Assembly (NCBI GenBank): GCA_964554435.1
Contig: CAZKOO010000004.1
Span: forward strand, 2,116 to 66,115
Source: an uncultured Candidatus Peribacteria bacterium
GTDB taxonomy: Bacteria; Patescibacteriota; Gracilibacteria; Peribacterales; Peribacteraceae
Length of the DNA: 64,000 bases
Direction of reading: 5' to 3'
Shown here: piece by piece, positions 1-64,000 of the stretch
Position numbering within the stretch: position 1 is the first letter of the stretch
Layout: the number at the start of each line of letters is the position of its first letter
Notes under the pieces: model-generated
Told to the model about the DNA's origin: nothing
The model's database searches: none
Seen by the model: only the letters and a program-made list of their open reading frames with translations
Made by a program: the position numbers and the translations under genes

Positions 1-11
1 ATACTGTACAT

Positions 12-281
12 ATGACTACAATCTTAACAGCAACTGAGGCAAGAAAAAATTTTTTTACAATGCTGAAAGACATTGAAACCCCTGGTTTTACCATCACAAT
101 TACCCATGAAGGAAAGCCAAAAGGAGTATTTCTTTCCGTTGAGGAATTTGATGGGCTAATGGAAACGCTTGATATTTTATCGGACCCTGAAGAGGTACGC
201 GCTATTAAGGAAGGGATAGAAGATGCTCGTCATGGTCGAGTCATGAGTTTTGAAGAATTACAATCTCGTCTTGGTGTATGA
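12..281 (+). CDS. Type II antitoxin, Phd/YefM family
   Basis: 89-aa ORF with a Phd/YefM-like N-terminus (TATEARKNFFTMLKD) and an acidic C-tail. Its stop overlaps the next start (ATGA at 278-281). Confidence 0.8.
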   Translation: MTTILTATEARKNFFTMLKDIETPGFTITITHEGKPKGVFLSVEEFDGLMETLDILSDPEEVRAIKEGIEDARHGRVMSFEELQSRLGV

Positions 282-538
282 AGCGTGAGTATCAATTGAT
301 CATCACAGAAAAAATCTATAAAGAAATCGATCGTTTGCCAAAAAGAGATCAACAGAAAATACTCGCATCCCTTGCAAGGCTTATTCATGATCCTTTTATC
401 GGAAAAAAACTTGAAGGACAATTTTTAGGGTACTATTCCCTTCGCATTTGGTCCTATAGAGTGCTATATTCCATCAATAATGTTGCCGTGACTGTGACCG
501 TTATTCGCATCGGTCATCGAAAAAATGTGTATCAGTAA
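278..538 (+). CDS. Type II toxin, RelE/ParE superfamily
   Basis: 86 aa with RelE/ParE hallmarks (KKLEGQFLGYYSLRIWSYRVLYSI...IGHRKNVY). Translationally coupled to the upstream antitoxin. Confidence 0.8.
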   Translation: MKREYQLIITEKIYKEIDRLPKRDQQKILASLARLIHDPFIGKKLEGQFLGYYSLRIWSYRVLYSINNVAVTVTVIRIGHRKNVYQ

Positions 539-558
539 CCCCTTCCCTTTCTAAGTCT

Positions 559-1653
559 ATGTCTCTCCAAATTGGTATCGTCGGGCTTCCAAACGTCGGT
601 AAATCGACCCTGTTCAACGCACTCACGCGTAGCCATGGCGCGCAAGCCGCAAACTATCCATTCTGCACCATCGAACCAAACGTGGGCATTGTGGAAGTGC
701 CAGATGCACGTCTCAAACAACTTTCAGAGATCGTCCATCCTGAAAAAGTTGTCCCAACGATTGTGGAATTTGTGGATATTGCAGGGCTTGTGAAGGGTGC
801 CAGTAAAGGCGAGGGTCTTGGAAACGCATTTCTCTCGCATATTCGTGAAGTGAATGCCATTTGTCATGTTGTCCGCATTTTTGAAAATGATGATATCATT
901 CACGTCGAAGGCTCCATCAATCCTGTTCGCGATCGTGAGATTATTGAAATGGAACTCGTGATGAGTGATCTTGAAAAGGTATCGAAGCGCATCGAAAAAT
1001 TACAAGGTGGCGCGCGCAGTGGTAACAAAGAACAGCTCAAAGAACTTGCAGTGCTTGAAAAAATCAAACTCGTGCTCGATACAGGAAAGCTTGCATCGAC
1101 AAGCATTCTCGAAAAAGATGAGTTGCCATTTCTTGAATCGGCACAATTGCTCACTGGTAAAAAGATGATCTATGCGCTCAACACCGACGAGAAGGGAATT
1201 GGAACCATCTCTCTTGCTGATGCAAAAAAGAAAGCTGGTCTTTCTGACGACGATACTGCCATCATTGTCTCTGCAAAACTTGAGGAAGAGCTCATCACTC
1301 TGTCTCCCGAAGAAGGACAAGAGATGCTCACTGCTCTCGGCATTTCCTCTTCTGGTCTCGATGGACTCATTCGCGCAGCATATAGCGCACTTGGACTCGA
1401 AACCTACTTCACCGCAGGAGTGAAAGAAGTGCGAGCATGGACCATTCACAAAGGCTCCACTGCACCGCAGGCTGCAGGGGTGATTCATACCGATTTTGAG
1501 AAGGGATTCATCCGCGCCGAAACCATCGCTTTTGATGATTTTGTGCGTTGTGGCGGAGAACAAAAAGCAAAGGAATCTGGAAAAATGCGTACCGAAGGCA
1601 AGGAATACATCGTGAAAGATGGTGATGTATTGCATTTTCGATTCAATGTGTGA
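559..1653 (+). CDS. ychF: Redox-regulated ATPase YchF
   Basis: 364 aa with P-loop GLPNVGKSTLFNALT and a YchF C-terminal domain (KGFIRAE...DGDVLHFRFNV). Confidence 0.95.
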   Translation: MSLQIGIVGLPNVGKSTLFNALTRSHGAQAANYPFCTIEPNVGIVEVPDARLKQLSEIVHPEKVVPTIVEFVDIAGLVKGASKGEGLGNAFLSHIREVNAICHVVRIFENDDIIHVEGSINPVRDREIIEMELVMSDLEKVSKRIEKLQGGARSGNKEQLKELAVLEKIKLVLDTGKLASTSILEKDELPFLESAQLLTGKKMIYALNTDEKGIGTISLADAKKKAGLSDDDTAIIVSAKLEEELITLSPEEGQEMLTALGISSSGLDGLIRAAYSALGLETYFTAGVKEVRAWTIHKGSTAPQAAGVIHTDFEKGFIRAETIAFDDFVRCGGEQKAKESGKMRTEGKEYIVKDGDVLHFRFNV

Positions 1654-1724
1654 GAGAAAGGAACAATAGGAACGATATGAGTAATAGAACAAAAAGATAA
1701 AAGTGATTATGATATACTTTTCCT

Positions 1725-2084
1725 ATGCAAGAGCGACCCTATGAAAAACTCATTGCTTGGCAGGAATCATTTTCACTCTGTATTTGGATATACAAAATTA
1801 CAAAAAATTTCCCAAATGAAGAAAAATTTGGACTCATTAGCCAGATGAGACGCTCTGCATCTAGTGTTCCAATGAATATTGCAGAAGGTAATTCACGGTA
1901 TTCAAATAAGGATAAAATTCGATTTTTTGAAATAGCACTTGGATCAATTGAAGAATTACATTGTCAATTACGTATCGCTCTAGAACTTGAATTTATTGAT
2001 ATAAATGTTATGGAAAAAGCAAATAGCCGTATTAATAGAACTGCTTTTCTTATTACAAAGCTTAGTACATCATTTCGAGAATAA
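1725..2084 (+). CDS. Four-helix-bundle protein (23S rRNA intervening-sequence protein / Avd-like family)
   Basis: 119 aa with family motif FPNEEKFGLISQMRRSASSVPMNIAEG. A paralog of roughly 55-60% identity by eye lies at 27711-28067. Confidence 0.85.
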   Translation: MQERPYEKLIAWQESFSLCIWIYKITKNFPNEEKFGLISQMRRSASSVPMNIAEGNSRYSNKDKIRFFEIALGSIEELHCQLRIALELEFIDINVMEKANSRINRTAFLITKLSTSFRE

Positions 2085-2137
2085 TTCTTCTCTCCTTTAG
2101 TTCCTATCTTTCCTATTTTTCCTTTTGTTCCTCTACC

Positions 2138-2446
2138 ATGTTTATCGCTCGCGAAGAACCCTTCATCTGCGAACACTGCGGAGAGCAGGTTCAGCCCTTG
2201 CTAAAGGGAACGTATCGTGACCACTGTCCAAAGTGCCTCACCTCCAAACATGTTGATCGTGATGGCCCTGGCGATCGCCTTTCAGAGTGCCTTGGTCTAC
2301 TCAAACCAATTGCCATTGATAGTGATAGTAAAAAAGGCTTTGTGATTGTGTATGAATGCGAAAAGTGCCATAAAACCCATCGCAACAAAGCAAGTGAAGA
2401 CGATGACCTTATTGGATTTCTGAAGACAATAGACAGTAGATTGTAG
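2138..2446 (+). CDS. RNHCP-domain zinc-ribbon protein
   Basis: 102 aa with CxxC pairs and an RDHCPKC motif typical of the RNHCP domain. The last codons and the TAG stop lie inside a word-repeat tract. Confidence 0.7.
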   Translation: MFIAREEPFICEHCGEQVQPLLKGTYRDHCPKCLTSKHVDRDGPGDRLSECLGLLKPIAIDSDSKKGFVIVYECEKCHKTHRNKASEDDDLIGFLKTIDSRL

Positions 2447-2511
2447 ACACTAGACTTCCTTCTCTATGTAAACCACTATTTTCTAATTTTTTTCTATAAT
2501 CTATTGTCTAT
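2429..2511. repeat. Opposed word-repeat arms forming a long stem
   Basis: Arm 2429-2447 (ATAGACAGTAGATTGTAGA) pairs with 2493-2511 (TCTATAATCTATTGTCTAT). The stem is 19 bp including 2 G-U pairs and covers the stop codon of the upstream gene. Confidence 0.7.
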
Positions 2512-2711
2512 AATCTATGATCTCGTTAAATGTAAGAATTTCCATTGATCACTAAAATTGTTCTTTTAAAAGATTATTGATTAGGGCTCAAGTCCATTTA
2601 CTTGCTCTGTAATAATTTGAGAGTAGAGTTCCGTTCCATGCAGTGGTTCGTCTTCTTCGCCCTCTTCGGCTGTTTGTTCATTTCATTTTAGTTGACACAT
2701 AGAAAATACAC

Positions 2712-2739
2712 TTGACAAAAAGTAATATGTTAGTATAAA
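2712..2739 (+). promoter_or_regulatory. Sigma70-like promoter (TTGACA-16-TATAAA)
   Basis: Lies in a 60-bp module (2669-2728) that is duplicated at 3148-3207. Sits 34 nt upstream of the ATG at 2773. Confidence 0.55.
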
Positions 2740-2772
2740 ATTGTATTAAATTTTATTATAACAAAATTCCAA

Positions 2773-3075
2773 ATGGATTTTCTTAATGAGCGGCCTAATC
2801 TTTTATTTACAGTTCATGGCAATAGTCCTGATTCTAACCAGGTGCGTTATATACATGCTTTTATATCAAACTTTAATAAAAGGGTTGGTGTCTGTTTTGT
2901 CTTGTCAGATGATTCAACACCTTATGGATCTAGTGTTCCTCATCAAACAGCTCTCAAGGGACCAATTTATGAAATAAATAGTGAAAATGCTCAATTAGAG
3001 AATTTAATTAATGAATCTATTCGAATGGCAAGGGGAATATTGATAAAAGCCGGTTATTGGGTACCAAAAGAATAA
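2773..3075 (+). CDS. Hypothetical small protein (AT-rich island)
   Basis: 100-aa ORF behind a consensus-like promoter. Loosely resembles the next ORF in layout. No recognisable domain. Confidence 0.5.
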   Translation: MDFLNERPNLLFTVHGNSPDSNQVRYIHAFISNFNKRVGVCFVLSDDSTPYGSSVPHQTALKGPIYEINSENAQLENLINESIRMARGILIKAGYWVPKE

Positions 3076-3190
3076 ATCATATAAGGAGTCAGCCTGAAAT
3101 TAAAAGAAGTTCATATAAGTATTATGATGATGTATTCTTTTCCTCATGCTGTTTGTTCATTTCATTTTAGTTGACAAATAGAAAATATAC

Positions 3191-3218
3191 TTGACAAAAA
3201 GTAATATATATATATAAT
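3191..3218 (+). promoter_or_regulatory. Sigma70-like promoter (TTGACA-16-TATAAT)
   Basis: Second copy of the 60-bp promoter module. Sits 30 nt upstream of the ATG at 3248. Confidence 0.6.
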
Positions 3219-3247
3219 GGAATCATATTATTTCCCAATATAAAAAT

Positions 3248-3610
3248 ATGTCTCAACATTTAAAAGATACTCCTACTCTCCAGACTTCGAGTGCTGGTGA
3301 ATCTATTGCAGTTATTCATGGAAAAGTACCAGGAAATCATGCTGAAAGTATCCATTACGAAGATGTATTTGCGCATATTATTGATATTTCAGATGGACAA
3401 CGAGCTAAATTTGCATTGTTCTTTACTGATTCTCCAGATTTGAATGCTCAATCATCATTATCAACCGGTGATATGATATCGGCAGCACCATTAGAAGTGA
3501 CTTTTTCAACGCTAGAAACAGGAACCCATGAACCTACTCTCGAACAGGCAATAAAAAATGCAAAAGATCAACTTCAAGCAATGAACTTAGAAGTCGTAGA
3601 AAATGAGTGA
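3248..3610 (+). CDS. Hypothetical small acidic protein
   Basis: 120-aa ORF with a promoter upstream and a perfect palindromic terminator downstream. Confidence 0.55.
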   Translation: MSQHLKDTPTLQTSSAGESIAVIHGKVPGNHAESIHYEDVFAHIIDISDGQRAKFALFFTDSPDLNAQSSLSTGDMISAAPLEVTFSTLETGTHEPTLEQAIKNAKDQLQAMNLEVVENE

Positions 3611-3619
3611 CTTTGAAGC

Positions 3620-3649
3620 GTTAACCCCCGAATTAATTCGGGGGTTAAC
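3620..3649. terminator. Bidirectional hairpin (30-nt perfect palindrome)
   Basis: GTTAACCCCCGAATTAATTCGGGGGTTAAC lies between convergent genes. It forms a 13-bp stem with a 4-nt loop. Confidence 0.7.
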
Positions 3650-3659
3650 TTCGATAACT

Positions 3660-6600
3660 TTACGAACACCCACTCGTCCCTCCACAATCGAGGCACAACT
3701 CACACGAGCCGTTGCGCTTCATCTTGCTCGATCCACACGCAGAACAGGTGGTGCCTGTGTAGCCTTGTAGCTTCGCTTTCTCGAGAGGAGAAAGAGAGTC
3801 GTCATCTGTAGTGTGCGTGTCTGGAGAGTGTAATGCACTGAGAGGCATCTGCTCTTGCATGCCTTCATCGATCACTGGAAGGCGCATGGCAAACGCATCG
3901 CGGCTCTTGGTGCCTTCGCTGTAGGACTTCTCGACAAGCTCTTTGTTGTGGTACTTCATTGCCTTTTCCTTGGTAAGGAACTTGAGAGCAAGCCAACGGC
4001 CGAGGTAATCCATCAGGCTTTTTACCATCGGAATTTCACGGTTTGTGGTCATGCCCATTGGCTCGAAACGAGTGTGTGCAAGCTTTTCACAGAGCACTTC
4101 CAGTGGCACGCCGTACTGCAAGTTCATGGAAAGCGAGAGAGCGAGTGTATCCATCACTCCTGAAAGTGTTGAACCTTCTTTACTCATTTTGATGAAGATT
4201 TCGCCTGGTGTGCCATCTTCGTACATGCCAACGTGAAGGTAGCCATCGTGTCCTGCAACGGAGAACTTATGTGTCAGAGAAAGGCGCTCATCGGGCAGCT
4301 TCCTGCGACGTGGCACTTCTTTGATCACAATTTTTTCCACAATTTGCGTCTCTACTTTTTCTTCTTCCTCCTTCTTTTCGTCCGACGCAGTGCTTAAGGC
4401 TTGGCTCATCTTACTACCATCACGGTACAGAGCATTGGCTTTGATGCCGAGTTTCCAGGAAAGGAAGTACGCACTCTTGAAATCTTCGACTGTTGCTTCG
4501 TTTGGAAGGTTGATGGTTTTGCTGATGGCACCAGAGATGAACGATTGAGCAGCAGCCATCATGCGGATGTGACCTTCGGCAGAGATGGAACGCTTACCAA
4601 TTTTTCCACAACGGTTTGCGCAGTCAAACACTGCAAGATGTTCTGGCTTGAGATGTGGCGCGCCTTCAACGGTCATGTTTCCACAGATGATGGTGTTTGC
4701 TTCATCAATCTCTTTGCGCAAAAAACCAAGTGCAGAGAGAAGATCAAATGTTGGGCTTTCGATTTGCTCTTTTGTACATCCAAAGCGAAGAAGTGCATCA
4801 TCACCAAGGACCCATCTATTGAATGCAAAAGGAATTTCAAACACAGAAGGAAGTGTCTTCTCAATTTTTGCGATGTCTTCATCGGTAAAACCCTTTGCCT
4901 TCAGTGATGTTCGGTTGATGTGAGGAGCTCCTTCGAGTGTGAGCGTGCCAAGAACATACTTCATGATGTCGTTCATTTGATCATCAGTGTAGCCAAGTGT
5001 TTTGAGAGCTGGTTGAATGGATTGGTTTGCGATTTTCATGTATCCACCACCGGCAAGCTTCTTAAATTTGACGAGTGCAAAATCGGGTTCAATACCTGTT
5101 GTGTCGCAATCCATAAGAAGTCCGATGGTTCCTGTTGGCGCAACAACTGTTACTTGCGCATTACGATACCCATGACGCTCACCGAGTGCGAGAGCCTTGT
5201 CCCATGCCTCTTTTGCTGCTTCTTGCAAATCTTTTGAACAAATTTTTTGATCAATACCAACTGGCTTTACCGAAAGCGCTTCGTACTGCGATTCTGGCGC
5301 GTTGTAGGCCGCTCGACGGTGATTGCGAATGACACGAAGCATGTGTGCTTTGTTCTTTTCATACCCTGCAAATGTTCCAAGACTCTCTGCCATTTCTGCG
5401 GATGTGCTGTAGGCATCTCCTGTGAGGATGGCTGTGAGTGAGGCACAAATGGCACGACCTTCCTCGGAATCGTAGGGAATGCCCATCTGCATGAGCATTG
5501 CGCCAATGTTTGCGTACCCTAAACCTAGAGTACGGAAGCGGTAGCTGAGTTCTGCAATTTCCTTGCTTGGAAACTGTGCCATGAGCACAGACACTTCAAG
5601 AACGATGGTCCAGAGGCGAGTAGCGTGGCGATACGCGTCGATGTCGATCTGCTTCTTTCCAGATGCATCTTCTTTTACAAATTTGAGAAGATTCAGAGAT
5701 GCTAAGTTACACGCTGTGTTGTCGAGGAACATATACTCGCTACATGGGTTGCTTGCGTTGATGCGACCATCAGCAGGACATGTGTGCCAATCGTTGATGG
5801 TTGTGTCGTACTGCACTCCTGGGTCAGCACAGGACCATGCAGCGTACGCAATTTGATCCCAGAGTGCTGATGCCTTCATGGTCTTGCACGCCTTTGCAGG
5901 ACGCTGTTCTTTGACTGCCTTGCGAAGCTCTGTTCTCCAATACAAATTCCACTCACTGTCTGTTTCAAGAGCATGAAAAAATTGATACGGAATACGCACA
6001 GAGTTATTGGAGTTTTGGCCAGATACTGTGCTGTAGGCTTCTCCGTTGAAATCGCTATCGTAGCCTGCCTTTACGAGTGCTGCGACCTTCTTCTCTTCGT
6101 CTACTTTCCAGTTGATGAACTGCTCAATATCGGGGTGATCGAGGTCAAGACACACCATTTTTGCAGCTCTGCGAGTGGTTCCACCAGATTTAATGGCTCC
6201 TGCAGCACGATCTCCAATTTTGAGGAAACTCATGAGGCCAGAACTTTTTCCTCCTTGAGACAGTGGCTCTCCATCGCCGCGGAGATTGCTAAAGTTTGTT
6301 CCTGTTCCAGAACCATACTTAAAGAGACGCGCTTCACGAACCCAGAGATCCATGATGCCTCCTTCATTGACCATATCATCATCCACACTTTGAATGAAAC
6401 ACGCATGTGGTTGAGGGTGTGTATATGCATCTTCACTACGACGCATTTCGCCTGTTGTTGGATCGCAGTAGTAGTGTCCTTGTGCAGGACCTGTAATGCC
6501 ATAGGCAAAGTGAATACCTGTGTTAAACCACTGCGGACTATTGGGTGCTGCCATCTGATGTACGAGCATGTACTTCATCTCATCCTCAAATGCTTGCGCA

Positions 6601-7085
6601 TCTTGCTTGGTATGGAAATATCCATACGCCTCACCCCAATAGCGCCAACATCCTGCCAAACGACGAATCACCTGTTTTACTGATCGTTCTGGACCTGTGA
6701 GAATAGAACCATTTGCATCTTTCAGCACATTCCCCTTCTCATCAAATTGTGGAACACCTGCTTTACGGAAATATTTACTCACGACAATGTCGGTTGCCAC
6801 CTGACTCCAACTTTCTGGAACTTCTGCATCTTTCATTTCAAAGACGATGGATCCATTGGTATTCACAATGCGACTTGTGCGCTTTGCATAGACCACCTCT
6901 TCGAGTGGGTCGATGCCTGGAGTTGTGAACAATCGTGAAATTTTCAAACCTTTCTGCTCTTCAGAACGGGTGACATCCTCCTTATCGTCATGTTTCGATG
7001 ACGACAGATCACGTGGGGTTGGCACTTTCTCTTCTGTACGCTGTATATCATACTGAGTGGATTGAAAAGAAGCTTGAGGGTTCAT
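3660..7085 (-). CDS. nrdJ: Adenosylcobalamin-dependent (class II) ribonucleotide reductase
   Basis: 1141 aa with the NPCSEYMFLDNTACNLASLNL active-site block, TVVAPTGTIGLLMDCDTTGIEPDF, and a C-terminal Cys-rich tail CSACGS...CLDCGGTSGCS. Confidence 0.9.
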   Translation of the reverse strand: MNPQASFQSTQYDIQRTEEKVPTPRDLSSSKHDDKEDVTRSEEQKGLKISRLFTTPGIDPLEEVVYAKRTSRIVNTNGSIVFEMKDAEVPESWSQVATDIVVSKYFRKAGVPQFDEKGNVLKDANGSILTGPERSVKQVIRRLAGCWRYWGEAYGYFHTKQDAQAFEDEMKYMLVHQMAAPNSPQWFNTGIHFAYGITGPAQGHYYCDPTTGEMRRSEDAYTHPQPHACFIQSVDDDMVNEGGIMDLWVREARLFKYGSGTGTNFSNLRGDGEPLSQGGKSSGLMSFLKIGDRAAGAIKSGGTTRRAAKMVCLDLDHPDIEQFINWKVDEEKKVAALVKAGYDSDFNGEAYSTVSGQNSNNSVRIPYQFFHALETDSEWNLYWRTELRKAVKEQRPAKACKTMKASALWDQIAYAAWSCADPGVQYDTTINDWHTCPADGRINASNPCSEYMFLDNTACNLASLNLLKFVKEDASGKKQIDIDAYRHATRLWTIVLEVSVLMAQFPSKEIAELSYRFRTLGLGYANIGAMLMQMGIPYDSEEGRAICASLTAILTGDAYSTSAEMAESLGTFAGYEKNKAHMLRVIRNHRRAAYNAPESQYEALSVKPVGIDQKICSKDLQEAAKEAWDKALALGERHGYRNAQVTVVAPTGTIGLLMDCDTTGIEPDFALVKFKKLAGGGYMKIANQSIQPALKTLGYTDDQMNDIMKYVLGTLTLEGAPHINRTSLKAKGFTDEDIAKIEKTLPSVFEIPFAFNRWVLGDDALLRFGCTKEQIESPTFDLLSALGFLRKEIDEANTIICGNMTVEGAPHLKPEHLAVFDCANRCGKIGKRSISAEGHIRMMAAAQSFISGAISKTINLPNEATVEDFKSAYFLSWKLGIKANALYRDGSKMSQALSTASDEKKEEEEKVETQIVEKIVIKEVPRRRKLPDERLSLTHKFSVAGHDGYLHVGMYEDGTPGEIFIKMSKEGSTLSGVMDTLALSLSMNLQYGVPLEVLCEKLAHTRFEPMGMTTNREIPMVKSLMDYLGRWLALKFLTKEKAMKYHNKELVEKSYSEGTKSRDAFAMRLPVIDEGMQEQMPLSALHSPDTHTTDDDSLSPLEKAKLQGYTGTTCSACGSSKMKRNGSCELCLDCGGTSGCS

Positions 7086-7100
7086 GAAGAAGAGGGGAAA

Positions 7101-7148
7101 ACACTAGATATAGTGTTGTGAAACTTTTTAGGACACAACATCTGTGTA
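7101..7148 (-). promoter_or_regulatory. Two NrdR-box-like palindromes
   Basis: ACACTAGATATAGTGT (7101-7116) fits the acaCwAnaTaTwGtgt consensus. ACACAACATCTGTGT (7133-7147) is imperfect. Their centres are about 31-32 bp apart, 16-63 nt upstream of the nrdJ ATG. Confidence 0.5.
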
Positions 7149-7386
7149 TTGTAGAGAAATATTTGGACACCTCAAGTTGATTATTTTTGTTTTTCTGCTG
7201 GAAAGATATATTCACACATTGAGTATTGTTTCTGCTATAGAAAGACATTCTTATGAGGAAAAAAGATTATTTTGTTCAAAAAAGAAACACACACTACGCT
7301 ATATTTGTGAAAAACTTCCTAGACATTTTCCCTTCATCAATTTTTACTCTTCCACTTTCTATTGAAAACATGTGTATACTCATTTC

Positions 7387-8073
7387 ATGAATCTCCTTAA
7401 AAATATCGCGATTGTTGTTGCAGGAACAAATGATGTGAGTAATACGTACTATCTTGCAGAGACAATGGCAGATGCCATGAAAGCAAAACATCCTCATCTT
7501 TCTGTACAAATCATTCGATTGAAAGATAAAAACATTCAGCAATTTACACTTGCATGCTACGGAAGTGAGTGTATATCCGATGATTGTTCTCTCATCCAAA
7601 AAATGATTGTGAGTGCAGATGGCGTCATTTTGGCGACACCAATTTGGAACTTCTCTGTTCCTGCACATCTCAAAAACTTCATCGACTGCATGGGTGTATT
7701 TGCTTTGGATGCAACTCATTCCATTGGTGTGCTCAATAAAAAGCCATTCTTCCTTCTTTTCTGCGGAGGGGCCCCAAAGAGTGCATGGCCACTCCTCAAG
7801 CGCACCACAAGTCACATAGGTGCTGCTGTGAATTATTTTGGAGGGATCATCCTTGGCACGCACTACGAAGGAAGTTGTACAAAAGGAAGAGGGCAATTTG
7901 GACTTGTGGTAAACGAGAGGCCTGCAACACTCAATGCTGTCCGTGAAAAAGCACTAGAATTTATTCGTACTATTGAGACTGTCAAGGAAACAGGATCTCT
8001 TCCTCTTCGCTATCAACTATCATTTTGGATCATTCAAAAAGCACAGAAAGTAAGGAGATGGTTAGGCTTATGA
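7387..8073 (+). CDS. NAD(P)H-dependent FMN reductase-like flavoprotein
   Basis: Flavodoxin-like fold pattern (IAIVVAGTND...ADGVILATPIWNFSVPAHLKNFIDCM). The start was chosen at MNLLKN; the ORF opens at 7372. Confidence 0.7.
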   Translation: MNLLKNIAIVVAGTNDVSNTYYLAETMADAMKAKHPHLSVQIIRLKDKNIQQFTLACYGSECISDDCSLIQKMIVSADGVILATPIWNFSVPAHLKNFIDCMGVFALDATHSIGVLNKKPFFLLFCGGAPKSAWPLLKRTTSHIGAAVNYFGGIILGTHYEGSCTKGRGQFGLVVNERPATLNAVREKALEFIRTIETVKETGSLPLRYQLSFWIIQKAQKVRRWLGL

Positions 8074-8630
8074 AGGATAATATCTCCAATATTGGCAAAT
8101 TTACAAAAGACTTTACTGAATTTTTTAATAACGAAAACTATGAATATGCCTTAATTGCAATATGTCGAGCTATTGATGCAACTGCAAAAAAAATATTTCC
8201 AAAAGAAAAACCAGGAAAAAGAATAAAGAATATGATTAAAAAATACGAAAGATTTATTTATCAATTTTGGACTACAAACTCTTTACAAGTTTCACCTGGT
8301 GCAAAGATCTTTATTGCTAAAGAAAAACAGCTCGATGATTTTATTTATCTTATAATTAGAAACTCATTAATGCATGGTGATGATTTCGATGAAAAAATCA
8401 ATATATCAAAAGAATTGGAAAATGGCATTGCATGGAACGGTGGGAAAGTTGTTATCAACAAAAAATTTGTACTATCATTATTCTTAATCGTGATCCTTGA
8501 TCCTATTAATTCTCATGAAAGGACGGATGATAAAATATGTTTTTATTTTGAAAAAAAAGAATGGATGATCAATAATTTATGGGGTAAATTTGATATTTTT
8601 TTGAAAAATATTAATTGGCCTATTAATTGA
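8070..8630 (+). CDS. Hypothetical protein with HEPN-like RNxxxH motif
   Basis: 186 aa, visibly AT-richer than the neighbours. RNSLMH (8358-8375) sits in a predicted helical context. An ATGA overlap joins it to the upstream gene, and an AAGGAG lies 12 nt upstream of the ATG. Confidence 0.5.
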   Translation: MKDNISNIGKFTKDFTEFFNNENYEYALIAICRAIDATAKKIFPKEKPGKRIKNMIKKYERFIYQFWTTNSLQVSPGAKIFIAKEKQLDDFIYLIIRNSLMHGDDFDEKINISKELENGIAWNGGKVVINKKFVLSLFLIVILDPINSHERTDDKICFYFEKKEWMINNLWGKFDIFLKNINWPIN

Positions 8631-9729
8631 TCATCACCACCTCCTCATCTACCATCCCCGCACTCTGAAAACTCTCCCATGTCTTTGCTCCACCTTCGAC
8701 GAGAATTGAGCTAATGCCAAAGAAATGATCTGTTGGAGTGGTAAGAGCTTTCCACAGAGATGGGTAATCGAAATGATTGTCGTGATATGGGATTTCGATA
8801 ATTCTCACTCCTTTCTCTTGAAGAAATTTCTTTTTTTCTTTGACATCCGCAGGTAGAAACCTGCTCCCATGTTGCCTATTCTTCATCTCATTGATTTCTT
8901 TGTTTTCTTCGATTCCCTTGATTTCTTTTACACAAAGAATTGTCCTCTCCCTCCACTCATCACTCACCACCGTTGCATCGAGTGGGATGCGAAGGTGCGG
9001 ATCGAGAATAATACGATACGGTTGAAATATTCCCTCTCCCCTCGGGAGAGGGTTAGGCCTGCCCGCCGGAGCCCGAATGGCGTAGGTGGGGTGAGGGTAA
9101 CGTACTGTTAACTTCGGATCATCACTCATAATTGTGCCAACACCAACGAGAATGGCATCATGTGTTGCGCGGAGATTGAGATGTGCCCATTGGTCCTGCT
9201 CCTCTGATGTAATCTTGAGCGGAGATCCATCACTATTCGCAATACGCCCATCGCGTGTCATTGCTTTTTTGAGCGTAATCCACGGACGGCCCTTCGTTAT
9301 GAACGACACAAAGCCACGATTGAGGTACTGACATTGAGGCAAAAGAATAGGGCCAATTACTGTTACTCCTGCATCTTTCAACATCTGAATCCCCTTTCCA
9401 GAAACTTGAGGATTTGGATCGTTCATGCCATAGATCACCGTTTTCACTCCCCTTTCGATAACCATCTGTGCACACGGCGGAGTCTTTTTGTTCGTGTGAC
9501 AACACGGTTCTAGGTTGACGTACAGAATATCATCTGAACAAATTTTTTGATCAAATTTTTCCAATAGATGACGCTCTGCATGCGCACATCCAAAGCCTGC
9601 ATGCCACCCCTGCGCAATCACTTTCTCATCTCGCACTAATACAGCGCCCACAAGAGGATTGATGCCCGTCTTTCCTCTCCCGCGCTTAGCAAGAGAAAGG
9701 CAGTGGTGGATAAAATCTTGATGGGACAT
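8623..9729 (-). CDS. ribD: Riboflavin biosynthesis protein RibD (deaminase/reductase), with repeat insertions and a short C-terminus
   Basis: Deaminase Zn motifs (HAERHLL, PCCHTNKKTPPC) and a reductase domain (DPKLTVR...ILVEGGAKTW). It ends at VVMIN, about 45-50 aa before the usual C-terminus. The start was chosen at MSHQDF. Confidence 0.8.
   Translation of the reverse strand: MSHQDFIHHCLSLAKRGRGKTGINPLVGAVLVRDEKVIAQGWHAGFGCAHAERHLLEKFDQKICSDDILYVNLEPCCHTNKKTPPCAQMVIERGVKTVIYGMNDPNPQVSGKGIQMLKDAGVTVIGPILLPQCQYLNRGFVSFITKGRPWITLKKAMTRDGRIANSDGSPLKITSEEQDQWAHLNLRATHDAILVGVGTIMSDDPKLTVRYPHPTYAIRAPAGRPNPLPRGEGIFQPYRIILDPHLRIPLDATVVSDEWRERTILCVKEIKGIEENKEINEMKNRQHGSRFLPADVKEKKKFLQEKGVRIIEIPYHDNHFDYPSLWKALTTPTDHFFGISSILVEGGAKTWESFQSAGMVDEEVVMIN
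8845..8868 (-). repeat. REP hairpin copy (GGGAGCAGG-TTTCTA-CCTGCGGAT) inside ribD
   Basis: Same family as the hairpins flanking the RAYT gene. Translated in-frame as GSRFLPAD. Confidence 0.75.
9032..9097 (-). repeat. GC-hairpin element inside ribD
   Basis: CCCTCTCCC-ctc-GGGAGAGGG (9-bp stem) followed by GTTAGGCCTGCCCGCC...GGGGTGAGGG. Related copies lie at 27396-27434, 28823-28858, 33817-33873 and 50874-50932. Confidence 0.75.
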
Positions 9730-9832
9730 TGATAAAAGTATGGCAGAAAACAGAGAATTACAAAATCCCTCAATCAAATACATTACTGCATTCAATTGAG
9801 GGATGATTGTTGTTGCTACACAGGAATAATAA

Positions 9833-10171
9833 CTACGTTAATACAAAATGATAGCCCTGATCGTATCCACTCGCCTTGAGCGAGCCGATAAGATCATCAA
9901 TGTGACATTGAAATAGATAGATCTTTCTGCCGTCTTTCAGGTCTACCATCCGAAATGGCATCAGATTCGTAGTCCAATCTTGATGCATACCAAGCGTCGA
10001 TTCATCGATTGTGTTGCGTGGATGAATCAGCAATTCTGAATTCTTCTCGATCCAAGACTCAAGCGATGTACCGAGGAGTTCGCACGCATACTCCAATACA
10101 TTTACGAGCGTTTCATTCGTCAATTCCTTGTACCACAGAGGTAGCCATCCGGCCATTCCAATTTGTTTCAT
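9833..10171 (-). CDS. Hypothetical protein (start uncertain)
   Basis: The ORF is open from 10459, but its upstream part overlaps the yerC-like frame. The start was chosen at an internal ATG (MKQIGMAGW). No domain recognised. Confidence 0.35.
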   Translation of the reverse strand: MKQIGMAGWLPLWYKELTNETLVNVLEYACELLGTSLESWIEKNSELLIHPRNTIDESTLGMHQDWTTNLMPFRMVDLKDGRKIYLFQCHIDDLIGSLKASGYDQGYHFVLT

Positions 10172-10268
10172 TCTTTTTCTCCGTTGATGAAAATGATCAA
10201 TGTCTTGTTGTGTAGCAACAACAAAATTCCCCCTCACTACGAGGAGGAACTGACATCGATCTTCTCTT

Positions 10269-10721
10269 CTACTTCTTGCCTTTTTCGAGATATTTTTGGA
10301 GCATCGATACCGGTTTCTCCCCGCGCGGGGAAGTGTGATGTGGCTCTCCATGCTGATTTTCACTCGATTTCGATCGATATTCCTGATCATCACCAACATG
10401 CAGAGCCATGCGATGATGCCGATGGGTATTGAGTACTGCTCGGTACCCACCTTCTCCATTCTCTAAGAATTTGGCAACACGCGAGACAGTCGTTGTACTT
10501 GCGCCAGTGTTTTCTGCAATATCACGATAGAAACGACCTTTGCTTAATTGCTTTGCCACTTCAAATCGCTCACTCCATGCTTGTAATTCGGAGAGAGTGC
10601 CAATATCACGCAGAAAATTTGCGAGCTCTTCTTCTGTCTCACACGATTTCATGGCAGACACCAAGGACTTAAACCACGGTTCTTTACGCCAGCCATCTTC
10701 TGTAAAACGTCGTTTAGACAT
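10269..10721 (-). CDS. YerC/YecD-family TrpR-like regulator (with unusual ~50-aa His-rich C-extension)
   Basis: SERFEVAKQLSKGRFYRDIAENTGASTTTVSRVAKFLENGEGGYRAVL matches the YerC/TrpR-like HTH core. Confidence 0.7.
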   Translation of the reverse strand: MSKRRFTEDGWRKEPWFKSLVSAMKSCETEEELANFLRDIGTLSELQAWSERFEVAKQLSKGRFYRDIAENTGASTTTVSRVAKFLENGEGGYRAVLNTHRHHRMALHVGDDQEYRSKSSENQHGEPHHTSPRGEKPVSMLQKYLEKGKK

Positions 10722-10744
10722 ATGTTTAATAGAGTGTAGGACTC

Positions 10745-10773
10745 ATTGTATTAGCGTATTAATACGCTGTCAA
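10745..10773 (-). promoter_or_regulatory. Sigma70-like promoter TTGACA-17-TACAAT with palindromic spacer
   Basis: The minus strand reads TTGACAGCGTATTAATACGCTAATACAAT, 24 nt upstream of the yerC-like ATG. The spacer holds the palindrome AGCGTATTAATACGCT. Confidence 0.65.
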
Positions 10774-10818
10774 GAGGAAACGTAAAGAAAAAGGTCAGTT
10801 TCCTGACCTTTTTCCTCT
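10773..10818 (-). terminator. Rho-independent terminator downstream of fusA
   Basis: GGTCAG-tttc-CTGACC extended by A/T pairs, with a T-run on the minus strand and outer AGAGGAAA/TTTCCTCT arms. Confidence 0.7.
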
Positions 10819-10859
10819 TGTGTCTATTATCTACTGTCTACTATCTATTTCTCTGCATA

Positions 10860-12956
10860 CTACTTTCCTCCCTGACGTGCTTCGATGATGCCATCGGCAA
10901 CGTTCTTTGGAACTTTTGCGTAGTGGCTTGGCTCCATGGAGTAGCTCGCACGACCTTGTGTCATGGAACGAAGCTCTGTTGCGTATCCGAACATGGATGA
11001 GAGTGGGACTTCTGCGAGGATTGTCTTCGCCATACCACGGTTTCCTGTGTCTTTGATGAGGCCACGACGAGCGCTTAAGTCACCCATCACATCTCCGAAG
11101 TACTCTTCTGGGCTTACTACTTCTACCTTCATCACAGGCTCAAGGATGACAGGGTCTGCCTTGCGTGCTGCTTCCTGTGCACCAATAGATGCACAGATTT
11201 TGTACGCCATTTCAGAGGAGTCTACATCGTGGTAGCTACCATCAGTCAGTTCAACACGAACGTCAACAATCTGGAAGCCTGCAAGTGCACCACGAGAAAG
11301 ACCTTCTTGGAAACCCTTGTTACATGGTTCAATGAATTCACGAGGAATGCGTCCTCCAACCACTTGGTTATCGAACTCATAACCCTTTCCTGGCTCTTGA
11401 GGAATGAGGCGGAACAAACAGTGACCGTACTGACCACGTCCACCTGTCTGCTTGATGTACTTCGACTCATGCTCTACCGCTTTTTGAATGGTCTCACGGT
11501 ACGCTACCTGTGGCTTTCCTGAGTTGCTCTCTACTTTAAATTCACGCTTCATACGATCCATGATGATATCGAGGTGCAATTCACCCATTCCAGAAAGAAT
11601 GGTTTGACCTGTTTCTTCATCGGTACGAACACGAAGTGTTGGATCTTCTTCTGAAAGTTTCTGCAGTGCAAGGCCCATCTTTTCCTGATCTGCCTTTGTC
11701 TTTGGCTCAACAGCAAGACTGATCACTGGCTCTGCAAAGGTAATGCTTTCAAGAAGAACAACGCTATTTTCTGCGCAGAGTGTGTCTCCTGTGCGTGTTT
11801 CCTTAAGTCCAATGACAGCACCGATGTCTCCTGCTTCAATTTGATCAATTTCTGTACGCTGGTTTGCGTGCAAGCGAACGAGACGACCAATGCGCTCCTT
11901 GTTTCCTGTGCGTGCATTAACAACGTACGAACCAGACTTGAGAACGCCAGAATACACGCGAACGAAACAGAGCTTACCCACGAATGGATCTGTTGCAATT
12001 TTGAATGCAAGTGCAGAGAGTGGCTCAGTATTTTCTGGCTTGCGTGTAATAGACTCTCCAGATGTTTGATCTACGCCCTTCACTGGGGGTGTGTCGAGTG
12101 GAGTTGGCAAGAAATTGACAACTGCATCGAGAACAAGCTGCACACCCATGTTCTTGAGAGATGAACCACACAGAACAAGGAACACCTTACCTGACACAAC
12201 GCCTGCGCGAAGAGCCTCTTTGATCTCTTCTTTTGTAAGCATTTCTCCACCAAGGTACTTCTCCATGAGCGCATCGCCACCAAACTCCGCTGCCTTTTCA
12301 ACTAAGATCGTGCGATACTTTGCAACTTGATCTTTCATATCCTCTGGCACAGGGTGATGAACGTGATTTTCACCATGTGCTCCTTCAAAAGTGATCATCT
12401 CCTCTTCAATAAGATCGATGATTCCACTGAAATCGCTTTCTGCGCCTACTGGGAGCTGAATAGCAACAGCGTCTTTACTTAAGCGATCGTGAATGCTTTG
12501 CAGTGACATGTAGAAATCGCCACCAATCTTGTCCATCTTATTGACGAATGCAAGACGTGGAACGCCGTACTTATCTGCCTGACGCCACACTGTTTCAGAC
12601 TGTGGCTCTACACCCTGTGAACCATCGAACACTGCAACACCACCGTCGAGAACACGAAGAGAACGCTCTACTTCTGCAGTAAAGTCCACGTGTCCTGGAG
12701 TGTCGATCAAGTTGATAGTTGTTGTTGTGTCTACGCCACGGAACTTTGACTTCCATGTACACTGTGTTGCTGCAGATGTGATGGTAATACCACGCTCACG
12801 CTCTTGTTCCATCCAGTCCATTGTTGCCTCTCCTTCGTGTACTTCACCAATTTTGTAGTTCTTTCCTGTGTAGAAAAGAATGCGCTCTGATGTGGTTGTC
12901 TTTCCAGCATCAATATGCGCGATAATTCCGATATTACGAACATTTTTTAAATCCAT
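10860..12956 (-). CDS. fusA: Elongation factor G
   Basis: 698 aa starting [21 protein letters not shown], with the full EF-G domain set through to the C-terminus. Confidence 0.95.
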
Positions 12957-13412
12957 ACAAAGAGAGAAAAAGAGATAAGAAACGAAAAAAGTGCACATAG
13001 TGTAGGGAATATGCACGTGAAAAGAAAGAGATTTTATAGATGTTTTTGAGGGAAATATTGACTTATAAAAATATTTTTGTATGATATATTTATGGAATTT
13101 CGTGATACTACAGATGACTGGACAGGCTATCGCGCATTATTATCGCCAGAACAAATAAAAGAAGAAAGATCTCATTGTTTCCCTAGTTCTACAGCATTGC
13201 TTCATTGTGAAAGGATACTTACTGAATCTCAAATTGCTATTCAAGAGTATCAAAGAGCTCTTGGTCTCGTGATTTTTCAAAATACTGCACGCACAAACCC
13301 TCGCTCTCCTCGTTTTGAAAGAACCGCTAGATCTAGGGTTGTGGAAAGTTGTCAAGACGCTACTGGTAGCGTGTCATCATTTTCAAGAACAACACCAACC
13401 TATGCGTAACAC

Positions 13413-13679
13413 TCATCTTCGTTCGTAGATGGCGTGTGTGCCAATGGATATCAACAGATAGGTATTGTCCTCTAATGGCTGTAGAATAATCCGATTTTTT
13501 CGATCAAGCGATATGCTCCAATACCCTGATAATTCTCCTGATAATTTATGAAGACGAAGAGATGGATGCAGTGGATTTTGTAAAAATAATTCGATTGATC
13601 GTGCTGCTTTCTTTTTCATGTCATATGCAATGTTTTTGTGCTGTTTTTTAAATCGCTCTGAATAGACTAATGTCATCAT
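13413..13679 (-). CDS. Type II toxin, RelE/YafQ-like mRNA interferase family
   Basis: 88 aa with HPSLRLHKLSGELSGYWSISLDRKNRIIL, typical of RelE/ParE-superfamily toxins. Lies 10 nt downstream of the antitoxin ORF. Confidence 0.7.
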   Translation of the reverse strand: MMTLVYSERFKKQHKNIAYDMKKKAARSIELFLQNPLHPSLRLHKLSGELSGYWSISLDRKNRIILQPLEDNTYLLISIGTHAIYERR

Positions 13680-13689
13680 ATACTATCAA

Positions 13690-13929
13690 TTACGGCAACT
13701 CAGGCAATAAAAGATCTTGAGGATTCAATAATTTTTTTGTTTTTCCTGAAAGAAAATCTTTCCTTGCTTCTTTCGCATAGAACAACAATTCATCTTCATT
13801 AATAAGATGCTCCTCCTCATCCACTCTTTGTAGAATATAGGCACTAATGGTCATATTTGCTAACTGCGCCTTCTTTTTCAGAGCAGCAAGTTTTTCTGGA
13901 GGAATAGAGATACTAAGGACTGCACGCAT
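13690..13929 (-). CDS. Putative antitoxin (ribbon-helix-helix-like)
   Basis: 79 aa. The N-terminal SISIPPEKLAALKKKAQLANMTISAYIL resembles an RHH DNA-binding fold. Positioned upstream of the toxin. Confidence 0.6.
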   Translation of the reverse strand: MRAVLSISIPPEKLAALKKKAQLANMTISAYILQRVDEEEHLINEDELLFYAKEARKDFLSGKTKKLLNPQDLLLPELP

Positions 13930-13943
13930 AGAAGAAAAAGAAG

Positions 13944-13963
13944 TGTATTACAATTGTAATACA
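13944..13963. promoter_or_regulatory. 20-nt perfect palindrome, candidate TA operator
   Basis: TGTATTACAATTGTAATACA lies 15-34 nt upstream of the antitoxin ATG. Confidence 0.55.
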
Positions 13964-13981
13964 GATTTCTCATAAAATCAA

Positions 13982-14004
13982 GAAAAATCCTTCTTGGAAG
14001 GATC
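13982..14004 (-). terminator. Rho-independent terminator after rpsG
   Basis: ATCCTT-cttgg-AAGGAT stem followed by TTTTT on the minus strand. Confidence 0.6.
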
Positions 14005-14036
14005 TTTCAAGTATTGTTGATAGAATAAGATGAATA

Positions 14037-14495
14037 CTACGCCATCTTTGCAAAGTGGGCGTACGCCTTGTTTGCTTGAGCCATCTTGTACACATCTTCC
14101 TTCTTCTTCACTGCAGCACCTTGTTCTGCAGACGCATCGAGGAGTTCAAGAGCGAGTTTCTCTGCCATGCGAACACCTTTGCGAGCGCGAGCTGCAATGA
14201 GAATCCAGCGAATAGAAAGAGATTGTTGACGCTTTGGGTTGACTTCTGTTGGCACTTGGTACACCGCTCCAGCAACACGCTTTGGACGCACTTCGATGAG
14301 TGGCGTTGTGTTGATGAGAGCTTTGCTAAAGACTTCCATTGGCTCGTCTTTTGTGCGAGTTTTGATGACCGCAAGAGTATCTGCAAAGATCTGACGAGCA
14401 ATAGACTTCTTTCCCTGCTTCATGAGACAGTTAATGAACTTCTCAATGAGAGTGTCGGAACCTTTTGGAATATATGCTTTAGGGAGTGTAGCCAT
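14037..14495 (-). CDS. rpsG: 30S ribosomal protein S7
   Basis: 152 aa, S7 signature throughout (KFINCLMKQGKKSIARQIF...EVRPKRVAGAVYQVP). Confidence 0.95.
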   Translation of the reverse strand: MATLPKAYIPKGSDTLIEKFINCLMKQGKKSIARQIFADTLAVIKTRTKDEPMEVFSKALINTTPLIEVRPKRVAGAVYQVPTEVNPKRQQSLSIRWILIAARARKGVRMAEKLALELLDASAEQGAAVKKKEDVYKMAQANKAYAHFAKMA

Positions 14496-14498
14496 AGG

Positions 14499-14556
14499 GA
14501 GATAGTAGATTGTAGACGGTTAGTTAGTGAGTAGTAGTTAGTGGGTAGTAGATAGC
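14499..14556. repeat. 7-nt-period TAG-word array
   Basis: GATAGTAGATTGTAGACGGTTAGTTAGTGAGTAGTAGTTAGTGGGTAGTAGATAGC. Shares the 14-mer AGTAGATTGTAGAC with 2435-2448. Confidence 0.75.
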
Positions 14557-14569
14557 TTTCTTCATTTTT

Positions 14570-15004
14570 CTATTTCTTCGCAGCGCCTGCTTTTGGTCGC
14601 TTTGCTCCATAGAGAGAGCGTCCTTGCTTACGATCGCGGACACCTTCACAGTCGAGAACACCACGAATGATGTGGTAACGCACACCTGGCAAGTCTTTCA
14701 CACGACCTCCACGCACGAGAACAACGGAGTGCTCTTGAAGATTGTGGCCCTCTCCTCCAATGTATGCTGTTACTTCTTCTCCATTGGTAAGACGCACACG
14801 AGCAATTTTACGAAGAGCGGAGTTTGGCTTCTTTGGAGTCATGGTTGTTACCTTGAGACATACACCACGTTTCTGAGGAGCTCCCTTTGGAAGAGGGATA
14901 GAAGAAAGCTTGAGAGCATTCCAGGTTGCTTGCAAGTTTGGAGCTTTTGTACGGCTCTTTTGAACCTTACGTGGATGACGGATGAGTTGATTAATAGTTG
15001 GCAT
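14570..15004 (-). CDS. rpsL: 30S ribosomal protein S12
   Basis: 144 aa starting [13 protein letters not shown], with ...[19 protein letters not shown]. Confidence 0.95.
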
Positions 15005-15066
15005 GGGCTGATGGATTCTACTGAATCAGAAGGAAAGAGTAAAGAGAAAATGAAGAGTTTATGAGC

Positions 15067-18000
15067 CTAGGCATCTTCATCGGAAGATGTCTCTGCTTGT
15101 TTATCGGCTTTTGCGCCTTCAAGACGGCTGCGGAAGATTTCACCGGCAGGAATAAGGCGACCAATAATCACGTTTTCCTTGAGACCCTTCAAGTAATCGA
15201 TGTTACCTGTTGTTGCAGCTTCGACAAGAACACGAATTGTTTCTTGGAAAGACGCACCAGCAAGCCAAGAGTCGGTAGCAAGAGAAACACGAGTAAGACC
15301 CAAGAGCATTTGTTCGTATGTTGCTTGCTTTGCATTCTTGTTTGTCTTTTTTGCAACTGCATCTGCACGGCGTACGTCGGAAATGTCGACAACTTCTCCA
15401 GCAAGGAGCATGGTGTCTCCACCATCGACAATACGCACTTTGCTAAACATCTTGCGTGCAATGATTTCCAAGTGTTTGTCGTTAATCGTTTGCCCTTGAG
15501 ATGCATAGATGTGTTGTACTTCTTGAATGATGTAGCTCTGCACTGCGTGCGGACCTTGCTTCTCGAGTAATTCTTGCAAGTTATAGTGACCTGCATTGAT
15601 GGCCTGTCCTGCCTTGATCATGTCACCATTCTTCACAATGAGCTGTTCACGAGCATGGAATTCGTAGGTACGATCTTGCATTTCGCTATGCTTCACGACA
15701 ATTTTTCCACCTTCGATGCTGTCTACTGTTCCTCCAATCATGGTCTTAAGAGCAGACTTATCGGTCAGAGAGCGTGCAAGTACAGACTTCTCTTTCACTT
15801 GATCACCTTTTTTCACGATGACTTCGTATCCTGCAGGAATGAAGTAATGATCGAAATCGAGCTCTTCGCCTGAAATTTGCACAGTTGTTTGACCTCCTTT
15901 GTGTACAATTTTCACGCGACCTGAAATATCGGAAAGAGTTGCTGGCGTGCGTGGGGAACGTGCTTCAAAAATTTCTTCTACACGAGTCAAACCTTGTGTA
16001 ATATCTGAGCCTTCTGCGACTCCTCCCATGTGGAAAGTACGCATTGTAAGCTGTGTACCCGGCTCACCAATGGACTGTGCGGCCATGATACCAACTGGAG
16101 TACCCAGTTTAACTGTCTTATTATCGGCAAGATCGCGTCCATAACACTTCTGACAAATACCTCCATCTGTTTGACAAGTAATGACTGCGCGTACATTGAC
16201 ACCATCGATCTTATTTTCGGTGAAGAGATCAATCATTGCTGCATCAATTTCATCGTTGCGCTTTGCAATGACTTTTTTACCAGAAACAACATCGGTATTG
16301 AGCACGCGTCCAAAAATGCGATGCTCAAACTTTTCTCCAATGCGCTCTGAGTCTTCACGAGTAATGTCATATCCAATATCGGTACCACAATCTTCTTCAA
16401 TGATCACGATGTCTTGTACTGCATCGACCAAACGACGAGTGAGGTATCCGGCTTCTGCTGTTTTGAGAGCGGTGTCGGACTTACCCTTGCGTCCTCCGTG
16501 TGTCGCAATGAAGTACTCAAGAATGGTGAAACCTTCCTTCAGGTTACTCTGAATTGGAAGTTCAATGGTGCGACCAGATGGGTTGGCAACAAGTCCCTTC
16601 ATACCAGCGAGCTGTGTAATTTGACCCCAGTTACCACGAGCGCCAGAGTCGATCATGTAGGTAATGCTATTACGATCGTGTGATGTAAATTGCTTAATCA
16701 TCACTGCTGCAACCTCGTTCTTTGTTTTGCTCCAAATGCGAATTGCATGCTGATAGCGTTCATCTGCAGTAATCCATCCTTTCATGAAGAGTGTGTTGAT
16801 GTCTTGAATTTTCTTGTTTGCCTCTGCAAGAATCTCCTTCTTCTCTGAAGGAATGAGCATATCGCTCATAGAAATGGAAAGACCAGACTTTGTTGCGTAC
16901 TTGAAGCCAACGTTTTTAATGTCATCCGCAAGACGTGCTGTTCGCTCTGGTCCAATGAGATCAAGCGCACGAGCAATAATCTTACTGAGAACGCCTTTCT
17001 TGAGGGTCTCATTGATGATGCCAAGTTCTGGTGGAACAATCTGTTGGAAAATGAGCCTTCCTGCTGATGTTTCCATATATTCATACTCCCCTTCTTCGCC
17101 TCCTTGCTTTGGAAAGCGTACTTTAATTTTTGCTTTGAGATCGATGGCACCATGTTCATACGCCATCATTGCCTCATGTGCAGAGCCATAGACGCTACCA
17201 TGTCCCTTGTATCCATCGTGTACTGCAGTGAGGAAGTAGCAACCAAGCACCATGTCTTGCACTGGAGTGATGATTGGCTCACCTGCAGATGGCTTCAAAA
17301 CGCTTCGTGCTGCGCTCATGAGTTCACGAGCTTCTTTTTGTGCCTGATCGGAGAGTGGTACGTGAACGGCCATTTGGTCTCCATCGAAGTCGGCATTGAA
17401 CGCTGTACAAACGAGTGGATGCAATTGAATAGCAAGACCTTCAACAAGACGTGGTCGGAATGCCTGAATACCAAGACGGTGAAGTGTTGGAGCACGGTTT
17501 AAGAGAACGTACTTTCCTTGAATAACTTCTTCAAGGATGTCCCACACACGCTTGCCTCCATCGAACACCATGCGCTCTGCTGTTTTCACGTTGTGTGCCA
17601 ATTCTTCACGAATGAGTTGACCGATGACAAATGGCTTGAAGAGTTTCATTGCCATATCTTTTGGCAAGCCACATTCATCAATTTTGAGTGTTGGACCGAC
17701 AACGATGACGGAGCGACCAGAGTAGTCCACGCGCTTACCAAGCAAGTTCTGACGGAAGCGACCTTGCTTTCCTTTTAACATATCGGAGAGAGATCGAAGT
17801 TTGCGGCGATCTCCTGCGGTAAAGAGTGCCTTTCCTGCACGAGCGGAGTTGTTGAGGAGTGTATCAACCGCTTCCTGCAACATGCGCTTTTCATTGCGGC
17901 AGATCACTTCAGGAGCACCGATGCTCATGAGTTTGCGAAGACGATTGTTACGGTTGATGACGCGACGGTAGAGATCGTTCAAATCGGATGCAGCAAAACG

Positions 18001-18954
18001 CCCACCATCGAGCTGCACCATTGGGCGAAGATCAGGTGGAAGAATAGGCAAACGAGTGAGAATCATCCATTCTGGCTGAATGTTTGCTTGCTTGAGTGAC
18101 TGGATGAGCTTGAGACGTTTCATGATTTTCTTGAGCTTCTGTCCACTACTCTGCTGACGCTCGACCATGAGTGCTTCTACGAGTGTATCGTAGTCCATGC
18201 TTGCGATGATCTCACGGAGAGATTCTGCACCTGTTCCTGCACGGAAGAGATGCCCGAATTTCATGTTCATTTCGCGGAATTTCAGCTCAGATAGAACGGA
18301 GCCAATGTGCAAATTTTCAAGATCTTCAAGAGCATCTTTGTGGTTCACTTTGAGTTGATCGAGACGCTCTGCTGTGGATGCCTCAAGTGCATCGAGCTGA
18401 TCGCGACTTGGGTTACCAGACTTGAGCGTTTTCATGGCATCATCATGCTCACGCTTAATTTGATTGCGGTGTGCATCGTACTCTTTGCTTAGCTCTTTCT
18501 TCACTTCTTCCTTGCCTTCCTCATCGACCGTCACAACGACGTATGCTGAGAAATAGACGATTTGTTCGAGTGTTTTGATGGAGAGATCGAGAAGGAGCCC
18601 AAGACGAGATGGTGAACTACGAAGGAACCAAATGTGCGTCACAGGTACTGCAAGGTTGATGTGACCCATGCGCTCACGACGAACGATGGAACGTGTGACT
18701 TCTACGCCACATTTCTCACATACAACGTTGTTGTAGCGAATGCCTTTGTACTTTCCACAGAAACACTGAAAGTTCTTTGTAGGACCGAAGATGCGCTCAC
18801 AGAAGAGCCCATCTGGTTCTGCACGCTGGGTGCGGTAGTTTACTGTTTCTGGCTTCGTGACTTCACCACGAGACCAACCAAGAACATCTTCAGGACTTGC
18901 GACGCTGAGAGCAACAGCATCGAATGAATCGGACGTGCGAGGAACGTAGGACAT
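15067..18954 (-). CDS. rpoC: DNA-directed RNA polymerase subunit beta-prime
   Basis: 1295 aa with the Zn-finger CFCGKYKG...CEKCGVEV, catalytic NADFDGDQM, and the bridge-helix and trigger-loop blocks. Confidence 0.97.
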   Translation of the reverse strand: MSYVPRTSDSFDAVALSVASPEDVLGWSRGEVTKPETVNYRTQRAEPDGLFCERIFGPTKNFQCFCGKYKGIRYNNVVCEKCGVEVTRSIVRRERMGHINLAVPVTHIWFLRSSPSRLGLLLDLSIKTLEQIVYFSAYVVVTVDEEGKEEVKKELSKEYDAHRNQIKREHDDAMKTLKSGNPSRDQLDALEASTAERLDQLKVNHKDALEDLENLHIGSVLSELKFREMNMKFGHLFRAGTGAESLREIIASMDYDTLVEALMVERQQSSGQKLKKIMKRLKLIQSLKQANIQPEWMILTRLPILPPDLRPMVQLDGGRFAASDLNDLYRRVINRNNRLRKLMSIGAPEVICRNEKRMLQEAVDTLLNNSARAGKALFTAGDRRKLRSLSDMLKGKQGRFRQNLLGKRVDYSGRSVIVVGPTLKIDECGLPKDMAMKLFKPFVIGQLIREELAHNVKTAERMVFDGGKRVWDILEEVIQGKYVLLNRAPTLHRLGIQAFRPRLVEGLAIQLHPLVCTAFNADFDGDQMAVHVPLSDQAQKEARELMSAARSVLKPSAGEPIITPVQDMVLGCYFLTAVHDGYKGHGSVYGSAHEAMMAYEHGAIDLKAKIKVRFPKQGGEEGEYEYMETSAGRLIFQQIVPPELGIINETLKKGVLSKIIARALDLIGPERTARLADDIKNVGFKYATKSGLSISMSDMLIPSEKKEILAEANKKIQDINTLFMKGWITADERYQHAIRIWSKTKNEVAAVMIKQFTSHDRNSITYMIDSGARGNWGQITQLAGMKGLVANPSGRTIELPIQSNLKEGFTILEYFIATHGGRKGKSDTALKTAEAGYLTRRLVDAVQDIVIIEEDCGTDIGYDITREDSERIGEKFEHRIFGRVLNTDVVSGKKVIAKRNDEIDAAMIDLFTENKIDGVNVRAVITCQTDGGICQKCYGRDLADNKTVKLGTPVGIMAAQSIGEPGTQLTMRTFHMGGVAEGSDITQGLTRVEEIFEARSPRTPATLSDISGRVKIVHKGGQTTVQISGEELDFDHYFIPAGYEVIVKKGDQVKEKSVLARSLTDKSALKTMIGGTVDSIEGGKIVVKHSEMQDRTYEFHAREQLIVKNGDMIKAGQAINAGHYNLQELLEKQGPHAVQSYIIQEVQHIYASQGQTINDKHLEIIARKMFSKVRIVDGGDTMLLAGEVVDISDVRRADAVAKKTNKNAKQATYEQMLLGLTRVSLATDSWLAGASFQETIRVLVEAATTGNIDYLKGLKENVIIGRLIPAGEIFRSRLEGAKADKQAETSSDEDA

Positions 18955-19015
18955 AGGGTAGGGGGAGTGAATAGAGGATAGGTGTTAGGTGATAGGTGTT
19001 AGGTGATAGGTTATT
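18955..19015. repeat. 7-nt-period word array (GGTGTTA/GGTGATA)
   Basis: AGGGTAGGGGGAGTGAATAGAGGATAGGTGTTAGGTGATAGGTGTTAGGTGATAGGTTATT lies directly upstream of the rpoC ATG. Confidence 0.75.
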
Positions 19016-19238
19016 GGAATGCTCGACGAGCATTTCTTTTTGTTCATATTGTTCATCTATTTCCTTTTTTTCTTTCCACATAGCAGAGCGAAGCGCATCT
19101 GTAAGCGGAATTCTTTTCCGCGAGGTGCACTCCGATGATAGGCATATCATAGCGAAAAGAACGCCCTTGTAAAGAGATTATTGAGTACAAAAGTTGATCA
19201 ATTTGCTTTTTAATATAATATATGTTTTAATAATATAT

Positions 19239-20237
19239 ATGCCACATACTATTGAATCGCATCGAGAAGAATTTCTACGCACAGTGTCAGATAAAAATCA
19301 TGATAAATGTAATCGAATTTTTGCAATGATGGATGAACATGCTCGATCGACAATGACAGAATGGATGCGTGATAATAGAACCATTGATCGCATCTCTCTA
19401 AGAGAAGCAATAGAAACTGGATATACAATGGGTAGCAATCGATCTCCATATACTAGAAAGAATCAATCTGATAGAACAATTATTGTTCATCCACATGAGA
19501 TTGTAGATGCTAGAACACTCTGCACTCTACGCACTAATGTGAATATTTGTTTTGATAACAGCATAGGTCCCAAGCTTGTGGATAGTATTGTTGGAACGTC
19601 TATAGCAAGAATCGTTACACTCTTTTCTGCAAATCACACAATTGGATGTTTGAGTTCAAGAACAGATAAAAATGTGATTGATAAAGAATATCCTACTATT
19701 CATCAGGTAAAAAAAGTAGTGCAAACAAAGTCAGTACAGTCGGGAGAAATTAAGCAAGAAGACATTGGGAGATTCATCCAACATCTTGATGGACTCCATC
19801 CAGAAGACGAAATTAGTATAAATGGATGTTTTTTTGGTCTTTGTACTCTTGGAACGTTGACATATCTACGACATTTATTCTTAGGAGGAGAAGTATTCAA
19901 TGATCAAGATTATCATACATTCGTAACATTACAAAATACTGCTCATCTGGATAGTACTCCTCATCTCCATTTAGGCGTAGGGTTAGATGCTAGTTTTACT
20001 GGAATGCCATTTAGAGGAGGTACTTCAATATTTGGTTTGCAAATATCACAAGAATCACCTTATGAAATGTCTCGCGATCTTATGGATAAAAGAGCTGAGT
20101 CTTGGCCTACAGATGCTATTATTTCTACATGCCGATTATTAATGGAAGGCAAAAAAGGTACGAACTTTGAGAATATTCTTCATTCTCTTCTCCACAGTAG
20201 AGACGTATTGGGACAATGTATTCAAAATAACTTCTGA
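19239..20237 (+). CDS. Hypothetical protein (orphan, AT-rich)
   Basis: 332 aa from ATG 19239 (the ORF opens at 19194). No motif recognised. Confidence 0.5.
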   Translation: MPHTIESHREEFLRTVSDKNHDKCNRIFAMMDEHARSTMTEWMRDNRTIDRISLREAIETGYTMGSNRSPYTRKNQSDRTIIVHPHEIVDARTLCTLRTNVNICFDNSIGPKLVDSIVGTSIARIVTLFSANHTIGCLSSRTDKNVIDKEYPTIHQVKKVVQTKSVQSGEIKQEDIGRFIQHLDGLHPEDEISINGCFFGLCTLGTLTYLRHLFLGGEVFNDQDYHTFVTLQNTAHLDSTPHLHLGVGLDASFTGMPFRGGTSIFGLQISQESPYEMSRDLMDKRAESWPTDAIISTCRLLMEGKKGTNFENILHSLLHSRDVLGQCIQNNF

Positions 20238-20250
20238 TCAATAGGCCACA

Positions 20251-20817
20251 TTACTCGAAAATGATCTCATCAGAATTGCATACATGCACTCCACAATGGA
20301 GAAATGTGTTTAGGGCATCTATTTTACGATCTCGATACATATCTCCTGTTGTATCTCTTGGTATGATGAGTTGATATCCTAATTTTTTTGCATGCATAGC
20401 AGTTTCTTTGATACAGACAGCTGTTTGAACTCCAGTTAGAATTACTGTTTTGCAACCATCTCTGATAGAGGCTATAACATCTTGAAGACCTCCAGCATGA
20501 AAAATGGAATAGCTATTTTTCATCATCCAAAAATCACCTGCCTCAGGATAAGAATCCTTGTGCCAAGGAGATATATTATTAAAATTCGGAGAACAAATAT
20601 CAATAGAAATTGGAAGGGTTGAAGAAATACGTAAACCATATGCAACATGTAATACTGCTAAATGTGCACTTCTTGCTTTTTTTAGTAATTCATTGATGGC
20701 TCTTTGTGGGAGAAAAAACTCATCTTCATCTTCACGTGAAATATATTCATATTCTATCTCTTGCATATCCACTACTACAATTGCCGTTTCTGCTGCATTG
20801 ACATTGACACTCATCAA
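20251..20817 (-). CDS. Isochorismatase-family cysteine hydrolase (nicotinamidase-like)
   Basis: AIVVVDMQ N-terminal strand and VILTGVQTAVCIKETAMHAKKLGYQLIIPRD (catalytic Cys context). Confidence 0.75.
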   Translation of the reverse strand: MMSVNVNAAETAIVVVDMQEIEYEYISREDEDEFFLPQRAINELLKKARSAHLAVLHVAYGLRISSTLPISIDICSPNFNNISPWHKDSYPEAGDFWMMKNSYSIFHAGGLQDVIASIRDGCKTVILTGVQTAVCIKETAMHAKKLGYQLIIPRDTTGDMYRDRKIDALNTFLHCGVHVCNSDEIIFE

Positions 20818-20930
20818 ATATATATTGACAATTTTTATCTATTTTGTCAAATTGAGCACATTTTTAAATCAATATAACTTATGATAACCGCAGGTGGAAA
20901 ACTTGCTGCTAAAGGAGAATTTTTTTAACA

Positions 20931-20952
20931 AACGCAGGTAGATACCTGCTCC
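20931..20952. repeat. REP hairpin copy
   Basis: AACGCAGGTAGATACCTGCTCC. A degenerate copy lies at 20886-20910. Confidence 0.6.
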
Positions 20953-20984
20953 AATTGTTTTTTACTCTTTTCTCCTCTTGTCTT

Positions 20985-21329
20985 CTATCTTTTATCTTTC
21001 TCTCCAAACATCTTCTCAAAACTTCCACCACTTTCTTTGAGGGACTCTTTGAGAGCAGTGAGATCTGCTTCCGCAACAGTCAGAGTAGACGACACATTGG
21101 TAAACGATGGAACATTGGTGACATCTGCAAGTGCGCCTGCTTTTGTATTAATTTGGAGCACCATAAACGCCGAGCACGATCCGCATTTAATTTCAAGAAT
21201 CATAAAGTCATCACCTGTGACTTTTACTGACTGAAAGTTAATAGGAATGCGAGAGCCACACTGTGGACAACGCACTTGATCACGAACAGTTTCAAGGATG
21301 GTGTTGAGTGCGTGTGGGGTAAGATCCAT
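20985..21329 (-). CDS. Hypothetical zinc-ribbon protein
   Basis: 114 aa from MDLTPH, with CPQCGS...CGSCSA Cys pairs. Confidence 0.5.
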   Translation of the reverse strand: MDLTPHALNTILETVRDQVRCPQCGSRIPINFQSVKVTGDDFMILEIKCGSCSAFMVLQINTKAGALADVTNVPSFTNVSSTLTVAEADLTALKESLKESGGSFEKMFGEKDKR

Positions 21330-21424
21330 GATGCTAGTATAGCACACTTCAATAAAAGAAGGAGGATATAAGACACTATTTTAATTGAATATCAAGCCCT
21401 TTCCTCTACGCAAGGAAGGAGAAA

Positions 21425-22207
21425 TTGAGTACGATAACGACCATGTCTCCTCGCGCATCATCCACTCGCACTCCAACACGTCGTAGTGCGCCAAAAAGTC
21501 CATCTGTACAGAAAAAAAATGTGAAATCTCCTGAGAAGAAGATCTCGGTACAACGTCGCGCGAAGGCAAAGACATCAACAAAAAAGCTTTCTACGATCTT
21601 TGAAAAGAAAGCATCTCCATCAAAAAAAATGACACCAGTGAAGCATGTGACACCTACTACTCATGCACGACCATCTCGCATGAGTTCCATCCTCAAAACA
21701 ATTGGCTTGCAATGCATTATTGCAGGGTCTGCAGCAGTCATTTTAATTATGATGGGGATGATTGAGCGTGATGTGTTTACCACTGGTTCTGGTCGAGCGA
21801 TGAATGTTGTGAGTCCTGCAACCATTGGACTGGAATTTGAGGGACGCCTTGCGCTTTCTTGCGTCGTTGCAGAGAAAGATGAGAATGGATATATCAGCAT
21901 CACCAATACATCGGCAAAGGACATTCATATTTCTCTTCCTTCCTCTTGGTCTCGACTGGAAGTGATGAATGCTTCACTCGAAGAAACAAAAGGCGAACTT
22001 CCTGTATTTGGCTTTACGCGCTATAAATTGCCAAAATTTGCATCCCTCCGATTTGCTGTTCCAGAACTTCCATCAGATTTCTTATTTGACGCTCGTGGCA
22101 CAGGCGTTGCTGCTGTGACAGTAAAGACTGTTCATCTGGATGATTTGAAAACCACCTCTCAGACGGTTCTTGTTCAGAAGCAGACCTTGGTGAGGATTGG
22201 GGAATAG
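21425..22207 (+). CDS. Hypothetical membrane-anchored protein with basic N-tail
   Basis: 260 aa with a Lys/Ser/Pro-rich N-terminus, one TM (LQCIIAGSAAVILIMMGMI), then a globular part. A TTG start follows AAGGAAGGAG; an alternative ATG is at 21443. Confidence 0.55.
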   Translation: MSTITTMSPRASSTRTPTRRSAPKSPSVQKKNVKSPEKKISVQRRAKAKTSTKKLSTIFEKKASPSKKMTPVKHVTPTTHARPSRMSSILKTIGLQCIIAGSAAVILIMMGMIERDVFTTGSGRAMNVVSPATIGLEFEGRLALSCVVAEKDENGYISITNTSAKDIHISLPSSWSRLEVMNASLEETKGELPVFGFTRYKLPKFASLRFAVPELPSDFLFDARGTGVAAVTVKTVHLDDLKTTSQTVLVQKQTLVRIGE

Positions 22208-22247
22208 GTATGACCAAGGTGATAGGTTTTAGGTTCTAGGTTTTAGG
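22204..22247. repeat. Word array (GGTGATA/GGTTTTA/GGTTCTA)
   Basis: Includes the TAG stop of the upstream gene. An opposed partner lies at 22401-22432. Confidence 0.7.
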
Positions 22248-22400
22248 AAACAAAACTCATGTCAAGTTCGTTTAGCGATTCTATACGGCTTTGCCTCAAT
22301 AATTTTGATTCTTCTCTCATAGAGCATTCGTATGAGAAGCCATTATGATGTTTCGGCTACGCCGATATATTCGAAATTATTAAAGCAAATTAGTATAATA

Positions 22401-22432
22401 CCTATGACCTATCACCTAAAACCTAAAACCTG
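22401..22432. repeat. Word array, opposite orientation (TATCACC/TAAAACC)
   Basis: CCTATGACCTATCACCTAAAACCTAAAACCTG. Its units are reverse complements of those at 22204-22247. Confidence 0.7.
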
Positions 22433-22445
22433 ATATTCTGACCTT

Positions 22446-23300
22446 ATGCTTCTTCTTCCCCTCACCACTCCCCTTCTCCGTACTGGTGATGATCTCGCAA
22501 GCATCCTCTTTCAATGCGGATCTCTCCAAGATGGTGATATTCTCGTGCTTTCCTCAAAAGCGCTTGCAGCAGTTGAAGGAGCGCAGATTGATCTGTCTAC
22601 AATGACTGTGACAGATGAAGCGAAGGAATATGCAAAAAAATGCAATCAGGACCCTCGTTTTACGCAGGCGATTCTTGAGGAAACAAAGCGCATGAATGGA
22701 CGAGTGGTTGGCACATGCCCGTACGCACTATTTACCGCACTGAAGCCAAGCGGAATGCAGACTGGAACAATTCTGTGTCCGAATGCTGGACTTGATCAAT
22801 CGAATATCGAGAGTGGTTTTGCCATTGGTTGGCCGAGGGATAGCGTAGGATCGGTAAAACGACTACGAGAGAAAATTATTGGAGCACTGGAAAAGGAAAT
22901 CAATCCGTCTTCGCTCCTGAAGAGCTACGCCGAGATGAATGGAAAAGATACTCTCAACTCTCAACTATCAACTACCAACTTCGCACTCATTCTCTCCGAC
23001 TCGTGTTGCAAGCCTGCGCGTCTTGGAGTGACTGCGTTTGCTCTTGCGTGCTGTGGAATTGACCCTCTCAAGAGTGAAGTGGGCTCGAAAGACATTTTTG
23101 GAAAGCCACTGCGCATGACGCACGAAGCCCTTGCCGATCAACTCGCGACTGCTGGAAACATGCTCATGGGCAACGCAGGGCAATGCACGCCTGCAGCGAT
23201 TATCCGAGATCATGGCATTCCTTTTACGGAGTACAGCGGATGGGTGAATGGCATGGACCCACAGGATGATCTCTTTGCAGATATTCTTCGCTTCGAGTAA
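22446..23300 (+). CDS. CofE/FbiB-like gamma-glutamyl ligase family protein
   Basis: 284 aa. LLRTGDDLASIL...DGDILVLSSKALAAVEG is typical of the F420-0:gamma-glutamyl ligase fold. Contains a translated heptamer tract at 22950-22980. Confidence 0.7.
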   Translation: MLLLPLTTPLLRTGDDLASILFQCGSLQDGDILVLSSKALAAVEGAQIDLSTMTVTDEAKEYAKKCNQDPRFTQAILEETKRMNGRVVGTCPYALFTALKPSGMQTGTILCPNAGLDQSNIESGFAIGWPRDSVGSVKRLREKIIGALEKEINPSSLLKSYAEMNGKDTLNSQLSTTNFALILSDSCCKPARLGVTAFALACCGIDPLKSEVGSKDIFGKPLRMTHEALADQLATAGNMLMGNAGQCTPAAIIRDHGIPFTEYSGWVNGMDPQDDLFADILRFE

Positions 23301-23310
23301 GCTAGCAAGG

Positions 23311-24024
23311 ATGGCAACTCCTCGCTACGAAACAACGTGCATAGAGAAGAAACTTATTGCAACGGACGTGTATCAACTCCGCTTCATAAAGCCTGAAGGT
23401 TTTGCATACAGCGCTGGACAATTTGTGCTGTTCGACACTCCACACGTTGACGATCTGAGCACAACAGAACCACGCGCATACTCCATTGCATCAATGCAAG
23501 ATGAAGAAGATCTTCTCTTTGTCATTAAACTCAAAGATGGTGGTCGGTTTAGTGAATTTCTGCGTCAAAAACTTGATGTTGGTACAGAGATGACATTTGT
23601 CGGTCCACTGGGGTTTTTTACTCCCACGCTCAACGATCACGCGAAAATGCTCATTGGCACTGGAACAGGTATTGCGCCACTCCGAGCTCACCTTCGCTTT
23701 TTTGCACAACATGAGTATTCTCACGTTGTTCACGTGCTCTTTGGCGTACGAGAAAGCACTGACCTCTTTTGGGTTGATGAACTGAAAGCTCTTGGAAGCA
23801 CGCTCCCTTCTTTCTCTTTGCATCTCTGCTTGAGTGCAAAACACATCAATAATGATCATTATCACGGACGCGTGAGCGCACTCCTTCCTTCGCTGATAAC
23901 CGATGCTCTGACGACTGATGTATCCCTCTGTGGAAACCCTGCCATGGTGAAAGAACTGAAAACTCAGTGTATTGATGCGTTGCAGATTCCAAAGAAGCAG
24001 GTACACGGGGAAGGGTATGTGTAG
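23311..24024 (+). CDS. Ferredoxin-NADP reductase-like FAD/NAD(P)-binding oxidoreductase
   Basis: RAYSIAS (FAD RxYS motif) and GTGIAPL (NAD(P) motif). The ATG lies 10 nt after the upstream stop. Confidence 0.75.
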   Translation: MATPRYETTCIEKKLIATDVYQLRFIKPEGFAYSAGQFVLFDTPHVDDLSTTEPRAYSIASMQDEEDLLFVIKLKDGGRFSEFLRQKLDVGTEMTFVGPLGFFTPTLNDHAKMLIGTGTGIAPLRAHLRFFAQHEYSHVVHVLFGVRESTDLFWVDELKALGSTLPSFSLHLCLSAKHINNDHYHGRVSALLPSLITDALTTDVSLCGNPAMVKELKTQCIDALQIPKKQVHGEGYV

Positions 24025-24130
24025 GGAGTGGCTTGTAGCTATTAGCAGTTAGCAATTGGCTTGGCTGGTAGCTTGTAGCTATTGGCAATGAAAGTAGTAG
24101 ATAGTAATTAGTTAGTAGTTGATAGTGGTA
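24022..24130. repeat. Long 7-nt-period word array (two dialects)
   Basis: TAGGGAGTGGCTTGTAGCTATTAGCAGTTAGCAATTGGCTTGGCTGGTAGCTTGTAGCTATTGGCAATG, then AGTAGTAGATAGTAATTAGTTAGTAGTTGATAGTGGTA. It starts with the TAG stop of the upstream gene. Confidence 0.75.
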
Positions 24131-24177
24131 AATATTATCTTTTACAAGAATATCATCACGCTGAAACTACTATAGTT

Positions 24178-24199
24178 TTAGCGTATTAATACGCTGTCA
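24178..24199 (-). promoter_or_regulatory. Second copy of the yerC-promoter core
   Basis: TTAGCGTATTAATACGCTGTCA is identical to 10751-10772. Here it sits in a convergent intergenic region. Confidence 0.4.
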
Positions 24200-24217
24200 T
24201 TTTGTTTTCCTTCCTGC

Positions 24218-24250
24218 AAAAAAGGACCCATTTTTTCATGGATCCTTTTT
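24218..24250. terminator. Bidirectional hairpin terminator
   Basis: AAAAAAGGACCCA-ttttttc-ATGGATCCTTTTT (one mismatch), between convergent genes. Confidence 0.6.
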
Positions 24251-24289
24251 GACCACCCCGAATGAATTCGAGGATTAACACTGAAACGC

Positions 24290-26752
24290 CTAGTTTTGAT
24301 ACTGTGTTCCGTTCACTTGTGTTTCTGGATATTCCACCCAAAGGAATGATGTTTCGCTAGCATTATCTTTATCGAACCACTTAAGATGACTTTCCATAGC
24401 AGATGTTCCAAAGGCAGATGTCATACTATTCTCGAAATTATTCACGCTTACCTGAAGAATAGATGGAAGACTATTTAGTACTTTTGAATTCACAATCGTT
24501 GCTTCAAGAACAAACGTTGCATCGCTTCCTGATTCGATGAATGAATTGATAGAAGAATCCTTCAAGTTTGCACATGTTACTGTTGTTGCTGAACTGAGAG
24601 TGCATCCTGAAGTAACTGTGGGATCGGCTTTGTTGTAGAGCTTGAATGAAGAAGAATCGATAGAAACGTTCTGTGCATTGAGCGTAAAGATGATGCCATC
24701 GAGAACAAACTTGTTCGAGCCATTTTTTGTGTTGTTATGTGCTGCAGTTGCAAACTTAAATTGACCAATAGCCTTCTTCACGCCAGTTGGAATAGCAGTT
24801 CCATTTGCGTTTGGATCGACGCTTGTGATGGACACAATCTTCGAAAGAACAACTGTCTGTGTTCGACTTGTTATTGTGGATCCTGTAGGTGCAGAAAGAG
24901 TGTTAAATGATGTCATGCCACGAGCCTGAGTGAGTGCTGGGTTGAGTGACACTGCAAATTGATGACCAGACACTGCGCCATCCACATCGTAGCGCATGCG
25001 TGCACGAACAATCATTTGTACATCACTACCTTTTTCGATAGTGAATTCCTGATTATTCATCTTCGCACACATAGAATATGAAGGAACACTATCAGATCCG
25101 CAACCAACCAAAGTAGCAACTGCAAATGGAGTTGTTGCACCAACTTTGTAAAGCTCAAGGCGATCAACATCTGTTGTAAAGCTTGATGCATTTGTTCCTG
25201 TGGCAGAGAAGACGAGTGTTGTAACATCGATATCTTCAAATTCTGCATGCGTCGTCAAACGAAGAATGTCATCCGATAGAGTCCCTCCAAGGAGCTGGTG
25301 ACTCTTCATTGGAGTTGTTGCCTTTGTCACGTAGAGGTCACCTTGTGAACGGAGTATGTAAAGAGTGGATGGCACGGTTAAGAGCTGAATTTGATTGCCA
25401 AAAAGAGAAGATCCGTCGGAAGCATTTTCGGCTGCAAGAACAAAAGATGAACTTGTCTTGAATGCAAGTTGCAATTGTGGCTGAGACACATTGAAAGATG
25501 CTGAGATGTCAGCATGGACTTCAAAAATGACAGCTTGATTTTTTGGAATGATATATCCCCCACCAATGATATTGTCAAAACTGACCTCGCCAGCTTGTGC
25601 TGATTTTCCACTTTGCAGAATGGTATCGACAGTTGTATCGTTATTAGTATCGACCCAAAGTGTATAATTTTGCGCATTGATGAGTGTATTTTGTGCACTT
25701 GTTGTAGGGCCATTATTGGTCAAATTTTCTGCGGTAAATGTTGTTCCTGTAAAGAGAAGATCAGCGACTTCATTGGCACGAGCTTCGAAGCGAAGAAGAT
25801 TGACGTTTTTCTGATTTTTTACAACAGTATCAGTCGACGACATCGCTTTTTGTGTAACGGTCAGTTGAGATGGTGTAACTGGACAAGTAATGCCATAGAA
25901 TGACTGCGCTTGGTTATTCATTGTTATTCCATCGGATATAAGACTACTCACCTGAGAAAGAAAAGTAACAGAATGTGGGGTGCAAGGAAGTGTTGTCTTA
26001 TAGGCAATAGGAAACTGCATGGTCTGTCCTACGGTCATAGTCGTTCCATTGCATTGAATAGATCCATTCACTTCTGAACAAAATGGGTATGACCGCTCTG
26101 GAATAAGAGCTAATCCTGAAGGGATAGCCTGTGTCATTTTTACCCCTTGCGCAACGGCTGGACCGTTATTTTTGACAGTCACTGTTGCAATGGTTACATC
26201 TTCACCAAGAATAGAGATAATATTCTGTGTTACTTGCAGATCAGCATTTGTTTGTGATGCACATTGAATAGCTGTATCTGGACGAGCTTTGTTGATGTCA
26301 TTTGTAGCATTGAGATCTGGAGTCAAACGAGAAGCAATTTGTACCTTTGGACTCACTGCAAATGGGCAAGATGTGAGTGTGTCTGGAACGCGGAAAGAAA
26401 TATCTTGGAACTTTGCCTTCCCTGCATCAACACGGAAATACTCACACACAAATGTCTGAGATGGCATGCTGAGGATACAGTTAGAGCCTGCTGCTGGCGC
26501 AACTGGAATGAGTGGCGCAACAGATGATGCCTTCACTGTCGTGTAGACACTATAGGAAGACGCTGTACTTGTTGCTTCATTGAACGCACGAATGCGGTAG
26601 GTCACAATAGATCCTGGAGCGTATGGGCCAGATGTCTGTTCTTTGATAGACACTGAAAGATCTGCAGGCGTTGCAGCGGAAACAGTTGTTGTGAGCCCAA
26701 GACCAAAAACAACAGAAAACACTGCAATCGTACGAACAAAGCGATGCATCAT
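24290..26752 (-). CDS. Secreted cell-surface protein with DUF11-like repeat domains
   Basis: 820 aa with a signal peptide (MMHRFVRTIAVFSVVFGLGLTTTVSA). DUF11-like blocks (ADLQVTQ...VTVKNNGPAVAQGVKMTQAIPSGL). Thr/Ser/Asn-rich beta-type composition. Confidence 0.65.
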   Translation of the reverse strand: MMHRFVRTIAVFSVVFGLGLTTTVSAATPADLSVSIKEQTSGPYAPGSIVTYRIRAFNEATSTASSYSVYTTVKASSVAPLIPVAPAAGSNCILSMPSQTFVCEYFRVDAGKAKFQDISFRVPDTLTSCPFAVSPKVQIASRLTPDLNATNDINKARPDTAIQCASQTNADLQVTQNIISILGEDVTIATVTVKNNGPAVAQGVKMTQAIPSGLALIPERSYPFCSEVNGSIQCNGTTMTVGQTMQFPIAYKTTLPCTPHSVTFLSQVSSLISDGITMNNQAQSFYGITCPVTPSQLTVTQKAMSSTDTVVKNQKNVNLLRFEARANEVADLLFTGTTFTAENLTNNGPTTSAQNTLINAQNYTLWVDTNNDTTVDTILQSGKSAQAGEVSFDNIIGGGYIIPKNQAVIFEVHADISASFNVSQPQLQLAFKTSSSFVLAAENASDGSSLFGNQIQLLTVPSTLYILRSQGDLYVTKATTPMKSHQLLGGTLSDDILRLTTHAEFEDIDVTTLVFSATGTNASSFTTDVDRLELYKVGATTPFAVATLVGCGSDSVPSYSMCAKMNNQEFTIEKGSDVQMIVRARMRYDVDGAVSGHQFAVSLNPALTQARGMTSFNTLSAPTGSTITSRTQTVVLSKIVSITSVDPNANGTAIPTGVKKAIGQFKFATAAHNNTKNGSNKFVLDGIIFTLNAQNVSIDSSSFKLYNKADPTVTSGCTLSSATTVTCANLKDSSINSFIESGSDATFVLEATIVNSKVLNSLPSILQVSVNNFENSMTSAFGTSAMESHLKWFDKDNASETSFLWVEYPETQVNGTQYQN

Positions 26753-27029
26753 ATGAGGGGGGTAAAAGATAGTGTGTGCAGTATATATATTTTTAGATAT
26801 TTGTCAAGTGTTGACACATCTCTTCATGAAGAAAATACTATGATTGTATGCGTTTTTATACTTCTGCTGAAAGAGGGCCTTGTCCACAACTCTCTCCATC
26901 TCTCTGTTGTGGTCCGAGCTTGAATGAAATTAAACGTTTAACAGCAGAAGGGAATGTAAAATATTTTCAATTCCTCATTGACTCCGCTTGGTCTCTTAAT
27001 CAGGGCAATCCAAAACTAGATAGAAGAGA

Positions 27030-27662
27030 TTAACCTGCTATCATCGCAAGAACCTTCGGGTACCACTCTTTTTCGAGTTCTTGCACCTTTTTCTGTAGTG
27101 TTTCCACTGTCTCATCTTCATCAATTGAACACTTTTTTTGTACAATAATTTCCCCTGTATCCACTCCTTCATCCATAAAATGGATGGTAACTCCAGATTC
27201 TTTTTCACCTGTCGCAAGCACTGCCTCATGCACATGGTGACCATACATCCCCTTTCCGCCAAATTTTGGAAGAAGTGCAGGGTGCACATTGATGATCTGT
27301 TTTGCCCATTTTTTGGTAAACCATGGAGAGAAGATCCACATCCAACCCATGCACGCGATAGAAAAGTTGATAGTTGATAGTTGATAGTTGATAGTTCCCC
27401 TCTCCTCGCGGGGAGAGGGGTTAGGGGTGAGGGCATGAATGGCACTATCAATTCTATGATCGTAGCTTTCACGATCTTCATCCTTCTGTTTTTCTACCAC
27501 GATGTAGGGCACATTGTGTGCTTTTGCTTTTTCAATACATCCACGATCGGCGCGATCGGTCACGAGACCAAGGCATGGATTGTTGAGTGTGCCGTTTTGA
27601 ATAGCATGTAGCGTTGCTTCGAATGTTGTACCGCGGGAAGAAGAGAGGACGATGAAGGACAT
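27030..27662 (-). CDS. purN: Phosphoribosylglycinamide formyltransferase
   Basis: 210 aa from MSFIVLSSSRGTTFEA, with INVHPALLPKFGG and GVTIHFMDEGVDTGEII motifs. Carries a repeat insertion. Confidence 0.85.
   Translation of the reverse strand: MSFIVLSSSRGTTFEATLHAIQNGTLNNPCLGLVTDRADRGCIEKAKAHNVPYIVVEKQKDEDRESYDHRIDSAIHALTPNPSPREERGTINYQLSTINFSIACMGWMWIFSPWFTKKWAKQIINVHPALLPKFGGKGMYGHHVHEAVLATGEKESGVTIHFMDEGVDTGEIIVQKKCSIDEDETVETLQKKVQELEKEWYPKVLAMIAG
27366..27434 (-). repeat. Composite element: 4x GTTGATA + GC hairpin + GGTTAGGGGTGAGGGC, inside purN
   Basis: Read in-frame as ALTPNPSPREERGTINYQLSTINFS. A sister copy lies at 28793-28858. Confidence 0.85.
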
Positions 27663-27682
27663 TGTAAGAGGATTCAGAGGAA

Positions 27683-27711
27683 GCAGAAGAGTCAAAGGAA
27701 TCAGAGGAAAC
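27683..27711. repeat. Left inverted repeat of the four-helix-bundle cassette
   Basis: GCAGAAGAGTCAAAGGAATCAGAGGAAAC matches the reverse complement of 28100-28128 at 27 of 29 positions. Confidence 0.75.
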
Positions 27712-28067
27712 TATGATAATGCAGCGCTTAATCGTGTCAAAAGAAAACTGATACGCTTGATTGCGTCATCATAATGCTCAAAATCAGAAATTTTTATATA
27801 GTCTAAATCGGTTGATAGTCGCAATTCACAATGTAATTCTTCAAGTGATGCATGCGCAATTTCTATAAACCGCATCTTTTCTTTTGCAGATTTTTTCGTA
27901 TTTCCTTCTGCGATATTAATGGGGGCACTATATGCCGATCTGCGCATTTGACTTACTAATCCAAACTTTTCTTCAGATGGAAAAGTACATGTTAATTTAT
28001 AAATACTTACACATAATTTGTATGCTTCCTGCCACACTATTAGTTTCTCATATGGTCGTTCATGCAT
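27711..28067 (-). CDS. Four-helix-bundle protein (23S rRNA IVS protein / Avd-like family)
   Basis: 118 aa with FPSEEKFGLVSQMRRSAYSAPINIAEG. Paralog of 1725-2084. Confidence 0.85.
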   Translation of the reverse strand: MHERPYEKLIVWQEAYKLCVSIYKLTCTFPSEEKFGLVSQMRRSAYSAPINIAEGNTKKSAKEKMRFIEIAHASLEELHCELRLSTDLDYIKISDFEHYDDAIKRISFLLTRLSAALS

Positions 28068-28099
28068 AATACTATTATATCATAGGTTCAGGTTCCTCT

Positions 28100-28128
28100 G
28101 TTTCTTCTGACTCCTTTGACTCTTCTGC
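28100..28128. repeat. Right inverted repeat of the four-helix-bundle cassette
   Basis: GTTTCTTCTGACTCCTTTGACTCTTCTGC. Ends 5 nt before the carA stop codon. Confidence 0.75.
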
Positions 28129-28132
28129 ATCT

Positions 28133-29278
28133 TTATAATTGCATCAAGAATTCATCAAACAAATATGCTGCATCTTCTGGCCCTGGTGTTGCTTCGGGGT
28201 GAAATTGAACCGAGAAAAATTTACCAGATTCGTGACGAATGCCTTCCACTGTTCCATCGTTCGCGTTTGTAAACCACACACTCCAACCCTGAGGTAATGT
28301 GGATGCATCCACAGCAAAGCCATGATTTTGCGATGTAATGATGCAACGATCGGTTGCCTTTCCATCTTTCCATTCAATGCATGGCTGATTCAATCCACGA
28401 TGACCATATTTGAGCTTGTACGTATCTCCACCAATCGCAAGCGAGAGAAGCTGATTGCCAAGACAGATGCCGAAGGTTGGAATGTTCTGTTCAATTGCCC
28501 ATTTAATCTGAGTAATTGTTTCGGTGCACTTTTTTGGATCTCCTGGCCCATTGCTGATGAAGAGACCATCGTACTGTAATGATGAATTCTTGAGATCATA
28601 GTTCCATGGAACACGATGCACACGAACGCCTCGAGAAAGCCACGAACGAAGAATGCCACGCTTAATACCACAGTCGTAGACAACCAGTGTTTTTGGCTCG
28701 AGTCCTTCTTCCTTCTTCTCTGGCTCGTAGGTCACAACATCGGTACATGACACCTCCGCAACGAGATTGAGATTGTTCGGATCTAGAAAAGAGTTGGTAG
28801 TTGGTAGTTGGTAGTTGGTAGTTCCCTCTTCCTCTGGGGAGAGGGTCGGGGTGAGGGCACACATTCTCCCCAGCATCACTCCATGTTCACGGAGTTTTTG
28901 CGTGAGAGCTCGAGTGTCGATGCCGGAAATGCCTGGAATGTTGTGATGAACCATCCACTCATGTAGAGAGCTGACGGCCTTATGATGACTAAACTCACGC
29001 ACTTCTGAACTCACGATAATACCACGGACTTGAACAGCCTCACTCTCAAAATTTTTACTAAACCCATACTCATTCTTCTCTTCGCTAGGAACGCCATAGT
29101 TCCCAACAAGAGGATAGGTAAACACGAGTATCTGTCCACGAAAACTTGGATCGGTCATGGAGTCGGGGTACCCAACCATGCCCGTTGAAAACACTACTTC
29201 GCCATCTGTATCAATAGGCGCACCAAAAGACTCACCTTCGAATACTGTTCCGTCGGAAAGAAGAAGAGAAGCTGACAT
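28133..29278 (-). CDS. carA: Carbamoyl-phosphate synthase small (glutaminase) subunit
   Basis: 381 aa with a CPSase small N-domain and a GATase triad context (ICLGNQLL, HGFAV, FSVQFHPEA). Carries a repeat insertion in the interdomain linker. Confidence 0.9.
   Translation of the reverse strand: MSASLLLSDGTVFEGESFGAPIDTDGEVVFSTGMVGYPDSMTDPSFRGQILVFTYPLVGNYGVPSEEKNEYGFSKNFESEAVQVRGIIVSSEVREFSHHKAVSSLHEWMVHHNIPGISGIDTRALTQKLREHGVMLGRMCALTPTLSPEEEGTTNYQLPTTNSFLDPNNLNLVAEVSCTDVVTYEPEKKEEGLEPKTLVVYDCGIKRGILRSWLSRGVRVHRVPWNYDLKNSSLQYDGLFISNGPGDPKKCTETITQIKWAIEQNIPTFGICLGNQLLSLAIGGDTYKLKYGHRGLNQPCIEWKDGKATDRCIITSQNHGFAVDASTLPQGWSVWFTNANDGTVEGIRHESGKFFSVQFHPEATPGPEDAAYLFDEFLMQL
28793..28858 (-). repeat. 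Composite element: 4x GTTGGTA + GC hairpin + GGTCGGGGTGAGGGC, inside carA
   Basis: Read in-frame as ALTPTLSPEEEGTTNYQLPTTNS. Same architecture, orientation and frame as the purN copy. Confidence 0.85.
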
Positions 29279-29326
29279 TAGGTGCAGTGTAGCAAGGAGA
29301 AGGATGATTGGCTAGGGTGTTTTATA

Positions 29327-30069
29327 GAAGCAGGATTCTTTCCTGCGGTCCTTTTTATAAAAAAGATACTTCATATCTTCATTTCTAATGGAGTCACATC
29401 CCATTTTCATGATGCAGAAGACCAAGGATAATCAGATTGACAAAAAGCAATGCCAGCTTTCACAGGATTGGCATGAATGTATGAAAGCACATTGTGTGCA
29501 TCATCTGGAAAAAGAAGGTGAAATCGTGATTGCCAAATTGGTCCTCGATCGATTGCAAATGCAGTTCCCCTTTTGAAGGTATACAATATTTTTGAGATTG
29601 ATCCATTGTCTGGAACACTAACTAAAAGATGTACATGATCTGGCATTATTGCAAATCCATAGAGAAAAAATGGAAAAATTTGCTGAGTACGATAGAGTGC
29701 AAGGACTGCTTCATTTGCATAAGCTGGCACTGAAAAAATAGTCTCTCTGTTTTGGGTATTTGTTATAATAAACATGATGGCACTATGCTGGATAGGATGT
29801 CTTTGAAAAGCCATATGTGTCATTGTAGAACAACCGCGCGAAGGAATCGCGCTCCTGTTTGTGTAAAACTTTGATGATCTCTCAATTTTTTGCTATCTAT
29901 AATCATTTTTTTAGTTCTGTGATGAAAAAGAACAGCTTAAAAAGAAGAAATAGTGTATAAAAGAAGATGCAAGACCACGCGAAAGAATCGCGCTCCTATT
30001 GTAATAAATTGAGATAAACGGTGGCAGGCTTATCATAAAAAACGGGAGCAGGATTCTTTCCTGCGGTCC
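29327..30069 (-). mobile_element. REPtron: RAYT gene bracketed by REP hairpins
   Basis: REPs lie at 29327-29352 (+), 29833-29856 (rc), 29974-29997 (rc) and 30044-30069 (+). The consensus is GGAGC(AGG/GCG)-ATTCYTT-(CCT/CGC)GCGG. Confidence 0.75.
29407..29823 (-). CDS. REP-associated tyrosine transposase (IS200/Y1 HUH family)
   Basis: 138 aa with HUH motif MPDHVHLLV and a catalytic Tyr context SYIHANPVKAGI. Confidence 0.8.
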   Translation of the reverse strand: MTHMAFQRHPIQHSAIMFIITNTQNRETIFSVPAYANEAVLALYRTQQIFPFFLYGFAIMPDHVHLLVSVPDNGSISKILYTFKRGTAFAIDRGPIWQSRFHLLFPDDAHNVLSYIHANPVKAGIAFCQSDYPWSSAS

Positions 30070-30099
30070 TCTTGTAAAAAATCCCCCCCCCACCATCTC

Positions 30100-30128
30100 T
30101 TGACACTTTTGTCAAATTAGCGTATAGT
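30100..30128 (+). promoter_or_regulatory. Sigma70-like promoter TTGACA-17-TATAGT
   Basis: TTGACACTTTTGTCAAATTAGCGTATAGT. The -35 element is part of the palindrome TTGACActttTGTCAA. About a 90-nt leader with two hairpins precedes the ATG at 30226. Confidence 0.55.
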
Positions 30129-30225
30129 ATTAGTAGCTCCTTCACATAGAACAGATGTTGGCGTGTCGCCCTTCTGTTCAAAACGTTTCCGTTTTGTTTC
30201 TCGTTTCCCAGAAAGGAAACACACG

Positions 30226-30846
30226 ATGTCTGCCGAATCAACACCCTCAAAGACAGAGCCAGCAGAGTCCGGAACCGCCCCAGTGGCGGTTACAAACCCA
30301 GGACGACTCATCGTCGTCCTCCTCCTCCTCGCCGCCCTCATCGGCGGCATCTGGTGGCTTGCCACTAGCCGCGGTAGTGGTGGCGACAAGGAAGTCGCCA
30401 CAACTCCTGCTTCCAAACACGTCAAGCCCGCCTTCCTCGTCTCAGCCGAAGCGGCTGGGGCAAAGACTTCCTTCAACCAGGAAACTGGGGATTGGTCCAT
30501 GGAATGGGACCCTGCAAAGGGTCCTGGATTCAAAGAAGAAAACGCTTGCTACACCGATGATGGATCATCGCTTCCAACTGTGATTACGAGTACATGGTGC
30601 TCGCTTTCACTTGTCGGCAATGGCCAAAACGCAAATTACTGGGTAGGGAAACCCAAAAAATGCGAGAAAGAGAAAGTCCTCGACCTCACAGACGATGAAG
30701 AGAAAGCGTGGGTCAATAAGATCTTGAAGGATGGCAAAGGGCGTGATGACGCCCTCGCGATCTTCAAAAAAGCGGCTTCACGCCGCTCACGTGAATTCTT
30801 TTTCCCATCGGCCGGTGGCCCAACAGGGCCACGAAGCGGAAACTAA
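30226..30846 (+). CDS. Hypothetical membrane-anchored protein (GC-rich island)
   Basis: 206 aa from ATG 30226 (an AAGGAA lies upstream), with one TM (LIVVLLLLAALIGGIWWLA). Visibly higher GC than the surroundings. Confidence 0.5.
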   Translation: MSAESTPSKTEPAESGTAPVAVTNPGRLIVVLLLLAALIGGIWWLATSRGSGGDKEVATTPASKHVKPAFLVSAEAAGAKTSFNQETGDWSMEWDPAKGPGFKEENACYTDDGSSLPTVITSTWCSLSLVGNGQNANYWVGKPKKCEKEKVLDLTDDEEKAWVNKILKDGKGRDDALAIFKKAASRRSREFFFPSAGGPTGPRSGN

Positions 30847-30930
30847 GACTTTGCAACGAGACATGTTTTCGTTGCACAATACCCCCCAATCTACTTTTCA
30901 TGAAGGAGTTGTAGAGCGGGGGGATTTTTT

Positions 30931-33387
30931 TTATTGTCTATATTCCTCTAAATTCATTTTCAACGTCGAAAGATTTTTCGTACCATTAATACTTGGTAAA
31001 GCATTAAATGCTTTTATGAATTCAGCGATTAAGAAATTGATGGAATTTTGCGCATCTTTTAGTGGTGTTTTTAGGAAAGAAATCACCTTCATTGTTGGTT
31101 TTAGTGGTGCCCACTCGTCTGCTTCAAAGCCAAATTCAATGAGATCTTTTTTACGAACTGGTTTTTTCAAACTTGGAGTGAATTGCAATGCGTTAAGAGC
31201 ATCAACCATCTTCCTCTCACACATCTTCGTTAACACTTTCTCCAGCGCAACCTTGCCCGAGGAACAGGCGAGGAATTCTTTGAAGGAAAGATACATTGGC
31301 TCAACTCCTTCAAGTCTCATTTCCACACGATCACTCTTATCCTTATCAACTCTCTCAACCCTCATAGAAATAGCCTCTCCATGATAATTCGTCTCTGCTT
31401 CAAGCTCTCGCTTGAGTGTGAAGAATTTTGCATTCTCGGCATCGATGACATCTTGCGTTCGTTTTGGTGTTTTCAGTGCAAGCTTTTTCTGCACATAGGT
31501 CATGAGCTTATCGGAGCTTTCAGTAATGCCTTGTTTCGTAAGCAAGCGCTGACCCTCAAGCATCATTTCTACAAACATTGCATGTGCATTTGTCCATTCA
31601 AGAACACCATCACCATTCACATCATACTGCACAGGTGTATCTGGCAAATTGTTATAGGTACAATCATTCCGACGACGTTCTGCCTCGATAAACGGTACCA
31701 TCTCTCTATACTTCGGGTCGTGATCGAATGCGAGGGAGTAGTAGATAAAACCAAGCCCTTCCCCTGCGCTGAGCATGTTCTCTGTCACAGGGCCCGCAAA
31801 CCCCAATTTTTTTGCTTGTGCTTCAGGGATTGTTGTCTGGCTTTGGGTAAAGAATTGATCGATGGCACGAGGGTCATAGCCCATGCGCTCAAGCATCGGT
31901 CGTGCTTGCTCTTTAAACTCTTTTGTATAATGCAATACCACGCGTCCATCACTCAAAATAGTGGTATAGCGTGCAAGATCACCCAATTTCATTTCAGAGA
32001 GCAGAGAAAAAGCGATGGTCGTGCAATGACAACGGTTGCGTGCTTCTTCTGTTAAGAACTGCTCCATCAAGTCCATGCGCGCAGCTGTTTCTTCAGGTGT
32101 CAATTTCTTGTCTGCAAACTTGATGCCAAGAAGGCGCTCAGTTGGCCCTTGCACGACATCTGTTGCTTTTTGTACAACGCCCCGCGCAAGTGGTGCCCAA
32201 ATTTCATTGAGTGGATCTTCCTGTTTCAGTAAAAACTTCTGGCCAAAATACATCACACCAAGCGTTGCAAACATCTTTGGCATTTTATGGAGCAAAAAAC
32301 CTCCTATGGCAAGCAGTGCTATTTTCTCTGCGCCACCCAAATTGCTAAATGTCTCTCCCAGCGTTTCGCTGTCTCTTTCGCGTGACAACTTATCTACTTT
32401 TGTGAGCTTTCCAAGCTCCTGACGATCGGAAAGCAGAGCAAGTTCACGGTCCATCTTCTTCTGACTGAGGGTATATTCCACTTCTTTGTGCACAGTAGGG
32501 TCCACAATACCCATCAGTGGGTTGAGCACTCCATTGAGAAGTGATGGTTCAAGGGTAGAGCGAAGTGACTGAATAGAGGGCATCATGGCAAAGCCTTTCG
32601 TGTGATCGGCAAGATCTTCATAAAACCCTGCATTCATCTTCCTAGCACTTCTAAGATCTCTATTGCCATACTGTGCCCTCAGTGCCGCTTTTGCAAGAAG
32701 GAATGCAGGTTCAGGAGGAGTGTTTGTTGGGTCAGGATTTTTCTCACCAAGCATGTACTGCAGAGCGATCAGCACATCTTTTTTATTCTCTAGAATTTTT
32801 TCTTTTGTAGAGATCATGTCTGTTTCTGGTCCACTCGCAATAATCAATTGTTGTGGAATGATAGTTCGCACAAAATCCACAAAAATTTGTTTGCGGGCTT
32901 CTGGAGTCTGTCCTGCAAGTAAGCCTTCTGGACCATTTTCCAATGTAAAGCCAATTGATGGATCGGGATTTCTTGGAAAAGTTCCGCGCTCAAAGTATTG
33001 AATCCACTTTCCAAGATTGAACAGTTCTGCACTTTTTTCAAATGATGGTCTTGCTCCTTCTCTGTACCCTTTTTCGATCAACTGCTGAATGCTTGCGGGC
33101 ATCACTTTTGTAAACTCTACGGCAGTGCGCAATTGCTTCTGCTTCAGTGCTTCCGAGCGTCCATCTGCCTCGTACGTTTCTATCCATCCTTTTACGAAAG
33201 AATCATTGAGTCCGCCAAGCACTCCCCGTCCGGCAACCAAGCCTGTGTGAATACCATTTTTTGCTAGCCACCCCGATGCGTACGATAGCCCATACGTGAC
33301 GTTTTCTGTAATACCTTTATTCTCATATATCTCCCTCGCCTCACGCGTGCTATAAGCTTGCCGATGAAGGGAAGAATGAAAAAACAT
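30931..33387 (-). CDS. Hypothetical large protein (818 aa)
   Basis: Long uninterrupted ORF with ordinary codon texture. Its start overlaps the upstream stop (TAATG). No known domain recognised. Confidence 0.6.
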   Translation of the reverse strand: MFFHSSLHRQAYSTREAREIYENKGITENVTYGLSYASGWLAKNGIHTGLVAGRGVLGGLNDSFVKGWIETYEADGRSEALKQKQLRTAVEFTKVMPASIQQLIEKGYREGARPSFEKSAELFNLGKWIQYFERGTFPRNPDPSIGFTLENGPEGLLAGQTPEARKQIFVDFVRTIIPQQLIIASGPETDMISTKEKILENKKDVLIALQYMLGEKNPDPTNTPPEPAFLLAKAALRAQYGNRDLRSARKMNAGFYEDLADHTKGFAMMPSIQSLRSTLEPSLLNGVLNPLMGIVDPTVHKEVEYTLSQKKMDRELALLSDRQELGKLTKVDKLSRERDSETLGETFSNLGGAEKIALLAIGGFLLHKMPKMFATLGVMYFGQKFLLKQEDPLNEIWAPLARGVVQKATDVVQGPTERLLGIKFADKKLTPEETAARMDLMEQFLTEEARNRCHCTTIAFSLLSEMKLGDLARYTTILSDGRVVLHYTKEFKEQARPMLERMGYDPRAIDQFFTQSQTTIPEAQAKKLGFAGPVTENMLSAGEGLGFIYYSLAFDHDPKYREMVPFIEAERRRNDCTYNNLPDTPVQYDVNGDGVLEWTNAHAMFVEMMLEGQRLLTKQGITESSDKLMTYVQKKLALKTPKRTQDVIDAENAKFFTLKRELEAETNYHGEAISMRVERVDKDKSDRVEMRLEGVEPMYLSFKEFLACSSGKVALEKVLTKMCERKMVDALNALQFTPSLKKPVRKKDLIEFGFEADEWAPLKPTMKVISFLKTPLKDAQNSINFLIAEFIKAFNALPSINGTKNLSTLKMNLEEYRQ

Positions 33388-33767
33388 TAGGAATTGGAAG
33401 ATTGAGTACTATGAAATGCAGTATACTCTTTTTCTGCAGATGCAAGAATTTCGTTTCGTGCGCTGGCGAGCGCACCTGCAACACACGTTGTAACCTCAGG
33501 GTTTTGAGTAGTATCCATGTACTTCTCGCACCAGAGAACAATCTGTTCGATGTCACTGCCGTACACTGCCTCGTGCCACTCGCTATAAGCACTGCCCCCT
33601 AGCCTCAGAGCAATTTCTTGACAACAAATCTGCATTGTCTTCGTTGCAAGATATTCCAAGAAATCCCCATCATTCTCGTGTGAAAAAATGGGAAGTTCAG
33701 CAGCTGCTTCACCAACAATTTTGCTGATTTCTGCAGTGAGCGCCTGTGGGGAGAAGAGAGAGTCCAT
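33387..33767 (-). CDS. Hypothetical protein (126 aa)
   Basis: ORF translationally coupled to the 818-aa gene. Confidence 0.5.
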   Translation of the reverse strand: MDSLFSPQALTAEISKIVGEAAAELPIFSHENDGDFLEYLATKTMQICCQEIALRLGGSAYSEWHEAVYGSDIEQIVLWCEKYMDTTQNPEVTTCVAGALASARNEILASAEKEYTAFHSTQSSNS

Positions 33768-33873
33768 GTGTTAGGTATTAGGTGTTAGGTATTAGGGGTT
33801 AGGTATTAGGGGTTAGGGGAGAGGGGTTAGGCCTGCCCGCCGAAGTCCGAAGGACGTAGGAGGGGGTGAGGGC
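33768..33873. repeat. Intergenic composite element (heptamer array + GC element)
   Basis: GTGTTAGGTATTAGGTGTTAGGTATTAGGGGTTAGGTATTAGGGGTTAGGGGAGAGGGGTTAGGCCTGCCCGCCGAAG...GGGGGTGAGGGC. Confidence 0.8.
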
Positions 33874-33883
33874 GGAGGAAGAA

Positions 33884-36800
33884 CTATGCATTCACAAGAT
33901 AGTATGCTCCTACTCCGAGCGGTCCTGCGAGGGCAAAGCACGCCGCAAGAGCAAGGGCTGTTTTCTTATGCGTATTGGCAAATTCTGCTGTCTTTTTTGT
34001 TGCTTTCAATGCATTGCTACCAGACCAGAGTGTTGCCGTGCTTACTCCTGCCCACGTTGCTTTGAGCGCTCGCTTTCCTCGAGTAGTGACGGATTTTTTC
34101 TCTTTCATATCCAAATGATCGAGAATGCGGTTGATGCGTGGTTGGTACTTTTCAGGCGCAGAACCAAGGAGGAAGTCCTCCGTTGCACGTACAATTTTTT
34201 CGTGAGTGTTTCCAAGCTCCTTTCGTTCTTCATCAATCAGATTATAACTTAATTCCTTCGACATCTTTTCTGCGTGCTTCTGTGTCAGTACTTTCGCAAT
34301 GATCTTCATTTCATCACGAATGCGCTTGGAGTCTTTCAAATTTTTTGTATACTCAGGACCCGTTCCTTCGTAAAGTTCTTTGAAGGTAAAGTACGCCGTC
34401 ACAAGGTTAGGGTAACTCGCGCGTTGCCATTGAATGCGACGATCATCGATAGGATCATCTAAAACATTACCCTGCTGAAGACGAGTAAAGCCTGTTGGGA
34501 CTTTTAACATACTTGCCACTCTATTCACTGCATTATGTTCTCTTTCTCTTTGTAAAATATTTGCCTTATCTATAAACCATTCTTCTACTGCCTCCAATCC
34601 TCCCTGTGGCGTACTATCCTCAAGATCATCTGAGAAGATGTTGCCTGACAAGGTGCCTAGAGTTCTATCGAGCTCAGCACTAATGTATCCTTGTGCAAGA
34701 AGTTGCTTCGCACACTTTTCCGATTCCTTTTGCGACAAACCTTGTAACTTAAAATGCTCTGTTGCAATGCGCAGTTGAAGTGCATCTCCAGAGTCTCCTC
34801 CTTTTTCAATCACTTGAAGCTCTGCCTCTTTCTTTTTGATCTTCTCCGTCAATTGATCATCACTTTCCAGCGCAAATTCTTTCTCAAGTTTTTCTGCTAT
34901 CTGTATAGGTGTTTCTTCTGATGTTAATTTTGATGGATCAACTTTATTACCATCAATATAAGCGCTCATCTTCTCTTCCAATTTTGCTTTTTGTGATTCA
35001 ATAAAAATTCGTATCAATATATCAGATGTCTTATCATATTTTGCAATTTCATCACTTACCAATTTTAATTGTCCTGTAATTTTATTTTGTGCATCACGTC
35101 TTTCGGAATCTTTATTCACTCCTGGAGTATTGGGGCCAGTTAAATCTACTGGCGAATTTGGCAAAACACTGCCTTGAATCGCAAAATTACTACTCCAACT
35201 TGTTGCTCTTGTTGTAAAGCCAATTGATTGCAAATCTGTGCGAAGCGCATCTCGTTCTTTTTGCAAGACATCTAGACCCTCTTTCATTGAAGGGCTAAAC
35301 GTTAATTCTCGTAATTTTGAGAGTAATAGCGCAAGATTCTTCTTTGCTTTTAGTCCCACCACTTCTTCCTTTAACTTTTTCGCATCCCCTCCACCTTGCA
35401 CCCTTGCCATGATGCTTGGGTTTTGGAGCGCCAAATGCGCTGCAATATTCGCACCAGTTGTGTTGACACTTCCTTCTTTAAGCTTTTCAACAAATGCCAT
35501 ACTCTCCTCATGCTCTCTTCGGACTTCTTTATGAAGGCCTAAAAGAGAAGTCGTATTTTGACCTATAATATCTCCAGATACTAAAGCGGTATTTCTAGCA
35601 ACACCTCGTATCACTGCATTTAATTGTAAGGCTGCACGATTTGCAAAGTCATCGGTATTAGGGGGGTATGGAGATGTTGTTGTGGGTGCTGTTATTCCAT
35701 GTGGTAAATCCATGGGATTTTTTGTTCCGGCGTCAACATACTTCTTCCAAAATGGGAAATCTCCAGTCACTCCACGGTGGCGCAATAAATCTCGCAATTC
35801 ACTATATGTCAACCCCGCCACTGGTCTATTTTGCAACCCTACTGGTGCATCTGGCCCAGTATTTGCAGCAAGTAGTTCATCAGATTTAATCTTGAGTTCT
35901 ACTTCGCCTGTGAGCGTGACAGTTTCTTTGGTATTTTTCCATTGATACCAATAAGCAGACAATCTTTGTATGACTATTTGTCCATATGGATTATCATTCC
36001 TATCTGTTTCATATGGAGAAGATGTGGTATTTACTAAAATTCTCCAATATGGAAAAGATTGATCAGGTCGAGATGGGCTTGGATTTTCTATTTGAATAAC
36101 TCGATTTAAATCATTCATTGCTAATTCTGCTATTTTTTTACCACGTAAATCCTCTGGAATAAATGCATCATTTCCAATTTTTGTAGATAAAAATAATTTT
36201 GGATTGATTGAATATCTTACGCCATTTAAACTGCAACGATTTACTCTCCAAATTTGAGATTCTTTGATTACCTTTGCTGCTACAATTTCAGAAAGCCTTC
36301 TTGTGCCTGTAGAATCTAATTGATTTGGTCCTTGTCTTGGGTTTCCAGATTTTACAAAACTTTCCCAATATGTATGTCGACCATTTGCAGGGTCTACATA
36401 TTGAAATAATCTTTCAAGTTCTGGTTCTGTTAATTGTGAAATAGGATAATTATTCGGATATGGTGTTAATCCAATATGAGCAAGTGCATTTGGCCCCATG
36501 GTTGCATTCATCATCGCCTCAATGTCCACCTCCAGCTCCACCTGCCGTGTATCTGCAGGCACTCGTTCAGTTAAGACTCCGCGCTTGGGGGGAATGGAAA
36601 TAGTAGAAAAAGATGCATTAGCTATAATATCTGCAGTCGTTTGCTGTATTGGTCTATCTAATGATATAGATGGATGAATAAATACAATTCCAATATTACT
36701 AAGTGTAGTATTTCTTAATGCTGCAGATAAATCAGTGGGATCTCGATAATCTTGTCCTTTCCAAAATGGATGATCTAGATCAAAATGAATATTGTAAGCT

Positions 36801-37366
36801 GTCCCATTAATGTTTGGAAAATTTATCTGAACGATATTAATCATATTATTTCCTTCAATTATCCTTGGCTTTGTCGGAATTCTTAGGCGCAAATACTGAT
36901 CCATAATATCCTCCGGAATTGCCTTAAATACCGCATCAACAAAAGCAGTAATTCTATTATTTCTATTTAAAGAAGGATTTCCAGTATTCAATGCATTTGC
37001 CCGATAATCTCCATCTGTTAATTGCTCCAATCTACTTTGTATTTCTTCATTCAGTACATTATGTAATTCCAGATTTTGCATTGATGCTCTTGTTTGATCA
37101 ACTACTGAAAAAATTTTATCAACAATTACACCACTGTCTAATGTGTCAAAATTAAATGGTCCAAAACACTCTTGAAAAAATCGCTTTTTTGCATTCAGCG
37201 CTTGACTTTGCACGGCAGAACTCTCCTCCTGATCAGTCAGTTCAAAGTGGTTACTTCCAAGGCCGGAATTGGTATTTGGTGAGTACAAGATATTGGTATG
37301 AAATCTCCATATTGTACCACAAAAGACATCAGAAAAAAAGTGGAAATGGTGTAAATTTCTTGACAC
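33884..37366 (-). CDS. Hypothetical giant tail-anchored protein (1160 aa)
   Basis: Long ORF with a C-terminal TM (ALALAACFALAGPLGVGAYYLV) and coiled-coil-like Lys/Glu-rich stretches. No known domain recognised. Confidence 0.6.
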   Translation of the reverse strand: MSRNLHHFHFFSDVFCGTIWRFHTNILYSPNTNSGLGSNHFELTDQEESSAVQSQALNAKKRFFQECFGPFNFDTLDSGVIVDKIFSVVDQTRASMQNLELHNVLNEEIQSRLEQLTDGDYRANALNTGNPSLNRNNRITAFVDAVFKAIPEDIMDQYLRLRIPTKPRIIEGNNMINIVQINFPNINGTAYNIHFDLDHPFWKGQDYRDPTDLSAALRNTTLSNIGIVFIHPSISLDRPIQQTTADIIANASFSTISIPPKRGVLTERVPADTRQVELEVDIEAMMNATMGPNALAHIGLTPYPNNYPISQLTEPELERLFQYVDPANGRHTYWESFVKSGNPRQGPNQLDSTGTRRLSEIVAAKVIKESQIWRVNRCSLNGVRYSINPKLFLSTKIGNDAFIPEDLRGKKIAELAMNDLNRVIQIENPSPSRPDQSFPYWRILVNTTSSPYETDRNDNPYGQIVIQRLSAYWYQWKNTKETVTLTGEVELKIKSDELLAANTGPDAPVGLQNRPVAGLTYSELRDLLRHRGVTGDFPFWKKYVDAGTKNPMDLPHGITAPTTTSPYPPNTDDFANRAALQLNAVIRGVARNTALVSGDIIGQNTTSLLGLHKEVRREHEESMAFVEKLKEGSVNTTGANIAAHLALQNPSIMARVQGGGDAKKLKEEVVGLKAKKNLALLLSKLRELTFSPSMKEGLDVLQKERDALRTDLQSIGFTTRATSWSSNFAIQGSVLPNSPVDLTGPNTPGVNKDSERRDAQNKITGQLKLVSDEIAKYDKTSDILIRIFIESQKAKLEEKMSAYIDGNKVDPSKLTSEETPIQIAEKLEKEFALESDDQLTEKIKKKEAELQVIEKGGDSGDALQLRIATEHFKLQGLSQKESEKCAKQLLAQGYISAELDRTLGTLSGNIFSDDLEDSTPQGGLEAVEEWFIDKANILQREREHNAVNRVASMLKVPTGFTRLQQGNVLDDPIDDRRIQWQRASYPNLVTAYFTFKELYEGTGPEYTKNLKDSKRIRDEMKIIAKVLTQKHAEKMSKELSYNLIDEERKELGNTHEKIVRATEDFLLGSAPEKYQPRINRILDHLDMKEKKSVTTRGKRALKATWAGVSTATLWSGSNALKATKKTAEFANTHKKTALALAACFALAGPLGVGAYYLVNA

Positions 37367-37398
37367 TCGCCTCCAGAAAGGAGTACGATCGTCCTCCT

Positions 37399-37704
37399 AT
37401 GAGCAATGCATCTTCTCCATCTTCGCATGATTTTCAGTATCTCATCGAACTCATGCACCAAATGATGGAAAAGCAAGACATCATGCAAGAGCAACTCGAT
37501 GATGTAAAAGATGAATTAGTGATCATCAATTCTCGTCTTGATTCCACAAATGCGCGTATTGATGGCGTTGAAATAAAAGCAGAGCTTCGTCATTGTGACC
37601 TGATGGATGCACTGAATGAGAAAGTGGAGTTACTGAAAGATACAACCATCAATCATGAGCATCGGATTGTACGCGTTGAGCATAAACTAGAGCTTGCAGT
37701 GTAA
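37399..37704 (+). CDS. Hypothetical small coiled-coil protein, twin 1
   Basis: 101 aa from ATG 37399. Shares a 94-bp near-identical core with twin 2. Confidence 0.55.
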   Translation: MSNASSPSSHDFQYLIELMHQMMEKQDIMQEQLDDVKDELVIINSRLDSTNARIDGVEIKAELRHCDLMDALNEKVELLKDTTINHEHRIVRVEHKLELAV

Positions 37705-37731
37705 TTCTCTTCATTTCTTTTTTTCACTCCT

Positions 37732-38010
37732 ATGAGTACCCACATTACCTCCGACGACTCTCAATACATTATTTCACTACTACATCAAGTCATTGAAAAA
37801 CAATCAGAGCATGATCAGAAATTTGAATCTATAGAAGATCAATTTGATACAGTGAATGCGCGTATTGATGGCGTTGAAATAAAAGCAGAGCTTCGTCATT
37901 GTGACCTGATGGATGCACTCAATGAGAAAGTGGAGTTACTGAAAGATAAGACTCAAAATCACGAGCATCGTATTACTCATATAGAGCATGCACTTGGTCT
38001 TGCTGTGTAA
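37732..38010 (+). CDS. Hypothetical small coiled-coil protein, twin 2
   Basis: 92 aa with the shared core NARIDGVEIKAELRHCDLMDALNEKVELLKD. Confidence 0.55.
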   Translation: MSTHITSDDSQYIISLLHQVIEKQSEHDQKFESIEDQFDTVNARIDGVEIKAELRHCDLMDALNEKVELLKDKTQNHEHRITHIEHALGLAV

Positions 38011-38014
38011 CACT

Positions 38015-38287
38015 CTACTTCTTTTCCTCTTTCTTCGGCTCTTCTTTCTTTGCTTCTACTTTTGGTTCTTCTTTTGGCTTTTCTGCTGATGGCTCTGGCT
38101 TCTTTGGTTCTGACGCTGGAGGTGTAGAAGCTCCTGATAGTAAGTCCTTCATTTTTCCACTACAGTGTGAAAGTATATTTCGCAAAAATTGAGCCATCCC
38201 TCCACCTTTTGGAAGATTTGCTACACCTTCTGTAAGAGATCCTTTCTGTCGTAGATCTGTAAGTTGTGACATTGAACAGTGTCCCAT
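38015..38287 (-). CDS. Hypothetical protein with Lys/Glu/Pro-rich tail
   Basis: 90-aa ORF with a low-complexity C-half. Weak support. Confidence 0.3.
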   Translation of the reverse strand: MGHCSMSQLTDLRQKGSLTEGVANLPKGGGMAQFLRNILSHCSGKMKDLLSGASTPPASEPKKPEPSAEKPKEEPKVEAKKEEPKKEEKK

Positions 38288-38355
38288 ACTTGACAGTATA
38301 TCATTTTATTTTAAATTTATCAAATATTTCTGCATCAAAAGATTTTGAGCTCATT

Positions 38356-40542
38356 CTACAGCCATCTTTTTGAGATGAAGGAACCTGCAATTCCTGCAAG
38401 GAGAGATAGTGCAACAGATGATAGACCTCCTTTTCCTTCTCTCTGTTCTGGTTCTTGTGTCAGTTCAAGTGTTGGCGTGTGCTGCTCTGCAAGAAGATCT
38501 TTCCGATACATCTCCGTGTAATAGACTTGTTTTTTACTGGTTTTCTTTGCAACTTTCTTCTTTACCGCTTTTTTCGATGATACTTTTTTCTCTTTTTTCG
38601 ATCCGTCATCATTCTTTTTCTGCATGGATGTGTCTTCTCCAATCTTTTCTTTAGTCTCATTTTGTACTATTTCTTCCTCATCACTTTCTTGCCATATTCC
38701 AAGGCTTTTTTCTTGAGAATCCTTCTCTGCTTGTGTATACTCTGACCTTCTTTTGTATTCTTTCTTCTTTTCAGCTTCTAACAGACCAATACTGATCAAC
38801 TCTTTCGCACTATCTTTCATGGTAGAATTTGAAAGATATGCTTGTAATTTTCCTTCTTTTGACCACAATTCTGTATCAAATTGTAGTTCAACTTTTTGAT
38901 CTTTTAAAAGGGCTCGAATAGTTTCTACTACTTCACTATTTTCCTCTGAAAATAATGCTCCAATCATCTGAAGAGGAATTTGCTCTTCGTTAAAGTATTT
39001 CTGAGCTGAAAGATCTGGTTGAAACAGGAGTGTTCCGTCGTCAAAGACTTCTACAAGTGTTCCGGTTATTTCTCCATCTCTACAGTCAGCGGAGTAATAC
39101 CTTCTCCCCTCTTCTGCTTTCTCCCAATCAATCGTCGAGACAGAAGCATCGAGTGGTGACACCAGCGTGACATGGCCAATGCTATTTGGAAGACTGATCT
39201 TCATTTCGCTAGAAAACAATATCCGCTCTTCACTTGGTGCAAGATCTCCTGTGAGTGCATACGTCGATAGCGTCGTATTACCAATCTTGAGCTTCCAGCC
39301 ACTCAAATGTACTGTGTCCTCTCCTCTATTTTTAATGATGACGGATTCTTTTCCACTATCGACTGAGTCGGGGTTTGGTAGTGCGGAAACGAGGAATAGA
39401 TTTGCAAAGGGTGAAGGATACGTGATAGGCATGCCGTCCGAGAGTGAGGCCTGCTTTGATGAACTCAGGACAATCTCTTTTGTCAAAATAGATGTTCCAC
39501 AGCTATTCTTCGCCTCGAGCGTCACCTGCGTTGTACCAATCTGGACAAACGCATGCGGTGGTGGATTACAACTCTCACTTGTGTATCCATCGGAAAACGT
39601 CCAATGACATGTACTGTCGGAAATGGACCCTGTGATGGCAACCGCCTGAAAGTTGACAGTGGTTTTATCGATACCAGTGAGTTCTCCGTCTTGGATGATG
39701 ATGGAAAGATTGGGAAGGAAACATTCAGAGGTTATAGGTTCTAGGTGATAGGCACTAGAAGCAAATGATGATTCAGGGGAGACAGATGGAGAAGAATCAG
39801 AGGAAGCAGAGGAAGCAGAAGAGGCAAGGGATGAAGAGGAAGTAGAGGAAAGAGAGGATGTGATTGACGGAGAAGAGACAGATGATGCAGGCGATGATTG
39901 CATACTTGATGATAAGGAACTATCGACGAGCAGAGCGGCATTTCTTGCCGCGATGTCAGATGATACAACAGCAAATGATGACACCGAATTCTGCACACCA
40001 GGCGTTGCAAGAACATTTGCACCGCCATCCATGTTGATTATCTCAATTGCTGATGACCAGTTTGAGGCATCAATTCCTGAGCCAAGTGGATCGATGCGCT
40101 CCATGCTTGCCTTCACTCCACCACTAGGATTGAGCCCTGCAAACGGGTTCCCCACCGCATCATCCACAGTATCAATGAGCAAAGAAGATTGATCAAATAA
40201 TTTGATCAATAATTTTGTATTCGGAAGAGAAATACTTGTAGTGACGAGAAAAGGATCGATGGCAAGACGCGAAGAATGTTGATCTTTATTCGAAAGAATA
40301 ATGTACTCATTGGGCGCGATCACTGACCCACTGGGAAATGTCACCATCACGCTTTCTTGTCCTGTGCTTTTGAGTGAAGTGATGGTGTAGCCAGAAAGAT
40401 CAATTTCAACGTGATCGGGATTATAGAGCTCTATCCATTCATCAGCAGTACTCAGGTCACTCCCCATCCACATCACTTCATTAATCACAACGTGCGCAGA
40501 GCAGAGAGATGGTATCAGAAAGAGAAATGCTGAAAGCATCAT
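38356..40542 (-). CDS. Membrane-anchored lamin-tail-domain (x2) protein with SNase-like C-terminal domain
   Basis: Signal peptide MMLSAFLFLIPSLCSA. LTD motifs VVINEVMWMG...EWIELYNP...LSGYTI and ALPNPDSVDSGKESVIIKN...LSGWKL. An SNase-like block (LQAYL...ELISIGLLEA...SLGIWQ), a Ser-rich linker and a C-terminal TM. Confidence 0.7.
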   Translation of the reverse strand: MMLSAFLFLIPSLCSAHVVINEVMWMGSDLSTADEWIELYNPDHVEIDLSGYTITSLKSTGQESVMVTFPSGSVIAPNEYIILSNKDQHSSRLAIDPFLVTTSISLPNTKLLIKLFDQSSLLIDTVDDAVGNPFAGLNPSGGVKASMERIDPLGSGIDASNWSSAIEIINMDGGANVLATPGVQNSVSSFAVVSSDIAARNAALLVDSSLSSSMQSSPASSVSSPSITSSLSSTSSSSLASSASSASSDSSPSVSPESSFASSAYHLEPITSECFLPNLSIIIQDGELTGIDKTTVNFQAVAITGSISDSTCHWTFSDGYTSESCNPPPHAFVQIGTTQVTLEAKNSCGTSILTKEIVLSSSKQASLSDGMPITYPSPFANLFLVSALPNPDSVDSGKESVIIKNRGEDTVHLSGWKLKIGNTTLSTYALTGDLAPSEERILFSSEMKISLPNSIGHVTLVSPLDASVSTIDWEKAEEGRRYYSADCRDGEITGTLVEVFDDGTLLFQPDLSAQKYFNEEQIPLQMIGALFSEENSEVVETIRALLKDQKVELQFDTELWSKEGKLQAYLSNSTMKDSAKELISIGLLEAEKKKEYKRRSEYTQAEKDSQEKSLGIWQESDEEEIVQNETKEKIGEDTSMQKKNDDGSKKEKKVSSKKAVKKKVAKKTSKKQVYYTEMYRKDLLAEQHTPTLELTQEPEQREGKGGLSSVALSLLAGIAGSFISKRWL

Positions 40543-40699
40543 CCTTTTATTGAACACATTTTTTATACAATAAAGAGAGGAAAGATAGAGGTCTGAAAAC
40601 ATGCTTCCTAGCATGAGAGAAAAATCATCAATTGAAAGATCGGACAAGAAATTTCAAAACTGCATAGTCATTTTTTGCGCAGAAAAATCATCAATACTG

Positions 40700-40727
40700 C
40701 GTTCTTTTTCGAAAAAGAACGTTTTTT
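40700..40727 (+). terminator. Orphan terminator-like hairpin
   Basis: A 22-nt perfect palindrome CGTTCTTTTTCGAAAAAGAACG followed by TTTTTT. No plus-strand gene lies upstream. About 200 nt upstream of rny. Confidence 0.4.
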
Positions 40728-40925
40728 CTCGCCTTCTGTCGAAAAAAAGTATACAATCGCACTATCTTCTTTTGATTTCCCTCCCTCTGACACCCTGCTT
40801 TCTGGATATGAATCAATCCTTTGCTCTCCTCATGACGCGTCTTTTTTCTCTCTATTCTGAGCAATAGAATACTATTCTTGTTTTGTATATCCATCGCACT
40901 GGTGTGAGGGCTTCCCCTCATCCAT

Positions 40926-42476
40926 ATGATTCTCCCTCTTCTTCTTACGATTCTCGGTCTTGGTGCCGGTATTGTTATTGGTCGCTCTCTTTTCTCTGGA
41001 GCAAAAAACATCACTGCTTCTTTGCAGGAAAAAATTACTGCGAAAGAACACGAACTGCAGGATATTACCGTTAAGGCAGTAGAACTTCGTGGTCAACTCA
41101 AAGCGGAAGAAGCTGAAGCAAAAGCACAAGTAAAAGAGATGCTCTCTCAGGCTCGCATCGATGCACAAGCCATGACACAATCTATTGAAAAAGATCGTGC
41201 TCGACTTGAGGAAAAAGAGAAAAATCTTGATAAAAATGTCAAAGATGTTGAAACCCAACGCACTCAATTGCATGCAAAAGAAGAAGAGATGAAAGAGATG
41301 CATGAAGAACTGAAAAAAGCAGTCTCTGAACATCGTTCTTCTCTTGAAAAAGTCGCAAAAATGTCTACAGAAGAAGCAAAAAATGATCTTCTTGCACAAG
41401 TAGAAACTGAATTTGCAGAAGAAATTGCAAAGAAAGTAAAGTTCCTCAAAGACAAAGCAGAGGAAGAAGCGGAGAATTTCTCAAAAAATCTCATTGCAGA
41501 ATCCATTCACCGCTATGCATCCGAAGTAGCAACAGAATCCACGACGACTATTGTTGAACTCCCTTCTGATGATATTAAAGGACGCATTATCGGAAAAGAA
41601 GGACGCAATATTGTGGCATTTGAGCAAGCCACTGGTGTTGACATCATTATTGATGACACTCCAGGTGCAGTGGTCATTTCGGGGTTTGATCTCGTTCGCC
41701 GCTATGTTGCGAAACTTGCTCTCGAGCGCCTCGTGCAAGATGGACGCATTCAACCTGCAAAGATTGAAGAAGCTGTCAATAAGGTAAAGGAGGATGTATC
41801 AAAGATGATGCTTGAATTTGGAAAGAGAGCGGTAGATGAACTTGGTATTGTTGGCTACCCAACCGATCTTCTCAAGATCATTGGTCGTTTACGCTTCCGT
41901 ACCAGTTATGGACAGAACATCTTGAAGCACTCTGTCGAAATGGCTCATCTTGGTCGTATGATGGCAGAAGAAATGGGCGCAGATGTTTCGATTGTCGTAG
42001 AAGGATGTCTCCTTCACGATATTGGTAAAGCCCTTGACCATGAAGTAGTAGGAACGCATGTGCAAATTGGTACCGAAATTGCAAAGCGCTTCAAGGTACG
42101 ACCAGAAGTTGTCCACTGCATTGCGGCACACCATGAAGATATTCCGATCGAAACAGCAGAAGCATTCATCGTTGCTGCCGCGGATGCTATTTCTGGTTCA
42201 CGCCCTGGTGCACGCCGAGAATCCCTCGAAGCGTACATCAAGCGCCTCACTGAACTTGAAGCAGTGGCAAAGAGCTTTGATGGTGTGTCTCGTGCCTTCG
42301 CCATTTCTGCAGGTCGTGAAGTACGCGTATTTGTGGATACAGGAAAAGTCGATGACCTTCGTCAACTGGAACTTGCCAAGGATATTGCAAAGAAAATTGA
42401 AGCAGAACTCACCTACCCTGGCATGATCAAAGTGAATGTCATCCGCGAAAAGCGCGTGGAGGAGATGGCAAAATAG
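40926..42476 (+). CDS. rny: Ribonuclease Y
   Basis: 516 aa with an N-terminal TM, a coiled coil, a KH domain (GRIIGKEGRNI) and an HD domain (LLHDIGKA...AHHED). Confidence 0.9.
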   Translation: MILPLLLTILGLGAGIVIGRSLFSGAKNITASLQEKITAKEHELQDITVKAVELRGQLKAEEAEAKAQVKEMLSQARIDAQAMTQSIEKDRARLEEKEKNLDKNVKDVETQRTQLHAKEEEMKEMHEELKKAVSEHRSSLEKVAKMSTEEAKNDLLAQVETEFAEEIAKKVKFLKDKAEEEAENFSKNLIAESIHRYASEVATESTTTIVELPSDDIKGRIIGKEGRNIVAFEQATGVDIIIDDTPGAVVISGFDLVRRYVAKLALERLVQDGRIQPAKIEEAVNKVKEDVSKMMLEFGKRAVDELGIVGYPTDLLKIIGRLRFRTSYGQNILKHSVEMAHLGRMMAEEMGADVSIVVEGCLLHDIGKALDHEVVGTHVQIGTEIAKRFKVRPEVVHCIAAHHEDIPIETAEAFIVAAADAISGSRPGARRESLEAYIKRLTELEAVAKSFDGVSRAFAISAGREVRVFVDTGKVDDLRQLELAKDIAKKIEAELTYPGMIKVNVIREKRVEEMAK

Positions 42477-42556
42477 TTGATAGTGGGTAGTAAAGAGTGG
42501 GTAGTAAAGAGCGCTGAAAAAGTCTACTAACTACTACCAACTAACTACTACCAACT
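42474..42556. repeat. Opposed word arrays after rny
   Basis: TAGTTGATAGTGGGTAGTAAAGAGTGGGTAGTAAAGAG, then CTACTAACTACTACCAACTAACTACTACCAAC. The first unit is the rny TAG stop. Confidence 0.75.
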
Positions 42557-42681
42557 TTTCACTCAGCTCCCCTTGACTCCCCCTCTACTCTTCTCTAGAA
42601 TCTCTTCATCTTTTTAAGACTCGATTCCTCTCCTTGAGAGGGTCCGTCATTACTCTCTCATTTCTTTTTCCCATCTCTCTT

Positions 42682-43863
42682 ATGGCTGATGCAAAAAAAT
42701 TTGATCGTTCCAAGCCACACATGAACATTGGTACGATCGGTCACGTTGACCACGGTAAGACTACTCTTACTGCAGCTCTCTCTATGAACTTCTCTCCAGC
42801 GGATGAGAAGAAGGGTTACGCTGATATCGATAACGCTCCAGAAGAAAAAGCACGCGGTATCACTATCAACACTGCTCACGTTGAGTACGAGTCTGAAAAG
42901 CGTCACTACGCTCACGTTGACTGTCCTGGTCACGCTGACTACGTGAAGAACATGATTACAGGTGCTGCTCAAATGGACGCAGCAATCCTCGTTGTGTCTG
43001 CATCCGATGGTCCAATGCCACAAACTCGTGAACACATTCTCCTTGCTCGCCAAGTGAACGTTCCATACATCGTTGTGTTCATGAACAAGGTTGATATGGT
43101 GAAGGATCCTGAGCTCATTGAACTCGTTGAAATGGAAATCCGTGATCTTTTGACAAAGTACGGCTTCCCAGGAGATGCTACTCCAATTATCAAGGGTTCT
43201 GCTCTCAAGGCTGTTGAAGGAGACGCTGAAAACGTTCAGAAACTCAAAGATCTTCTCAATGCTGTTGACACCTACGTTCCAGATCCTAAGCGTGAAACAG
43301 ACAAGCCAATGCTTATGTCTGTAGAAGATGTCTTCTCCATCAAGGGACGTGGTACTGTTGCAACAGGTCGTATTGAGCAAGGTATCGTTAACGTTGGTGA
43401 TGCAGTTGAAATCGTTGGTATTCGCGACACAAAGCAGTCTGTTGTTACTGGAGTTGAAATGTTCCACAAGCTTCTCGATCAGGGTATGGCTGGTGACAAC
43501 GTTGGTCTCCTCCTCCGTGGTATTGAGCGCACAGACATTGAGCGCGGACAAGTCATTGCAAAGCCAGGTTCTATCAAGCCACACACAGACTTCGAGGCTG
43601 AAGTGTATATCCTTACAAAGGAAGAAGGTGGACGCCACACTCCTTTCTTCAAGGGTTACAAGCCACAGTTCTACATCCGCACAACTGACGTAACTGGTGC
43701 AGTAGAACTTCCAGCAGGTGTAGAAATGGTGATGCCTGGTGACAACGTAAAGTTCGTTGTTTCCCTTGGTGCTGCTGTTGCTCTCGACGAGGGTACACGC
43801 TTCGCTATCCGTGAAGGTGGTCGCACAGTTGGTGCTGGTGTTGTCACAAAGATTATTAAATAA
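42682..43863 (+). CDS. tuf: Elongation factor Tu
   Basis: 393 aa from [28 protein letters not shown]. Full EF-Tu. Confidence 0.97.
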
Positions 43864-43877
43864 ATGGACTAGATGGC

Positions 43878-43900
43878 GGAGGGAGGCTTGTCCTCCCTCC
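43878..43900 (+). other. Intercistronic GC hairpin between tuf and rpsJ
   Basis: GGAGGGAGG-cttgt-CCTCCCTCC, a 9-bp perfect stem with no T-run. Confidence 0.5.
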
Positions 43901-43950
43901 CCTTCTCTCCTTTTCCTCTCTTATTCGCTCTTTTTTTTACCGCATCTTGT

Positions 43951-44406
43951 ATGTCTCCTACTAAAAAAACTTCTGCAGATGAAGCAACTCCAAAGAAAGC
44001 TCCTGCTAAAAAAACTACTCCTTCAAAGAAGGTCACTTCTGAGAAGAAAGATGCGGCTCCAAAAACAAAATCTGCTGCAAGTTCTACTGAAACAGCAAAG
44101 ATTGCAGGCATTCGCATCCGTCTTTCTGCTTTTGATCATAGTGTGTTAGATGAAGCAGCGATGAAGATTATCGATACTGCTATGCGTTCTGGTGCAGTTG
44201 TACATGGCCCAACTCCCCTTCCAACAAAGATTCGTAAGTTTACAGTCAACCGCTCCACCTTCGTCCACAAGGACGCTCGTGATCAGTTTGAAATGCGCAC
44301 ACACCGTCGTTTGATTGACCTCAGTGAAACAACTTTCAAGACTGTTGACTCTCTTCAGAACCTCAGCCTTCCAAGCGGAGTAGAGATCGAAATTCGCATG
44401 AAGTAA
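43951..44406 (+). CDS. rpsJ: 30S ribosomal protein S10 with Lys/Ala/Pro-rich N-terminal extension
   Basis: The S10 core is [24 protein letters not shown]...GVEIEIRMK. The only in-frame ATG upstream of the core gives a ~53-aa basic extension. Confidence 0.85.
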
Positions 44407-44436
44407 GCTTTAACCCGCGAATTAATTCAGAATTTA

Positions 44437-44461
44437 CAAAAGCCCGGAAGGGCTTTTTTTA
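44437..44461 (+). terminator. Rho-independent terminator after rpsJ
   Basis: AGCCC-ggaa-GGGCT followed by TTTTTTT. Confidence 0.75.
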
Positions 44462-44965
44462 TTGACCAAAGATAAGACGAAGGTTTCTTTCAATCGCTCG
44501 TAGATGCTTTGATACTGGTGATCTATATAATTCTGAATGTGGATTTGCTACTTCACGCACAACTTCCTCTCCTGTTGGAATGGGCTCAAGAGTAAAGAAT
44601 GGGTTTGCACTTGGCTCATTGTTACCCCTTATATCATCTCCATTTTCATCAAAAAAGACTGTCATTCCTATTTTCTCATCAAATCCAGGGCCAACCTGCA
44701 CCTTGACGTCGGGCCTTAGTCCATCTGAGATGACGTGGAATACATTGTCCACTCCTACGACCTTCACAACTTTTGCCCGTGCCGCTCCTGCAATGATTGT
44801 AAGTCTTAGAGCCTGTTGTCTATCATGTTCACTTTTGATAACTAAACCAATTGTAGATCCCGCCAATAATACTAATGCAAAACCTCCTATTATCGATTTT
44901 TCTAGACTGCGTGTGCGTTCTTTGGTTTCTGAAGAATTGTCCATAGGGAGAAAAAGAGTATTCAA
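44459..44965 (-). CDS. Hypothetical N-terminally anchored protein
   Basis: 168 aa with TM IIGGFALVLLAGSTIGLVI. Loosely similar to the next ORF (NGDDIRGNNEPS versus NGDQIFNPGEPS). Confidence 0.5.
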   Translation of the reverse strand: MNTLFLPMDNSSETKERTRSLEKSIIGGFALVLLAGSTIGLVIKSEHDRQQALRLTIIAGAARAKVVKVVGVDNVFHVISDGLRPDVKVQVGPGFDEKIGMTVFFDENGDDIRGNNEPSANPFFTLEPIPTGEEVVREVANPHSELYRSPVSKHLRAIERNLRLIFGQ

Positions 44966-45020
44966 GAATAAAGGGGCAATAGAATGACCGCCCCTTTATT
45001 TTGAAATTGTATATACTAAA

Positions 45021-45656
45021 CTAAGCATCCATATCACTAAGACCTGGCTTCTGTCTTGGTATTTCTGGTAATTGCTTTATTGCTTGTTCAGGTGGGCTGT
45101 TGCGTCTTTTTTCATCCCCTAATTCAGCATCAAGTTGTTGTATTCTGGCGCCTGGATTGTTTAACGGTGATTTTGGATCAAGAAATTGGTCCTCAAATTC
45201 ATGAAATTGATCATTGCTTAGATTCTTAATAAAGTCTGCAGCACTCTGTGTATCTGTAAATTTTGTTTCACCAGATGGTTCACCTGGATTGAATATCTGG
45301 TCTCCATTTACATCTCGAAATGGAGTGACTGTACCAAGAACCATATTACTTTTTGGTGTAATATGTAAGCTTGGATTCACACCAAGATCTCTAGGGACAG
45401 TTGTGCCATCGTTTAACATAGTATAATAATTTTTTTGATTTGGTATCGCAACTGTATTCTGATTCAAAAGTTGCAATGTTGATGCTCGAACCTGTTTACT
45501 TCCTTCTTGTACTTGAGTAACTGCAGCATCTCCATTATTCTTATTGTCTATAGTACTTATTAGTGCTGCCCCACTAAGAAGTAGCACTCCTGCTGCTGAA
45601 TATCCTAATCCGTTCCTAAGTCCTGATTCTGTAGATTTTGGTGTATGAAAAGACAT
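45021..45656 (-). CDS. Hypothetical N-terminally anchored protein
   Basis: 211 aa with TM YSAAGVLLLSGAALISTI. Confidence 0.5.
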   Translation of the reverse strand: MSFHTPKSTESGLRNGLGYSAAGVLLLSGAALISTIDNKNNGDAAVTQVQEGSKQVRASTLQLLNQNTVAIPNQKNYYTMLNDGTTVPRDLGVNPSLHITPKSNMVLGTVTPFRDVNGDQIFNPGEPSGETKFTDTQSAADFIKNLSNDQFHEFEDQFLDPKSPLNNPGARIQQLDAELGDEKRRNSPPEQAIKQLPEIPRQKPGLSDMDA

Positions 45657-45761
45657 ATGATTGGGGGAGGAAAAAGCAAGTATGTGGTTATAATAATCAT
45701 TTTTATTTTTTTGTCAATTAATCTTTGATCTGTAATCTTCCATCTTTTATCTCATACTATA

Positions 45762-46451
45762 TCACCACCCCTTCGCCTTCAGTCCTTGCTTTGCAGCGTC
45801 TTGTTCAGCTTTCTGCTTGGTGTTTCCTGTTCCTTCTGCAATTTTTTCTTCACCAATGTACACTGCGCAGGTGAAGACTTTCTTATGATCGGGGCCCGAT
45901 TCATCGAGTGTTTGATAGGTGGGAGTGATGCCTGTTTTTTCCTGTGCAATTTCCTGAAATGTACTCTTCTCATCTCTGTGTCTGCCTTTTGCTAGTAGTT
46001 GCTTTAAGTGAGTAAGAATGAAGGTATGAATGAAGCGTTTTGCGCAGTCTAAGCCTTGATCGAGATACATCGCGCCAATAAGAGCTTCTACGGCATTCGC
46101 AAGGGTAGAGTCTTTCTCGCGTCCTCCGCTTGCTTCTTCGCCTCTACTTAAGAACAAATATTCTCCGATGTGTAGTTCACGCGCTACTTCGCAAAGATGA
46201 TTGCCTTGCACAAGTGCAGAACGCCAACTGGTGAGTTCTCCCTCTGGTCGATCGGTGAGCTGATACAAATACTCTGTTGTAATGAGCTGCAAGACCGCAT
46301 CTCCTAAAAACTCCAGACGCTCGTTATGCCCTCTTTTCACGCGATCGACCATGGAAGAGCGATGTGTGAGGGCTTGAAAAAGTAATTCTTTATTCCGAAA
46401 TTTTATGCCAATTTTCTGCTCAAGTGGAGCCAAAGAAAGTGGATTTGTCAT
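45762..46451 (-). CDS. rnc: Ribonuclease III
   Basis: 229 aa with the NERLEFLGDAVL signature and a C-terminal dsRBD. Confidence 0.9.
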   Translation of the reverse strand: MTNPLSLAPLEQKIGIKFRNKELLFQALTHRSSMVDRVKRGHNERLEFLGDAVLQLITTEYLYQLTDRPEGELTSWRSALVQGNHLCEVARELHIGEYLFLSRGEEASGGREKDSTLANAVEALIGAMYLDQGLDCAKRFIHTFILTHLKQLLAKGRHRDEKSTFQEIAQEKTGITPTYQTLDESGPDHKKVFTCAVYIGEEKIAEGTGNTKQKAEQDAAKQGLKAKGW

Positions 46452-46873
46452 GCAGGGGAAGAGGAAGTTCGAACAGCTTTTGCAAGTGCATTGAGCACTC
46501 CATTTACAAATTTTTGACTCTCTTCTGGCCCAAATTCTTTTGCGATATCAATCGCCTCATTCATAATGACTGCAGATGGCGTATCGGAGCAATACAAAAG
46601 CTCATGCGCTGCAATCAGTAAGATAGATCGAGTCATGGTATCCATGCGACTGAGTGGCCATTCTGGTGCATATTTCTCTACTGCTGCACAAATTTCTTCT
46701 TTATGATCTACCACTCCACACACAAGTGTTTCTGTTAATTCTCTATCCACTTCACTCTCTTCATATTCCTCTCTATTTTTTTCCATCGCAACGAGTGGAT
46801 CGATGGTCCTGCATTCCGATTCAAAGATGGTCTGCATTGCGATGATACGAGCAACTCTTCTGCGTGAAGCCAT
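46448..46873 (-). CDS. nusB: Transcription antitermination factor NusB
   Basis: 141 aa with an RRRVARIIAMQTIF start and a NusB-like helical core. A 4-nt overlap joins it to rnc. Confidence 0.8.
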   Translation of the reverse strand: MASRRRVARIIAMQTIFESECRTIDPLVAMEKNREEYEESEVDRELTETLVCGVVDHKEEICAAVEKYAPEWPLSRMDTMTRSILLIAAHELLYCSDTPSAVIMNEAIDIAKEFGPEESQKFVNGVLNALAKAVRTSSSPA

Positions 46874-46936
46874 ACAAAAAATAAGGGAAAAAACCTCTCC
46901 TATTATTCATGGAAGTATGTACGATAGCAAGGCTCT

Positions 46937-47122
46937 CTAGGCTTGAATCTTTGTAATCTTCTTCAGAGCCTTTGTTGCTTTGCTCTTCAACGCAACAGGA
47001 CCAGCATAGGGAGATGCTGACAATTCTGTCAAACGCTTGACTTCTTCTTGAAGATACACAGAATGACGACGATTGCTTCTATCTTTACTGAGCCGCTTTT
47101 TGGGGGTGGGTTTCTTAGCCAT
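46937..47122 (-). CDS. Small basic protein, possibly S20-like
   Basis: 61 aa. KKRLSKDRSNRRHSV resembles the S20 N-terminus, but the ORF is shorter than typical S20. Confidence 0.35.
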   Translation of the reverse strand: MAKKPTPKKRLSKDRSNRRHSVYLQEEVKRLTELSASPYAGPVALKSKATKALKKITKIQA

Positions 47123-47166
47123 ACGATGGGGAGAGTGTAGAGAAGAGGAAAGGGAGAGTCAAGAGC

Positions 47167-47227
47167 AACTAGCGACGAGCGAGTAGCGTTTCGTTGGTAG
47201 TTGATAGTGGGTAGTTGTTCGTTATTA
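47167..47227. repeat. Word array
   Basis: CAACTAGCGACGAGCGAGTAGCGTTTCGTTGGTAGTTGATAGTGGGTAGTTGTTCGTTATT. Confidence 0.65.
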
Positions 47228-47255
47228 CAGAGAGGCTTTTCTAGCCGCGATTGGT

Positions 47256-47942
47256 TTACCTTCTTCTGCCCGATGTCGCAAGCATAAAGCGCACGACGTA
47301 GAGGAAAAGATTGAATAAATCGAGGTAGACTGTGAGCGCAAGAAGGAATGGAGAATCGCCCGATCGGCGCAAGACTCTTTGGAAGTCGATGGCTGTATAG
47401 ACTGAAAATATCACAATTCCAATGCCCGATGCCATCACCTCTACAACCCCTCCACGAAGAGATGGAATAAACATCTGTAGTACGCCAAAAATAATCAATC
47501 CTAAGAGTCCTTGAAAGGCAATCCAGCCGTAGGACTGACTCAAATCAGTCTTGGCTTGAGAAGCAATGACTCCAGATGCCAGTGACAGTAAGGCTGTTGC
47601 AATGCTCGCATTGAGGAGAATGGTGGCTCCATTCACGTATTGATAGGATACAGAGAGAAGGAATGGCGTAAGGGAAATGCCAGAAAAGAGAGGAAAGAGT
47701 GCAAATAAGATGATATTGAGCGGTGAGCGGTGCATCCATGCTGGAGCACTCAGAATAAGCGCAATTTCAGCAATCAGTAGAATCATCATCCATCCTGTCG
47801 TGAGGAGATAAGGAGCGAATAATGCGCCGAGAACAACACCAACGCCTGTCAGAAAAAACGCAAGCGCAAGCAAAAAATAGACTGTTGCCATGGCACCTTT
47901 CGTGCGTGGCGTTACGTCGATGATGGTAGAAGAAGTATTCAT
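47256..47942 (-). CDS. Bax inhibitor-1/YccA family membrane protein
   Basis: 7-TM pattern ending in YLDLFNLFLYVVRFM, typical of BI-1. Confidence 0.8.
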   Translation of the reverse strand: MNTSSTIIDVTPRTKGAMATVYFLLALAFFLTGVGVVLGALFAPYLLTTGWMMILLIAEIALILSAPAWMHRSPLNIILFALFPLFSGISLTPFLLSVSYQYVNGATILLNASIATALLSLASGVIASQAKTDLSQSYGWIAFQGLLGLIIFGVLQMFIPSLRGGVVEVMASGIGIVIFSVYTAIDFQRVLRRSGDSPFLLALTVYLDLFNLFLYVVRFMLATSGRRR

Positions 47943-48008
47943 AGGAAAAATGATAGGACGTTTTGTGGAAAATACAAGTTGTTTCATCATCATTTTTCTG
48001 CTATAATA

Positions 48009-48866
48009 ATGAGATTTATGCGCATTCTTCGCGTTTGCCAGTGGCTTCTAATTCTTTCTCTGTTCATTCTCATGCCAGACAGCGTTCTGGCAGGGCCAGG
48101 TGCTATTGCCTTTCGCGACTTCGTGCAAAATCGCATCATTAGTCAAGCTTTAACAGCATTTTATGGCATTACCGCTGTGGGAGTGTTCTATCTTGGGCTC
48201 AAAACTATCGTTGAGTCAGATAAAGAAGACTCCTATTCAACGCTCAATAATGCCACTCTTACCATGTTTATTGGGTTTGGCATCATTGCAACAGCATCCA
48301 TTTTTGCCAACACGTTCACAAGCAGTGGATTTAGTTCAGATGTTGTGTCGAGCATCAATCTGTCTGGCTTAACAGGTTCCATTTATGATGTTGGTCGATT
48401 CTTACGAAACCTTTCATTTGCACTGTTTGTACTGATGATTACGCTTGCAGGCGTGCAAATTGTGTCCAATCCGGGAGATGAAGGCACTGTCAGTTCTCAG
48501 AAAAAAATTCTTACTGGAAGTTGTATTGGTGTGATGATCATGCTCATTGCACAAGCCATTGTGACAAGCGTGAGCTCTACAAGCCCCAATGCCATTCTCA
48601 CCGAACTCGCGGGCATTGCGCAATTTACACTGACATTTATCGGCTTTCTTGCTGGTGCTGCCCTTATTCTTGCGAGCATCTTTCTTATTGTTTCCATCGA
48701 TGAAGGACTTCAAGGAAAAGCCAAAACCATCATCATTGAGACACTCATTGCACTCCTTGTTACCATTGTTTGTTACGGTATCATCCGAACATTTGTGCCA
48801 GAAAATACATTTGTCACATTCCTGATGCACACAATTGCACAACATCCTACCACTCTCTGTACATGA
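48009..48866 (+). CDS. Polytopic protein built of three VirB2/TrbC-like (T4SS pilin-like) modules
   Basis: Signal peptide followed by three TM-loop-TM units with acidic turns (VESDKED, SNPGDEG, VSIDEG), each followed by a K-containing helix and a second TM. Confidence 0.5.
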   Translation: MRFMRILRVCQWLLILSLFILMPDSVLAGPGAIAFRDFVQNRIISQALTAFYGITAVGVFYLGLKTIVESDKEDSYSTLNNATLTMFIGFGIIATASIFANTFTSSGFSSDVVSSINLSGLTGSIYDVGRFLRNLSFALFVLMITLAGVQIVSNPGDEGTVSSQKKILTGSCIGVMIMLIAQAIVTSVSSTSPNAILTELAGIAQFTLTFIGFLAGAALILASIFLIVSIDEGLQGKAKTIIIETLIALLVTIVCYGIIRTFVPENTFVTFLMHTIAQHPTTLCT

Positions 48867-49669
48867 CTTCTTTTGTGATACTTCTTGGCTTTTTCAGTAC
48901 TTTCCTTGTGCCATTTTCTGTGAGCGCAAATGGTACTGACATCTCCAACATTGCAACGGGATTTATTACAACGCTCCTTCCTATTTGGATTCCTGTTGCA
49001 GTCATTGCTATTGTGATTGCAGGGTTTACACTGTCCATTTCGCGCGAAGAAGGCGCAATGGATAAAGCACGCAGTCAAATTATTCTTGTCGTGATAGGGG
49101 GCATGATCATCACCGTTCTTCTCACAATTGGGCCAACAACATTTATCGGAAAATTTTACAATGGAACAATCAATAATACAAATGCCATTCTTTCTGCACC
49201 AAATTTCATCGAATTTGAAACAATTGGTATTGCAGAGTGGATTATTACGATCATTGCTGCCATTGGCATTCTCATGATCATCCTCTCTCTTTTAGAAGCT
49301 GTCACAAGCCTTGGCGATGAAGGTGCATACACAAAAGTGCGCACTGCTGTCCTCAATGTGACCATTGGACTCATGATCATTGTTGCTGCAAAAGTCATTC
49401 GTACGACCTTCTTCCCACTCAATGGAGGTGTTGCCAATCCTGCGCCACTCATGCTCTATGTCATGGGAAAAATAACAATCATCCTCAATTTTATTCTTGT
49501 GATTGCCGTTGCCATTATTATTTACGCTGGCTTTCGCATGGTTGCAAGTTTTGGCAATGAAGATGATTACAATAACGCAAAATCCCTTGTCTTTCGTGTA
49601 CTGACGGGCATTCTTGTACTGCTTGTTAGCTACTCATTGGTACAGATTGTCATCCGTATTTTTTCATAG
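48863..49669 (+). CDS. Paralogous triple pilin-like module protein
   Basis: An ATGA overlap joins it to the previous gene. Modules: IAGFTLSISREEGAMDKARSQI, LEAVTSLGDEGAYTKVRTAV and YAGFRMVASFGNEDDYNNAKSLV. Confidence 0.5.
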   Translation: MTSFVILLGFFSTFLVPFSVSANGTDISNIATGFITTLLPIWIPVAVIAIVIAGFTLSISREEGAMDKARSQIILVVIGGMIITVLLTIGPTTFIGKFYNGTINNTNAILSAPNFIEFETIGIAEWIITIIAAIGILMIILSLLEAVTSLGDEGAYTKVRTAVLNVTIGLMIIVAAKVIRTTFFPLNGGVANPAPLMLYVMGKITIILNFILVIAVAIIIYAGFRMVASFGNEDDYNNAKSLVFRVLTGILVLLVSYSLVQIVIRIFS

Positions 49670-50039
49670 AATATCACCTGAAAATCGTACCTCTTCGTGA
49701 TGTACCTGATGATGCTAGGATGTATGGATCATTCATGATGTCATTCTTTTTCTTGTGTCAGCGTCTTAGAACTCTATTCTTGTTTCTTACTCATTGTTCT
49801 ATGCTATACTTCCATTTGTATGTTCTCATTTTGGAAAAAAAAGGAAGAAAAAAAAGACAATCAATTTATGAAAAAAATGATTGTTGGCTTTATTATTGGT
49901 GGAGCTATTAGCTCTATTGTTGGGAAAAAAGTGCTCGATGAGAGAAGAAAAAAACATTATGGAGAGAAGGAGGGCGAACTGAAGAATGAAGAATAACAAT
50001 AGGCACTACCACCCACTACTCACGTATAGCCAAAAGCCA

Positions 50040-50846
50040 ATGGCGAATAGCCCTCTCATCGTCGGCATTCTGAATATCACTCCCGATTCTTATGTTGATG
50101 GGGGAAAGTACATGAATGTTGAGATGGCTCTTTCGCATGCACAAAAAATGATAGAAGATGGCGCAACCATCATCGACATTGGCGGAGAGTCGAGCGGACC
50201 CTTGTCAAACGATATTTCTGCTGATGAAGAATGTGCACGAGTCGTTCCGGTGATCACAGCTCTCCATCACCATTTTCCGTCGATTAGACTTTCCATCGAT
50301 ACGACAAAATCTGTCGTTGCAACAGAAGCGCTTCTTGCTGGTGCGACGATGATCAATGATATTACTGCTGGACGAAGTGATCCGCATATACTCCACATTT
50401 GCGCAGAACATGGATGTGACGTTGTGCTAATGTATTCAAAAAATTCTTCTGCACGCACAACTATTGAACAAAAAAATTATACAGATATTATGGCGACTAT
50501 TCATACTTTCTTTGAAGGGAGAATAGAGGCCTGTCTACACGCTGGCATCACACGAGAGCACATCATCATCGACCCAGGGCTTGGACATTTTCTGTCGAGT
50601 GACGCTCGATATTCTTTTGAAGTACTGAACAGACTCTCTGAACTTTCTGATCTTGGGAAGATCTTTATTAGTCCTTCTCGAAAATCTTTTCTTGCAGGCA
50701 AACACAACCTCCCTCCAAGTGAACGTCTTCCTGCCACTCTTGCCGCAACAGTCATCGCCCTTCAAAATGGCGCATCGTTCATTCGCACGCATGATGTGTG
50801 GGAGACAGCAGAGGTGGTACGAGTGTGGGAGGCAATTAGCAATTAG
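50040..50846 (+). CDS. folP: Dihydropteroate synthase
   Basis: 268 aa from MANSPLIVGILNITPDSYVDGG, with IIDIGGESS and FIRTHDV motifs. Confidence 0.9.
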   Translation: MANSPLIVGILNITPDSYVDGGKYMNVEMALSHAQKMIEDGATIIDIGGESSGPLSNDISADEECARVVPVITALHHHFPSIRLSIDTTKSVVATEALLAGATMINDITAGRSDPHILHICAEHGCDVVLMYSKNSSARTTIEQKNYTDIMATIHTFFEGRIEACLHAGITREHIIIDPGLGHFLSSDARYSFEVLNRLSELSDLGKIFISPSRKSFLAGKHNLPPSERLPATLAATVIALQNGASFIRTHDVWETAEVVRVWEAISN

Positions 50847-50873
50847 CTTTTGGCTGTTGATTTTCTTGTTACT

Positions 50874-50932
50874 GCCCTCACCTTAAGCTCCCCGCAGTCG
50901 CGGGGGGAGGGGTTAGGGGTGGGGGCTGAGGG
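50874..50932. repeat. GC-hairpin element (intergenic copy)
   Basis: GCCCTCACCTTAAGCTCCCCGCAGTCGCGGGGGGAGGGGTTAGGGGTGGGGGCTGAGGG. Confidence 0.7.
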
Positions 50933-50940
50933 AAGACATT

Positions 50941-50961
50941 CTCAGGTAGATACCTGCTCCC
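50941..50961. repeat. REP hairpin copy
   Basis: CTCAGGTAGATACCTGCTCCC. Confidence 0.6.
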
Positions 50962-51065
50962 TTTGTATCTTTTCTTTCTCTGAATCCTCTGCCTCTTCTG
51001 TTCCTTCTGGAATCCTTGATTTCCTTGATTTCTTGGATCTCATTGAATTCCTTCCTCTGCATCTC

Positions 51066-51641
51066 CTACCTCTCTATCTCCTCCTCGACACGAGCGATGG
51101 TTGCGTCTAAGGCGCCATCTTTATTGATAATTTGTACGTCTGTTTGTGGTGCAATGGAAAGCTCATGGCGCATGCTCTCTATACGACGCTTCAGTTCCTC
51201 ATCCGCAATCGGTGCACGCTTTGTAATTTGTCGAATCAATTGCTCTTCATTTTCAGGAAGAATGAAGATTGTTTTCAGTGGATATTGACCTCCTTCTTGA
51301 AACAAGGGATGTTGTTTCATGGACAAAAAGCCCTGTACATCCACTTCGCGAATGACAATTTTCCCCTCTTCAATGGGAGGAATGATTTCAGAAATCAATG
51401 TTCCATAGCGTGCACTGTGATGTACTTGTGCCCATTCTAAAAATCTCCCTTCTTGCAGCCACTGCGTAAACTGTTCATCGGAAATAAAATGATATAAATC
51501 GCTCCCCTCACCTTCTCGCGGTGCACGTGTTGTCGCAGATTTTGGAAAAACATACTGCGGATGAACGCTTCGCAAGTGTCGTAAAATAGCGCTTTTTCCA
51601 ACGCCACTTGGGCCAATGAGAAGAATGAATCGACCGTGCAT
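51066..51641 (-). CDS. gmk: Guanylate kinase
   Basis: 191 aa from MHGRFILLIGPSGVGKS, with ...SATTRAPREGE. Confidence 0.9.
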   Translation of the reverse strand: MHGRFILLIGPSGVGKSAILRHLRSVHPQYVFPKSATTRAPREGEGSDLYHFISDEQFTQWLQEGRFLEWAQVHHSARYGTLISEIIPPIEEGKIVIREVDVQGFLSMKQHPLFQEGGQYPLKTIFILPENEEQLIRQITKRAPIADEELKRRIESMRHELSIAPQTDVQIINKDGALDATIARVEEEIER

Positions 51642-51720
51642 ACTGGCATCATAGCAAAAAATAGAAGGAAGAAAAATGGCTTGCGAAAAATGAAGCACCT
51701 GATCTGACAGATCTTATCGT

Positions 51721-52848
51721 ATGATACGATGTTCCAGAATGATTGTGTTTGACTCTCTGTCGCTTGGCTCTGGATGTATGTTACATTGTTCTGTCAGTGC
51801 TGGGGAGTCTGTCTGTTTCAAGGCGGAAAGCCAAAATATCCCACTGCTCCATCAGCTTTTTTCACTCTCTCTCCCTACACACAGTGGTGCATTTACAATC
51901 GAAGGAATGGATGCTTCTAGTCTGCCTGCACCTCTCGTTCAGCTCTATCGACGCAATACACTTTTCATGCGCCGAGAGAGCAATTCACAGAAGACTGTTG
52001 CGGATTTTCTCTTTAGACTTCTTGCGTTTAGCGGAGCATCTCTCTCTTCTATTTCTCTAAATGTTGATGCAATGTTGCGTCGACTCTCTCTTTTTGAGCA
52101 AAAACATACACCTGTTGCACAACTTCGATCGTACGATCTTTTTCGACTCTATCATGAGCGTATTTCGCTTTCGATGCCAAAAATGATTGTATGCGATGAC
52201 TTTTTGAACGATTGCACAGTACTTGAAAAAAAGGAGGTCTGCTCCATGCTTCAAGCTCTTTCTTCTGCGGGCGTTACAATTGTGCTCTTCCTTCGTCATC
52301 CGGAGCTCTTAGCATTTCCTTGTCGAGTGATTGATACACTGAATGAAAAAGGAATACTTGCAGCACAACAGAAACCCTTTCCATCGCTTTCGCTCGCAGC
52401 ATCTCACACTCCTTCTCGATCTACTCTTCGCATTCAATCGGATGATGCGCCTATAGAGACCACCCTGCAACCATCCCCTTCTCGAGACGAGGAATCAACC
52501 ATCGCCATCAACAATGATCAAGAACAGACTTCTACTTCGTGCATCATTACCTCAGTTGCAGAGGACACACTTGTATCAGTGCGCATTCAAGAAGAAATGA
52601 CGTCACATGTGCGCGCAACATACTCACGAGTACTCAGGAAGAAAATGGAGCAAGAAGTGTCTGTGCGTGTGCAAAAAAACGCGTCAACTCCTACCTCAAA
52701 GCCTTCTCGGCGTTCACGCAAAGAACGATCTTTTGAGCCCGCTCGCTACGTTCCAAAAAATAAGAAACTTGCAACACCAGTACTCAAAAATGATGTGAAT
52801 CGTGAGGCAAAAAGCTTGCCAGTGTTTTCGAGGAAATTTGACAAATAA
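51721..52848 (+). CDS. FtsE-like ABC-ATPase fold with eroded motifs plus basic disordered tail
   Basis: Collinear with ABC ATPases, but Walker A reads KAESQNIP, the signature reads LRSYDLFR, Walker B reads MIVCDDF and the H-loop reads FLRH. The C-terminal ~170 aa are Ser/Arg/Lys-rich. Confidence 0.45.
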   Translation: MIRCSRMIVFDSLSLGSGCMLHCSVSAGESVCFKAESQNIPLLHQLFSLSLPTHSGAFTIEGMDASSLPAPLVQLYRRNTLFMRRESNSQKTVADFLFRLLAFSGASLSSISLNVDAMLRRLSLFEQKHTPVAQLRSYDLFRLYHERISLSMPKMIVCDDFLNDCTVLEKKEVCSMLQALSSAGVTIVLFLRHPELLAFPCRVIDTLNEKGILAAQQKPFPSLSLAASHTPSRSTLRIQSDDAPIETTLQPSPSRDEESTIAINNDQEQTSTSCIITSVAEDTLVSVRIQEEMTSHVRATYSRVLRKKMEQEVSVRVQKNASTPTSKPSRRSRKERSFEPARYVPKNKKLATPVLKNDVNREAKSLPVFSRKFDK

Positions 52849-52890
52849 GTTTTATATTGTTATAATATAGATATTCTTATTTTTTCTTAT

Positions 52891-53319
52891 ATGTCACAAA
52901 CCTCTCATAACTCCATTAGTTCTTCTGAATTCAGCGCCACAGATCAAATGCCATTTTTCCAGATGTCTGAGGCTATGAACGGAAAAGACTTGGAGTCTGC
53001 AAAAAAATGCCTTGATTCTATTCTCATGAATGGAGAAATAAATGATTTTACTCAAGAATGGGCAATGATAGGAATACCTGAGGCAAACATTACCCTCAGT
53101 GATGATGAGCGTCAGCGAATCTGTGAATCTGGTTTCGCTGCATTGCCAGACGATAGATTCCGTCAGCTTCTTGTCTCTCCAAGTGAATTACTTGCTCTGA
53201 GTGACTATGTTCTTGAGCATGGTGGTCAGCATTGGAATACCGTTCCTGTTTCTGATGAAATTCAAGCTCTAACTCAACAAAGCTGGGAAAAACTTTCTGC
53301 ACACTTAACTGCAGAGTAA
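52891..53319 (+). CDS. Hypothetical acidic protein
   Basis: 142-aa ORF with no recognised motif. Confidence 0.45.
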   Translation: MSQTSHNSISSSEFSATDQMPFFQMSEAMNGKDLESAKKCLDSILMNGEINDFTQEWAMIGIPEANITLSDDERQRICESGFAALPDDRFRQLLVSPSELLALSDYVLEHGGQHWNTVPVSDEIQALTQQSWEKLSAHLTAE

Positions 53320-53662
53320 GAAGAATAATCTTGATTCATTGTATTTTTCCACTCGATCTTTTACTTGTACCGTATATTTTTACATACTGTACTACTACGC
53401 CAGTACAGTAGTATTTGGATCATTTTCATTCAATCAATCTTTCATCATTTTTTTGATGCTAGAATAAGATCTTACTTAAAGCATAATTTGATGATTCTAT
53501 TTTTTGATATTTGTACTTGTGTACTAGTACGATAGTACAGGATTCCGGCAGGTAGTTGGTAGAGCGATGAATCACGTCTCTACAGTCCCTATTCATTTCC
53601 TTACATACCTTACATCCATTATCTTTCCTTTGAATCGTCTGATTCTTTTGTTTCTTCTCAAC

Positions 53663-53729
53663 CCTTCATTCATCATCCGCAGGTAGAAACCTGCTCCCTT
53701 TTTATTCTTACCTTCCTTACCTACATTAC
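53663..53729. repeat. ~70-bp module containing a REP hairpin
   Basis: CCTTCATTCATCATCCGCAGGTAGAAACCTGCTCCCTTTTTATTCTTACCTTCCTTACCTACATTAC is similar to 63293-63369. Confidence 0.7.
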
Positions 53730-53743
53730 TTCCCTTACCTTCC

Positions 53744-54790
53744 TCACTTGCACCACTTCAGCTCACCCTTCATCTCTACTTTCTTTGAACCTCCATCGAC
53801 AATGACTCCAATTTCTGTACATGGCACACCGTGGCCTTCGATGTGTGCAATGATCTCTTCTTTGTGTTGTGGATCGATGGCAATCGTGAGGCCGGCACCA
53901 AGGTTAAATGTTTGGATCATATCTGCATCATCATTCTTCGACCACTCTTTGATGACGCTAAAAATTGTAGGAATCTTGAGGCGAGATGCATCAATTTCAG
54001 CATTCATGGTACTAGGCAAAATGCGATCTAAATTTCCAGGGATTCCTCCGCCAGTAATGTGTGCCATGCCATGCAGTGCAGGATGTGTGAAGAGATCTTT
54101 CATTGTGTGATAGTAACAGCGATGTGGCGTGAGAATGGCATCGATGAACGTTCCATCATCTACTTTCACGTCTGCAATTTCAGGATATTCTTTGAGGAGC
54201 GCGCGAATGAGCGTGTAGCCATTGGTGTGAAGTCCGCTACTTTCAAGCGCAAGGACAATGTCTCCTGCCTGAATCTTGGACCCATCTACAATCTGATCTT
54301 TCTCAGCAACGCCGATGCAACTTGCGCCCAGAACGTACGTCCCTGCTTCGAGTACTGCTGGCTGTTCCGATGTTTCGCCTCCAGTGAGAACTGCACCTTG
54401 CGCCTTGCAGGCAGAAGCAAGATCGCGCACCAAACTTTTCACAACGTCTTGTTCCAATTTTCCGCACACAATAAGATCTTGAACAAATTTTGGATGCGCA
54501 CCCATCACCATGACATCATTCACCAAGTGATGAATGAGATCGTCGCAAATACCTTTTGTTTTCTTGTACTTAAATGCAAGAATTTGCTTGCTTCCTGGCT
54601 CTTCCATCTTACACACAAGCACGGGGTGCTTGAATTCTGGAAAACTTCCATCGCAGAGCGATGCAAACGCACCAATGCTGTTGAGTACGAGAGGATTATC
54701 AGTCTCTAAACTTTCTGCCATTTGCTCTTTTGTGCGGTCTGCGTTTGCAATATCTACCCCCGCAGAACTGTAGGAAATTTTCTGTGTCAT
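53744..54790 (-). CDS. purM: Phosphoribosylformylglycinamidine cyclo-ligase (AIR synthetase)
   Basis: 348 aa with YSSAGVDI, GAFASL and GLHTNGYTL motifs. Confidence 0.92.
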   Translation of the reverse strand: MTQKISYSSAGVDIANADRTKEQMAESLETDNPLVLNSIGAFASLCDGSFPEFKHPVLVCKMEEPGSKQILAFKYKKTKGICDDLIHHLVNDVMVMGAHPKFVQDLIVCGKLEQDVVKSLVRDLASACKAQGAVLTGGETSEQPAVLEAGTYVLGASCIGVAEKDQIVDGSKIQAGDIVLALESSGLHTNGYTLIRALLKEYPEIADVKVDDGTFIDAILTPHRCYYHTMKDLFTHPALHGMAHITGGGIPGNLDRILPSTMNAEIDASRLKIPTIFSVIKEWSKNDDADMIQTFNLGAGLTIAIDPQHKEEIIAHIEGHGVPCTEIGVIVDGGSKKVEMKGELKWCK

Positions 54791-54860
54791 ACATGGAGTG
54801 TACAGGAAAAAAGATCAAAAGAAAAAGGATGAAATCCAATAATTTATGTTGATCAATATG

Positions 54861-55322
54861 CTATAACCTAGCTTCTTCTACCATATATGCATCTGGATCA
54901 TCAGGTGTTCCCTGATGATGTAAACTTACAACTGATGGAAAGGACCCTCCTAGTTCAGTGAGAGCAATAGGATTAATCATTTTCGCACCCCCCCCTTCAT
55001 CTGTATCTAGTCCAAAGCGATTCGCAATACTTGCAACAACTCTTCTAGCCTCGTTTACAGGTACATTAGGAACTGCTAGGTCAACATCAAAATTATCACC
55101 AATTGGACTTCTGTCTTCTGAATCATCATCGCAACGGACAACAGATTCTCCTGTAGTTACTACATGTTCATCAACTTGAGCAAAAGCACCAGTGCCATTT
55201 AAAAAGTCACGAAGATCTTCAGCTGGCATACCAGGCAAACCCCAATGTGGACTTCCTAGACCGTCGACGACTAGGGTTGGATCATGTTCTGATGATGTGA
55301 CACCATCTTCTAAAGTTGACAT
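54861..55322 (-). CDS. Hypothetical acidic protein
   Basis: 153-aa ORF with no recognised motif. Confidence 0.45.
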   Translation of the reverse strand: MSTLEDGVTSSEHDPTLVVDGLGSPHWGLPGMPAEDLRDFLNGTGAFAQVDEHVVTTGESVVRCDDDSEDRSPIGDNFDVDLAVPNVPVNEARRVVASIANRFGLDTDEGGGAKMINPIALTELGGSFPSVVSLHHQGTPDDPDAYMVEEARL

Positions 55323-55361
55323 ACACCTACTTTAGAACATGTCATACTTTCTTGTCAAATG

Positions 55362-56714
55362 CTACTCTTTTGCAAAATGAAGATCAGATTCTTTGGAGAA
55401 TTGTTCAAGAATGTCGCGCCAGATACTGGAGAAAATCTTCTGCTTTGAACCAATGGGTACAGTAAATTTGAGAGAAAGCGTGATGCCTTTGATGTCGATG
55501 CCAATATCCACTGTTGGATCGCGCACTTCGCTAAAGGTAAAAAAGAGTGCGGTACGACGCTTTTGCTGAGAGCGAGCTGCTTTTGCAAAGGATGCAACGT
55601 GCTTATCGAGAATGCTCATGAGAATGGATTCTGCTTTTTTCCAGTTACTACTGTGTGTGAGGACCATCGATAGCTCGACACCAAAGTAGTCCGATGCTGC
55701 ATTGAAGTTAAGAACTGGTTCACGCAGAACAAGTGCGTTGGGCATAAAGAGAATTTTTCCTGCGCGCTCTTGAGGGTTTGCCACTCCTTGCGTTAATACC
55801 TCACGCATAGTCGTTCGCAGCAAACCAATATCAATGACGTCTCCTGTGTACTGACCAATAGACACTCTGTTTCCGAGAGAATAGAGATGGCGATTGACAA
55901 TGATCACCCATCCAAATACATCTTTAATAATGTCTTGCATGGCAATGGCAAAACCAGCACCCACAATGGCCAGTGAAGCAAGTGCGTTTGGATGATCGAA
56001 TAAAATCTTGGTGAGAACAATGAAAATCGCAAACAGATAGATGCTTCCTGAAATGAGTTTTGAGAGTAAGTATCGACGATAGTTATCTTCAATTGTGCGA
56101 ACAAATCGACGCTTAATCCAACGATCGAGAAGAATGGCAACGACAAGAATGAATACATAGTTCAACGCACCGATAAATTTCTCCGCTTGCTCAAAACGCA
56201 CATCCCACTCCAAAGTATTCACTCTTTTTTGGGCGAGAATTAAGCCATCTTCAAATGCATTTTTCTGCTCCTCAAGAAGGGCAACACGTGTTTGCAACTC
56301 TGCAAGTGACTGTGTTATTTTCAATCCTTCAGGCACGCCATTTGTTTTTTCTGTATACATTTTTTGTTCAGATTTTAATAGATCAAGATCAACTTCTTGT
56401 GCACGAATTCGTTCACTGAGAACATCTACTACTTTCTGCGCCTGTTCAAGGAGTTGTGTATTGGAAAGAAGATGATTTTCTTTTTCTGGCTGTGCGAATG
56501 ACTGGATGATTTTTTGCACATCACTCTCCGCTGTTTTTCGCAACTTCATTCGCAAATCGAGAACTCTTTTTTCAAGATACACATCGGGTTTTTGAATGCC
56601 TTCTTGCGTGAGAAAAACATTATACAACACGCGCTCGTCATATGTTGGGCTCCATGCTGCGTATGCAGAAGAACAGTAGAAAAAGAGTGACAGTGCAACA
56701 ACAAATCTTTTCAT
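55362..56714 (-). CDS. Mechanosensitive ion channel (MscS family) with N-terminal coiled-coil extension
   Basis: Signal peptide and TM helices, plus the MscS beta domain GDVIDIGLLRTTMREV...ILFMPNALVLREPVLNF. Confidence 0.8.
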   Translation of the reverse strand: MKRFVVALSLFFYCSSAYAAWSPTYDERVLYNVFLTQEGIQKPDVYLEKRVLDLRMKLRKTAESDVQKIIQSFAQPEKENHLLSNTQLLEQAQKVVDVLSERIRAQEVDLDLLKSEQKMYTEKTNGVPEGLKITQSLAELQTRVALLEEQKNAFEDGLILAQKRVNTLEWDVRFEQAEKFIGALNYVFILVVAILLDRWIKRRFVRTIEDNYRRYLLSKLISGSIYLFAIFIVLTKILFDHPNALASLAIVGAGFAIAMQDIIKDVFGWVIIVNRHLYSLGNRVSIGQYTGDVIDIGLLRTTMREVLTQGVANPQERAGKILFMPNALVLREPVLNFNAASDYFGVELSMVLTHSSNWKKAESILMSILDKHVASFAKAARSQQKRRTALFFTFSEVRDPTVDIGIDIKGITLSLKFTVPIGSKQKIFSSIWRDILEQFSKESDLHFAKE

Positions 56715-56754
56715 GAAGATAGTATACAGAAAACAACAATCTTTTTCTAAGATA

Positions 56755-57447
56755 TTATGAAATTGAATTTACAAATTCCTGCATCCATCTTTTATACCAA
56801 GGCATTGATTTCTCCATTTTTTCAAAACATCTGAGTGCGTCAAGTCGTAGTAATCGTGCTTCCTCATCTGTTACTCTTACTCTTTGTGCTTTCTCTCCAA
56901 TTTTACCTATTACTAATTGATAATAGTGACCATCATTTCTTCCAATGATGACATTCTTTGGGAGAAGGTCTTCTATAGTCAAATCAGCTGTTGCGATATT
57001 TGGCAGAGAAACTACTGCGTCAGCATACTCTGCAGAAACAGTTCCATTATCCCGCACAAGACATGGCAAAGGAAGACGTTGTAATACAAAGCGTTTAATA
57101 AGAGCTACCATCGATACTGATTGAATAGAATCATTTTGAACAGGTTTTTCGACCTCATTTTTCAGATCATTACTCATCAGCATTTTCGCTATTTTTTCTA
57201 CAACAGAAGGGCAGATTGTTTCTATGCAATCAACGCCATATTCAGCAAAAAAAATTGGAAAGAGCAGAGTCTTAATTGCTGCATTTTCAACGAGGTCCAT
57301 AGAAAGATTTTTTCGTTGAAAGAGAGCTTGGATTTTTTGTAACACAACATCACTTTGCTCTCGAAGAAATTCTTCTACTGCATCTAATTTCTGAGCCAAA
57401 AATTCTGGAGGCTGAGGTGAAGTTTTTAGCCTCGAATATTTATCCAT
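56755..57447 (-). CDS. Hypothetical protein
   Basis: 230-aa ORF with no recognised motif. Confidence 0.5.
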   Translation of the reverse strand: MDKYSRLKTSPQPPEFLAQKLDAVEEFLREQSDVVLQKIQALFQRKNLSMDLVENAAIKTLLFPIFFAEYGVDCIETICPSVVEKIAKMLMSNDLKNEVEKPVQNDSIQSVSMVALIKRFVLQRLPLPCLVRDNGTVSAEYADAVVSLPNIATADLTIEDLLPKNVIIGRNDGHYYQLVIGKIGEKAQRVRVTDEEARLLRLDALRCFEKMEKSMPWYKRWMQEFVNSIS

Positions 57448-57517
57448 AAGGTCTTAGTATAAAAAAGGTGACGCCTTCGCGCCACCTTTTTGACTACATT
57501 TTTTGTTCAATCTACTT

Positions 57518-59629
57518 TTATCCAAGGATACCTGTTCCGTAGAGCCCTGCTGTGAGAACAGAAACGATGGACATCAATTTTACAAGAATGTTGAGAGCAG
57601 GTCCTGATGTATCCTTGAAAGGATCACCAACAGTATCTCCAATGACCGCTGCTTTGTGACAGTCAGAACCCTTGCCACCATGTGCACCAGTTTCGATGTA
57701 CTTCTTTGCGTTGTCCCACGCACCACCAGAGTTTGCCATGGACATACCAAGCATGATGGCACTCACGAGTGTTCCTGCAAGAAGACCACCAAGAGCTTCT
57801 TTACCAAGAAGCATTCCAACGACAATTGGAGAGATCATAGCAAGAAGACCAGGGAGAATCATCTCGCGAATAGCGGCGGATGTTGCAATGGCAACACAAC
57901 GCTCAGAGTCTCCATCTGCTGTTCCTTCCATGAGTCCTTTGATCTCCTTAAATTGACGACGAACTTCTTCGATAATTGCCATAGCAGCGCGACCAACAGC
58001 ACGCATAGTCATGGAAGAGAAGAGGAATGGAAGCATGCCTCCAATGAGAATTCCAATGAGAGTTGTTGGACGAGTGACATCAATCACATCGATGTGTGCT
58101 GCTTCCTTATATGCACCAAAGAGTGCCAAGCACATGAAGCCAGCAACCCCAATGGCAAAGCCTTTTCCAATCGCTGCTGTGGTGTTTCCTGCAGAGTCGA
58201 GAGCGTCTGTTGTCTCGCGTACTTCTTTTGGAAGACCACTCATTTCTGCAATACCACCTGCGTTGTCGGCAACTGGACCGAATGCATCAATGGCAAGAGT
58301 CATGCCAAGAGTCATGAGCATTCCCACTGCACCAATTCCAATACCATACATTCCTGCAACTTTGAATGCGATGCCGATTGCACCTGCCATCACAAGAACA
58401 GGAAGTGCTGTGGACATGTATCCAAGTGCAAGTCCTTCGATGAGCACAGTAGCAGCACCAGTCTGAGAAGCCTTTGCAAGAGATTGCACTGGAGCAAAAG
58501 AGAATGATGTGTAGTACTCAGTGATGAGACCGATGAACACACCAGACACAAGACCTGCAGTTGCTGCATAGAACACACCCATTGCAACCTCTGCTGGAAG
58601 AAGAGCTTTTGCAAGGAAGTATGTTGCGATCATTGCGAACACAGAAGAAAGGAGCATGCCAGTCTTGAGTGCGTTTTGCACGCCAGAAACATTCTTTGTG
58701 CGCACAAAGAAGATGGCAAGAATGGTTGCAAAAATTCCTGTTGCAGAAATGATGAGAGGGAAGATGAGTGCGCGTTCTACTCCCCATGTCACAGTGAGTC
58801 CAACAAGCATGGTTGCGAGAATAGCACCAATGTAACTTTCAAAGAGATCAGCACCCATTCCTGCAACGTCACCAACGTTGTCTCCTACGTTATCTGCAAT
58901 CACTGCAGGGTTACGAGGGTCATCTTCTGGAATATTTTTTTCCACCTTTCCGACGAGGTCCGCACCAACGTCAGCGGCCTTTGTGTAAATACCTCCACCG
59001 ACACGAGCGAAGAGAGCAACACAAGAAGCACCAAAACTAAAACCAGTGAGTGCATTGAGAGCAGAAACATTATCGAGAGAGTAGGAAAACATCAGAAGAA
59101 GTGTTCCGACAAATCCGATGAGACCAAGACCAACAACAGAGAGGCCCATGGTTGCACCACTGAAGAAAGACACACGGAGTGCCTTGGTGATGCTTGTGCG
59201 AGCTGCTTCGGTTGTGCGCATGTTTGCAAGTGTTGCTGTGCGCATGCCAATGAACCCTGCAAGAGCAGAGGTGAATGCACCAACGATGAAGCTGAGTGCA
59301 GTAAATGGAATACCCATTTCTGCATCGATGTTTCGATCGATGAAATACCAAATAAGCAGTGCGGCAACAATCATGAATGGTCCAATGACCATGTATTCCT
59401 GCTTGAGGAATGCCATTGCACCAGCACGAATTTTTCCACCGAGGTGACGCATCAAGTCGTTACCATCGGATTGTTTCAGAATATAACTGCGGAAACAAAG
59501 TGCAGTGAGAATAGAAAAAATTCCCGATGCAAAAGTAATCCACAAAAGTGATGTGAATGAGAGAAGAGAGAGTGAATCAAACATAGGATGGGAAGAAAAA
59601 AGCTCCCTATCATTACCTATAGATGGCAT
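57518..59629 (-). CDS. hppA: Membrane-bound proton/sodium-translocating pyrophosphatase
   Basis: GGGIYTKAADVGADLVGKVE and DNVGDNVGDVAGMGADLFES motifs. The start is uncertain (59629 or 59584). Confidence 0.92.
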   Translation of the reverse strand: MPSIGNDRELFSSHPMFDSLSLLSFTSLLWITFASGIFSILTALCFRSYILKQSDGNDLMRHLGGKIRAGAMAFLKQEYMVIGPFMIVAALLIWYFIDRNIDAEMGIPFTALSFIVGAFTSALAGFIGMRTATLANMRTTEAARTSITKALRVSFFSGATMGLSVVGLGLIGFVGTLLLMFSYSLDNVSALNALTGFSFGASCVALFARVGGGIYTKAADVGADLVGKVEKNIPEDDPRNPAVIADNVGDNVGDVAGMGADLFESYIGAILATMLVGLTVTWGVERALIFPLIISATGIFATILAIFFVRTKNVSGVQNALKTGMLLSSVFAMIATYFLAKALLPAEVAMGVFYAATAGLVSGVFIGLITEYYTSFSFAPVQSLAKASQTGAATVLIEGLALGYMSTALPVLVMAGAIGIAFKVAGMYGIGIGAVGMLMTLGMTLAIDAFGPVADNAGGIAEMSGLPKEVRETTDALDSAGNTTAAIGKGFAIGVAGFMCLALFGAYKEAAHIDVIDVTRPTTLIGILIGGMLPFLFSSMTMRAVGRAAMAIIEEVRRQFKEIKGLMEGTADGDSERCVAIATSAAIREMILPGLLAMISPIVVGMLLGKEALGGLLAGTLVSAIMLGMSMANSGGAWDNAKKYIETGAHGGKGSDCHKAAVIGDTVGDPFKDTSGPALNILVKLMSIVSVLTAGLYGTGILG

Positions 59630-59850
59630 GAAGCGCAAGTGAAAGCCATCATCACTGAATTGATATTTTTACTAAAAATGATGAAATAGATATTCCTGTT
59701 TTTCCATTCTCAGAGCCACGATACGTTAGGTCAACTATGCTTTTTATCACTGCATCGTGAAGACGATTTGCGTCAATAGAATTTATGCATCATTCAGAGA
59801 AAAAATGCATATAATGATATCCAGTCTTTTTATTTCTTCCCCTTCTCACC

Positions 59851-60072
59851 ATGCCAGTTAAGAAAACTGCAAAAAAGGCGGCTCCAAAGGCTGCTAAGAA
59901 GGTAGCTACAACAAAGAAAGCAGCTCCAAAGGCTGCAAAGAAAGTAGCTACAACAAAGAAAGCAGCTCCAAAGGCTGCAAAGAAAGTAGCGGCAAAGAAG
60001 CCAGCTGCGAAAAAAGTAGTAGCAAAGGCAAAGAAGCCAGCTGCTAAGAAAGTCGTAGCAAAGAAAAAATAG
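59851..60072 (+). CDS. Histone H1-like Lys/Ala-rich DNA-binding protein
   Basis: 73 aa with a 42-bp tandem unit encoding AAPKAAKKVATTKK (about 3 copies). Confidence 0.6.
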   Translation: MPVKKTAKKAAPKAAKKVATTKKAAPKAAKKVATTKKAAPKAAKKVAAKKPAAKKVVAKAKKPAAKKVVAKKK

Positions 60073-60095
60073 TGCTACCTTCGTTCTTTTTCGCG

Positions 60096-60126
60096 AAAAA
60101 GAGCCTCGCTTGCGGGGCTTTTTTTA
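60096..60126 (+). terminator. Rho-independent terminator
   Basis: AGCCTC-gcttgc-GGGGCT stem followed by TTTTTTT. Confidence 0.65.
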
Positions 60127-60230
60127 GTTTGTAGTTTGTAGTGGGTAGTAGGTAGAATATCCGAAGAAAAAGAGTAAAGATCTCTTTCTGTCTACTATCA
60201 ACTATCTACTATCTACTATTTACTACCCAC
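60124..60230. repeat. Opposed word arrays
   Basis: TTAGTTTGTAGTTTGTAGTGGGTAGTAGGTAGAAT ... GTCTACTATCAACTATCTACTATCTACTATTTACTACCCAC. Confidence 0.75.
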
Positions 60231-60236
60231 TCTCCC

Positions 60237-60713
60237 ATGTCTTCCCTTGCAACCTTTGGCGCTGGATGTTTTTGGGGAGTGGAAGAAACATTTCTTGCAC
60301 TTGATGGAGTACTTGATACACACGTTGGATACAGCGGAGGAAGAACAAAAGATCCAACCTATGAGGATGTGTGCTGGAATGAAACAGGGCATGCAGAAGT
60401 GGTGCAGATTGAATTTGATCCATCCATCATTTCATACGAAACACTCCTCGATGTTTTTTTTGCATCACACAATCCAACGACCTTGAATCAGCAAGGCCCT
60501 GATTTTGGATCGCAATATCGTTCGGTTATTTTCTACCACTCTGAAGAACAGAAAAAAATTGCCGAACAGAGAAGGACAAAAGAAAGCAACTCAGGAAAGT
60601 GGAACGGAAAATCAATTGTGACAGAAATTGTTCCATTTGAAGTGTTCTATCCTGCAGAGGAGTATCATCAGAAGTATCTTCGAAAAAATGGTCGTTCTTC
60701 TTGCCATCTGTAA
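60237..60713 (+). CDS. msrA: Peptide methionine sulfoxide reductase MsrA
   Basis: 158 aa with the GAGCFWGVE active site. Confidence 0.92.
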   Translation: MSSLATFGAGCFWGVEETFLALDGVLDTHVGYSGGRTKDPTYEDVCWNETGHAEVVQIEFDPSIISYETLLDVFFASHNPTTLNQQGPDFGSQYRSVIFYHSEEQKKIAEQRRTKESNSGKWNGKSIVTEIVPFEVFYPAEEYHQKYLRKNGRSSCHL

Positions 60714-60721
60714 CTCTGTCT

Positions 60722-61210
60722 ATGTCATCGCTCTCACTTCTCTTCATCGTTGCATCGACCAGTGGACACACGCAGTATGTCGTCGAACGTGTCACGGAAT
60801 CCATTCAAAAAAACACTTCATACACTCCTCGTATCGTTCGCGCAGAACATGCCGCTATCGATGATCTTTTGTCTGCAGATGTTCTTATTTTTGCATCAGG
60901 TACATGGAACACCAATGGAAAGGAGGGGCAACTGAATCCACACATGCATGCATTCTTCGAAGAGCGATGCAAAGAGATTGATCTGACAGGGAAAAAAATG
61001 GCCTGCATTAGCCTTGGTGATGATCGATATTACTTCACCACACGATGCACCGAACATTTTTTTGCCTTCCAAAAACGCACACATTTGACGTCGCTGTGCA
61101 TGCCTCTTGTCATTGTCAATGAGCCATATGATCAGCATGAGCGCATCGATGCATGGACAAAGAAATTTGTCACAACTGTACAATCTGTAACACCTCTTCT
61201 TCATTCTTAA
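60722..61210 (+). CDS. Flavodoxin-like protein
   Basis: LLFIVASTSGHTQ FMN-phosphate loop and ...LIFASGTWN. Confidence 0.7.
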   Translation: MSSLSLLFIVASTSGHTQYVVERVTESIQKNTSYTPRIVRAEHAAIDDLLSADVLIFASGTWNTNGKEGQLNPHMHAFFEERCKEIDLTGKKMACISLGDDRYYFTTRCTEHFFAFQKRTHLTSLCMPLVIVNEPYDQHERIDAWTKKFVTTVQSVTPLLHS

Positions 61211-61231
61211 TTCTTCATTTTTCATTTCTGT

Positions 61232-61747
61232 ATGGACATTCACCCAATCGTCGTGCATTTCCCCATCGCACTTCTCACCATCTATTCTGGCATGGAATTG
61301 TTTGTCTATGGAACACTTCAACAAAAACTGTGGTGGGTGCCAATGAAAAGATTTCTCCTTATTATAGGAACCATTGGAGGTTTTTTTGCGATTCTCACAG
61401 GAGGAGTTGCGGCAGATGTGTATGAACAAACCGATACCATGGCACTTGTAGAAATGCATGAACTCTTCGCACAACTTTCCATTGGACTCTATGCTCTTCT
61501 GATGATTCGCGAGTGCCTTCTTTTAAGTTTGGAAGAAGGATGGATTCACGAACCACTGCGTCTGTGTGGATGTCCTTCACAAAAGTTTGAAACGATGATT
61601 CATCGCTTCTTTCCATCACTTCTCACCCCCTTCTTTTCGAGCATTGCATTCATCGCACTCTCCATTACAGGTGCACTTGGCGGGGCAATTGTGTATGGAC
61701 CAAATGTGGACCCTATTGTGTCATTTTTCTATCACCTCTTTTTCTAA
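61232..61747 (+). CDS. DUF2231-like membrane protein
   Basis: MDIHPIVVHFPIALL start and 4 TM segments. Confidence 0.6.
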   Translation: MDIHPIVVHFPIALLTIYSGMELFVYGTLQQKLWWVPMKRFLLIIGTIGGFFAILTGGVAADVYEQTDTMALVEMHELFAQLSIGLYALLMIRECLLLSLEEGWIHEPLRLCGCPSQKFETMIHRFFPSLLTPFFSSIAFIALSITGALGGAIVYGPNVDPIVSFFYHLFF

Positions 61748-61750
61748 GAG

Positions 61751-62614
61751 ATGTCAGAAGTAGATCTTTACTATGATGCACTGGGCACGACATTTGATGT
61801 GCATCTTTTTTCAGATCATGAGCAGGATGCCGTTGATCAATCTATTCGAGACTATTTGATTCTCTTTGAAAACAACTACTCACGCTTTCGCAATGATTCA
61901 CTACTTTCCTCTTTTGCGCATCAAGTAGGCATCATCGAGGTACCTGAAGAATGTGTGTCGATGATCCAATTTTTTGAAACGATAGAATCTCTGACAGATG
62001 GCATCTTTACACCCTGCATTGGCAGAGCATTGCATGACATTGGGTACGATCGAGACTATTCTTTTGTCGAAAAAAAAGAGAAGATGATCATCCCTCGACT
62101 CTCTGATGTTGTGCGGATGATTGACGAACAGCACATCGAACTACTGCAACCATTCCTCTTTGACTTTGGAGGCATTGCAAAAGGATGGTGCATCGATTCT
62201 ATTGCAACAATTCTTGAGCGCTTTCATCACAGTTCTTTTTTGATCAATGGAAGTGGAGATGTGCTCTATCGCGGAGAAAAAACTCTCCGATGTGGGCTCG
62301 AAGACCCTCACGATGCATTGAAAGCAATTGGCATCTTTCCTCTTACTCACGGCTCTCTCTGCGGATCATCTGGGAGTAGGAGAACGTGGGAAAACCATCA
62401 TCATATTGTGAATCCACGTACGCATGAGTCGCCAACAAACATTCTTGCAACGTGGGTGTGGAGCGAGCGAGCTCTCATTGCCGACACACTGGCAACATGT
62501 CTTTTCCTTGTGGAGCCAGATCTTCTCAGTGAGCATTTTTCTTTCGAATATTGCATTCTTCGAGAAGATTTCTCTGTGTCTTGTTCTCCGCATTTTTCTG
62601 CGGAATGGTTGTAA
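61751..62614 (+). CDS. apbE: FAD:protein FMN transferase (ApbE family)
   Basis: 287 aa with the FDFGGIAKGWCID motif. Confidence 0.8.
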   Translation: MSEVDLYYDALGTTFDVHLFSDHEQDAVDQSIRDYLILFENNYSRFRNDSLLSSFAHQVGIIEVPEECVSMIQFFETIESLTDGIFTPCIGRALHDIGYDRDYSFVEKKEKMIIPRLSDVVRMIDEQHIELLQPFLFDFGGIAKGWCIDSIATILERFHHSSFLINGSGDVLYRGEKTLRCGLEDPHDALKAIGIFPLTHGSLCGSSGSRRTWENHHHIVNPRTHESPTNILATWVWSERALIADTLATCLFLVEPDLLSEHFSFEYCILREDFSVSCSPHFSAEWL

Positions 62615-62639
62615 TGTTGCTGTTCTTTTGCATTTCCTC

Positions 62640-62668
62640 TTGCAAAAAAAGAGAGAAAAGACTATACT
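62640..62668 (+). promoter_or_regulatory. Sigma70-like promoter TTGCAA-17-TATACT
   Basis: Lies 26 nt after the apbE stop. No credible ORF follows. Confidence 0.5.
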
Positions 62669-62674
62669 GGTAAG

Positions 62675-63173
62675 ATTTGTTCCTTCACAACAATCTCTTC
62701 CTACTCTCCTGTTACGCTTGATGAGGTGTGCGCAGGGAGAAGGATGGAATCCTCACAAATACACATACACATTTGTCACGCTACTCTCTCTCGGGGGAAA
62801 GGTGGGTAGCATGATTCCATCTTCCTCCCTGCTTCTAGCCTCTGTACGGAAACGATGAGTCAATGCACTCACGCACGTACTCGACTTCAAGCTCCCAACC
62901 ACTCGTGTTGGGATGACAAACACACATAAACGGCACACTACTAGCCGATAGTAGTCGCGACTTTCAGCGCATGAAAGACTACACAAATACACATATCGAC
63001 GGCGCGGTACCGTCATTAAAAAAATCGCAGGACGGTGTAGGGAGATACTCATCACTGCTTTGTCGACAGAGGTGAGGCATCGCTCAATTCACCTCAAACG
63101 AATTGAGTTTTAAACCGGGCATTCGGTCTTGGTATTTTCTTTCGAGAGTATCAGCACCGGATGCCCGTTTTTT
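62675..63173 (+). ncRNA. Candidate structured noncoding RNA (unclassified)
   Basis: Contains a 20-bp long-range stem (62732-62751 with 62813-62832) and at least 8 further hairpins. It ends in a 12-bp stem plus T6. No plausible ORF. No tmRNA, RNase P, SRP, 5S or tRNA motifs were seen. Confidence 0.3.
63116..63173 (+). terminator. Rho-independent terminator (long hairpin + T6)
   Basis: CGGGCATTCGGT (63116-63127) pairs with ACCGGATGCCCG (63156-63167), giving 12 bp including one G-U, followed by TTTTTT. Confidence 0.65.
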
Positions 63174-63277
63174 GGTAGGTAAAGTAGGTATGGAAGGTAG
63201 AGTAGGTATTGTAAGTATGGAAGGCGACAAAAGAATTTTTTCCTTACATCCCTTACCTGCCTGACCTACCTTACCTT
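63174..63277. repeat. Opposed word arrays (GGTAGG/GGTAAG dialect)
   Basis: GGTAGGTAAAGTAGGTATGGAAGGTAGAGTAGGTATTGTAAGTATGGAAGG ... TCCTTACATCCCTTACCTGCCTGACCTACCTTACC. Confidence 0.7.
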
Positions 63278-63292
63278 CTTTTGCATCTTCAT

Positions 63293-63369
63293 CCTTCATT
63301 CATCATCCGCAGGTCATCTGACCTGCTCTGTTTTATTCTTACCTCCCTTACCCACCTTACATACATTAC
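63293..63369. repeat. Second copy of the ~70-bp REP-containing module
   Basis: CCTTCATTCATCATCCGCAGGTCATCTGACCTGCTCTGTTTTATTCTTACCTCCCTTACCCACCTTACATACATTAC. Confidence 0.7.
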
Positions 63370-63470
63370 CGTCGTCTGTTTCTTCTTATTCCCCTGACTC
63401 TTCTGCTTCCTTATTTCCAACTGTCTCGGCATAGCTCTTTGAGAGCGACGACGGATTGATTTCATTAAAT

Positions 63471-64000
63471 TCATCCCTCTGTCTCTCCTGTATCTGTTAC
63501 TGCTACATCCCCTGCTTGCCCTGTCTGTCTGTTTGCATTGGAGTCCCCGACAATGGACGATTCTTCATTTCGTAAAAAGAGAGGAATAAACTCTTCCCAT
63601 GGAATACTGATTCTCTTTTTTTCCTGATCACGCAATACCACTGCATCCATTCTTACTACATCAATAGCATAATTGACTCCTCTGTATGACAATTGATGAG
63701 AGCGCATCATCCAACGATGTACTCTTTCTCGCTCTTTATCTGTAAGAGTAAGAAACGCCTGAGCATGCGCTAAATAGCTTGGTATCGGTTTGCCTTCTTT
63801 CATATGAGAGTTTTCAGGATGATATTCTAGTGTGCCCTCACTGAGTCGCATACCTGAAACTCTCTCTTTTAAACCATGATATCCTTTTGCTAACTTCTCT
63901 ATTCCACCTTCTTCTTTTATAGCATACATCTGCAGTATTTCCTTTCTTACTGCACGCATTGTAGGGCGATTATTTGGATTGTATGATAGCATTTTTGCAA
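63471..64000 (-). CDS. Partial CDS (5' end outside window), possibly the C-terminal region of a Ser/Thr protein kinase
   Basis: The frame is open to the window edge. LSYNPNNRPTMRAVRKEIL resembles kinase subdomain XI. The remaining ~160 aa are unassigned. Confidence 0.35.
   Translation of the reverse strand, partial: AKMLSYNPNNRPTMRAVRKEILQMYAIKEEGGIEKLAKGYHGLKERVSGMRLSEGTLEYHPENSHMKEGKPIPSYLAHAQAFLTLTDKERERVHRWMMRSHQLSYRGVNYAIDVVRMDAVVLRDQEKKRISIPWEEFIPLFLRNEESSIVGDSNANRQTGQAGDVAVTDTGETEG

Follow-up and report, generated by a model that had tools for sequence, protein, structure and literature searches.

The single ribD gene of a Peribacteraceae genome (Peregrinibacteria, CPR; 979 kb) is read in frame through two composite insertions made of dispersed repeats. 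Both lie in the reductase half of the gene, within the 64,000-nt stretch of DNA analysed here (the window). Read-through had been proposed from the letters of the window alone, and its coordinates and translations were confirmed. We think it probable that this is a working, selected ribD in a repeat-colonised genome, with passively tolerated repeats that selection has filtered. On our analysis the inserts are most likely selfish or recombinogenic repeats, passively tolerated and selection-filtered in the manner of the Rickettsia palindromic elements (RPEs). Repeat-family membership, frame preservation, host-gene conservation, loop hotspots and the genome-wide pattern could each be demonstrated and are presented in turn below. 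Repeats that look like junk can be tolerated without lethality in essential biosynthetic enzymes, here those of a CPR bacterium with a streamlined genome of 1 Mb.

The ribD gene and its inserts

The gene occupies 8623..9729 on the minus strand (368 aa plus stop). A mechanical ORF runs 8623-9795, limited upstream by a TTG at 9795 in the ORF list, and the ATG at 9729 (MSHQDF) is the likely start because relatives begin at the homologous MSH. Judged by its sequence, the product is a bifunctional deaminase/reductase RibD with both domains and the zinc motifs in place. In a profile search both Pfam domains exceeded the cut-off, namely the deaminase domain (dCMP_cyt_deam_1, 4e-16, residues 24-124) at 9424..9726 and the reductase domain RibD_C (7e-27) at 8629..9285, each on the minus strand; the latter hosts both inserts and ends in the residues VDEEVVMIN. 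The zinc motifs HAE and PC...C are intact and form invariant columns in our orthologue alignment (A1). Against PDB, matches to RibG/RibD went down to 3e-57, with B. subtilis RibG among the best solved relatives. Local GC content reaches 63-65% at 9020-9109, vs. 43-52% across most of the remainder of the gene.

Insert 1 (9029..9097, plus strand, antisense to ribD) is a long-form BoxC/PIT/triplex-motif element, read as (Y)PHPTYAIRAPAGRPNPLPRGEG(IF) and contributing about 20 extra residues relative to orthologues, as a P/G-rich loop. A GC-hairpin element had been placed at 9032-9097; repeat and translation stood up, and the extent needed adjustment, since the peptide YPHPTYAIRAPAGRPNPLPRGEG is encoded by 9031-9099 and the insert itself spans 9029-9097. 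Three parts can be told apart, all on the plus strand: a first hairpin at 9032..9052 (CCCTCTCCC-CTC-GGGAGAGGG), with a 9-bp stem that is perfect in sequence and in the computed fold; a second hairpin module at 9059..9086 (CTGCCCGCCGGAGCCCGAATGGCGTAGG), which makes up loop 2 and defines the long form; and a third purine block at 9088..9097 (GGGGTGAGGG), which fits the third block of the TMECO consensus given below. The insertion site is one residue past the invariant arginine of LTVR (R209 in alignment A1). The equivalent arginine, we take it, contacts the substrate phosphate in RibD/RibG structures, and with the insert adjoining this residue some functional cost is possible.

Insert 2 (8842..8928, minus strand, about 87 nt, translated KEIKGIEENKEINEMKNRQHGSRFLPADV) combines a hairpin with a 9-nt tandem array and adds about 23 residues as a K/E-rich loop, at a site where relatives have about six residues. 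The hairpin-family 25-mer (8844..8868, plus strand, antisense to ribD) contains a stem-loop at 8849-8864 (GCAGGT-AGAA-ACCTGC, 6-bp stem), and the peptide GSRFLPAD is encoded by exactly 8845-8868, just as the sequence-only reading had it. That reading gave the hairpin at 8845-8868 as the insert; the hairpin is a real repeat, and the insert is larger, because it continues through the array (8872..8928, minus strand), whose six units are GAAATCAAG GGAATCGAA GAAAACAAA GAAATCAAT GAGATGAAG AATAGGCAA and whose translation is reported as KEIKGIEENKEINEMK / EIKGIEENKEINEMKNRQ. The idea that one gene hosts two repeat families thus needs amending in that insert 2 also holds the array; both families are indeed dispersed and frame-preserving.

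Both inserts are missing from most homologues, in an alignment of 15 same-family orthologues and in a wider one of 34 homologues. Only three of the six frames are open through insert 1, and only two of six through insert 2; in each case the frame that ribD uses is in-frame and stop-free.

Short repeats are a classic source of mis-joins, and this genome is a MAG in 51 contigs, of which C9 and C24 share a duplicated stretch, which raises the question of whether one or both inserts are artefacts of repeat-induced chimeric joins during assembly. Such an origin is extremely unlikely. On either side of each insert the same ribD frame runs on, colinear with orthologues, and a chimeric join would not restore that frame; two contigs on record, the longest of 107,740 bases, encode this very 368-aa product; and in independent assemblies of other Peribacteria these loops hold elements of the same types.

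Integrity of the host gene

The read-through would have no functional meaning were ribD a decaying pseudogene whose open frame has survived by accident. Several features could be cited for decay: the two insertions in a single gene, a C-terminus some 40-50 residues shorter than in canonical RibD/RibG, and a foreign-looking, AT-rich orphan ORF (8025..8630, plus strand) that lies outside the inserts, is convergent with ribD and overlaps its stop codon. Moreover, ribD is absent from 16 of 41 related genomes, which implies that the pathway is dispensable in some lineages. The protein ends at about RibG residue 319-325 of 373, and the RibD_C match covers profile positions 1-160 of 197, short of a full-length reductase. 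Yet every one of the 16 Peribacteraceae genera in the comparison has the short C-terminus, ending at VDEEVxLxG, and in 110 of the 120 nearest protein clusters the sequence runs on past that point by fewer than six residues; being common to relatives, it is a lineage trait and not damage. Truncation by the AT-rich ORF was ruled out because the end is identical in all relatives. At a syntenic locus (L149) of other-sample Peribacteria this ORF is absent and ribD abuts an FMN reductase gene. Neither the AT-rich ORF nor the ORF at 9833-10459 had a match in Pfam, PHROG or PADLOC, and an Rfam scan of the window gave zero matches, FMN riboswitch included.

Further observations make decay of ribD very unlikely. 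The 368 codons contain no stop and no frameshift. All 63 of the 63 columns invariant in the 15 other orthologues are kept, while most orthologues each lose one to five, and the terminal branch of this RibD in the family tree is short (0.46 vs. a median of 0.64). The genome encodes the pathway partners ribH, ribE and a fused ribBA, all with intact frames; the sequence-only reading had proposed looking for these. A complete riboflavin pathway has been reported for Ca. Peribacter riflensis (PMC4736985). The same reading had called for a test of selection by dN/dS: pN (about 0.27-0.33) is far below pS (about 0.67-0.75), a ratio of about 0.06-0.21 which, with synonymous sites saturated, is a loose sign of long-term constraint that leaves recent relaxation possible. 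Taken by its sequence, then, ribD lacks the usual marks of a pseudogene, whether stops, frameshifts, loss of invariant residues, a fast branch or missing partners.

We also placed the inserts on a structural model, as had been suggested. An AlphaFold model built with 35 sequences (mean pLDDT 89.4, pTM 0.87) had RibG (2b3z, TM 0.75) as its best PDB match in Foldseek. Confidence in the predicted fold is high beyond the inserts: pLDDT drops under 50 nowhere but at residues 219-232, in insert 1, and 286-290, in insert 2, and block means for insert 2 (residues 271-290) were 57 and 50. Both insert loops are therefore predicted to be flexible or disordered. The RibD protein is presumably made and active.

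The closest sequenced RibD is only about 58-65% identical, a distance at which the inserts cannot be dated. A search of 5.8 billion proteins gave nothing above 58% identity save RibD itself, and a locus search with the RibD protein alone returned only distant phyla. A separate look for contigs encoding exactly this product gave no record.

Repeat families across the genome

The family of the GC element is, by sequence pattern, the known BoxC/PIT/TMECO intrastrand-triplex motif (Holder et al. 2015, PMC4666352). Its pattern here, GTTCCCCTCTCCC-loop-GGGAGAGGGG-TTA-GGGGTGAGGG, can be set beside the published TMECO consensus, CCCTCNCCC-N3-6-GGGNGAGGG-N3-GGGNGAGGG (PMC4666352). The consensus has seven strict matches in the genome and many more when blocks of 10 nt are allowed; a looser census gave about 34 unique triplex-motif loci in 979 kb. 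The ribD copy has blocks 1-3 and a 3-nt loop 1, and its second loop is of 35 nt, not 3. The long form, in which a second hairpin of 28-30 nt separates TTAGG from GGGGTGAGGG in the ribD copy, was found in four elements genome-wide, with the module at the identical internal position and compensatory changes in the inner stem; one extra copy of the module stands alone on contig C14, outside any triplex motif. Folding was limited to the hairpin part of the ribD motif, and the triplex itself is putative.

Well inside long open frames were 13 of the 34 triplex-motif loci, that of ribD among them, and 12 of the 13 were in recognisable genes. Six of these 12 host genes were confirmed by Pfam, with domains on both sides of the motif in uvrC, purN, gnd, ribE and an alpha/beta hydrolase; carA, leuS, lysS, murD and a tsaC-like gene were identified from their translations only. 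The thirteenth frame (128 residues, contig C16) was not recognised as any gene. Twelve of the 13 have the motif in antisense, its C-rich strand being the coding one. Four of six frames are open through the short motif. This motif is often fused to 7-nt arrays which, from a reading of their sequence, have stops in all sense frames, and this would explain the antisense bias.

The hairpin of insert 2 is likewise one of a dispersed family. The 25-mer CATCCGCAGGTAGAAACCTGCTCCC has an exact repeat at 53674 in the window and a copy with three mismatches at 50937, where 0 were expected (100 shuffles). A search of the whole genome gave 13 copies whose 6-bp stem is perfect, and 18 copies when up to three mismatches were allowed; the stems occur in compensatory variants (GCAGGT/ACCTGC, GCAGGA/TCCTGC and GCGGGT/ACCCGC), and CTTTTTAT follows many of the copies elsewhere in the genome. 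Most copies are intergenic. Two window copies checked against the gene map sit between convergent genes (folP/gmk; purM), and there the family resembles a terminator: the intergenic copy at 53679-53694 has the GC-rich stem and T-run of our terminator criterion, and the purM copy was scored terminator-like. The ribD copy, antisense to its gene, has no T-run and was not called terminator-like.

As short imperfect palindromes in 13-18 copies, mostly extragenic, the hairpins share a REP-like trait. The label 'REP' that had been given to them did not hold, however: every copy is more than 8 kb from any Y1 gene, and those between genes look like terminators. Y1_Tnp had five matches in the genome, with the nearest hairpin copy at least 8.7 kb away, and no REPIN-type doublets were seen in the hairpin family. 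For lack of Y1 adjacency we rejected a REP/RAYT interpretation.

The 9-nt array is itself dispersed. Matches of 84-92% identity occur on at least eight contigs, and several are in-frame in other large ORFs, where they read KEIKGIKENK.

Insertion hotspots in RibD loops

That the two inserts fall in length-variable loops of the reductase domain had been part of the original claim, and both the alignments and a survey of 120 RibD homologue clusters bear it out. Counting an insertion as at least six extra residues, the loop after LTVR was expanded in 47 of the 120 clusters and the second site, the loop before the KxxxLxxxG helix, in 15 of the 120. By these alignments both loops are insertion hotspots. 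Many post-LTVR insertions have triplex-motif-type peptides (SPEGRGE, TPLPSGEGTGV, PHPQPLPP), whereas those at the second site are often acidic/basic repeats of 9-mer type (EDSEEPE, EETEESD, EGIKEIK), and 9-nt arrays of similar type occur at this loop in relatives. A hairpin peptide, GSGYLPAE, was found in a third loop in three clusters.

DNA of two relatives bears this out at loop 1: in G011 a short triplex motif occupies the site of insert 1 and is oriented as in ribD, and G007 has a decayed one. The RibD homologue P0003 carries the motif in the opposite orientation; both orientations at one loop mean at least two independent events. Insert 1 and the G011 copy have a CTC(G) loop in common, but this loop recurs in the gnd copy and 11 of the 16 inner forks of the RibD family tree are open, so that shared ancestry and repeated insertion are inseparable for this pair. 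The hotspots may reflect either target preference or mere survival in permissive loops.

A rival view is that the inserts are kept for a function, be it as new protein loops for interaction or regulation or as DNA or RNA structures that modulate the replication, transcription or translation of ribD. Triplex-motif-type sequences do occupy loop 1 in many Peribacteria RibDs, and insert 1 has a hairpin without a single mispair. This last point is not predicted by a purely passive model: a 9-bp hairpin that is still perfect indicates either that the insertion is recent or that selection or conversion acts on the DNA itself. The antisense hairpin of insert 2, for its part, lies downstream of the convergent ORF, at a distance of about 215 nt, and might stop antisense transcription into ribD, and triplex-motif loci of E. 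coli have been linked with genomic instability (PMC4666352). We nonetheless find retention for function unlikely. A dozen genes with no relation to one another hold the same elements, as does intergenic DNA; the insert peptides of relatives are unlike one another in sequence, in length and in orientation; the model predicts disorder in both inserts; the ribD hairpin, with no T-run, was not called terminator-like; and PIT elements had neither promoter nor terminator activity in E. coli (PMC4666352). The insert loops probably have no function of their own, and we infer that the inserts are neutral passengers.

Passive tolerance under selection, the reading we prefer, can be put as a sequence of steps. 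The genome is colonised by GC hairpins of the BoxC/PIT/triplex-motif type, by the terminator-like hairpin with a 6-bp stem, and by 7-nt and 9-nt microsatellite arrays. These repeats would land genome-wide, genes included, presumably moved by template switching, illegitimate recombination or a nuclease-borne cassette, our candidate mechanisms. Inside genes, purifying selection would then retain copies that add a multiple of three bases, that have an orientation and frame free of stops, and that fall in surface loops tolerating extra residues. The RibD reductase would thus have come to hold one composite insert per loop, one after the LTVR arginine and one before the KxxxLxxxG helix, and the ribosome would read through both; the first loop so made, of about 20 residues, is rich in P and G, the second, of about 23, in K and E.

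There are consequences beyond ribD: repeats read through in this way bear on how genes and pseudogenes are called in metagenome-assembled genomes, account for part of the variation in protein length and of the low-complexity loops of CPR bacteria, and provide a natural map of the loops of RibD that tolerate insertion.

Nuclease cassettes flanked by triplex motifs

Triplex motifs were also found in company with a nuclease domain. In the ribE product of this genome an insertion of about 190 residues separates the two lumazine-binding domains, and this insertion holds a DUF559 (PF04480, 1e-31) Vsr-like nuclease domain with inverted triplex motifs on both sides. A cassette of the same motif-DUF559-motif arrangement, with ends verified in DNA, occupies the LTVR loop of the RibD encoded at L149 (P0114); the ribD copy studied here has a solo motif and is nuclease-free. 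DUF559 is present in 44 of 61 Peribacteraceae genomes, often within open frames of 340-1021 residues. At 30 DUF559 loci, matches to the triplex motif numbered 24 within 250 nt of the domain vs. four beyond. A literature search found no paper connecting DUF559 with BoxC/triplex repeats.

We offer, tentatively, as a possibility that we would not favour at present, that the solo GC element of ribD is a gene-less derivative or footprint of a DUF559 cassette with inverted BoxC/triplex-motif ends, and that such cassettes and their offspring repeatedly colonise permissive loops of housekeeping enzymes and are expressed only in frame with the host. The target loops in RibD would then be the LTVR loop plus two or three others. 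If true, bacteria would harbour a class of mobile element that has not been described before, with BoxC/PIT repeats as its termini and its miniature descendants. To our knowledge, BoxC/PIT repeats have lacked an explanation since the 1990s, and motif-flanked DUF559 domains in ribE and in a relative's RibD are a data point toward a possible explanation of BoxC/triplex repeats.

These in-frame cassettes superficially recall homing-endonuclease inteins, and both ribD inserts are structured nucleic-acid elements, which invites the thought that they are lost on the way to the mature protein, by an intron-like or intein-like event or by translational bypass. This is scarcely credible: no intein splicing motifs and no Rfam intron families were found, and selection for translation would be expected to leave inserts that are free of stops and have lengths divisible by three, whereas excision needs neither.

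Comparison with known repeat systems

Among dispersed repeats, the hairpin family of insert 2 is akin to terminator-like dispersed hairpins such as SPRITE of S. pneumoniae (listed in PMC10969869) and to REP, in that its intergenic copies lie between convergent genes, have a T-run and were scored terminator-like. The ribD copy departs from both in being intragenic, antisense, T-run-free and far from Y1/RAYT genes.

Insert 1 has the layout of BoxC/PIT/TMECO, with a pyrimidine block, a loop, a purine block and a second purine block, and its family is likewise multi-copy, dispersed and highly conserved within the genome. TMECO was, however, described as 'always located intergenically' in E. coli MG1655 (PMC4666352), whereas 13 of the 34 loci here are in ORFs and are read through. 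The second loop of TMECO is N3, that of the ribD copy 35 nt with a hairpin of its own; and the family here, unlike TMECO, is often fused to 7-nt arrays.

The nearest parallel to the pattern as a whole is with the RPEs, palindromic repeats of about 100-150 bp found in-frame in Rickettsia genes (Ogata et al. 2000, as described in PMC10969869). As far as that description goes, both systems have short palindromic or structured repeats in-frame in many unrelated housekeeping genes, and also between genes; both are translated as extra peptide segments that fit the host fold, translation here being deduced from the frame; and both are at home in small genomes. Compatibility with the fold is seen in RibD, where the model is confident save at the inserts and both loops are length-variable. 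On the same description, the two differ in that their sequence families are unrelated, being set apart by length, type and host: the elements here are shorter (about 38-87 nt vs. about 100-150 bp) and, unlike RPEs, modular, with triplex motif, hairpin and microsatellite arrays combining, and they reside in a CPR bacterium rather than an alphaproteobacterial endosymbiont. Some copies here, again unlike RPEs as so described, flank a DUF559 nuclease. We regard the ribD inserts, then, as a new example, in a new lineage and with a different repeat family, rather than as a new principle.

DUF559 nuclease domains within riboflavin genes

The riboflavin synthase gene ribE, at ~2300-3500 of contig C9 of the same genome (loci L003-L006 and L147), carries ~190 additional in-frame residues that separate its two lumazine-binding domains, and this extra segment contains a DUF559 Vsr-like nuclease domain with inverted BoxC/triplex motifs, the dispersed GC-hairpin repeat, on both sides. 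A second copy of ribE with the DUF559 insertion lies on contig C24. The two contigs share an identical stretch with ribH, ribE and the DUF559 domain in opposite orientations, which is either assembly redundancy or a genuine inverted duplication.

The full cassette, triplex motif-DUF559-triplex motif, was also found in a second Peribacteria RibD (protein P0114; L149:1501-2934, Logan SRR22315503), within the LTVR loop, the same loop that holds the triplex-motif insert of the window ribD. The order Trp-repressor-like gene, ribD, FMN reductase gene is kept at this locus.

DUF559 was found in 44 of the 61 Peribacteraceae genomes, with up to 8 copies per genome (loci L119-L148). About 20 of the matches in these genomes probably sit within other genes, as the open frames that hold them are 340-1021 residues long. 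Triplex motifs at the same loci are concentrated near the domain, with 24 hits at ≤250 nt from it vs. 4 farther away.

Neighboring ORFs and Y1 transposases

An AT-rich (GC 20-35%) orphan ORF of 186-201 residues (window 8025-8630, plus strand) separates ribD from the FMN reductase gene and overlaps the ends of both; it had no match in Pfam, PHROG or PADLOC. It has no counterpart at the syntenic locus L149 and is possibly a recent acquisition. Another ORF, of 208 residues and only possibly coding (window 9833-10459, minus strand), separates ribD from the Trp-repressor-like gene, which it overlaps; it is without a family match.

Five short ORFs (150-188 residues) match the Y1 (IS200/RAYT-type) transposase family, one at window ~29548-29772 (minus strand) and the others on four other contigs (L150-L154); none of the five lies close to a copy of the 6-bp-stem hairpin family that also has a member in ribD.

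In-frame 9-nt arrays and the RibD terminus

The 9-nt array family (GAAATCAAG-type), a component of the other ribD insert, also runs in frame through several further large ORFs of the genome (C41:300-338, C9:22843-22877, C33:5521-5549 and C26:8402-8441), where it reads as KEIKGIKENK-like low-complexity stretches.

All Peribacteraceae RibDs examined terminate in VDEEVxLxG (window 8623-8700, the ribD 3' end; orthologues L010-L025, P0003-P0121) and lack roughly the final 40-50 residues of canonical RibD/RibG, comprising the last strands, which are retained in more distant class-level relatives.

Follow-up and report, generated by a model that had tools for sequence, protein, structure and literature searches.

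Tandem repeats of heptamers (STRR, LSSR) have been in the literature since 1990, when Mazel et al. reportedly described the short tandemly repeated repetitive sequences (STRR) of cyanobacteria, and the units of STRR1, STRR2 and STRR3 are CCCCAGT, TTGGTCA and CAACAGT. REPINs and REP elements, reportedly treated by Bertels and Rainey in 2011, are said to be mobilised by RAYT Y1 transposases, and the palindromic elements of Rickettsia were reportedly described by Ogata et al. in 2000. STRR were also the subject of Vioque 1997 (as cited in PMC2858038), and for STRR hairpins between cyanobacterial genes a role in transcript stabilisation or translational coupling was put forward (PMC2670836). According to the account given in PMC4679880, Mrazek et al. 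2007 found heptanucleotide LSSRs over-represented in scattered prokaryotes and attributed them to polymerase slippage. In Xanthomonas and Nostoc, quadruplex-forming heptamers (GGGNATC and GGGGA(C/T)T) lie with the G-rich strand antisense up to about 50 bp upstream of ORFs, and with the G-rich strand sense up to about 50 bp past the stop codon or overlapping it (Rehm et al. 2015, PMC4692102). The heptamer TAACTGA of marine Beggiatoaceae, cyanobacteria and Bacteroidetes comprises stops in all frames in the forward direction and is translatable in reverse (LSVISYQ), and the positions at which it is tolerated follow from this asymmetry (MacGregor 2015, PMC4679880).

The DNA analysed here is a stretch of 64 kb, referred to as the window, whose closest genomes based on the best carA matches belong to Candidatus Peribacteria. 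A cyanobacterial source, suggested by the likeness to STRR, was rejected on account of these matches, of the unsplit rpoC and of the genes for RNase Y and T4SS pilin in the window. The original prediction knew of no described family with the design of its period-7 repeats. TAACTGA and GGGNATC are, however, clear precedents: the heptamer design has already been described, and the arrays of the window are best regarded as STRR-like simple repeats, the Peribacteria counterpart of the cyanobacterial ones. As for STRR, short arrays of 7-bp tandem units are dispersed over the genome, mostly intergenic, frequently arranged as intergenic hairpins, and strain- and species-specific in sequence. The differences to STRR are the host, which is a member of the CPR (Peribacteria) instead of a heterocyst-forming cyanobacterium, and the presence of several dialects together with a period-9 family in one genome; none of the STRR1-3 units was found in tandem in the window. 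As far as the Mrazek 2007 set is summarised in PMC4679880, the over-representation of period-7 tandems is common to both. Like the broad LSSR/STRR class, the arrays are dispersed 7-nt tandems of at least three copies with a non-coding bias, and they are a trait of a lineage.

With the GGGNATC heptamers the arrays share inverted copies that can form stem-loops and a variation of length and sequence at orthologous spacers of close relatives, and one Peribacteria genome (L006) uses GGGATCA. In contrast to GGGNATC, most units of the window contain no G-tracts (for example the dialects GTTGATA, AGGTGAT and TAGCAAT), and many arrays sit in housekeeping genes. Heptamers of this type can form a G-quadruplex when about four units each bear a G3-4 tract. 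A quadruplex explanation was rejected, since only three blocks in 64 kb match the quadruplex pattern (27410-27433, 28836-28857 and 50902-50932). Similar to TAACTGA, the repeats overlap the stop codons of upstream genes, adjoin the start codons of genes without Shine-Dalgarno sites, and are tolerated within ORFs at protein peripheries. However, the stop-rich strand of TAACTGA is the sense strand upstream of starts, whereas in the leaders here it is the C-rich strand, and a single unit there compares to many dialects here; the window holds one single copy of TAACTGA and no tandem.

No report of heptamer arrays in Peribacteria or the CPR was found in the literature searched. The paper on Ca. Peribacter riflensis mentions one direct repeat and short repeats at the replication origin, as well as 12 proteins with indels that are tens of bp long. 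The presence of the arrays in Peribacteria means that the phenomenon is no cyanobacterial oddity: period 7, hairpin pairs and gene-end polarity are common to Peribacteria and the earlier cases (Xanthomonas, Nostoc), and heptamer arrays recur in lineages that are far apart and seldom rely on Shine-Dalgarno sites.

Period-7 arrays in the window and in related genomes

At least 15 tandem-heptamer tracts had been predicted. Compared to per-tract shuffles, lag 7 or 14 was the self-similarity peak in 14 of these 15 (z = 3.5-7.7), while 63174-63277 showed a period of 9 instead of 7. TRF gave 26 period-7 rows for the window. A strict lag-7 scan found 8 segments compared to none in 30 dinucleotide-preserving shuffles, so that the enrichment persists against shuffled sequence; of the other periods only 14 (3 segments) and 9 (1 segment) stood out. 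A typical array comprises 3-9 units. The individual features are as follows.

2424-2455, + strand: G-rich arm AGACAGT/AGATTGT, including the RNHCP TAG stop (2444-2446)
2493-2523, - strand: C-rich arm TCTATAA, complementary to 2424-2455; hairpin z = -3.8
10821-10855, G-rich strand on -: solo array, 5 nt 3' of the fusA (-) stop
14499-14556, + strand: array filling the rpsL-rpsG spacer up to 3 nt from the rpsG ATG; the Logan contig L081 has the identical sequence
18955-19015, + strand: AGGTGAT/AGGTGTT array adjoining the rpoC (-) start codon; C-sense leader with perfect 14-nt higher-order units
22204-22247, + strand: G-rich arm AGGTTTT/AGGTGAT, including the orf260 TAG stop (22205-22207)
22371-22399: promoter-like site TCGAAA-17-TATAAT, ending at 22399 between the two arms
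22399-22435, - strand: C-rich arm, leader of the CofE-like gene (ATG at 22446); long-range pairing with 22204-22247, z = -5.5
22947-22983, - strand: in-frame array in the CofE-like gene (+), sense ACTCTCA/ACTATCA, encoding ...LNSQLSTTNF...
24022-24130, + strand (G-rich strand on +): flagged tract, lag-7 identity 0.57, z = 6.6; lies in a convergent spacer and begins where the FNR-like gene (23311-24024, +) ends in TAG
about 24033-24088 and 24089-24130: sub-arrays of the flagged tract, (TAGCNNT)n followed by (GTNNNTA)n, both degenerate
24179-24196: terminator-like hairpin 3' of the flagged tract
27357-27437, + strand: in-frame insert of 81 nt in purN (-)
28788-28860, + strand: in-frame insert in the interdomain linker of carA (-), homologous to the purN insert
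33766-33831, + strand: GTTAGGT/GTTAGGG array adjoining the orf126 (-) ATG; C-sense leader between co-directional genes; higher-order units of 14 and 28 nt, identical in L167
39729-39758, + strand: AGGTTAT array in the LTD/PKD gene (-), C-rich sense; absent from the original list
42474-42511, + strand: G-rich arm AGTGGGTAGTAAAG x2.1, beginning at the rny TAG stop
42524-42556, - strand: C-rich arm ACTAACTACTACCA x2.2 upstream of tuf, complementary to 42474-42511; z = -2.3
47167-47227, + strand: solo array in the spacer from the Bax1-I (-) stop to the nusB (-) start
50000-50053, strand unassigned: period-7 tract, weak and mixed, at the folP ORF's 5' end and before its Pfam domain; the least convincing member
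60120-60157, + strand: G-rich arm TTTGTAG/GGGTAGT, 3' of a 73-aa ORF rich in Lys and Ala and of seven consecutive T's
60186-60231, - strand: C-rich arm TCTACTA, ending 5 nt before the msrA ATG; hairpin with 60120-60157, z = -4.2
63174-63277, strand unassigned: inverted period-9 pair, GTAGGTAAA left and CCTTACCTA right; z = -3.1 on + and -4.2 on -

An assembly artefact can be ruled out by the base-for-base agreement of independent assemblies. Contigs from Logan (three sequencing runs) and two ENA contigs, all 100% identical to the window, span 11 of the arrays (2429, 10821, 14499, 22401, 22950, 24022, 33768, 47167, 50000, 60124 and 63174), each of them well within the contigs and away from their ends. 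The flagged tract is identical in 3 Logan assemblies. Breaks in the k-mer assemblies occurred only at two perfect arrays, those of carA and purN. The number of units at the 11 arrays was identical across the consensus contigs of the three runs, which refers to the consensus only. Other contig look-ups likewise gave sequences 100% identical to the window, except for a purN allele in L162. A metagenome scan for same-species contigs for copy-number comparison gave a best value of 74% and one partial match of 81%.

In the Peribacteria loci 117 period-7 arrays were counted in 770 kb compared to 9 in 468 kb of other phyla. This corresponds to 15.2 arrays per 100 kb (47 Peribacteria loci) and 1.9 per 100 kb, respectively, an approximately 8-fold difference. 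While the coding share of the window is about 84.5%, 75 of 122 arrays lie outside ORFs of at least 90 aa, which indicates a non-coding bias. The TAG/GGT words that had been regarded as the mark of the family are no family trait, since other Peribacteria use heptamers such as AATTGAA, GCGGGTA, GGGATCA and ATGGACA. The dialects are genome-specific, with a mean heptamer distance of 2.48 within genomes compared to 2.96 between genomes (permutation p < 0.0005).

Orientation around genes and stop codons

The orientation of the arrays around genes is non-random. In the 47 Peribacteria loci, all of which surround carA and in which genes are ORF calls only, stop-proximal arrays showed the G-rich strand as sense in 26 cases and the C-rich strand in 9, while start-proximal arrays showed the C-rich strand as sense in 20 cases and the G-rich strand in 4 (Fisher p = 1.6e-5). 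Unpaired arrays alone gave p = 8e-4. The orientation-dependent relation to gene ends that had been anticipated is thereby confirmed, and the polarity is identical to that of the GGGNATC heptamers. In the window, the array at 10821-10855 is G-sense at a gene 3' end, since it lies just past the fusA stop, and the array at 14499-14556 is C-rich in sense because rpsL and rpsG are encoded on the - strand. The array at 47167-47227 is the exception to the rule: the nearer gene end is a stop, and yet the C-rich strand is sense.

The leaders of the window contain 12% G compared to 21% genome-wide, and a Shine-Dalgarno-like motif was found in only 5 of 53. Given this near absence of Shine-Dalgarno sites in G-poor leaders, unstructured leaders probably matter. 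In 5' leaders the G-poor strand probably has to be sense, while the G-rich strand would be tolerated as sense only 3' of a stop codon.

As had been predicted, almost all tracts of the window have every frame of the G-rich strand closed by stops, and the TAG stops of four genes (RNHCP, orf260, FNR-like and rny) are supplied by the first array unit. Several genes thus obtain their stop codon from the array, and 14 of the 26 G-sense stop-proximal arrays overlap the stop codon. Together with the predominance of G-sense arrays at stops, these observations fit the suggestion that the arrays are selected as orientation-dependent stop cassettes, which end read-through or frameshifted translation at gene ends and are open on the opposite strand. 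Nevertheless, this function is very improbable. All three frames are closed in just 15 of the 35 stop-proximal arrays, and the 4 stop-proximal arrays with more frames closed on the C-rich strand still have the G-rich strand as sense. Conversely, the sense strand is closed in all frames in 8 of the 24 start-proximal arrays. The claim that the complementary strand is free of stops in every frame applies to only 4 of 16 tracts (10821, 22950, 27366 and 28793), and three of these are intragenic, where openness is obligatory. Two frames of the flagged tract's complement contain stops, and both strands are stop-rich at 2429, 42474, 60124 and 63174 since each of these consists of two inverted arms. 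Stops in all sense frames after genes combined with an open opposite strand are therefore not what the arrays display. Moreover, in many Peribacteria dialects both strands are free of stops, and within genes the G-rich strand of arrays also occurs as sense. A+T-rich spacers generally stop all frames within a few dozen bases anyway. The same polarity is shared by G-quadruplex-type heptamers, for which stops are irrelevant (PMC4692102). Altogether, the orientation tracks G/C skew rather than stop content, and the all-frame stops are a side effect of base composition, caused by a strand that consists of G, T and A.

Inverted pairs and inserts in genes

Among the 45 inverted pairs in the Peribacteria loci, the G-rich arm came first in 41 and the C-rich arm in 1. 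The period-9 pair of the window shows the same order as the period-7 pairs, while the flagged tract has no complementary arm. Different pairs share neither full-length arms nor loops, and their arms match only at the level of heptamer words. Since the arrays of one genome have a dialect in common, a spacer that holds both a G-sense array behind one gene and a C-sense leader would contain complementary arms from the outset, and these would give long imperfect hairpins like those of STRR between cyanobacterial genes.

The hairpins of the window fold better than shuffled sequences (z = -2.3 to -5.5). This could be explained by a function as RNA, in which the intercistronic hairpins are processing or stabilising structures, perhaps RNase III targets, and solo C-rich leaders serve as unstructured, Shine-Dalgarno-independent ribosome landing pads or as binding sites of a repeat-recognising protein. 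The location of C-rich arms and solo leaders 0-13 nt from start codons is in line with this reading, as are two IVS-protein genes bracketed by complementary repeat arms, the presence of both rnc and rny in the window, and the role proposed for STRR hairpins (PMC2670836). Furthermore, at two orthologous intergenic hairpins the position was kept while sequence and period were replaced (GCGGGTA 7-mers in L009, TGCAAAGAA 9-mers in L012). On the other hand, a test of wobble versus A·C mismatches in the stems came out even, with 30 wobble-compatible cases for the sense RNA and 30 for the antisense RNA. This split gives no sign of strand-specific RNA selection, which was accordingly dismissed. Neither Rfam (gathering thresholds) nor ARAGORN found known RNA genes under the arrays, and no Rfam family matched. 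Since the promoter-like site at 22371-22399 lies between two arms, these arms would be on different transcripts, and the lack of conservation of the heptamers between species argues against a conserved binding protein. A dedicated RNA function is thus considered unlikely, albeit somewhat less so than the other alternatives to simple repeats.

Within ORFs, only stop-free, in-frame arrays occur, and they lie in flexible loops. In purN, carA and the CofE-like gene, they are genuine in-frame inserts with the C-rich strand as sense. For these window copies the prediction of CTA as the sense strand was correct, which results from the ban on in-frame stops; across the class it does not apply, as intragenic arrays, all of them stop-free, showed a G-rich sense in 26 cases and a C-rich sense in 21. 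In sense order, the purN insert comprises a (NNNCCCC)3 block, a short hairpin (CCCTCTCC/GGAGAGGG) and (ACTATCA)4.6, and the carA insert a block of CCCC-heptamers, a hairpin and (ACTACCA)4.6; beyond the array both have about 85 nt in common. In the structure model of PurN, which is otherwise confident (mean pLDDT 91.5), the insert is the sole low-pLDDT segment and is predicted to form a surface loop. In the CofE-like gene, the Pfam domain is split into two stretches, with the array lying within the gene. The interdomain linker of carA is longer in Peribacteria (median 19 aa compared to 11.5 aa), with lag 7 as the best self-similarity in 28 of 47 Peribacteria but 1 of 26 others. At both the carA linker and the purN loop, relatives carry different repeats at the same sites. 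In L162, a different heptamer insert of 54 nt replaces the 81-nt one of purN; the two alleles are unrelated, while their flanks are essentially identical and they belong to one population.

Such exchanges would also be expected if the inverted pairs and composite gene inserts were mobile elements of small size and non-autonomous, comparable to REPINs, MITEs or Rickettsia palindromic elements, which spread within a genome of 1 Mb and land repeatedly in its few permissive sites, with a Y1 (IS200-like) transposase as possible mobiliser. The likeness to REPINs and Rickettsia elements comprises inverted hairpin doublets of fixed polarity (41:1 here, as for a hairpin element that is identical on both strands), a genome-specific sequence, an intergenic location near gene ends and in-frame insertion at permissive loops of housekeeping proteins. 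The unrelated repeats at the same sites in relatives, the two purN alleles, the sequence that the purN and carA inserts share outside the array, and a Y1_Tnp gene (29407-29823) flanked by hairpins GCAGGAAAGAATCCTGC can be added. However, REPIN and REP elements consist of many near-identical copies of one imperfect palindrome of 20-40 nt, which also flanks the RAYT gene, whereas these flanking hairpins belong to another repeat family than the arrays, and no conserved full-length element exists, as loops are unrelated and arms correspond only word by word. The comparison of close relatives points to arrays that grew from a resident single unit, not to sites that are cleanly empty or filled, and the perfect higher-order units indicate local duplication. 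Mobile elements are hence an unlikely source of the arrays.

Turnover and origin of the arrays

The arrays grow in place through tandem duplication and turn over fast between relatives. Perfect 14-nt higher-order units inside 7-nt arrays (18977-19011, 33770-33817, 42482-42511 and 42526-42556) point to local duplication. The comparison with related genomes that had been proposed revealed arrays gained, lost or resized: between relatives with 87-95% flank identity, an array in one corresponds to a single unit or none in the other (L009/L012, L018/L085, L028/L029 and L031/L034). A break between L034 and L095 (99.6% identical) was rejected as an array event, since it represents an unrelated variable surface-protein region.

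We therefore consider it probable, though not certain, that the arrays are STRR/LSSR-like simple repeats which grew in place and persist only where mRNA and protein tolerate them. Duplication may occur by replication slippage with some exchange between arrays, and only arrays at positions and in orientations tolerated by gene expression would persist. The unchanged unit numbers in the three-run consensus of the 11 arrays indicate that slippage is not extremely fast. Several findings fit less well with simple repeats grown in place. Slippage alone leaves the genome-specific dialects unaccounted for, and the 41:1 arm polarity exceeds the value expected from the 26:9 and 20:4 position rules with independent arms. 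In L009 and L012, which are 87% identical, both arms changed together at a kept position, and purN has two unrelated insert alleles between near-identical flanks.

These findings would be explained if the arrays were written or homogenised by an active, genome-specific process, be it by an enzyme with sequence specificity, by templating or by hairpin mobile elements of a new class, the latter with tandem heptamer or nonamer arms. Fixed sites (hairpins between genes, the linker of carA, the loop of purN and those of further essential enzymes) would then be rewritten repeatedly with the current dialect of the genome. Such rewriting, if true, would account for the genome-specific units, the arm polarity, the joint changes of arms and period (7 and 9) between 87%-identical relatives and the two unrelated purN alleles in one population, but at present it appears unlikely, about as improbable as the mobile elements.

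Gain, loss and rewriting of the arrays can be traced at orthologous sites, since Peribacteria have a genome size of only about 1.2 Mb and related MAGs number in the hundreds; loops of essential enzymes, e.g. carA and purN, are useful sites for this purpose. In practical terms, the arrays break k-mer assemblies, create hypervariable protein segments, and can mislead gene calling and clustering.

Period-7 arrays and their settings in the window

TRF returned 26 period-7 rows for the 64-kb window. The enrichment of period 7 persisted against shuffled sequence, as a strict lag-7 self-match scan gave 8 segments compared to 0 in 30 dinucleotide-preserving shuffles; among the other periods, just 14 and, once, 9 stood out. 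Fifteen tracts had originally been assigned to period 7. For 14 of them the best self-similarity was indeed determined at lag 7 or 14 (z = 3.5-7.7), while 63174-63277 has a period of 9. The tract at 24022-24130 is degenerate and absent from the TRF output, but clearly 7-periodic (lag-7 identity 0.57, z = 6.6), and is composed of two blocks, first about 8 units of TAGCNNT and then about 6 of GTNNNTA. An assembly artefact was ruled out, since 11 arrays including this one were 100% identical in independent contigs and well inside the contig ends (per-run Logan contigs of SRR7369911, SRR7369912 and SRR7369924 and ENA contigs of ERZ3430527, obtained via exact-protein look-ups). The k-mer assemblies broke solely at the two perfect arrays of carA and purN.

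Four settings were observed, in which G-sense and C-sense denote the G-rich or C-rich strand of the array lying on the sense strand of the neighbouring gene.

Settings of the arrays in the window
At or just after the stop codon, G-sense: RNHCP, orf260, the FNR-like gene (24022-24130) and rny, the first TAG of the array being the stop of the gene; fusA, with the array 5 nt past the stop
Adjoining the start codon, C-sense: for example rpoC, rpsG, orf126, msrA and the CofE-like gene
Both in one spacer, as G-arm, loop and C-arm forming a long imperfect hairpin: 2424/2493, 22204/22399, 42474/42524, 60120/60186 and the period-9 pair 63174/63240 (hairpin z -2.3 to -5.5)
In frame within genes: purN, carA, the CofE-like gene and the LTD/PKD gene

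The tract at 24022-24130 lies in a convergent spacer, with the stop codon of the FNR-like gene on one side and a terminator-like hairpin (24179-24196) on the other, and has no partner arm.

A second tandem-repeat family has a period of 9 and is partly coding.

Period-9 arrays and associated genes
27667-27709, 39790-39858 (within the LTD/PKD gene), 51013-51053, 53707-53759, 63338-63360: AGAGGAAGC, CTTACCTTC and similar units
1725-2084: '23S rRNA intervening-sequence protein' (Avd-like) gene, bracketed by complementary period-9 arrays 1659-1692 and 2100-2132
27711-28067: second Avd-like gene, bracketed by complementary period-9 arrays 27667-27711 and 28094-28136, the arms being 91% complementary over 32 nt

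Around both Avd-like genes the G-arm lies left and the C-arm right. Based on the complementary arms, each gene would therefore be located in the loop of a long hairpin, similar to an rRNA intervening sequence.

Distribution, orientation and frame closure

A cyanobacterial source, considered at first, was contradicted by the Pfam annotation of the window, with its unsplit rpoC and its genes for RNase Y, T4SS-type pilins and LTD proteins. In a scan with one genome per species, the closest carA matches belonged to Candidatus Peribacteria (Peregrinibacteria, candidate phyla radiation (CPR)) with at most 76% identity. All compared loci surround carA, and the longest ORFs served as genes outside the window. 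With one fixed detector, 117 period-7 arrays were found in 47 Peribacteria loci (770 kb; 15.2 per 100 kb) compared to 9 in 33 loci of other phyla (468 kb; 1.9 per 100 kb), kinship among some loci inflating the counts somewhat. Based on these densities, the arrays are therefore a trait of the class and not a peculiarity of the window's contig. Period-9 arrays were likewise enriched (58 in Peribacteria loci versus 0 in the others). The TAG/GGT words by which the family had been defined fit the window's genome only; other species use AATTGAA, GCGGGTA, GGGATCA, ATGGACA, CCCTAAT and others.

Among arrays with a clear G/C skew and at most 150 nt from a gene boundary, C-sense exceeded G-sense by 20:4 nearest a start, and G-sense exceeded C-sense by 26:9 nearest a stop (Fisher p = 1.6e-5). 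The latter count may be inflated by G-sense arrays that land in a dispensable 3' coding tail and create their own stop, an origin that cannot account for the bias at starts; 14 of the 26 overlap the stop codon. Unpaired arrays alone keep the rule (G-sense:C-sense 19:5 at stops and 3:11 at starts, p = 8e-4), and in inverted pairs the G-arm came first 41 times and the C-arm once, a tally independent of gene calls.

The leaders of the window are pyrimidine-rich and poor in G (12% at -20 to -1 compared to 21% overall), with a Shine-Dalgarno-like motif in just 5 of 53 genes. Many window genes carry a -10-like box (TATACT, TACACT, TATAAT) 7-13 nt ahead of the start codon, and upstream of carA in 44 Peribacteria a -10-like TACACT/TACCAT box was often located 7-12 nt before the ATG. 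Boxes so near the start codons suggest widespread leaderless or near-leaderless mRNAs. A need for unstructured, G-poor leaders would be the simplest reason for the rule at starts.

According to the original prediction, the arrays act as stop cassettes that close all frames on one strand and leave the other open. In nearly every window tract the G-rich strand does contain stops in all three frames, because this strand consists of G, T and A and the period is coprime to 3. Only 4 of 16 tracts, including three intragenic ones, had a complement open in all frames, and for 24022-24130 the complement was stopped in two frames. Across the class, all three frames were closed in just 15 of 35 stop-proximal arrays, compared to 8 of 24 start-proximal arrays on the sense strand. 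In 4 stop-proximal arrays more frames were closed on the C-rich strand, and the G-rich strand was the sense strand regardless. All-frame stops thus do not determine array orientation. Selection as stop cassettes would agree with the G-sense arrays at stops, but given the frame-closure counts and the few open complements it is very improbable. The proposed preference for the CTA strand as intragenic sense strand disappeared class-wide (26 G-sense versus 21 C-sense); within genes, the sole rule is the lack of in-frame stops.

Array turnover and inserts within genes

The arrays in purN, carA and the CofE-like gene encode similar peptides (...GTINYQLSTINF..., ...GTTNYQLPTTNSF... and ...LNSQLSTTNF...). 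Homology between the inserts of purN and carA extends over about 85 nt; in each, a short hairpin separates a (NNNCCCC)3 block from an ACTAYCA array. The AlphaFold model of PurN (mean pLDDT 91.5) is confident except for the insert, which occupies about residues 81-100 and has a helix on one side and a strand on the other. Across 44 aligned PurN homologues, most of them with a Peribacteria or Peregrinibacteria annotation, the length of this loop ranged from about 4 residues to over 30. The carA insert is located in the interdomain linker, which has a median length of 19 aa in Peribacteria compared to 11.5 aa in others. Lag 7 gave the best self-similarity of the linker DNA in 28 of 47 Peribacteria versus 1 of 26 controls, and the species-specific heptamers result in 7-aa periodic peptides such as ELKIENGKLKID and NAKCKMQN.

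A G+C-rich repeat family was also observed in genes and spacers; three copies match a G-quadruplex pattern (+ strand).

G+C-rich family (CCCTCACCCC ... CCCCTCTCCCC; some copies with internal hairpin)
9030-9100: in frame in ribD (…APAGRPNPLPRGEG…)
27398-27437: in frame in purN
28830-28860: in frame in carA
33816-33880, 50898-50932: further copies
Relatives: similar peptides in the purN loop of a 77%-identical relative (P0003, …PTSAGRPTLSQKGEG…) and the carA linker of locus L022

As judged from sequence comparison, perfect 14-nt higher-order units inside arrays, and relatives with 87-95% flank identity of which one has an array and the other a single unit or nothing, provide evidence that the arrays grow in place. 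Simple slippage does not fit three further observations. Heptamers of one genome resemble each other more than those of different genomes do (permutation p < 0.0005), giving each genome its own dialect. Two orthologous intergenic hairpins consist of GCGGGTA 7-mers in L009 and TGCAAAGAA 9-mers in L012, two related Peribacteria loci, with both arms altered. At the purN site 27357-27437 (81 nt), the Logan contig L162 of SRR7369912 (1384-1437) carries an unrelated 54-nt in-frame heptamer insert of AGCCAAT dialect. Its flanks agree with those in the window at 1383/1383 and 1566/1567 nt, the lone SNP lying 11 nt from the insert. One population therefore contains two alleles of this insert, although a consensus contig may hide other strain differences. 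Genome-wide dialect turnover and rewritten sites within essential genes are the most interesting aspects of these arrays.

Altogether, the arrays are probably simple repeats resembling the cyanobacterial short tandemly repeated repetitive sequences (STRR), which would be produced and resized locally and would survive only where they are tolerated in leaders, stop regions and protein loops. Hairpins would form because the arrays of one genome share a dialect and follow the polarity rule. A function as RNA hairpins or leaders could explain why the hairpin position was retained between L009 and L012 although the sequence was replaced, but we consider it doubtful, as stem mismatches showed no strand-specific wobble bias (30:30) and an Rfam search gave no match. 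Mobile elements of the REPIN type or like Rickettsia palindromic elements are quite unlikely: dialects, polarity and a Y1 transposase with flanking hairpins would fit, but full-length copies are absent and the hairpins of the transposase belong to another family.

Y1 transposase region and related hairpins
29407-29823 (-): IS200-like Y1 transposase gene (Pfam Y1_Tnp, E = 6e-9), with GCAGGAAAGAATCCTGC hairpins on both sides and two CGCGATTCYTTCGCG hairpins ahead of it, a RAYT-like arrangement
About 29330-29346, 30048-30064, 29841-29860, 29971-29995: hairpins around this gene
8844, 20929, 50937, 53674, about 63304: related hairpin family CGCAGGTAGAWACCTGC, often beside arrays

Known heptamer repeats and further observations

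The all-frame-stop design has already been published. TAACTGA heptamers contain stops in all frames in forward direction and are translatable on the reverse strand; they overlap stop codons and adjoin start codons without Shine-Dalgarno motif, and their tolerated positions were ascribed to the same stop/open logic as proposed for the window (MacGregor 2015, PMC4679880). GGGNATC heptamers show a polarity like that of the Peribacteria arrays, with the G-strand antisense upstream and sense at or after the stop, and also form inverted copies and vary among close relatives (Rehm 2015, PMC4692102). STRR hairpins occur between cyanobacterial genes (PMC2670836), and a statement in PMC4679880 credits Mrazek 2007 with heptamers being the dominant long simple repeats. 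No units of the TAACTGA, GGGNATC or STRR types were found in tandem in the window, and the literature search found such repeats reported in neither Peribacteria nor other CPR.

Further features of the window
59851-60072 (+): 73-aa Lys/Ala-rich ORF (…KKAAPKAAKKVATT… repeated) made of 42- and 36-nt tandem repeats, resembling histone H1-like/nucleoid proteins; also predicted as a gene in ENA contig L164, with a seven-T run after it
10860-18954 (-) and 42634-44406 (+): unusual core-gene layout, with rpoC lacking an upstream rpoB, an rpsL-rpsG-fusA cluster that has small ORFs between rpsG and fusA (one of which weakly matches YafQ toxin), and tuf-rpsJ directly after rny, about 25 kb from this cluster on the opposite strand
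2669-2738 and 3148-3217: duplicated 70-nt promoter-like segment (91% identical) with two TTGACA boxes, upstream of two small unannotated ORFs
37538-37719 and 37844-38025: 182-nt direct repeat, 82% identical, in the spacer past orf1160

What the first reader, a model, noticed from the sequence alone, without database searches (positions are those of the whole stretch)
27366..27434. Composite heptamer/GC-hairpin repeat inserted in-frame inside purN
Plus strand 27366-27434 consists of four perfect GTTGATA heptamers, a GC hairpin (CCCCTCTCC..GGAGAGGGG) and GGTTAGGGGTGAGGGC. purN is on the minus strand and reads straight through it as ALTPNPSPREERGTINYQLSTINFS. As I recall canonical PurN alignments, this ~23-aa block has no counterpart; it sits just before the strand equivalent to VVLAGFM. 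The same element family also occurs intergenically (33768-33873, 50874-50932). A repeat has therefore colonised a purine-pathway ORF without breaking the frame. This resembles the Rickettsia palindromic elements that insert into coding genes.
Basis: partly seen in the sequence, partly recalled or inferred. Interest (0 to 1): 0.7.

Follow-up and report, generated by a model that had tools for sequence, protein, structure and literature searches.

The report
Triplex-motif and heptamer repeat inside purN
A 75-base composite repeat (four 7-base units fused to a BoxC-type triplex/hairpin motif, known in E. coli only between genes) sits in frame in a surface loop of the purine enzyme PurN of a Peregrinibacteria (CPR) bacterium, and a sister copy sits in the neighbouring carA, so junk-like repeat DNA is being read as protein loops that differ between strains.

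Summary
Window 27360-27434 holds GAAAAG, four GTTGATA units, a 10-bp GC hairpin and GGGGTGAGGG, and purN (27030-27662, minus strand) reads through it as 25 residues.

The "GC hairpin + GGTTAGGGGTGAGGGC" is a BoxC/PIT/TM-ECO-type intrastrand-triplex motif with a TTA second loop ("type A"). Holder et al. 2015 report this motif as always intergenic in E. coli.

purN is intact:
- The catalytic Asn/His/Asp are conserved.
- dN/dS against a relative is 0.08.
- The AlphaFold model has pLDDT 91, with the insert as a low-confidence coil between helix 64-77 and strand 100-104.

An independent assembly (L206) carries the same allele. A 3-kb contig (L001) is otherwise identical except for one SNP, but has an unrelated heptamer cassette at this site.

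- A sister composite lies in frame in carA (28793-28858).
- Heptamer-only blocks lie in frame in a cofE-like gene and in a large LTD-like (lamin-tail-like) protein gene.
- The same PurN and CarA loops vary greatly in length and sequence across Peribacteria.
- The triplex motif also lies in frame in LigA, Mfd, UvrB and an ABC ATPase of other phyla.

The likeness to Rickettsia palindromic elements is an analogy, not family membership. I read the element as a tolerated, unstable passenger in a permissive loop. How it is copied is unknown.

The parts
27030..27662 (-). purN (GAR formyltransferase), 210 aa, the host gene. It is intact and under purifying selection.
   Evidence: Pfam PF00551, E 5e-41, profile 2-181/181. 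Identical to P0001. Catalytic N125/H127/D168 invariant. dN/dS 0.079 against L002. AF2 pLDDT 91.3. Foldseek TM 0.84-0.90 to PurN structures.
27360..27434 (-). The whole composite element as read by purN: 75 nt, residues 77-101 (ALTPNPSPREERGTINYQLSTINFS).
   Evidence: The region that differs from the otherwise identical contig L001 is 27357-27437.
27366..27393 (+). Heptanucleotide array, 4 x GTTGATA (rotated: TAGTTGA). It has stops in all three frames on the plus strand and is open in all frames on the purN strand, where it encodes (T)INYQLS. It is preceded by the conserved flank GAAAAG.
   Evidence: TRF: period 7, 4.6 copies, 100% matches.
27397..27420 (+). GC hairpin: C-stem CCCCTCTCCT, loop CGCG, G-stem GGGAGAGGGG.
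   Evidence: DNA fold -11 kcal/mol, z -3.6. mRNA-strand fold -18.9 kcal/mol, z -3.6.
27421..27434 (+). Second loop TTA plus third strand GGGGTGAGGG(C). Folded back antiparallel on the G-stem, it gives 10 allowed purine-motif triads (G.G:C, T.A:T, A.A:T). This is the BoxC/PIT/TM-ECO 'type A' architecture.
   Evidence: Read directly from the sequence. Pattern and type A/B definitions from PMC4666352. The same architecture occurs in more than 120 loci of many phyla.
28793..28858 (+). Sister composite in frame in carA (28133..29278, minus strand): 4 x GTTGGTA, GTT, CCCTCTTCC, TCT, GGGGAGAGGG, TC, GGGGTGAGGG, C. It is read as ALTPTLSPEEEGTTNYQLPTTN(SF), in the linker between GVMLGR and DPNN.
22950..22982 (+). 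Heptamer-only block in frame in the cofE-like gamma-glutamyl ligase gene (22446..23300, plus strand): ACTCTCA ACTCTCA ACTATCA ACTACCA ACTTC, read as TLNSQLSTTNF, just before the strand LILSDS.
39729..39758 (+). Heptamer block in frame in the 752-aa LTD-like (lamin-tail-like) protein gene (38356..40614, minus strand), read as SSAYHLEPIT.
33768..33873 (+). Intergenic family member: GTTAGGT/ATTAGGT heptamers grading into GGGGTTAGGGGAGAGGGGTTAGG, a nested 29-nt hairpin (33832-33860), then AGGGGGTGAGGGC.
50826..50932 (+). Intergenic family member: GCAATTA/GCTTTTG heptamers, then a full palindrome GCCCTCACCTTAAGCTCCCCGC / GCGGGGGGAGGGGTTAGGGGTGGGGGC.

Best explanation
The element is a non-coding dispersed repeat that has come to lie inside a coding sequence and is translated as a passenger.

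It has two modules. One is a heptanucleotide tandem array (TAGTTGA type). The other is a BoxC/PIT/TM-ECO-type motif: a hairpin plus a G-rich third strand that can fold into a purine-motif intrastrand triplex in single-stranded DNA.

In purN the composite occupies the codons of the loop between helix 3 and strand 4 of the Rossmann-like fold. It is oriented so that the stop-rich heptamer strand and the G-rich triplex strand are on the template strand. The mRNA is therefore open and is read through as about 22 disordered residues, plus two residues (FS) that start the strand.

The enzyme keeps its fold and catalytic residues, so I infer no function of the insert for PurN. Only copies that keep the frame and fall in permissive loops survive selection.

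The DNA is structurally unstable (slippage in the array, stalling or repair at the hairpin/triplex). That would explain why the loop is replaced between near-identical strains and varies greatly in length and sequence across the lineage.

What is shown: the anatomy, the in-frame reading, the intact gene under purifying selection, the loop position, family copies elsewhere, strain polymorphism, and recurrence at the same sites in other lineages and in genes of other phyla.

What is inferred: that the insert is translated into stable protein, that it is neutral, and that it spreads and turns over by replication or repair-linked template switching or recombination rather than by a dedicated transposase.
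For: Anatomy and family. Searches show the architecture. (PMC4666352) define the motif, its loops (type A TTA, type B CCG), in-vitro triplex formation and strain-level instability in E. coli. Searches show the same hairpin plus third strand in more than 120 loci of many phyla.

Intact host gene..

Loop position. In the model residues 78-99 are coil with a block pLDDT of about 60, while the rest of the protein is mostly above 90.

Extra relative to orthologues. The loop is 27 aa against a mode of 11 aa in 120 Peribacteria PurN.

Survivorship by orientation. All four genic heptamer arrays in the window are in the stop-free orientation.

Instability and polymorphism.
- L001 matches the window over 3,004 bp apart from the 81-bp versus 54-bp loop cassette and one SNP 12 bp away.
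- L206 from a sister run carries the window allele.

Recurrence at the same sites.
- L203 and L205 PurN hold a triplex motif in another reading frame and without heptamers.
- L204 CarA holds two inverted motifs.
- The CarA linker is variable across 120 homologues, with 7-aa periodic peptides.
- The L002 purN element shares the 5' junction and frame with the window despite dS 0.89, which suggests long retention.

Generality. The motif lies in frame inside LigA (the adenylation domain is split into two Pfam stretches), Mfd, UvrB and an ABC ATPase of other phyla.
Against: - There is no transcript or peptide evidence that the insert is present in the mature protein.
- No element-free allele in a near-identical strain was found, so the insertion event, its exact boundaries and any target-site duplication cannot be read.
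- Triplex formation was not supported in vivo even in E. coli (PMC4666352).
- The strain difference could equally be short-tract homologous recombination between co-existing alleles rather than local turnover.
- The conserved GAAAAG flank of the arrays, and the 29-nt nested hairpin shared between two genomes at different loci, point to templated copying by some specific machinery that I could not identify.
- Two identical-architecture composites in two nucleotide-biosynthesis genes 1.4 kb apart could hint at a shared regulatory role.
Confidence: 0.72

Rival explanations
1. The composite is an active mobile element (REP/REPIN- or MITE-like). A single-strand hairpin transposase, such as the RAYT encoded 2 kb away (29407-29823), would insert it at chosen sites, purN and carA among them.
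For: - A RAYT-family gene is present: NCBIfam NF047646, 80.8 bits against a cut-off of 80.
- The family is dispersed, with a conserved flank (GAAAAG) and a conserved end (GGGGTGAGGGC).
- The same site in PurN holds the motif in different reading frames in different lineages, as expected from repeated independent insertions.
- Nested insertion of a 29-nt hairpin in loop 2.
Against: - The hairpins flanking the RAYT gene (AGCAGGATTCTTTCCTGCGGTCC; CGCGCGAAGGAATCGCGCTCC) and their dispersed relatives (family D8) have a different sequence from the purN hairpin.
- No terminal inverted repeats or target-site duplication can be seen.
- In E. coli the motif was not found associated with mobile elements.
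- The motif occurs in phyla with very different mobilomes.
Confidence: 0.15
2. The heptamer tract is a contingency locus. Gain or loss of one 7-nt unit shifts the frame and reversibly switches purN (and carA) off and on in a symbiont that can salvage nucleotides.
For: - The unit length is not a multiple of three.
- The arrays are perfect (100% matches) and homogenised within each copy (GTTGATA x4 against GTTGGTA x4).
- Both Logan contigs break inside or at the arrays.
- Heptamers are the commonest long simple-sequence repeat in bacteria and are thought to be prone to slippage (PMC4679880).
Against: - Four units is short for high-frequency slippage.
- Every allele seen is in frame: window, L001, L002 and 120 homologues.
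- The arrays also sit in loops of genes with no obvious benefit from switching.
- Contig breaks at repeats are expected for k=31 assemblies.
Confidence: 0.07
3. The insert has been co-opted. Either the extra loop gives PurN/CarA a new interaction surface, or the shared mRNA hairpin co-regulates the purine and pyrimidine/arginine pathways.
For: - The same composite lies in two adjacent nucleotide-pathway genes.
- The element has been retained at the same junction in a lineage separated by dS 0.89.
- The mRNA hairpin is stable, -18.9 kcal/mol.
Against: - The loop sequence is not conserved. It is replaced outright in a near-identical strain, and lengths run from 9 to 37 aa across relatives.
- The insert has low model confidence and no secondary structure.
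- PIT motifs showed no promoter or terminator activity in E. coli.
- The same modules occur in unrelated genes and in intergenic DNA.
Confidence: 0.08
4. This is an artefact or a dead gene: a mis-assembled repeat, or purN is a pseudogene.
For: The window comes from a metagenome assembly, and repeats can be mis-joined.
Against: - An independent Logan assembly of another run gives the identical junction and element.
- The frame is kept, the catalytic residues are conserved, dN/dS is 0.079 and the fold is predicted with confidence.
- Related elements lie at the same site in other assemblies.
Confidence: 0.02

Closest known systems
BoxC / PIT (potential intrastrand triplex) / TM-ECO motif of E. 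coli and many other bacteria (Hoyne et al. 2000; Holder et al. 2015, PMC4666352)
   Same: The order of parts is the same: C-rich stem, short loop, G-rich stem, 3-nt loop, second G-rich stem. The second loop is TTA, as in 'type A' (carA and many other loci have TC/CC/CCG-like loops, as in 'type B'). All triads are allowed for a purine-motif triplex. The motif is multi-copy, is sometimes paired as an inverted doublet (window 50874-50932; L204 CarA), and is associated with strain-level sequence variability.
   Different: In E. coli it is reported as always intergenic. Here it is in frame inside purN and carA, and I found it in frame in LigA, Mfd, UvrB and an ABC ATPase of other phyla. The stems are 10 nt rather than 9 nt, so the strict 9-3-9 pattern of the paper is not matched letter for letter. 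It is fused to a heptamer array. The host is a CPR bacterium with 43% G+C.
Rickettsia palindromic elements (RPE; Ogata et al. 2000, recalled from my own knowledge; mentioned in PMC1779305 and PMC10969869, which I did not read)
   Same: A palindromic dispersed repeat inserted in frame in housekeeping genes and read through as an extra peptide segment, without destroying the protein.
   Different: As I recall, RPEs are about 100-150 bp and form Rickettsia-specific sequence families. This element is 75 bp, is built from a triplex motif plus a microsatellite, belongs to a motif class found across phyla, and shows outright cassette replacement between strains.
Heptanucleotide direct repeats: TAACTGA repeats of marine Beggiatoaceae and cyanobacteria (MacGregor 2015, PMC4679880) and STRR repeats of heterocystous cyanobacteria (Mazel et al. 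1990, from my own knowledge)
   Same: Short tandem arrays of a 7-nt unit that carries stop codons in all three frames in one orientation. They are mostly intergenic, and the few inside ORFs are in the reverse, stop-free orientation, giving a 7-aa periodic peptide (SVISYQL there, TINYQLS here).
   Different: The unit is TAGTTGA/TAGTTGG rather than TAACTGA (2 of 7 positions differ) and varies from array to array. The arrays here are fused to a triplex motif. They sit in internal loops of conserved enzymes rather than at protein termini.
REP/REPIN elements with their RAYT transposase (PMC2817692, PMC3333891, PMC3116915; listed, not read)
   Same: Short GC-rich hairpin repeats in many copies, and a RAYT-family gene is present in the window.
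   Different: The hairpins that flank the RAYT gene are a different sequence family. REPs are extragenic by definition. No link between the RAYT and the purN element could be shown.

Membership tests
BoxC/PIT/TM-ECO intrastrand triplex motif | Three consecutive blocks: C-rich stem, loop of 3-6 nt, G-rich stem, loop of 3 nt, second G-rich stem (CCCTCNCCC N3-6 GGGNGAGGG N3 GGGNGAGGG, one mismatch allowed). | tested here: met
   CCCCTCTCCT-CGCG-GGGAGAGGGG-TTA-GGGGTGAGGG. The blocks, their order and the loop lengths are the same. The stems are 10 nt, one extra G:C/G triad on each side of loop 2, so the literal 9-3-9 string does not match, but the general finder criteria of the paper (stem 6-15 nt, loops 1-6 nt) are met. 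The carA copy is more degenerate (8-bp stem with one wobble, loop 2 = TC).
BoxC/PIT/TM-ECO intrastrand triplex motif | Every position can form an allowed purine-motif triad (G.G:C, A.A:T, T.A:T). | tested here: met
   The third strand GGGGTGAGGG, antiparallel to GGGAGAGGGG, gives 8 G.G, 1 T.A and 1 A.A triads, read. One underlying base pair is a G.T wobble.
BoxC/PIT/TM-ECO intrastrand triplex motif | Second loop TTA (type A) or CCG (type B). | tested here: met
   purN has TTA. Many loci of other phyla have CC/TT/TC.
BoxC/PIT/TM-ECO intrastrand triplex motif | Intergenic location ('always located intergenically' in E. coli MG1655). | tested here: not met
   It lies inside purN and carA in frame. 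It also lies inside PurN and CarA of other Peribacteria and inside LigA, Mfd, UvrB and an ABC ATPase of other phyla. This is a feature of distribution, not of the motif itself.
BoxC/PIT/TM-ECO intrastrand triplex motif | Forms a triplex as single-stranded DNA. | not testable with these tools
   Needs CD or NMR on the oligonucleotide. ViennaRNA predicts only the hairpin.
Rickettsia palindromic elements | In-frame insertion in conserved genes, encoded segment on the protein surface. | tested here: met
Rickettsia palindromic elements | Length of about 100-150 bp and membership of an RPE sequence family, restricted to Rickettsia (from my own knowledge). | tested here: not met
   The element is 75 bp, the host is a Peregrinibacteria bacterium, and the sequence is a BoxC-type motif plus heptamers. 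I made no direct comparison with RPE consensus sequences.
Heptanucleotide direct repeats (TAACTGA/STRR type) | Tandem 7-nt units with stops in all three frames in the forward orientation; ORF-internal copies only in reverse orientation. | tested here: met
   TAG and TGA in GTTGATA arrays. All four genic arrays are reversed. About 20 period-7 arrays in the window, mostly intergenic.
Heptanucleotide direct repeats (TAACTGA/STRR type) | Unit sequence TAACTGA. | tested here: not met
   The unit is TAGTTGA (purN) or TAGTTGG (carA); other arrays differ again.
REP/RAYT system | The repeat hairpin matches the hairpins that flank the RAYT gene. | tested here: not met
   The RAYT flanks are AGCAGGATTCTTTCCTGCGGTCC and CGCGCGAAGGAATCGCGCTCC, which are unrelated to CCCCTCTCC/GGAGAGGGG.
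MITE | Terminal inverted repeats and a target-site duplication. | tested here: inconclusive
   No terminal inverted repeats at the ends of the composite and no evident duplication. No empty site in a near-identical strain was available to define the ends.
Diversity-generating retroelement target | A template/variable repeat pair differing at adenines, a reverse transcriptase, and Avd. | tested here: not met
   The neighbouring four-helix-bundle protein scores 35.7 bits against the Avd model, whose cut-off is 80. The alleles differ in length and in their whole sequence, not at adenines. No second copy of the loop was found.

The most novel reading that the evidence does not exclude
BoxC-type triplex motifs, alone or with heptamer arrays, could be a cross-phylum class of templated insertion elements that regularly write themselves into permissive loops of conserved proteins and then drive rapid, strain-level diversification of those loops. 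On this reading they are copied by specific but unidentified machinery. Hints of that are the conserved GAAAAG flank, the fixed four-unit arrays, nested hairpins shared between genomes, and repeated occupation of the same PurN and CarA loops in different frames. In Peribacteria the heptamer tracts might in addition act as frame-shifting switches for nucleotide-biosynthesis genes.
Probability: 0.15. Interest if true: 0.8.

Novelty: new variant of a known kind. Interest (0 to 1): 0.58.

Why it matters
BoxC/PIT motifs have been known since the 1990s. They have no assigned function or copying mechanism, and in E. coli they are described as always intergenic.

Intact copies in frame in essential enzymes of a CPR bacterium, and in LigA, Mfd, UvrB and an ABC ATPase of other phyla, show two things. 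The motif can enter coding DNA, and protein surface loops can be made of, and diversified by, non-B-DNA repeats.

This gives a natural test bed: the same loop carries different cassettes in near-identical strains. It can be used to ask how these motifs spread and whether they destabilise DNA in vivo.

It also matters for annotation. Variable loops and contig breaks in CPR genomes may often be repeat-derived.

Tried and rejected
Searches that found nothing or little:
- Rfam gathering-threshold scan and tRNA scan of the window: nothing.
- Exact-protein look-ups for P0001 and for two window proteins next to other repeats (23248-24024; 33387-33767), meant to fetch more strain-level contigs: not on record.
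- Protein-guided scan of JGI metagenome contigs with the PurN alignment: only five Peribacteria-like loci, with short or only slightly lengthened loops carrying no repeat element, so no new filled/empty pair.
- Search of the window for a donor copy of the L001 cassette: none. The nested 29-nt hairpin was found only in L002 among the fetched loci.
- blastn of a full palindrome against E. coli genomes: only weak partial hits without annotation. The link to BoxC came from the literature instead.
- Literature searches for Peregrinibacteria/Peribacteria plus repeats or in-frame: no description of this.

A test that was not informative:
- Counting stop-free frames across the motif in GC-rich genomes, because 79 of 133 motifs had a spanning frame of 200 codons or more by composition alone. 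I therefore checked four cases with Pfam.

Ideas rejected:
- Intein or intron: 75 nt, no splicing domain.
- Terminator: no U-run after the hairpin.
- DGR target: see the membership test.
- RAYT-cognate REP: different hairpin family.
- Pseudogene and assembly chimera.

Full report
**1. What is in the sequence**

On the plus strand, 27366-27393 is four perfect GTTGATA units. GAAAA precedes them and GTT follows. Next come CCCCTCTCCT (27397-27406), CGCG, GGGAGAGGGG (27411-27420), TTA, GGGGTGAGGG (27424-27433) and C27434.

Both modules are far more frequent in the window than chance allows. The heptamer pattern has 17 matches against 0.17 expected. The G-rich tail has 4 matches against 0.09 expected. 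The hairpin folds better than all 200 shuffles, as DNA (-11 kcal/mol, z -3.6) and as the purN mRNA strand (-18.9 kcal/mol, z -3.6).

The minus-strand ORF 27030..27695 reads through the element. The likely start is the ATG at 27662. This gives a 210-aa protein identical to database protein P0001. The element encodes residues 77-101, ALTPNPSPREERGTINYQLSTINFS.

**2. The host gene is a working purN of a Peregrinibacteria (Peribacteraceae) bacterium**

- Pfam Formyl_trans_N matches end to end (E 5e-41).
- The best homologues are Peribacteria PurN.
- The catalytic Asn/His/Asp (N125, H127, D168) are invariant in the alignment with E. coli.
- Outside the loop, dN/dS against the relative L002 is 0.079, with dS 0.89.
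- An AlphaFold2 model has mean pLDDT 91.3. It shows helix 64-77, coil 78-99 (block pLDDT about 60) and strand 100-104.
- The model superposes on solved GAR transformylases with TM 0.83-0.90 and rmsd about 1.9 A.

This loop is at the N-terminal end of a Rossmann-type strand. In such folds the substrates usually bind at the opposite edge of the sheet (general knowledge; I did not measure this on the model).

**3. The block is extra, and the site is variable**

In 120 Peribacteria PurN proteins the segment between I75 and A103 is 9-37 aa long. The mode is 11 aa (34 of 120); the window has 27.

Short forms look like E. coli (..EAILALGADKETVIAAM). Long forms carry repeat signatures:
- Eight have PSP...RERG-type peptides.
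- Twenty-four show matches at a lag of 7 residues.

DNA of three such genes confirms this.
- L203 PurN holds CCCTCACCCC-CGA-CCCCTCTCCC-GTCGCGAC-GGGAGAGGGG. It is read in another frame (IPSPPTPLPSRRERG) and has no heptamers.
- L205 has the same with a longer first loop.
- L204 CarA holds two such motifs in inverted configuration.

**4. Strain-level polymorphism and independent confirmation**

Logan contig L001 (SRR7369912) matches the window over 3,004 bp except in two respects. The purN loop is a different cassette: 54 nt of GCCAAnn heptamers (ERLMQKSQLPQAKSQLL) in place of the 81 nt at 27357-27437. There is also one SNP, 12 bp away.

Logan contig L206, from a sister run (SRR7369924), carries the window allele letter for letter and ends inside the heptamer array. 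So the element is not an assembly chimera, and two unrelated repeat cassettes exist at this codon position in runs with adjacent accession numbers.

Whether this reflects local turnover or short-tract recombination between alleles cannot be told. In L002 (77% aa identity) the element has the same 5' junction and frame (AI-T/H, then GCC CTC A..). It also has a 29-nt hairpin nested in the second loop and different heptamers. This suggests long retention with fast internal change.

**5. The family in the window**

A sister composite with the same architecture lies in frame in carA, 1.4 kb away (28793-28858). It reads ALTPTLSPEEEGTTNYQLPTTN, in the linker between GVMLGR and DPNN. That linker is also highly variable in 120 Peribacteria CarA proteins. 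It carries 7-aa periodic peptides (VSGQWSV, KIENGKL, ISDQRSA) and, in P0172 and P0237, SLTPNPSPDGRGE-type peptides.

Heptamer-only blocks lie in frame in two further genes:
- the cofE-like ligase gene (22950-22982, TLNSQLSTTNF);
- a 752-aa LTD-like (lamin-tail-like) protein gene (39729-39758, SSAYHLEPIT).

All four genic arrays have the stop-free strand as the coding strand; the other strand has TAG/TGA in every frame. Intergenic members are at 33768-33873 and 50826-50932. Roughly 20 further period-7 arrays are scattered mostly between genes. Several arrays share the flank GAAAAG.

**6. What the GC part is**

They come from Planctomycetota, Verrucomicrobiota, many Proteobacteria, Chloroflexota, Bipolaricaulota and others. 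Nearly all are preceded by CTCCCTCTCCCC and a 6-8 nt loop.

This is the BoxC / PIT / TM-ECO motif. Holder et al. 2015 (PMC4666352) give the following:
- pattern CCCTCNCCC N3-6 GGGNGAGGG N3 GGGNGAGGG;
- a second loop of TTA (type A) or CCG (type B);
- 23 copies in E. coli MG1655, 'always located intergenically';
- 3,610 copies in 262 proteobacterial genomes, and related G/C-rich triplex motifs abundant in cyanobacteria;
- a stable purine-motif intrastrand triplex in vitro as single-stranded DNA, but no support for it in vivo;
- no promoter or terminator activity;
- association with strain-level sequence variability.

The purN copy has the same blocks with 10-nt stems and a TTA loop, and all ten triads are allowed ones.

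**7. What the heptamer part is**

The closest description is the TAACTGA direct repeats of marine Beggiatoaceae and cyanobacteria (PMC4679880). These are mostly intergenic, have stops in all frames in the forward orientation, and a few ORFs hold reversed copies that give a 7-aa periodic peptide. The STRR repeats of Nostocales, which I recall from my own knowledge, are similar.

The unit here (TAGTTGA) differs from TAACTGA at 2 of 7 positions, and it varies between arrays while being uniform within each array.

**8. Generality beyond this lineage**

Stop-free frames across the motif are common by composition alone in GC-rich genomes. I therefore checked four cases with Pfam.
- In a Planctomycetota LigA the adenylation domain is split into two matched stretches around ...PPSPPWGEGRGEGSSPTPSPP....
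- In an Mfd the motif pair lies between the UvrB-interaction and D3 domains.
- In a UvrB it lies before the C-terminal helicase domain.
- In a Verrucomicrobia ABC exporter it lies just before the ATPase (ABC_tran) domain match, after the transmembrane domain.

In-frame BoxC motifs are therefore not peculiar to Peribacteria. I found no paper that reports this.

**9. Interpretation**

The best-supported reading is a passenger. A dispersed, structurally unstable repeat lies in a permissive loop. It is transcribed and read through. It is tolerated because it keeps the frame and lies away from the conserved core. It changes quickly because arrays slip and hairpin/triplex DNA provokes stalling, repair or recombination.

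The anatomy, the intact gene, the loop position, the polymorphism and the recurrence are shown. Translation, neutrality and the copying mechanism are inferred.

A RAYT-family transposase gene lies 2 kb away (29407-29823; 80.8 bits against a cut-off of 80). The hairpins that flank it belong to another family, so a link is unsupported. I considered phase variation through the 7-nt tract, a co-opted function, a DGR target, an intron or intein, a pseudogene and an assembly artefact. I rate all of these low (see the rivals and the membership tests).

**10. Verdict**

The Rickettsia comparison is an analogy of outcome, not membership.

The element is a new variant of known kinds: a BoxC-type triplex motif fused to a heptamer array, sitting inside coding sequence in a CPR bacterium. 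It is of moderate to good interest, mainly because it contradicts the picture of BoxC as strictly intergenic (as reported for E. coli) and offers natural allele pairs for testing how these motifs spread and destabilise DNA.

Noticed in passing
window 29407-29823 (-), with 29330-29352, 29833-29855, 29973-29995, 30049-30071; also 8842-8888, 20927-20973, 50935-50981, 53672-53718: A RAYT-family (REP-associated tyrosine transposase) gene of 138 aa. It is flanked on each side by two hairpin repeats (AGCAGGATTCTTTCCTGCGGTCC and (A)CCGCGCGAAGGAATCGCGCTCC). A related hairpin, CGCAGGTAGAAACCTGCTCCC, is dispersed at four other places. This looks like a separate REP/RAYT system in a CPR genome.
   Followed up: partly
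window 27667-27709, 28094-28136, 1659-1692, 2100-2132, 51013-51053, 53707-53744, 63242-63276: Tandem arrays of 9-nt units (such as AGAGGAATC or CTTACCTTC) fill short intergenic spacers. One ends 5 nt upstream of the purN ATG, and others flank both four-helix-bundle genes. On the mRNA strand they are CU-rich, and no Shine-Dalgarno-like sequence is evident between the array and the purN start.
   Followed up: no
window 27711-28067 (-) and 1725-2084 (+): Two genes for 23S-rRNA-IVS-type four-helix-bundle proteins (PF05635, a weak Avd-like match). One is wedged between carA and purN here and in L001/L206. It is absent from that position in L204 and L205, where an FAD/NAD-binding oxidoreductase gene sits instead.
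   Followed up: partly
L001 1-30 and L206 1-30 (equivalent to window about 28820-28790): Two independent Logan contigs from different runs start at exactly the same base, at the junction between the carA heptamer array and its GC hairpin. L206 also ends inside the purN heptamer array. This suggests either a coverage drop at the triplex motif or polymorphism there.
   Followed up: no
window 33832-33860 and L002 438-466: A 29-nt hairpin (CCTGCCCGCCGAAGTCCGAAGGACGTAGG) is nested in the second loop of the triplex motif. It is 27/29 identical between an intergenic copy in the window and the purN copy of a genome that differs by dS 0.89. A small repeat appears to insert into another repeat.
   Followed up: partly
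L040 (Planctomycetota LigA), L004 (Mfd), L088 (UvrB), L006 (Verrucomicrobia ABC exporter); also L085 (VgrG-like), L038 (AcrB-like), L017 (methyltransferase-like): BoxC-type triplex motifs are read in frame inside conserved genes of unrelated phyla. The first four were checked with Pfam. The last three I judged only from the translated sequence.
   Followed up: partly
window 2669-2738 and 3148-3217: A 70-nt segment, 91% identical between its two copies, carries TTGACA and TATAA-like boxes. It lies upstream of two small ORFs (2773-3075, 3248-3610) that have no Pfam match.
   Followed up: no
window 59870-60065 (ORF 59851-60072, +): Tandem 42-nt and 36-nt coding repeats that appear to encode a Lys/Ala-rich (KKAAPKAAKK-like) small basic protein. 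This is judged from the repeat DNA; I did not translate the ORF.
   Followed up: no
window 37538-37719 and 37844-38025: A 182-nt direct repeat, 82% identical, with copies 306 nt apart, in a region between large genes.
   Followed up: no
window 42476-42565, 22223-22431, 60121-60225: Between same-strand genes, heptamer arrays often occur as inverted pairs (a forward array followed by a reversed array). Such pairs could form long imperfect hairpins.
   Followed up: no
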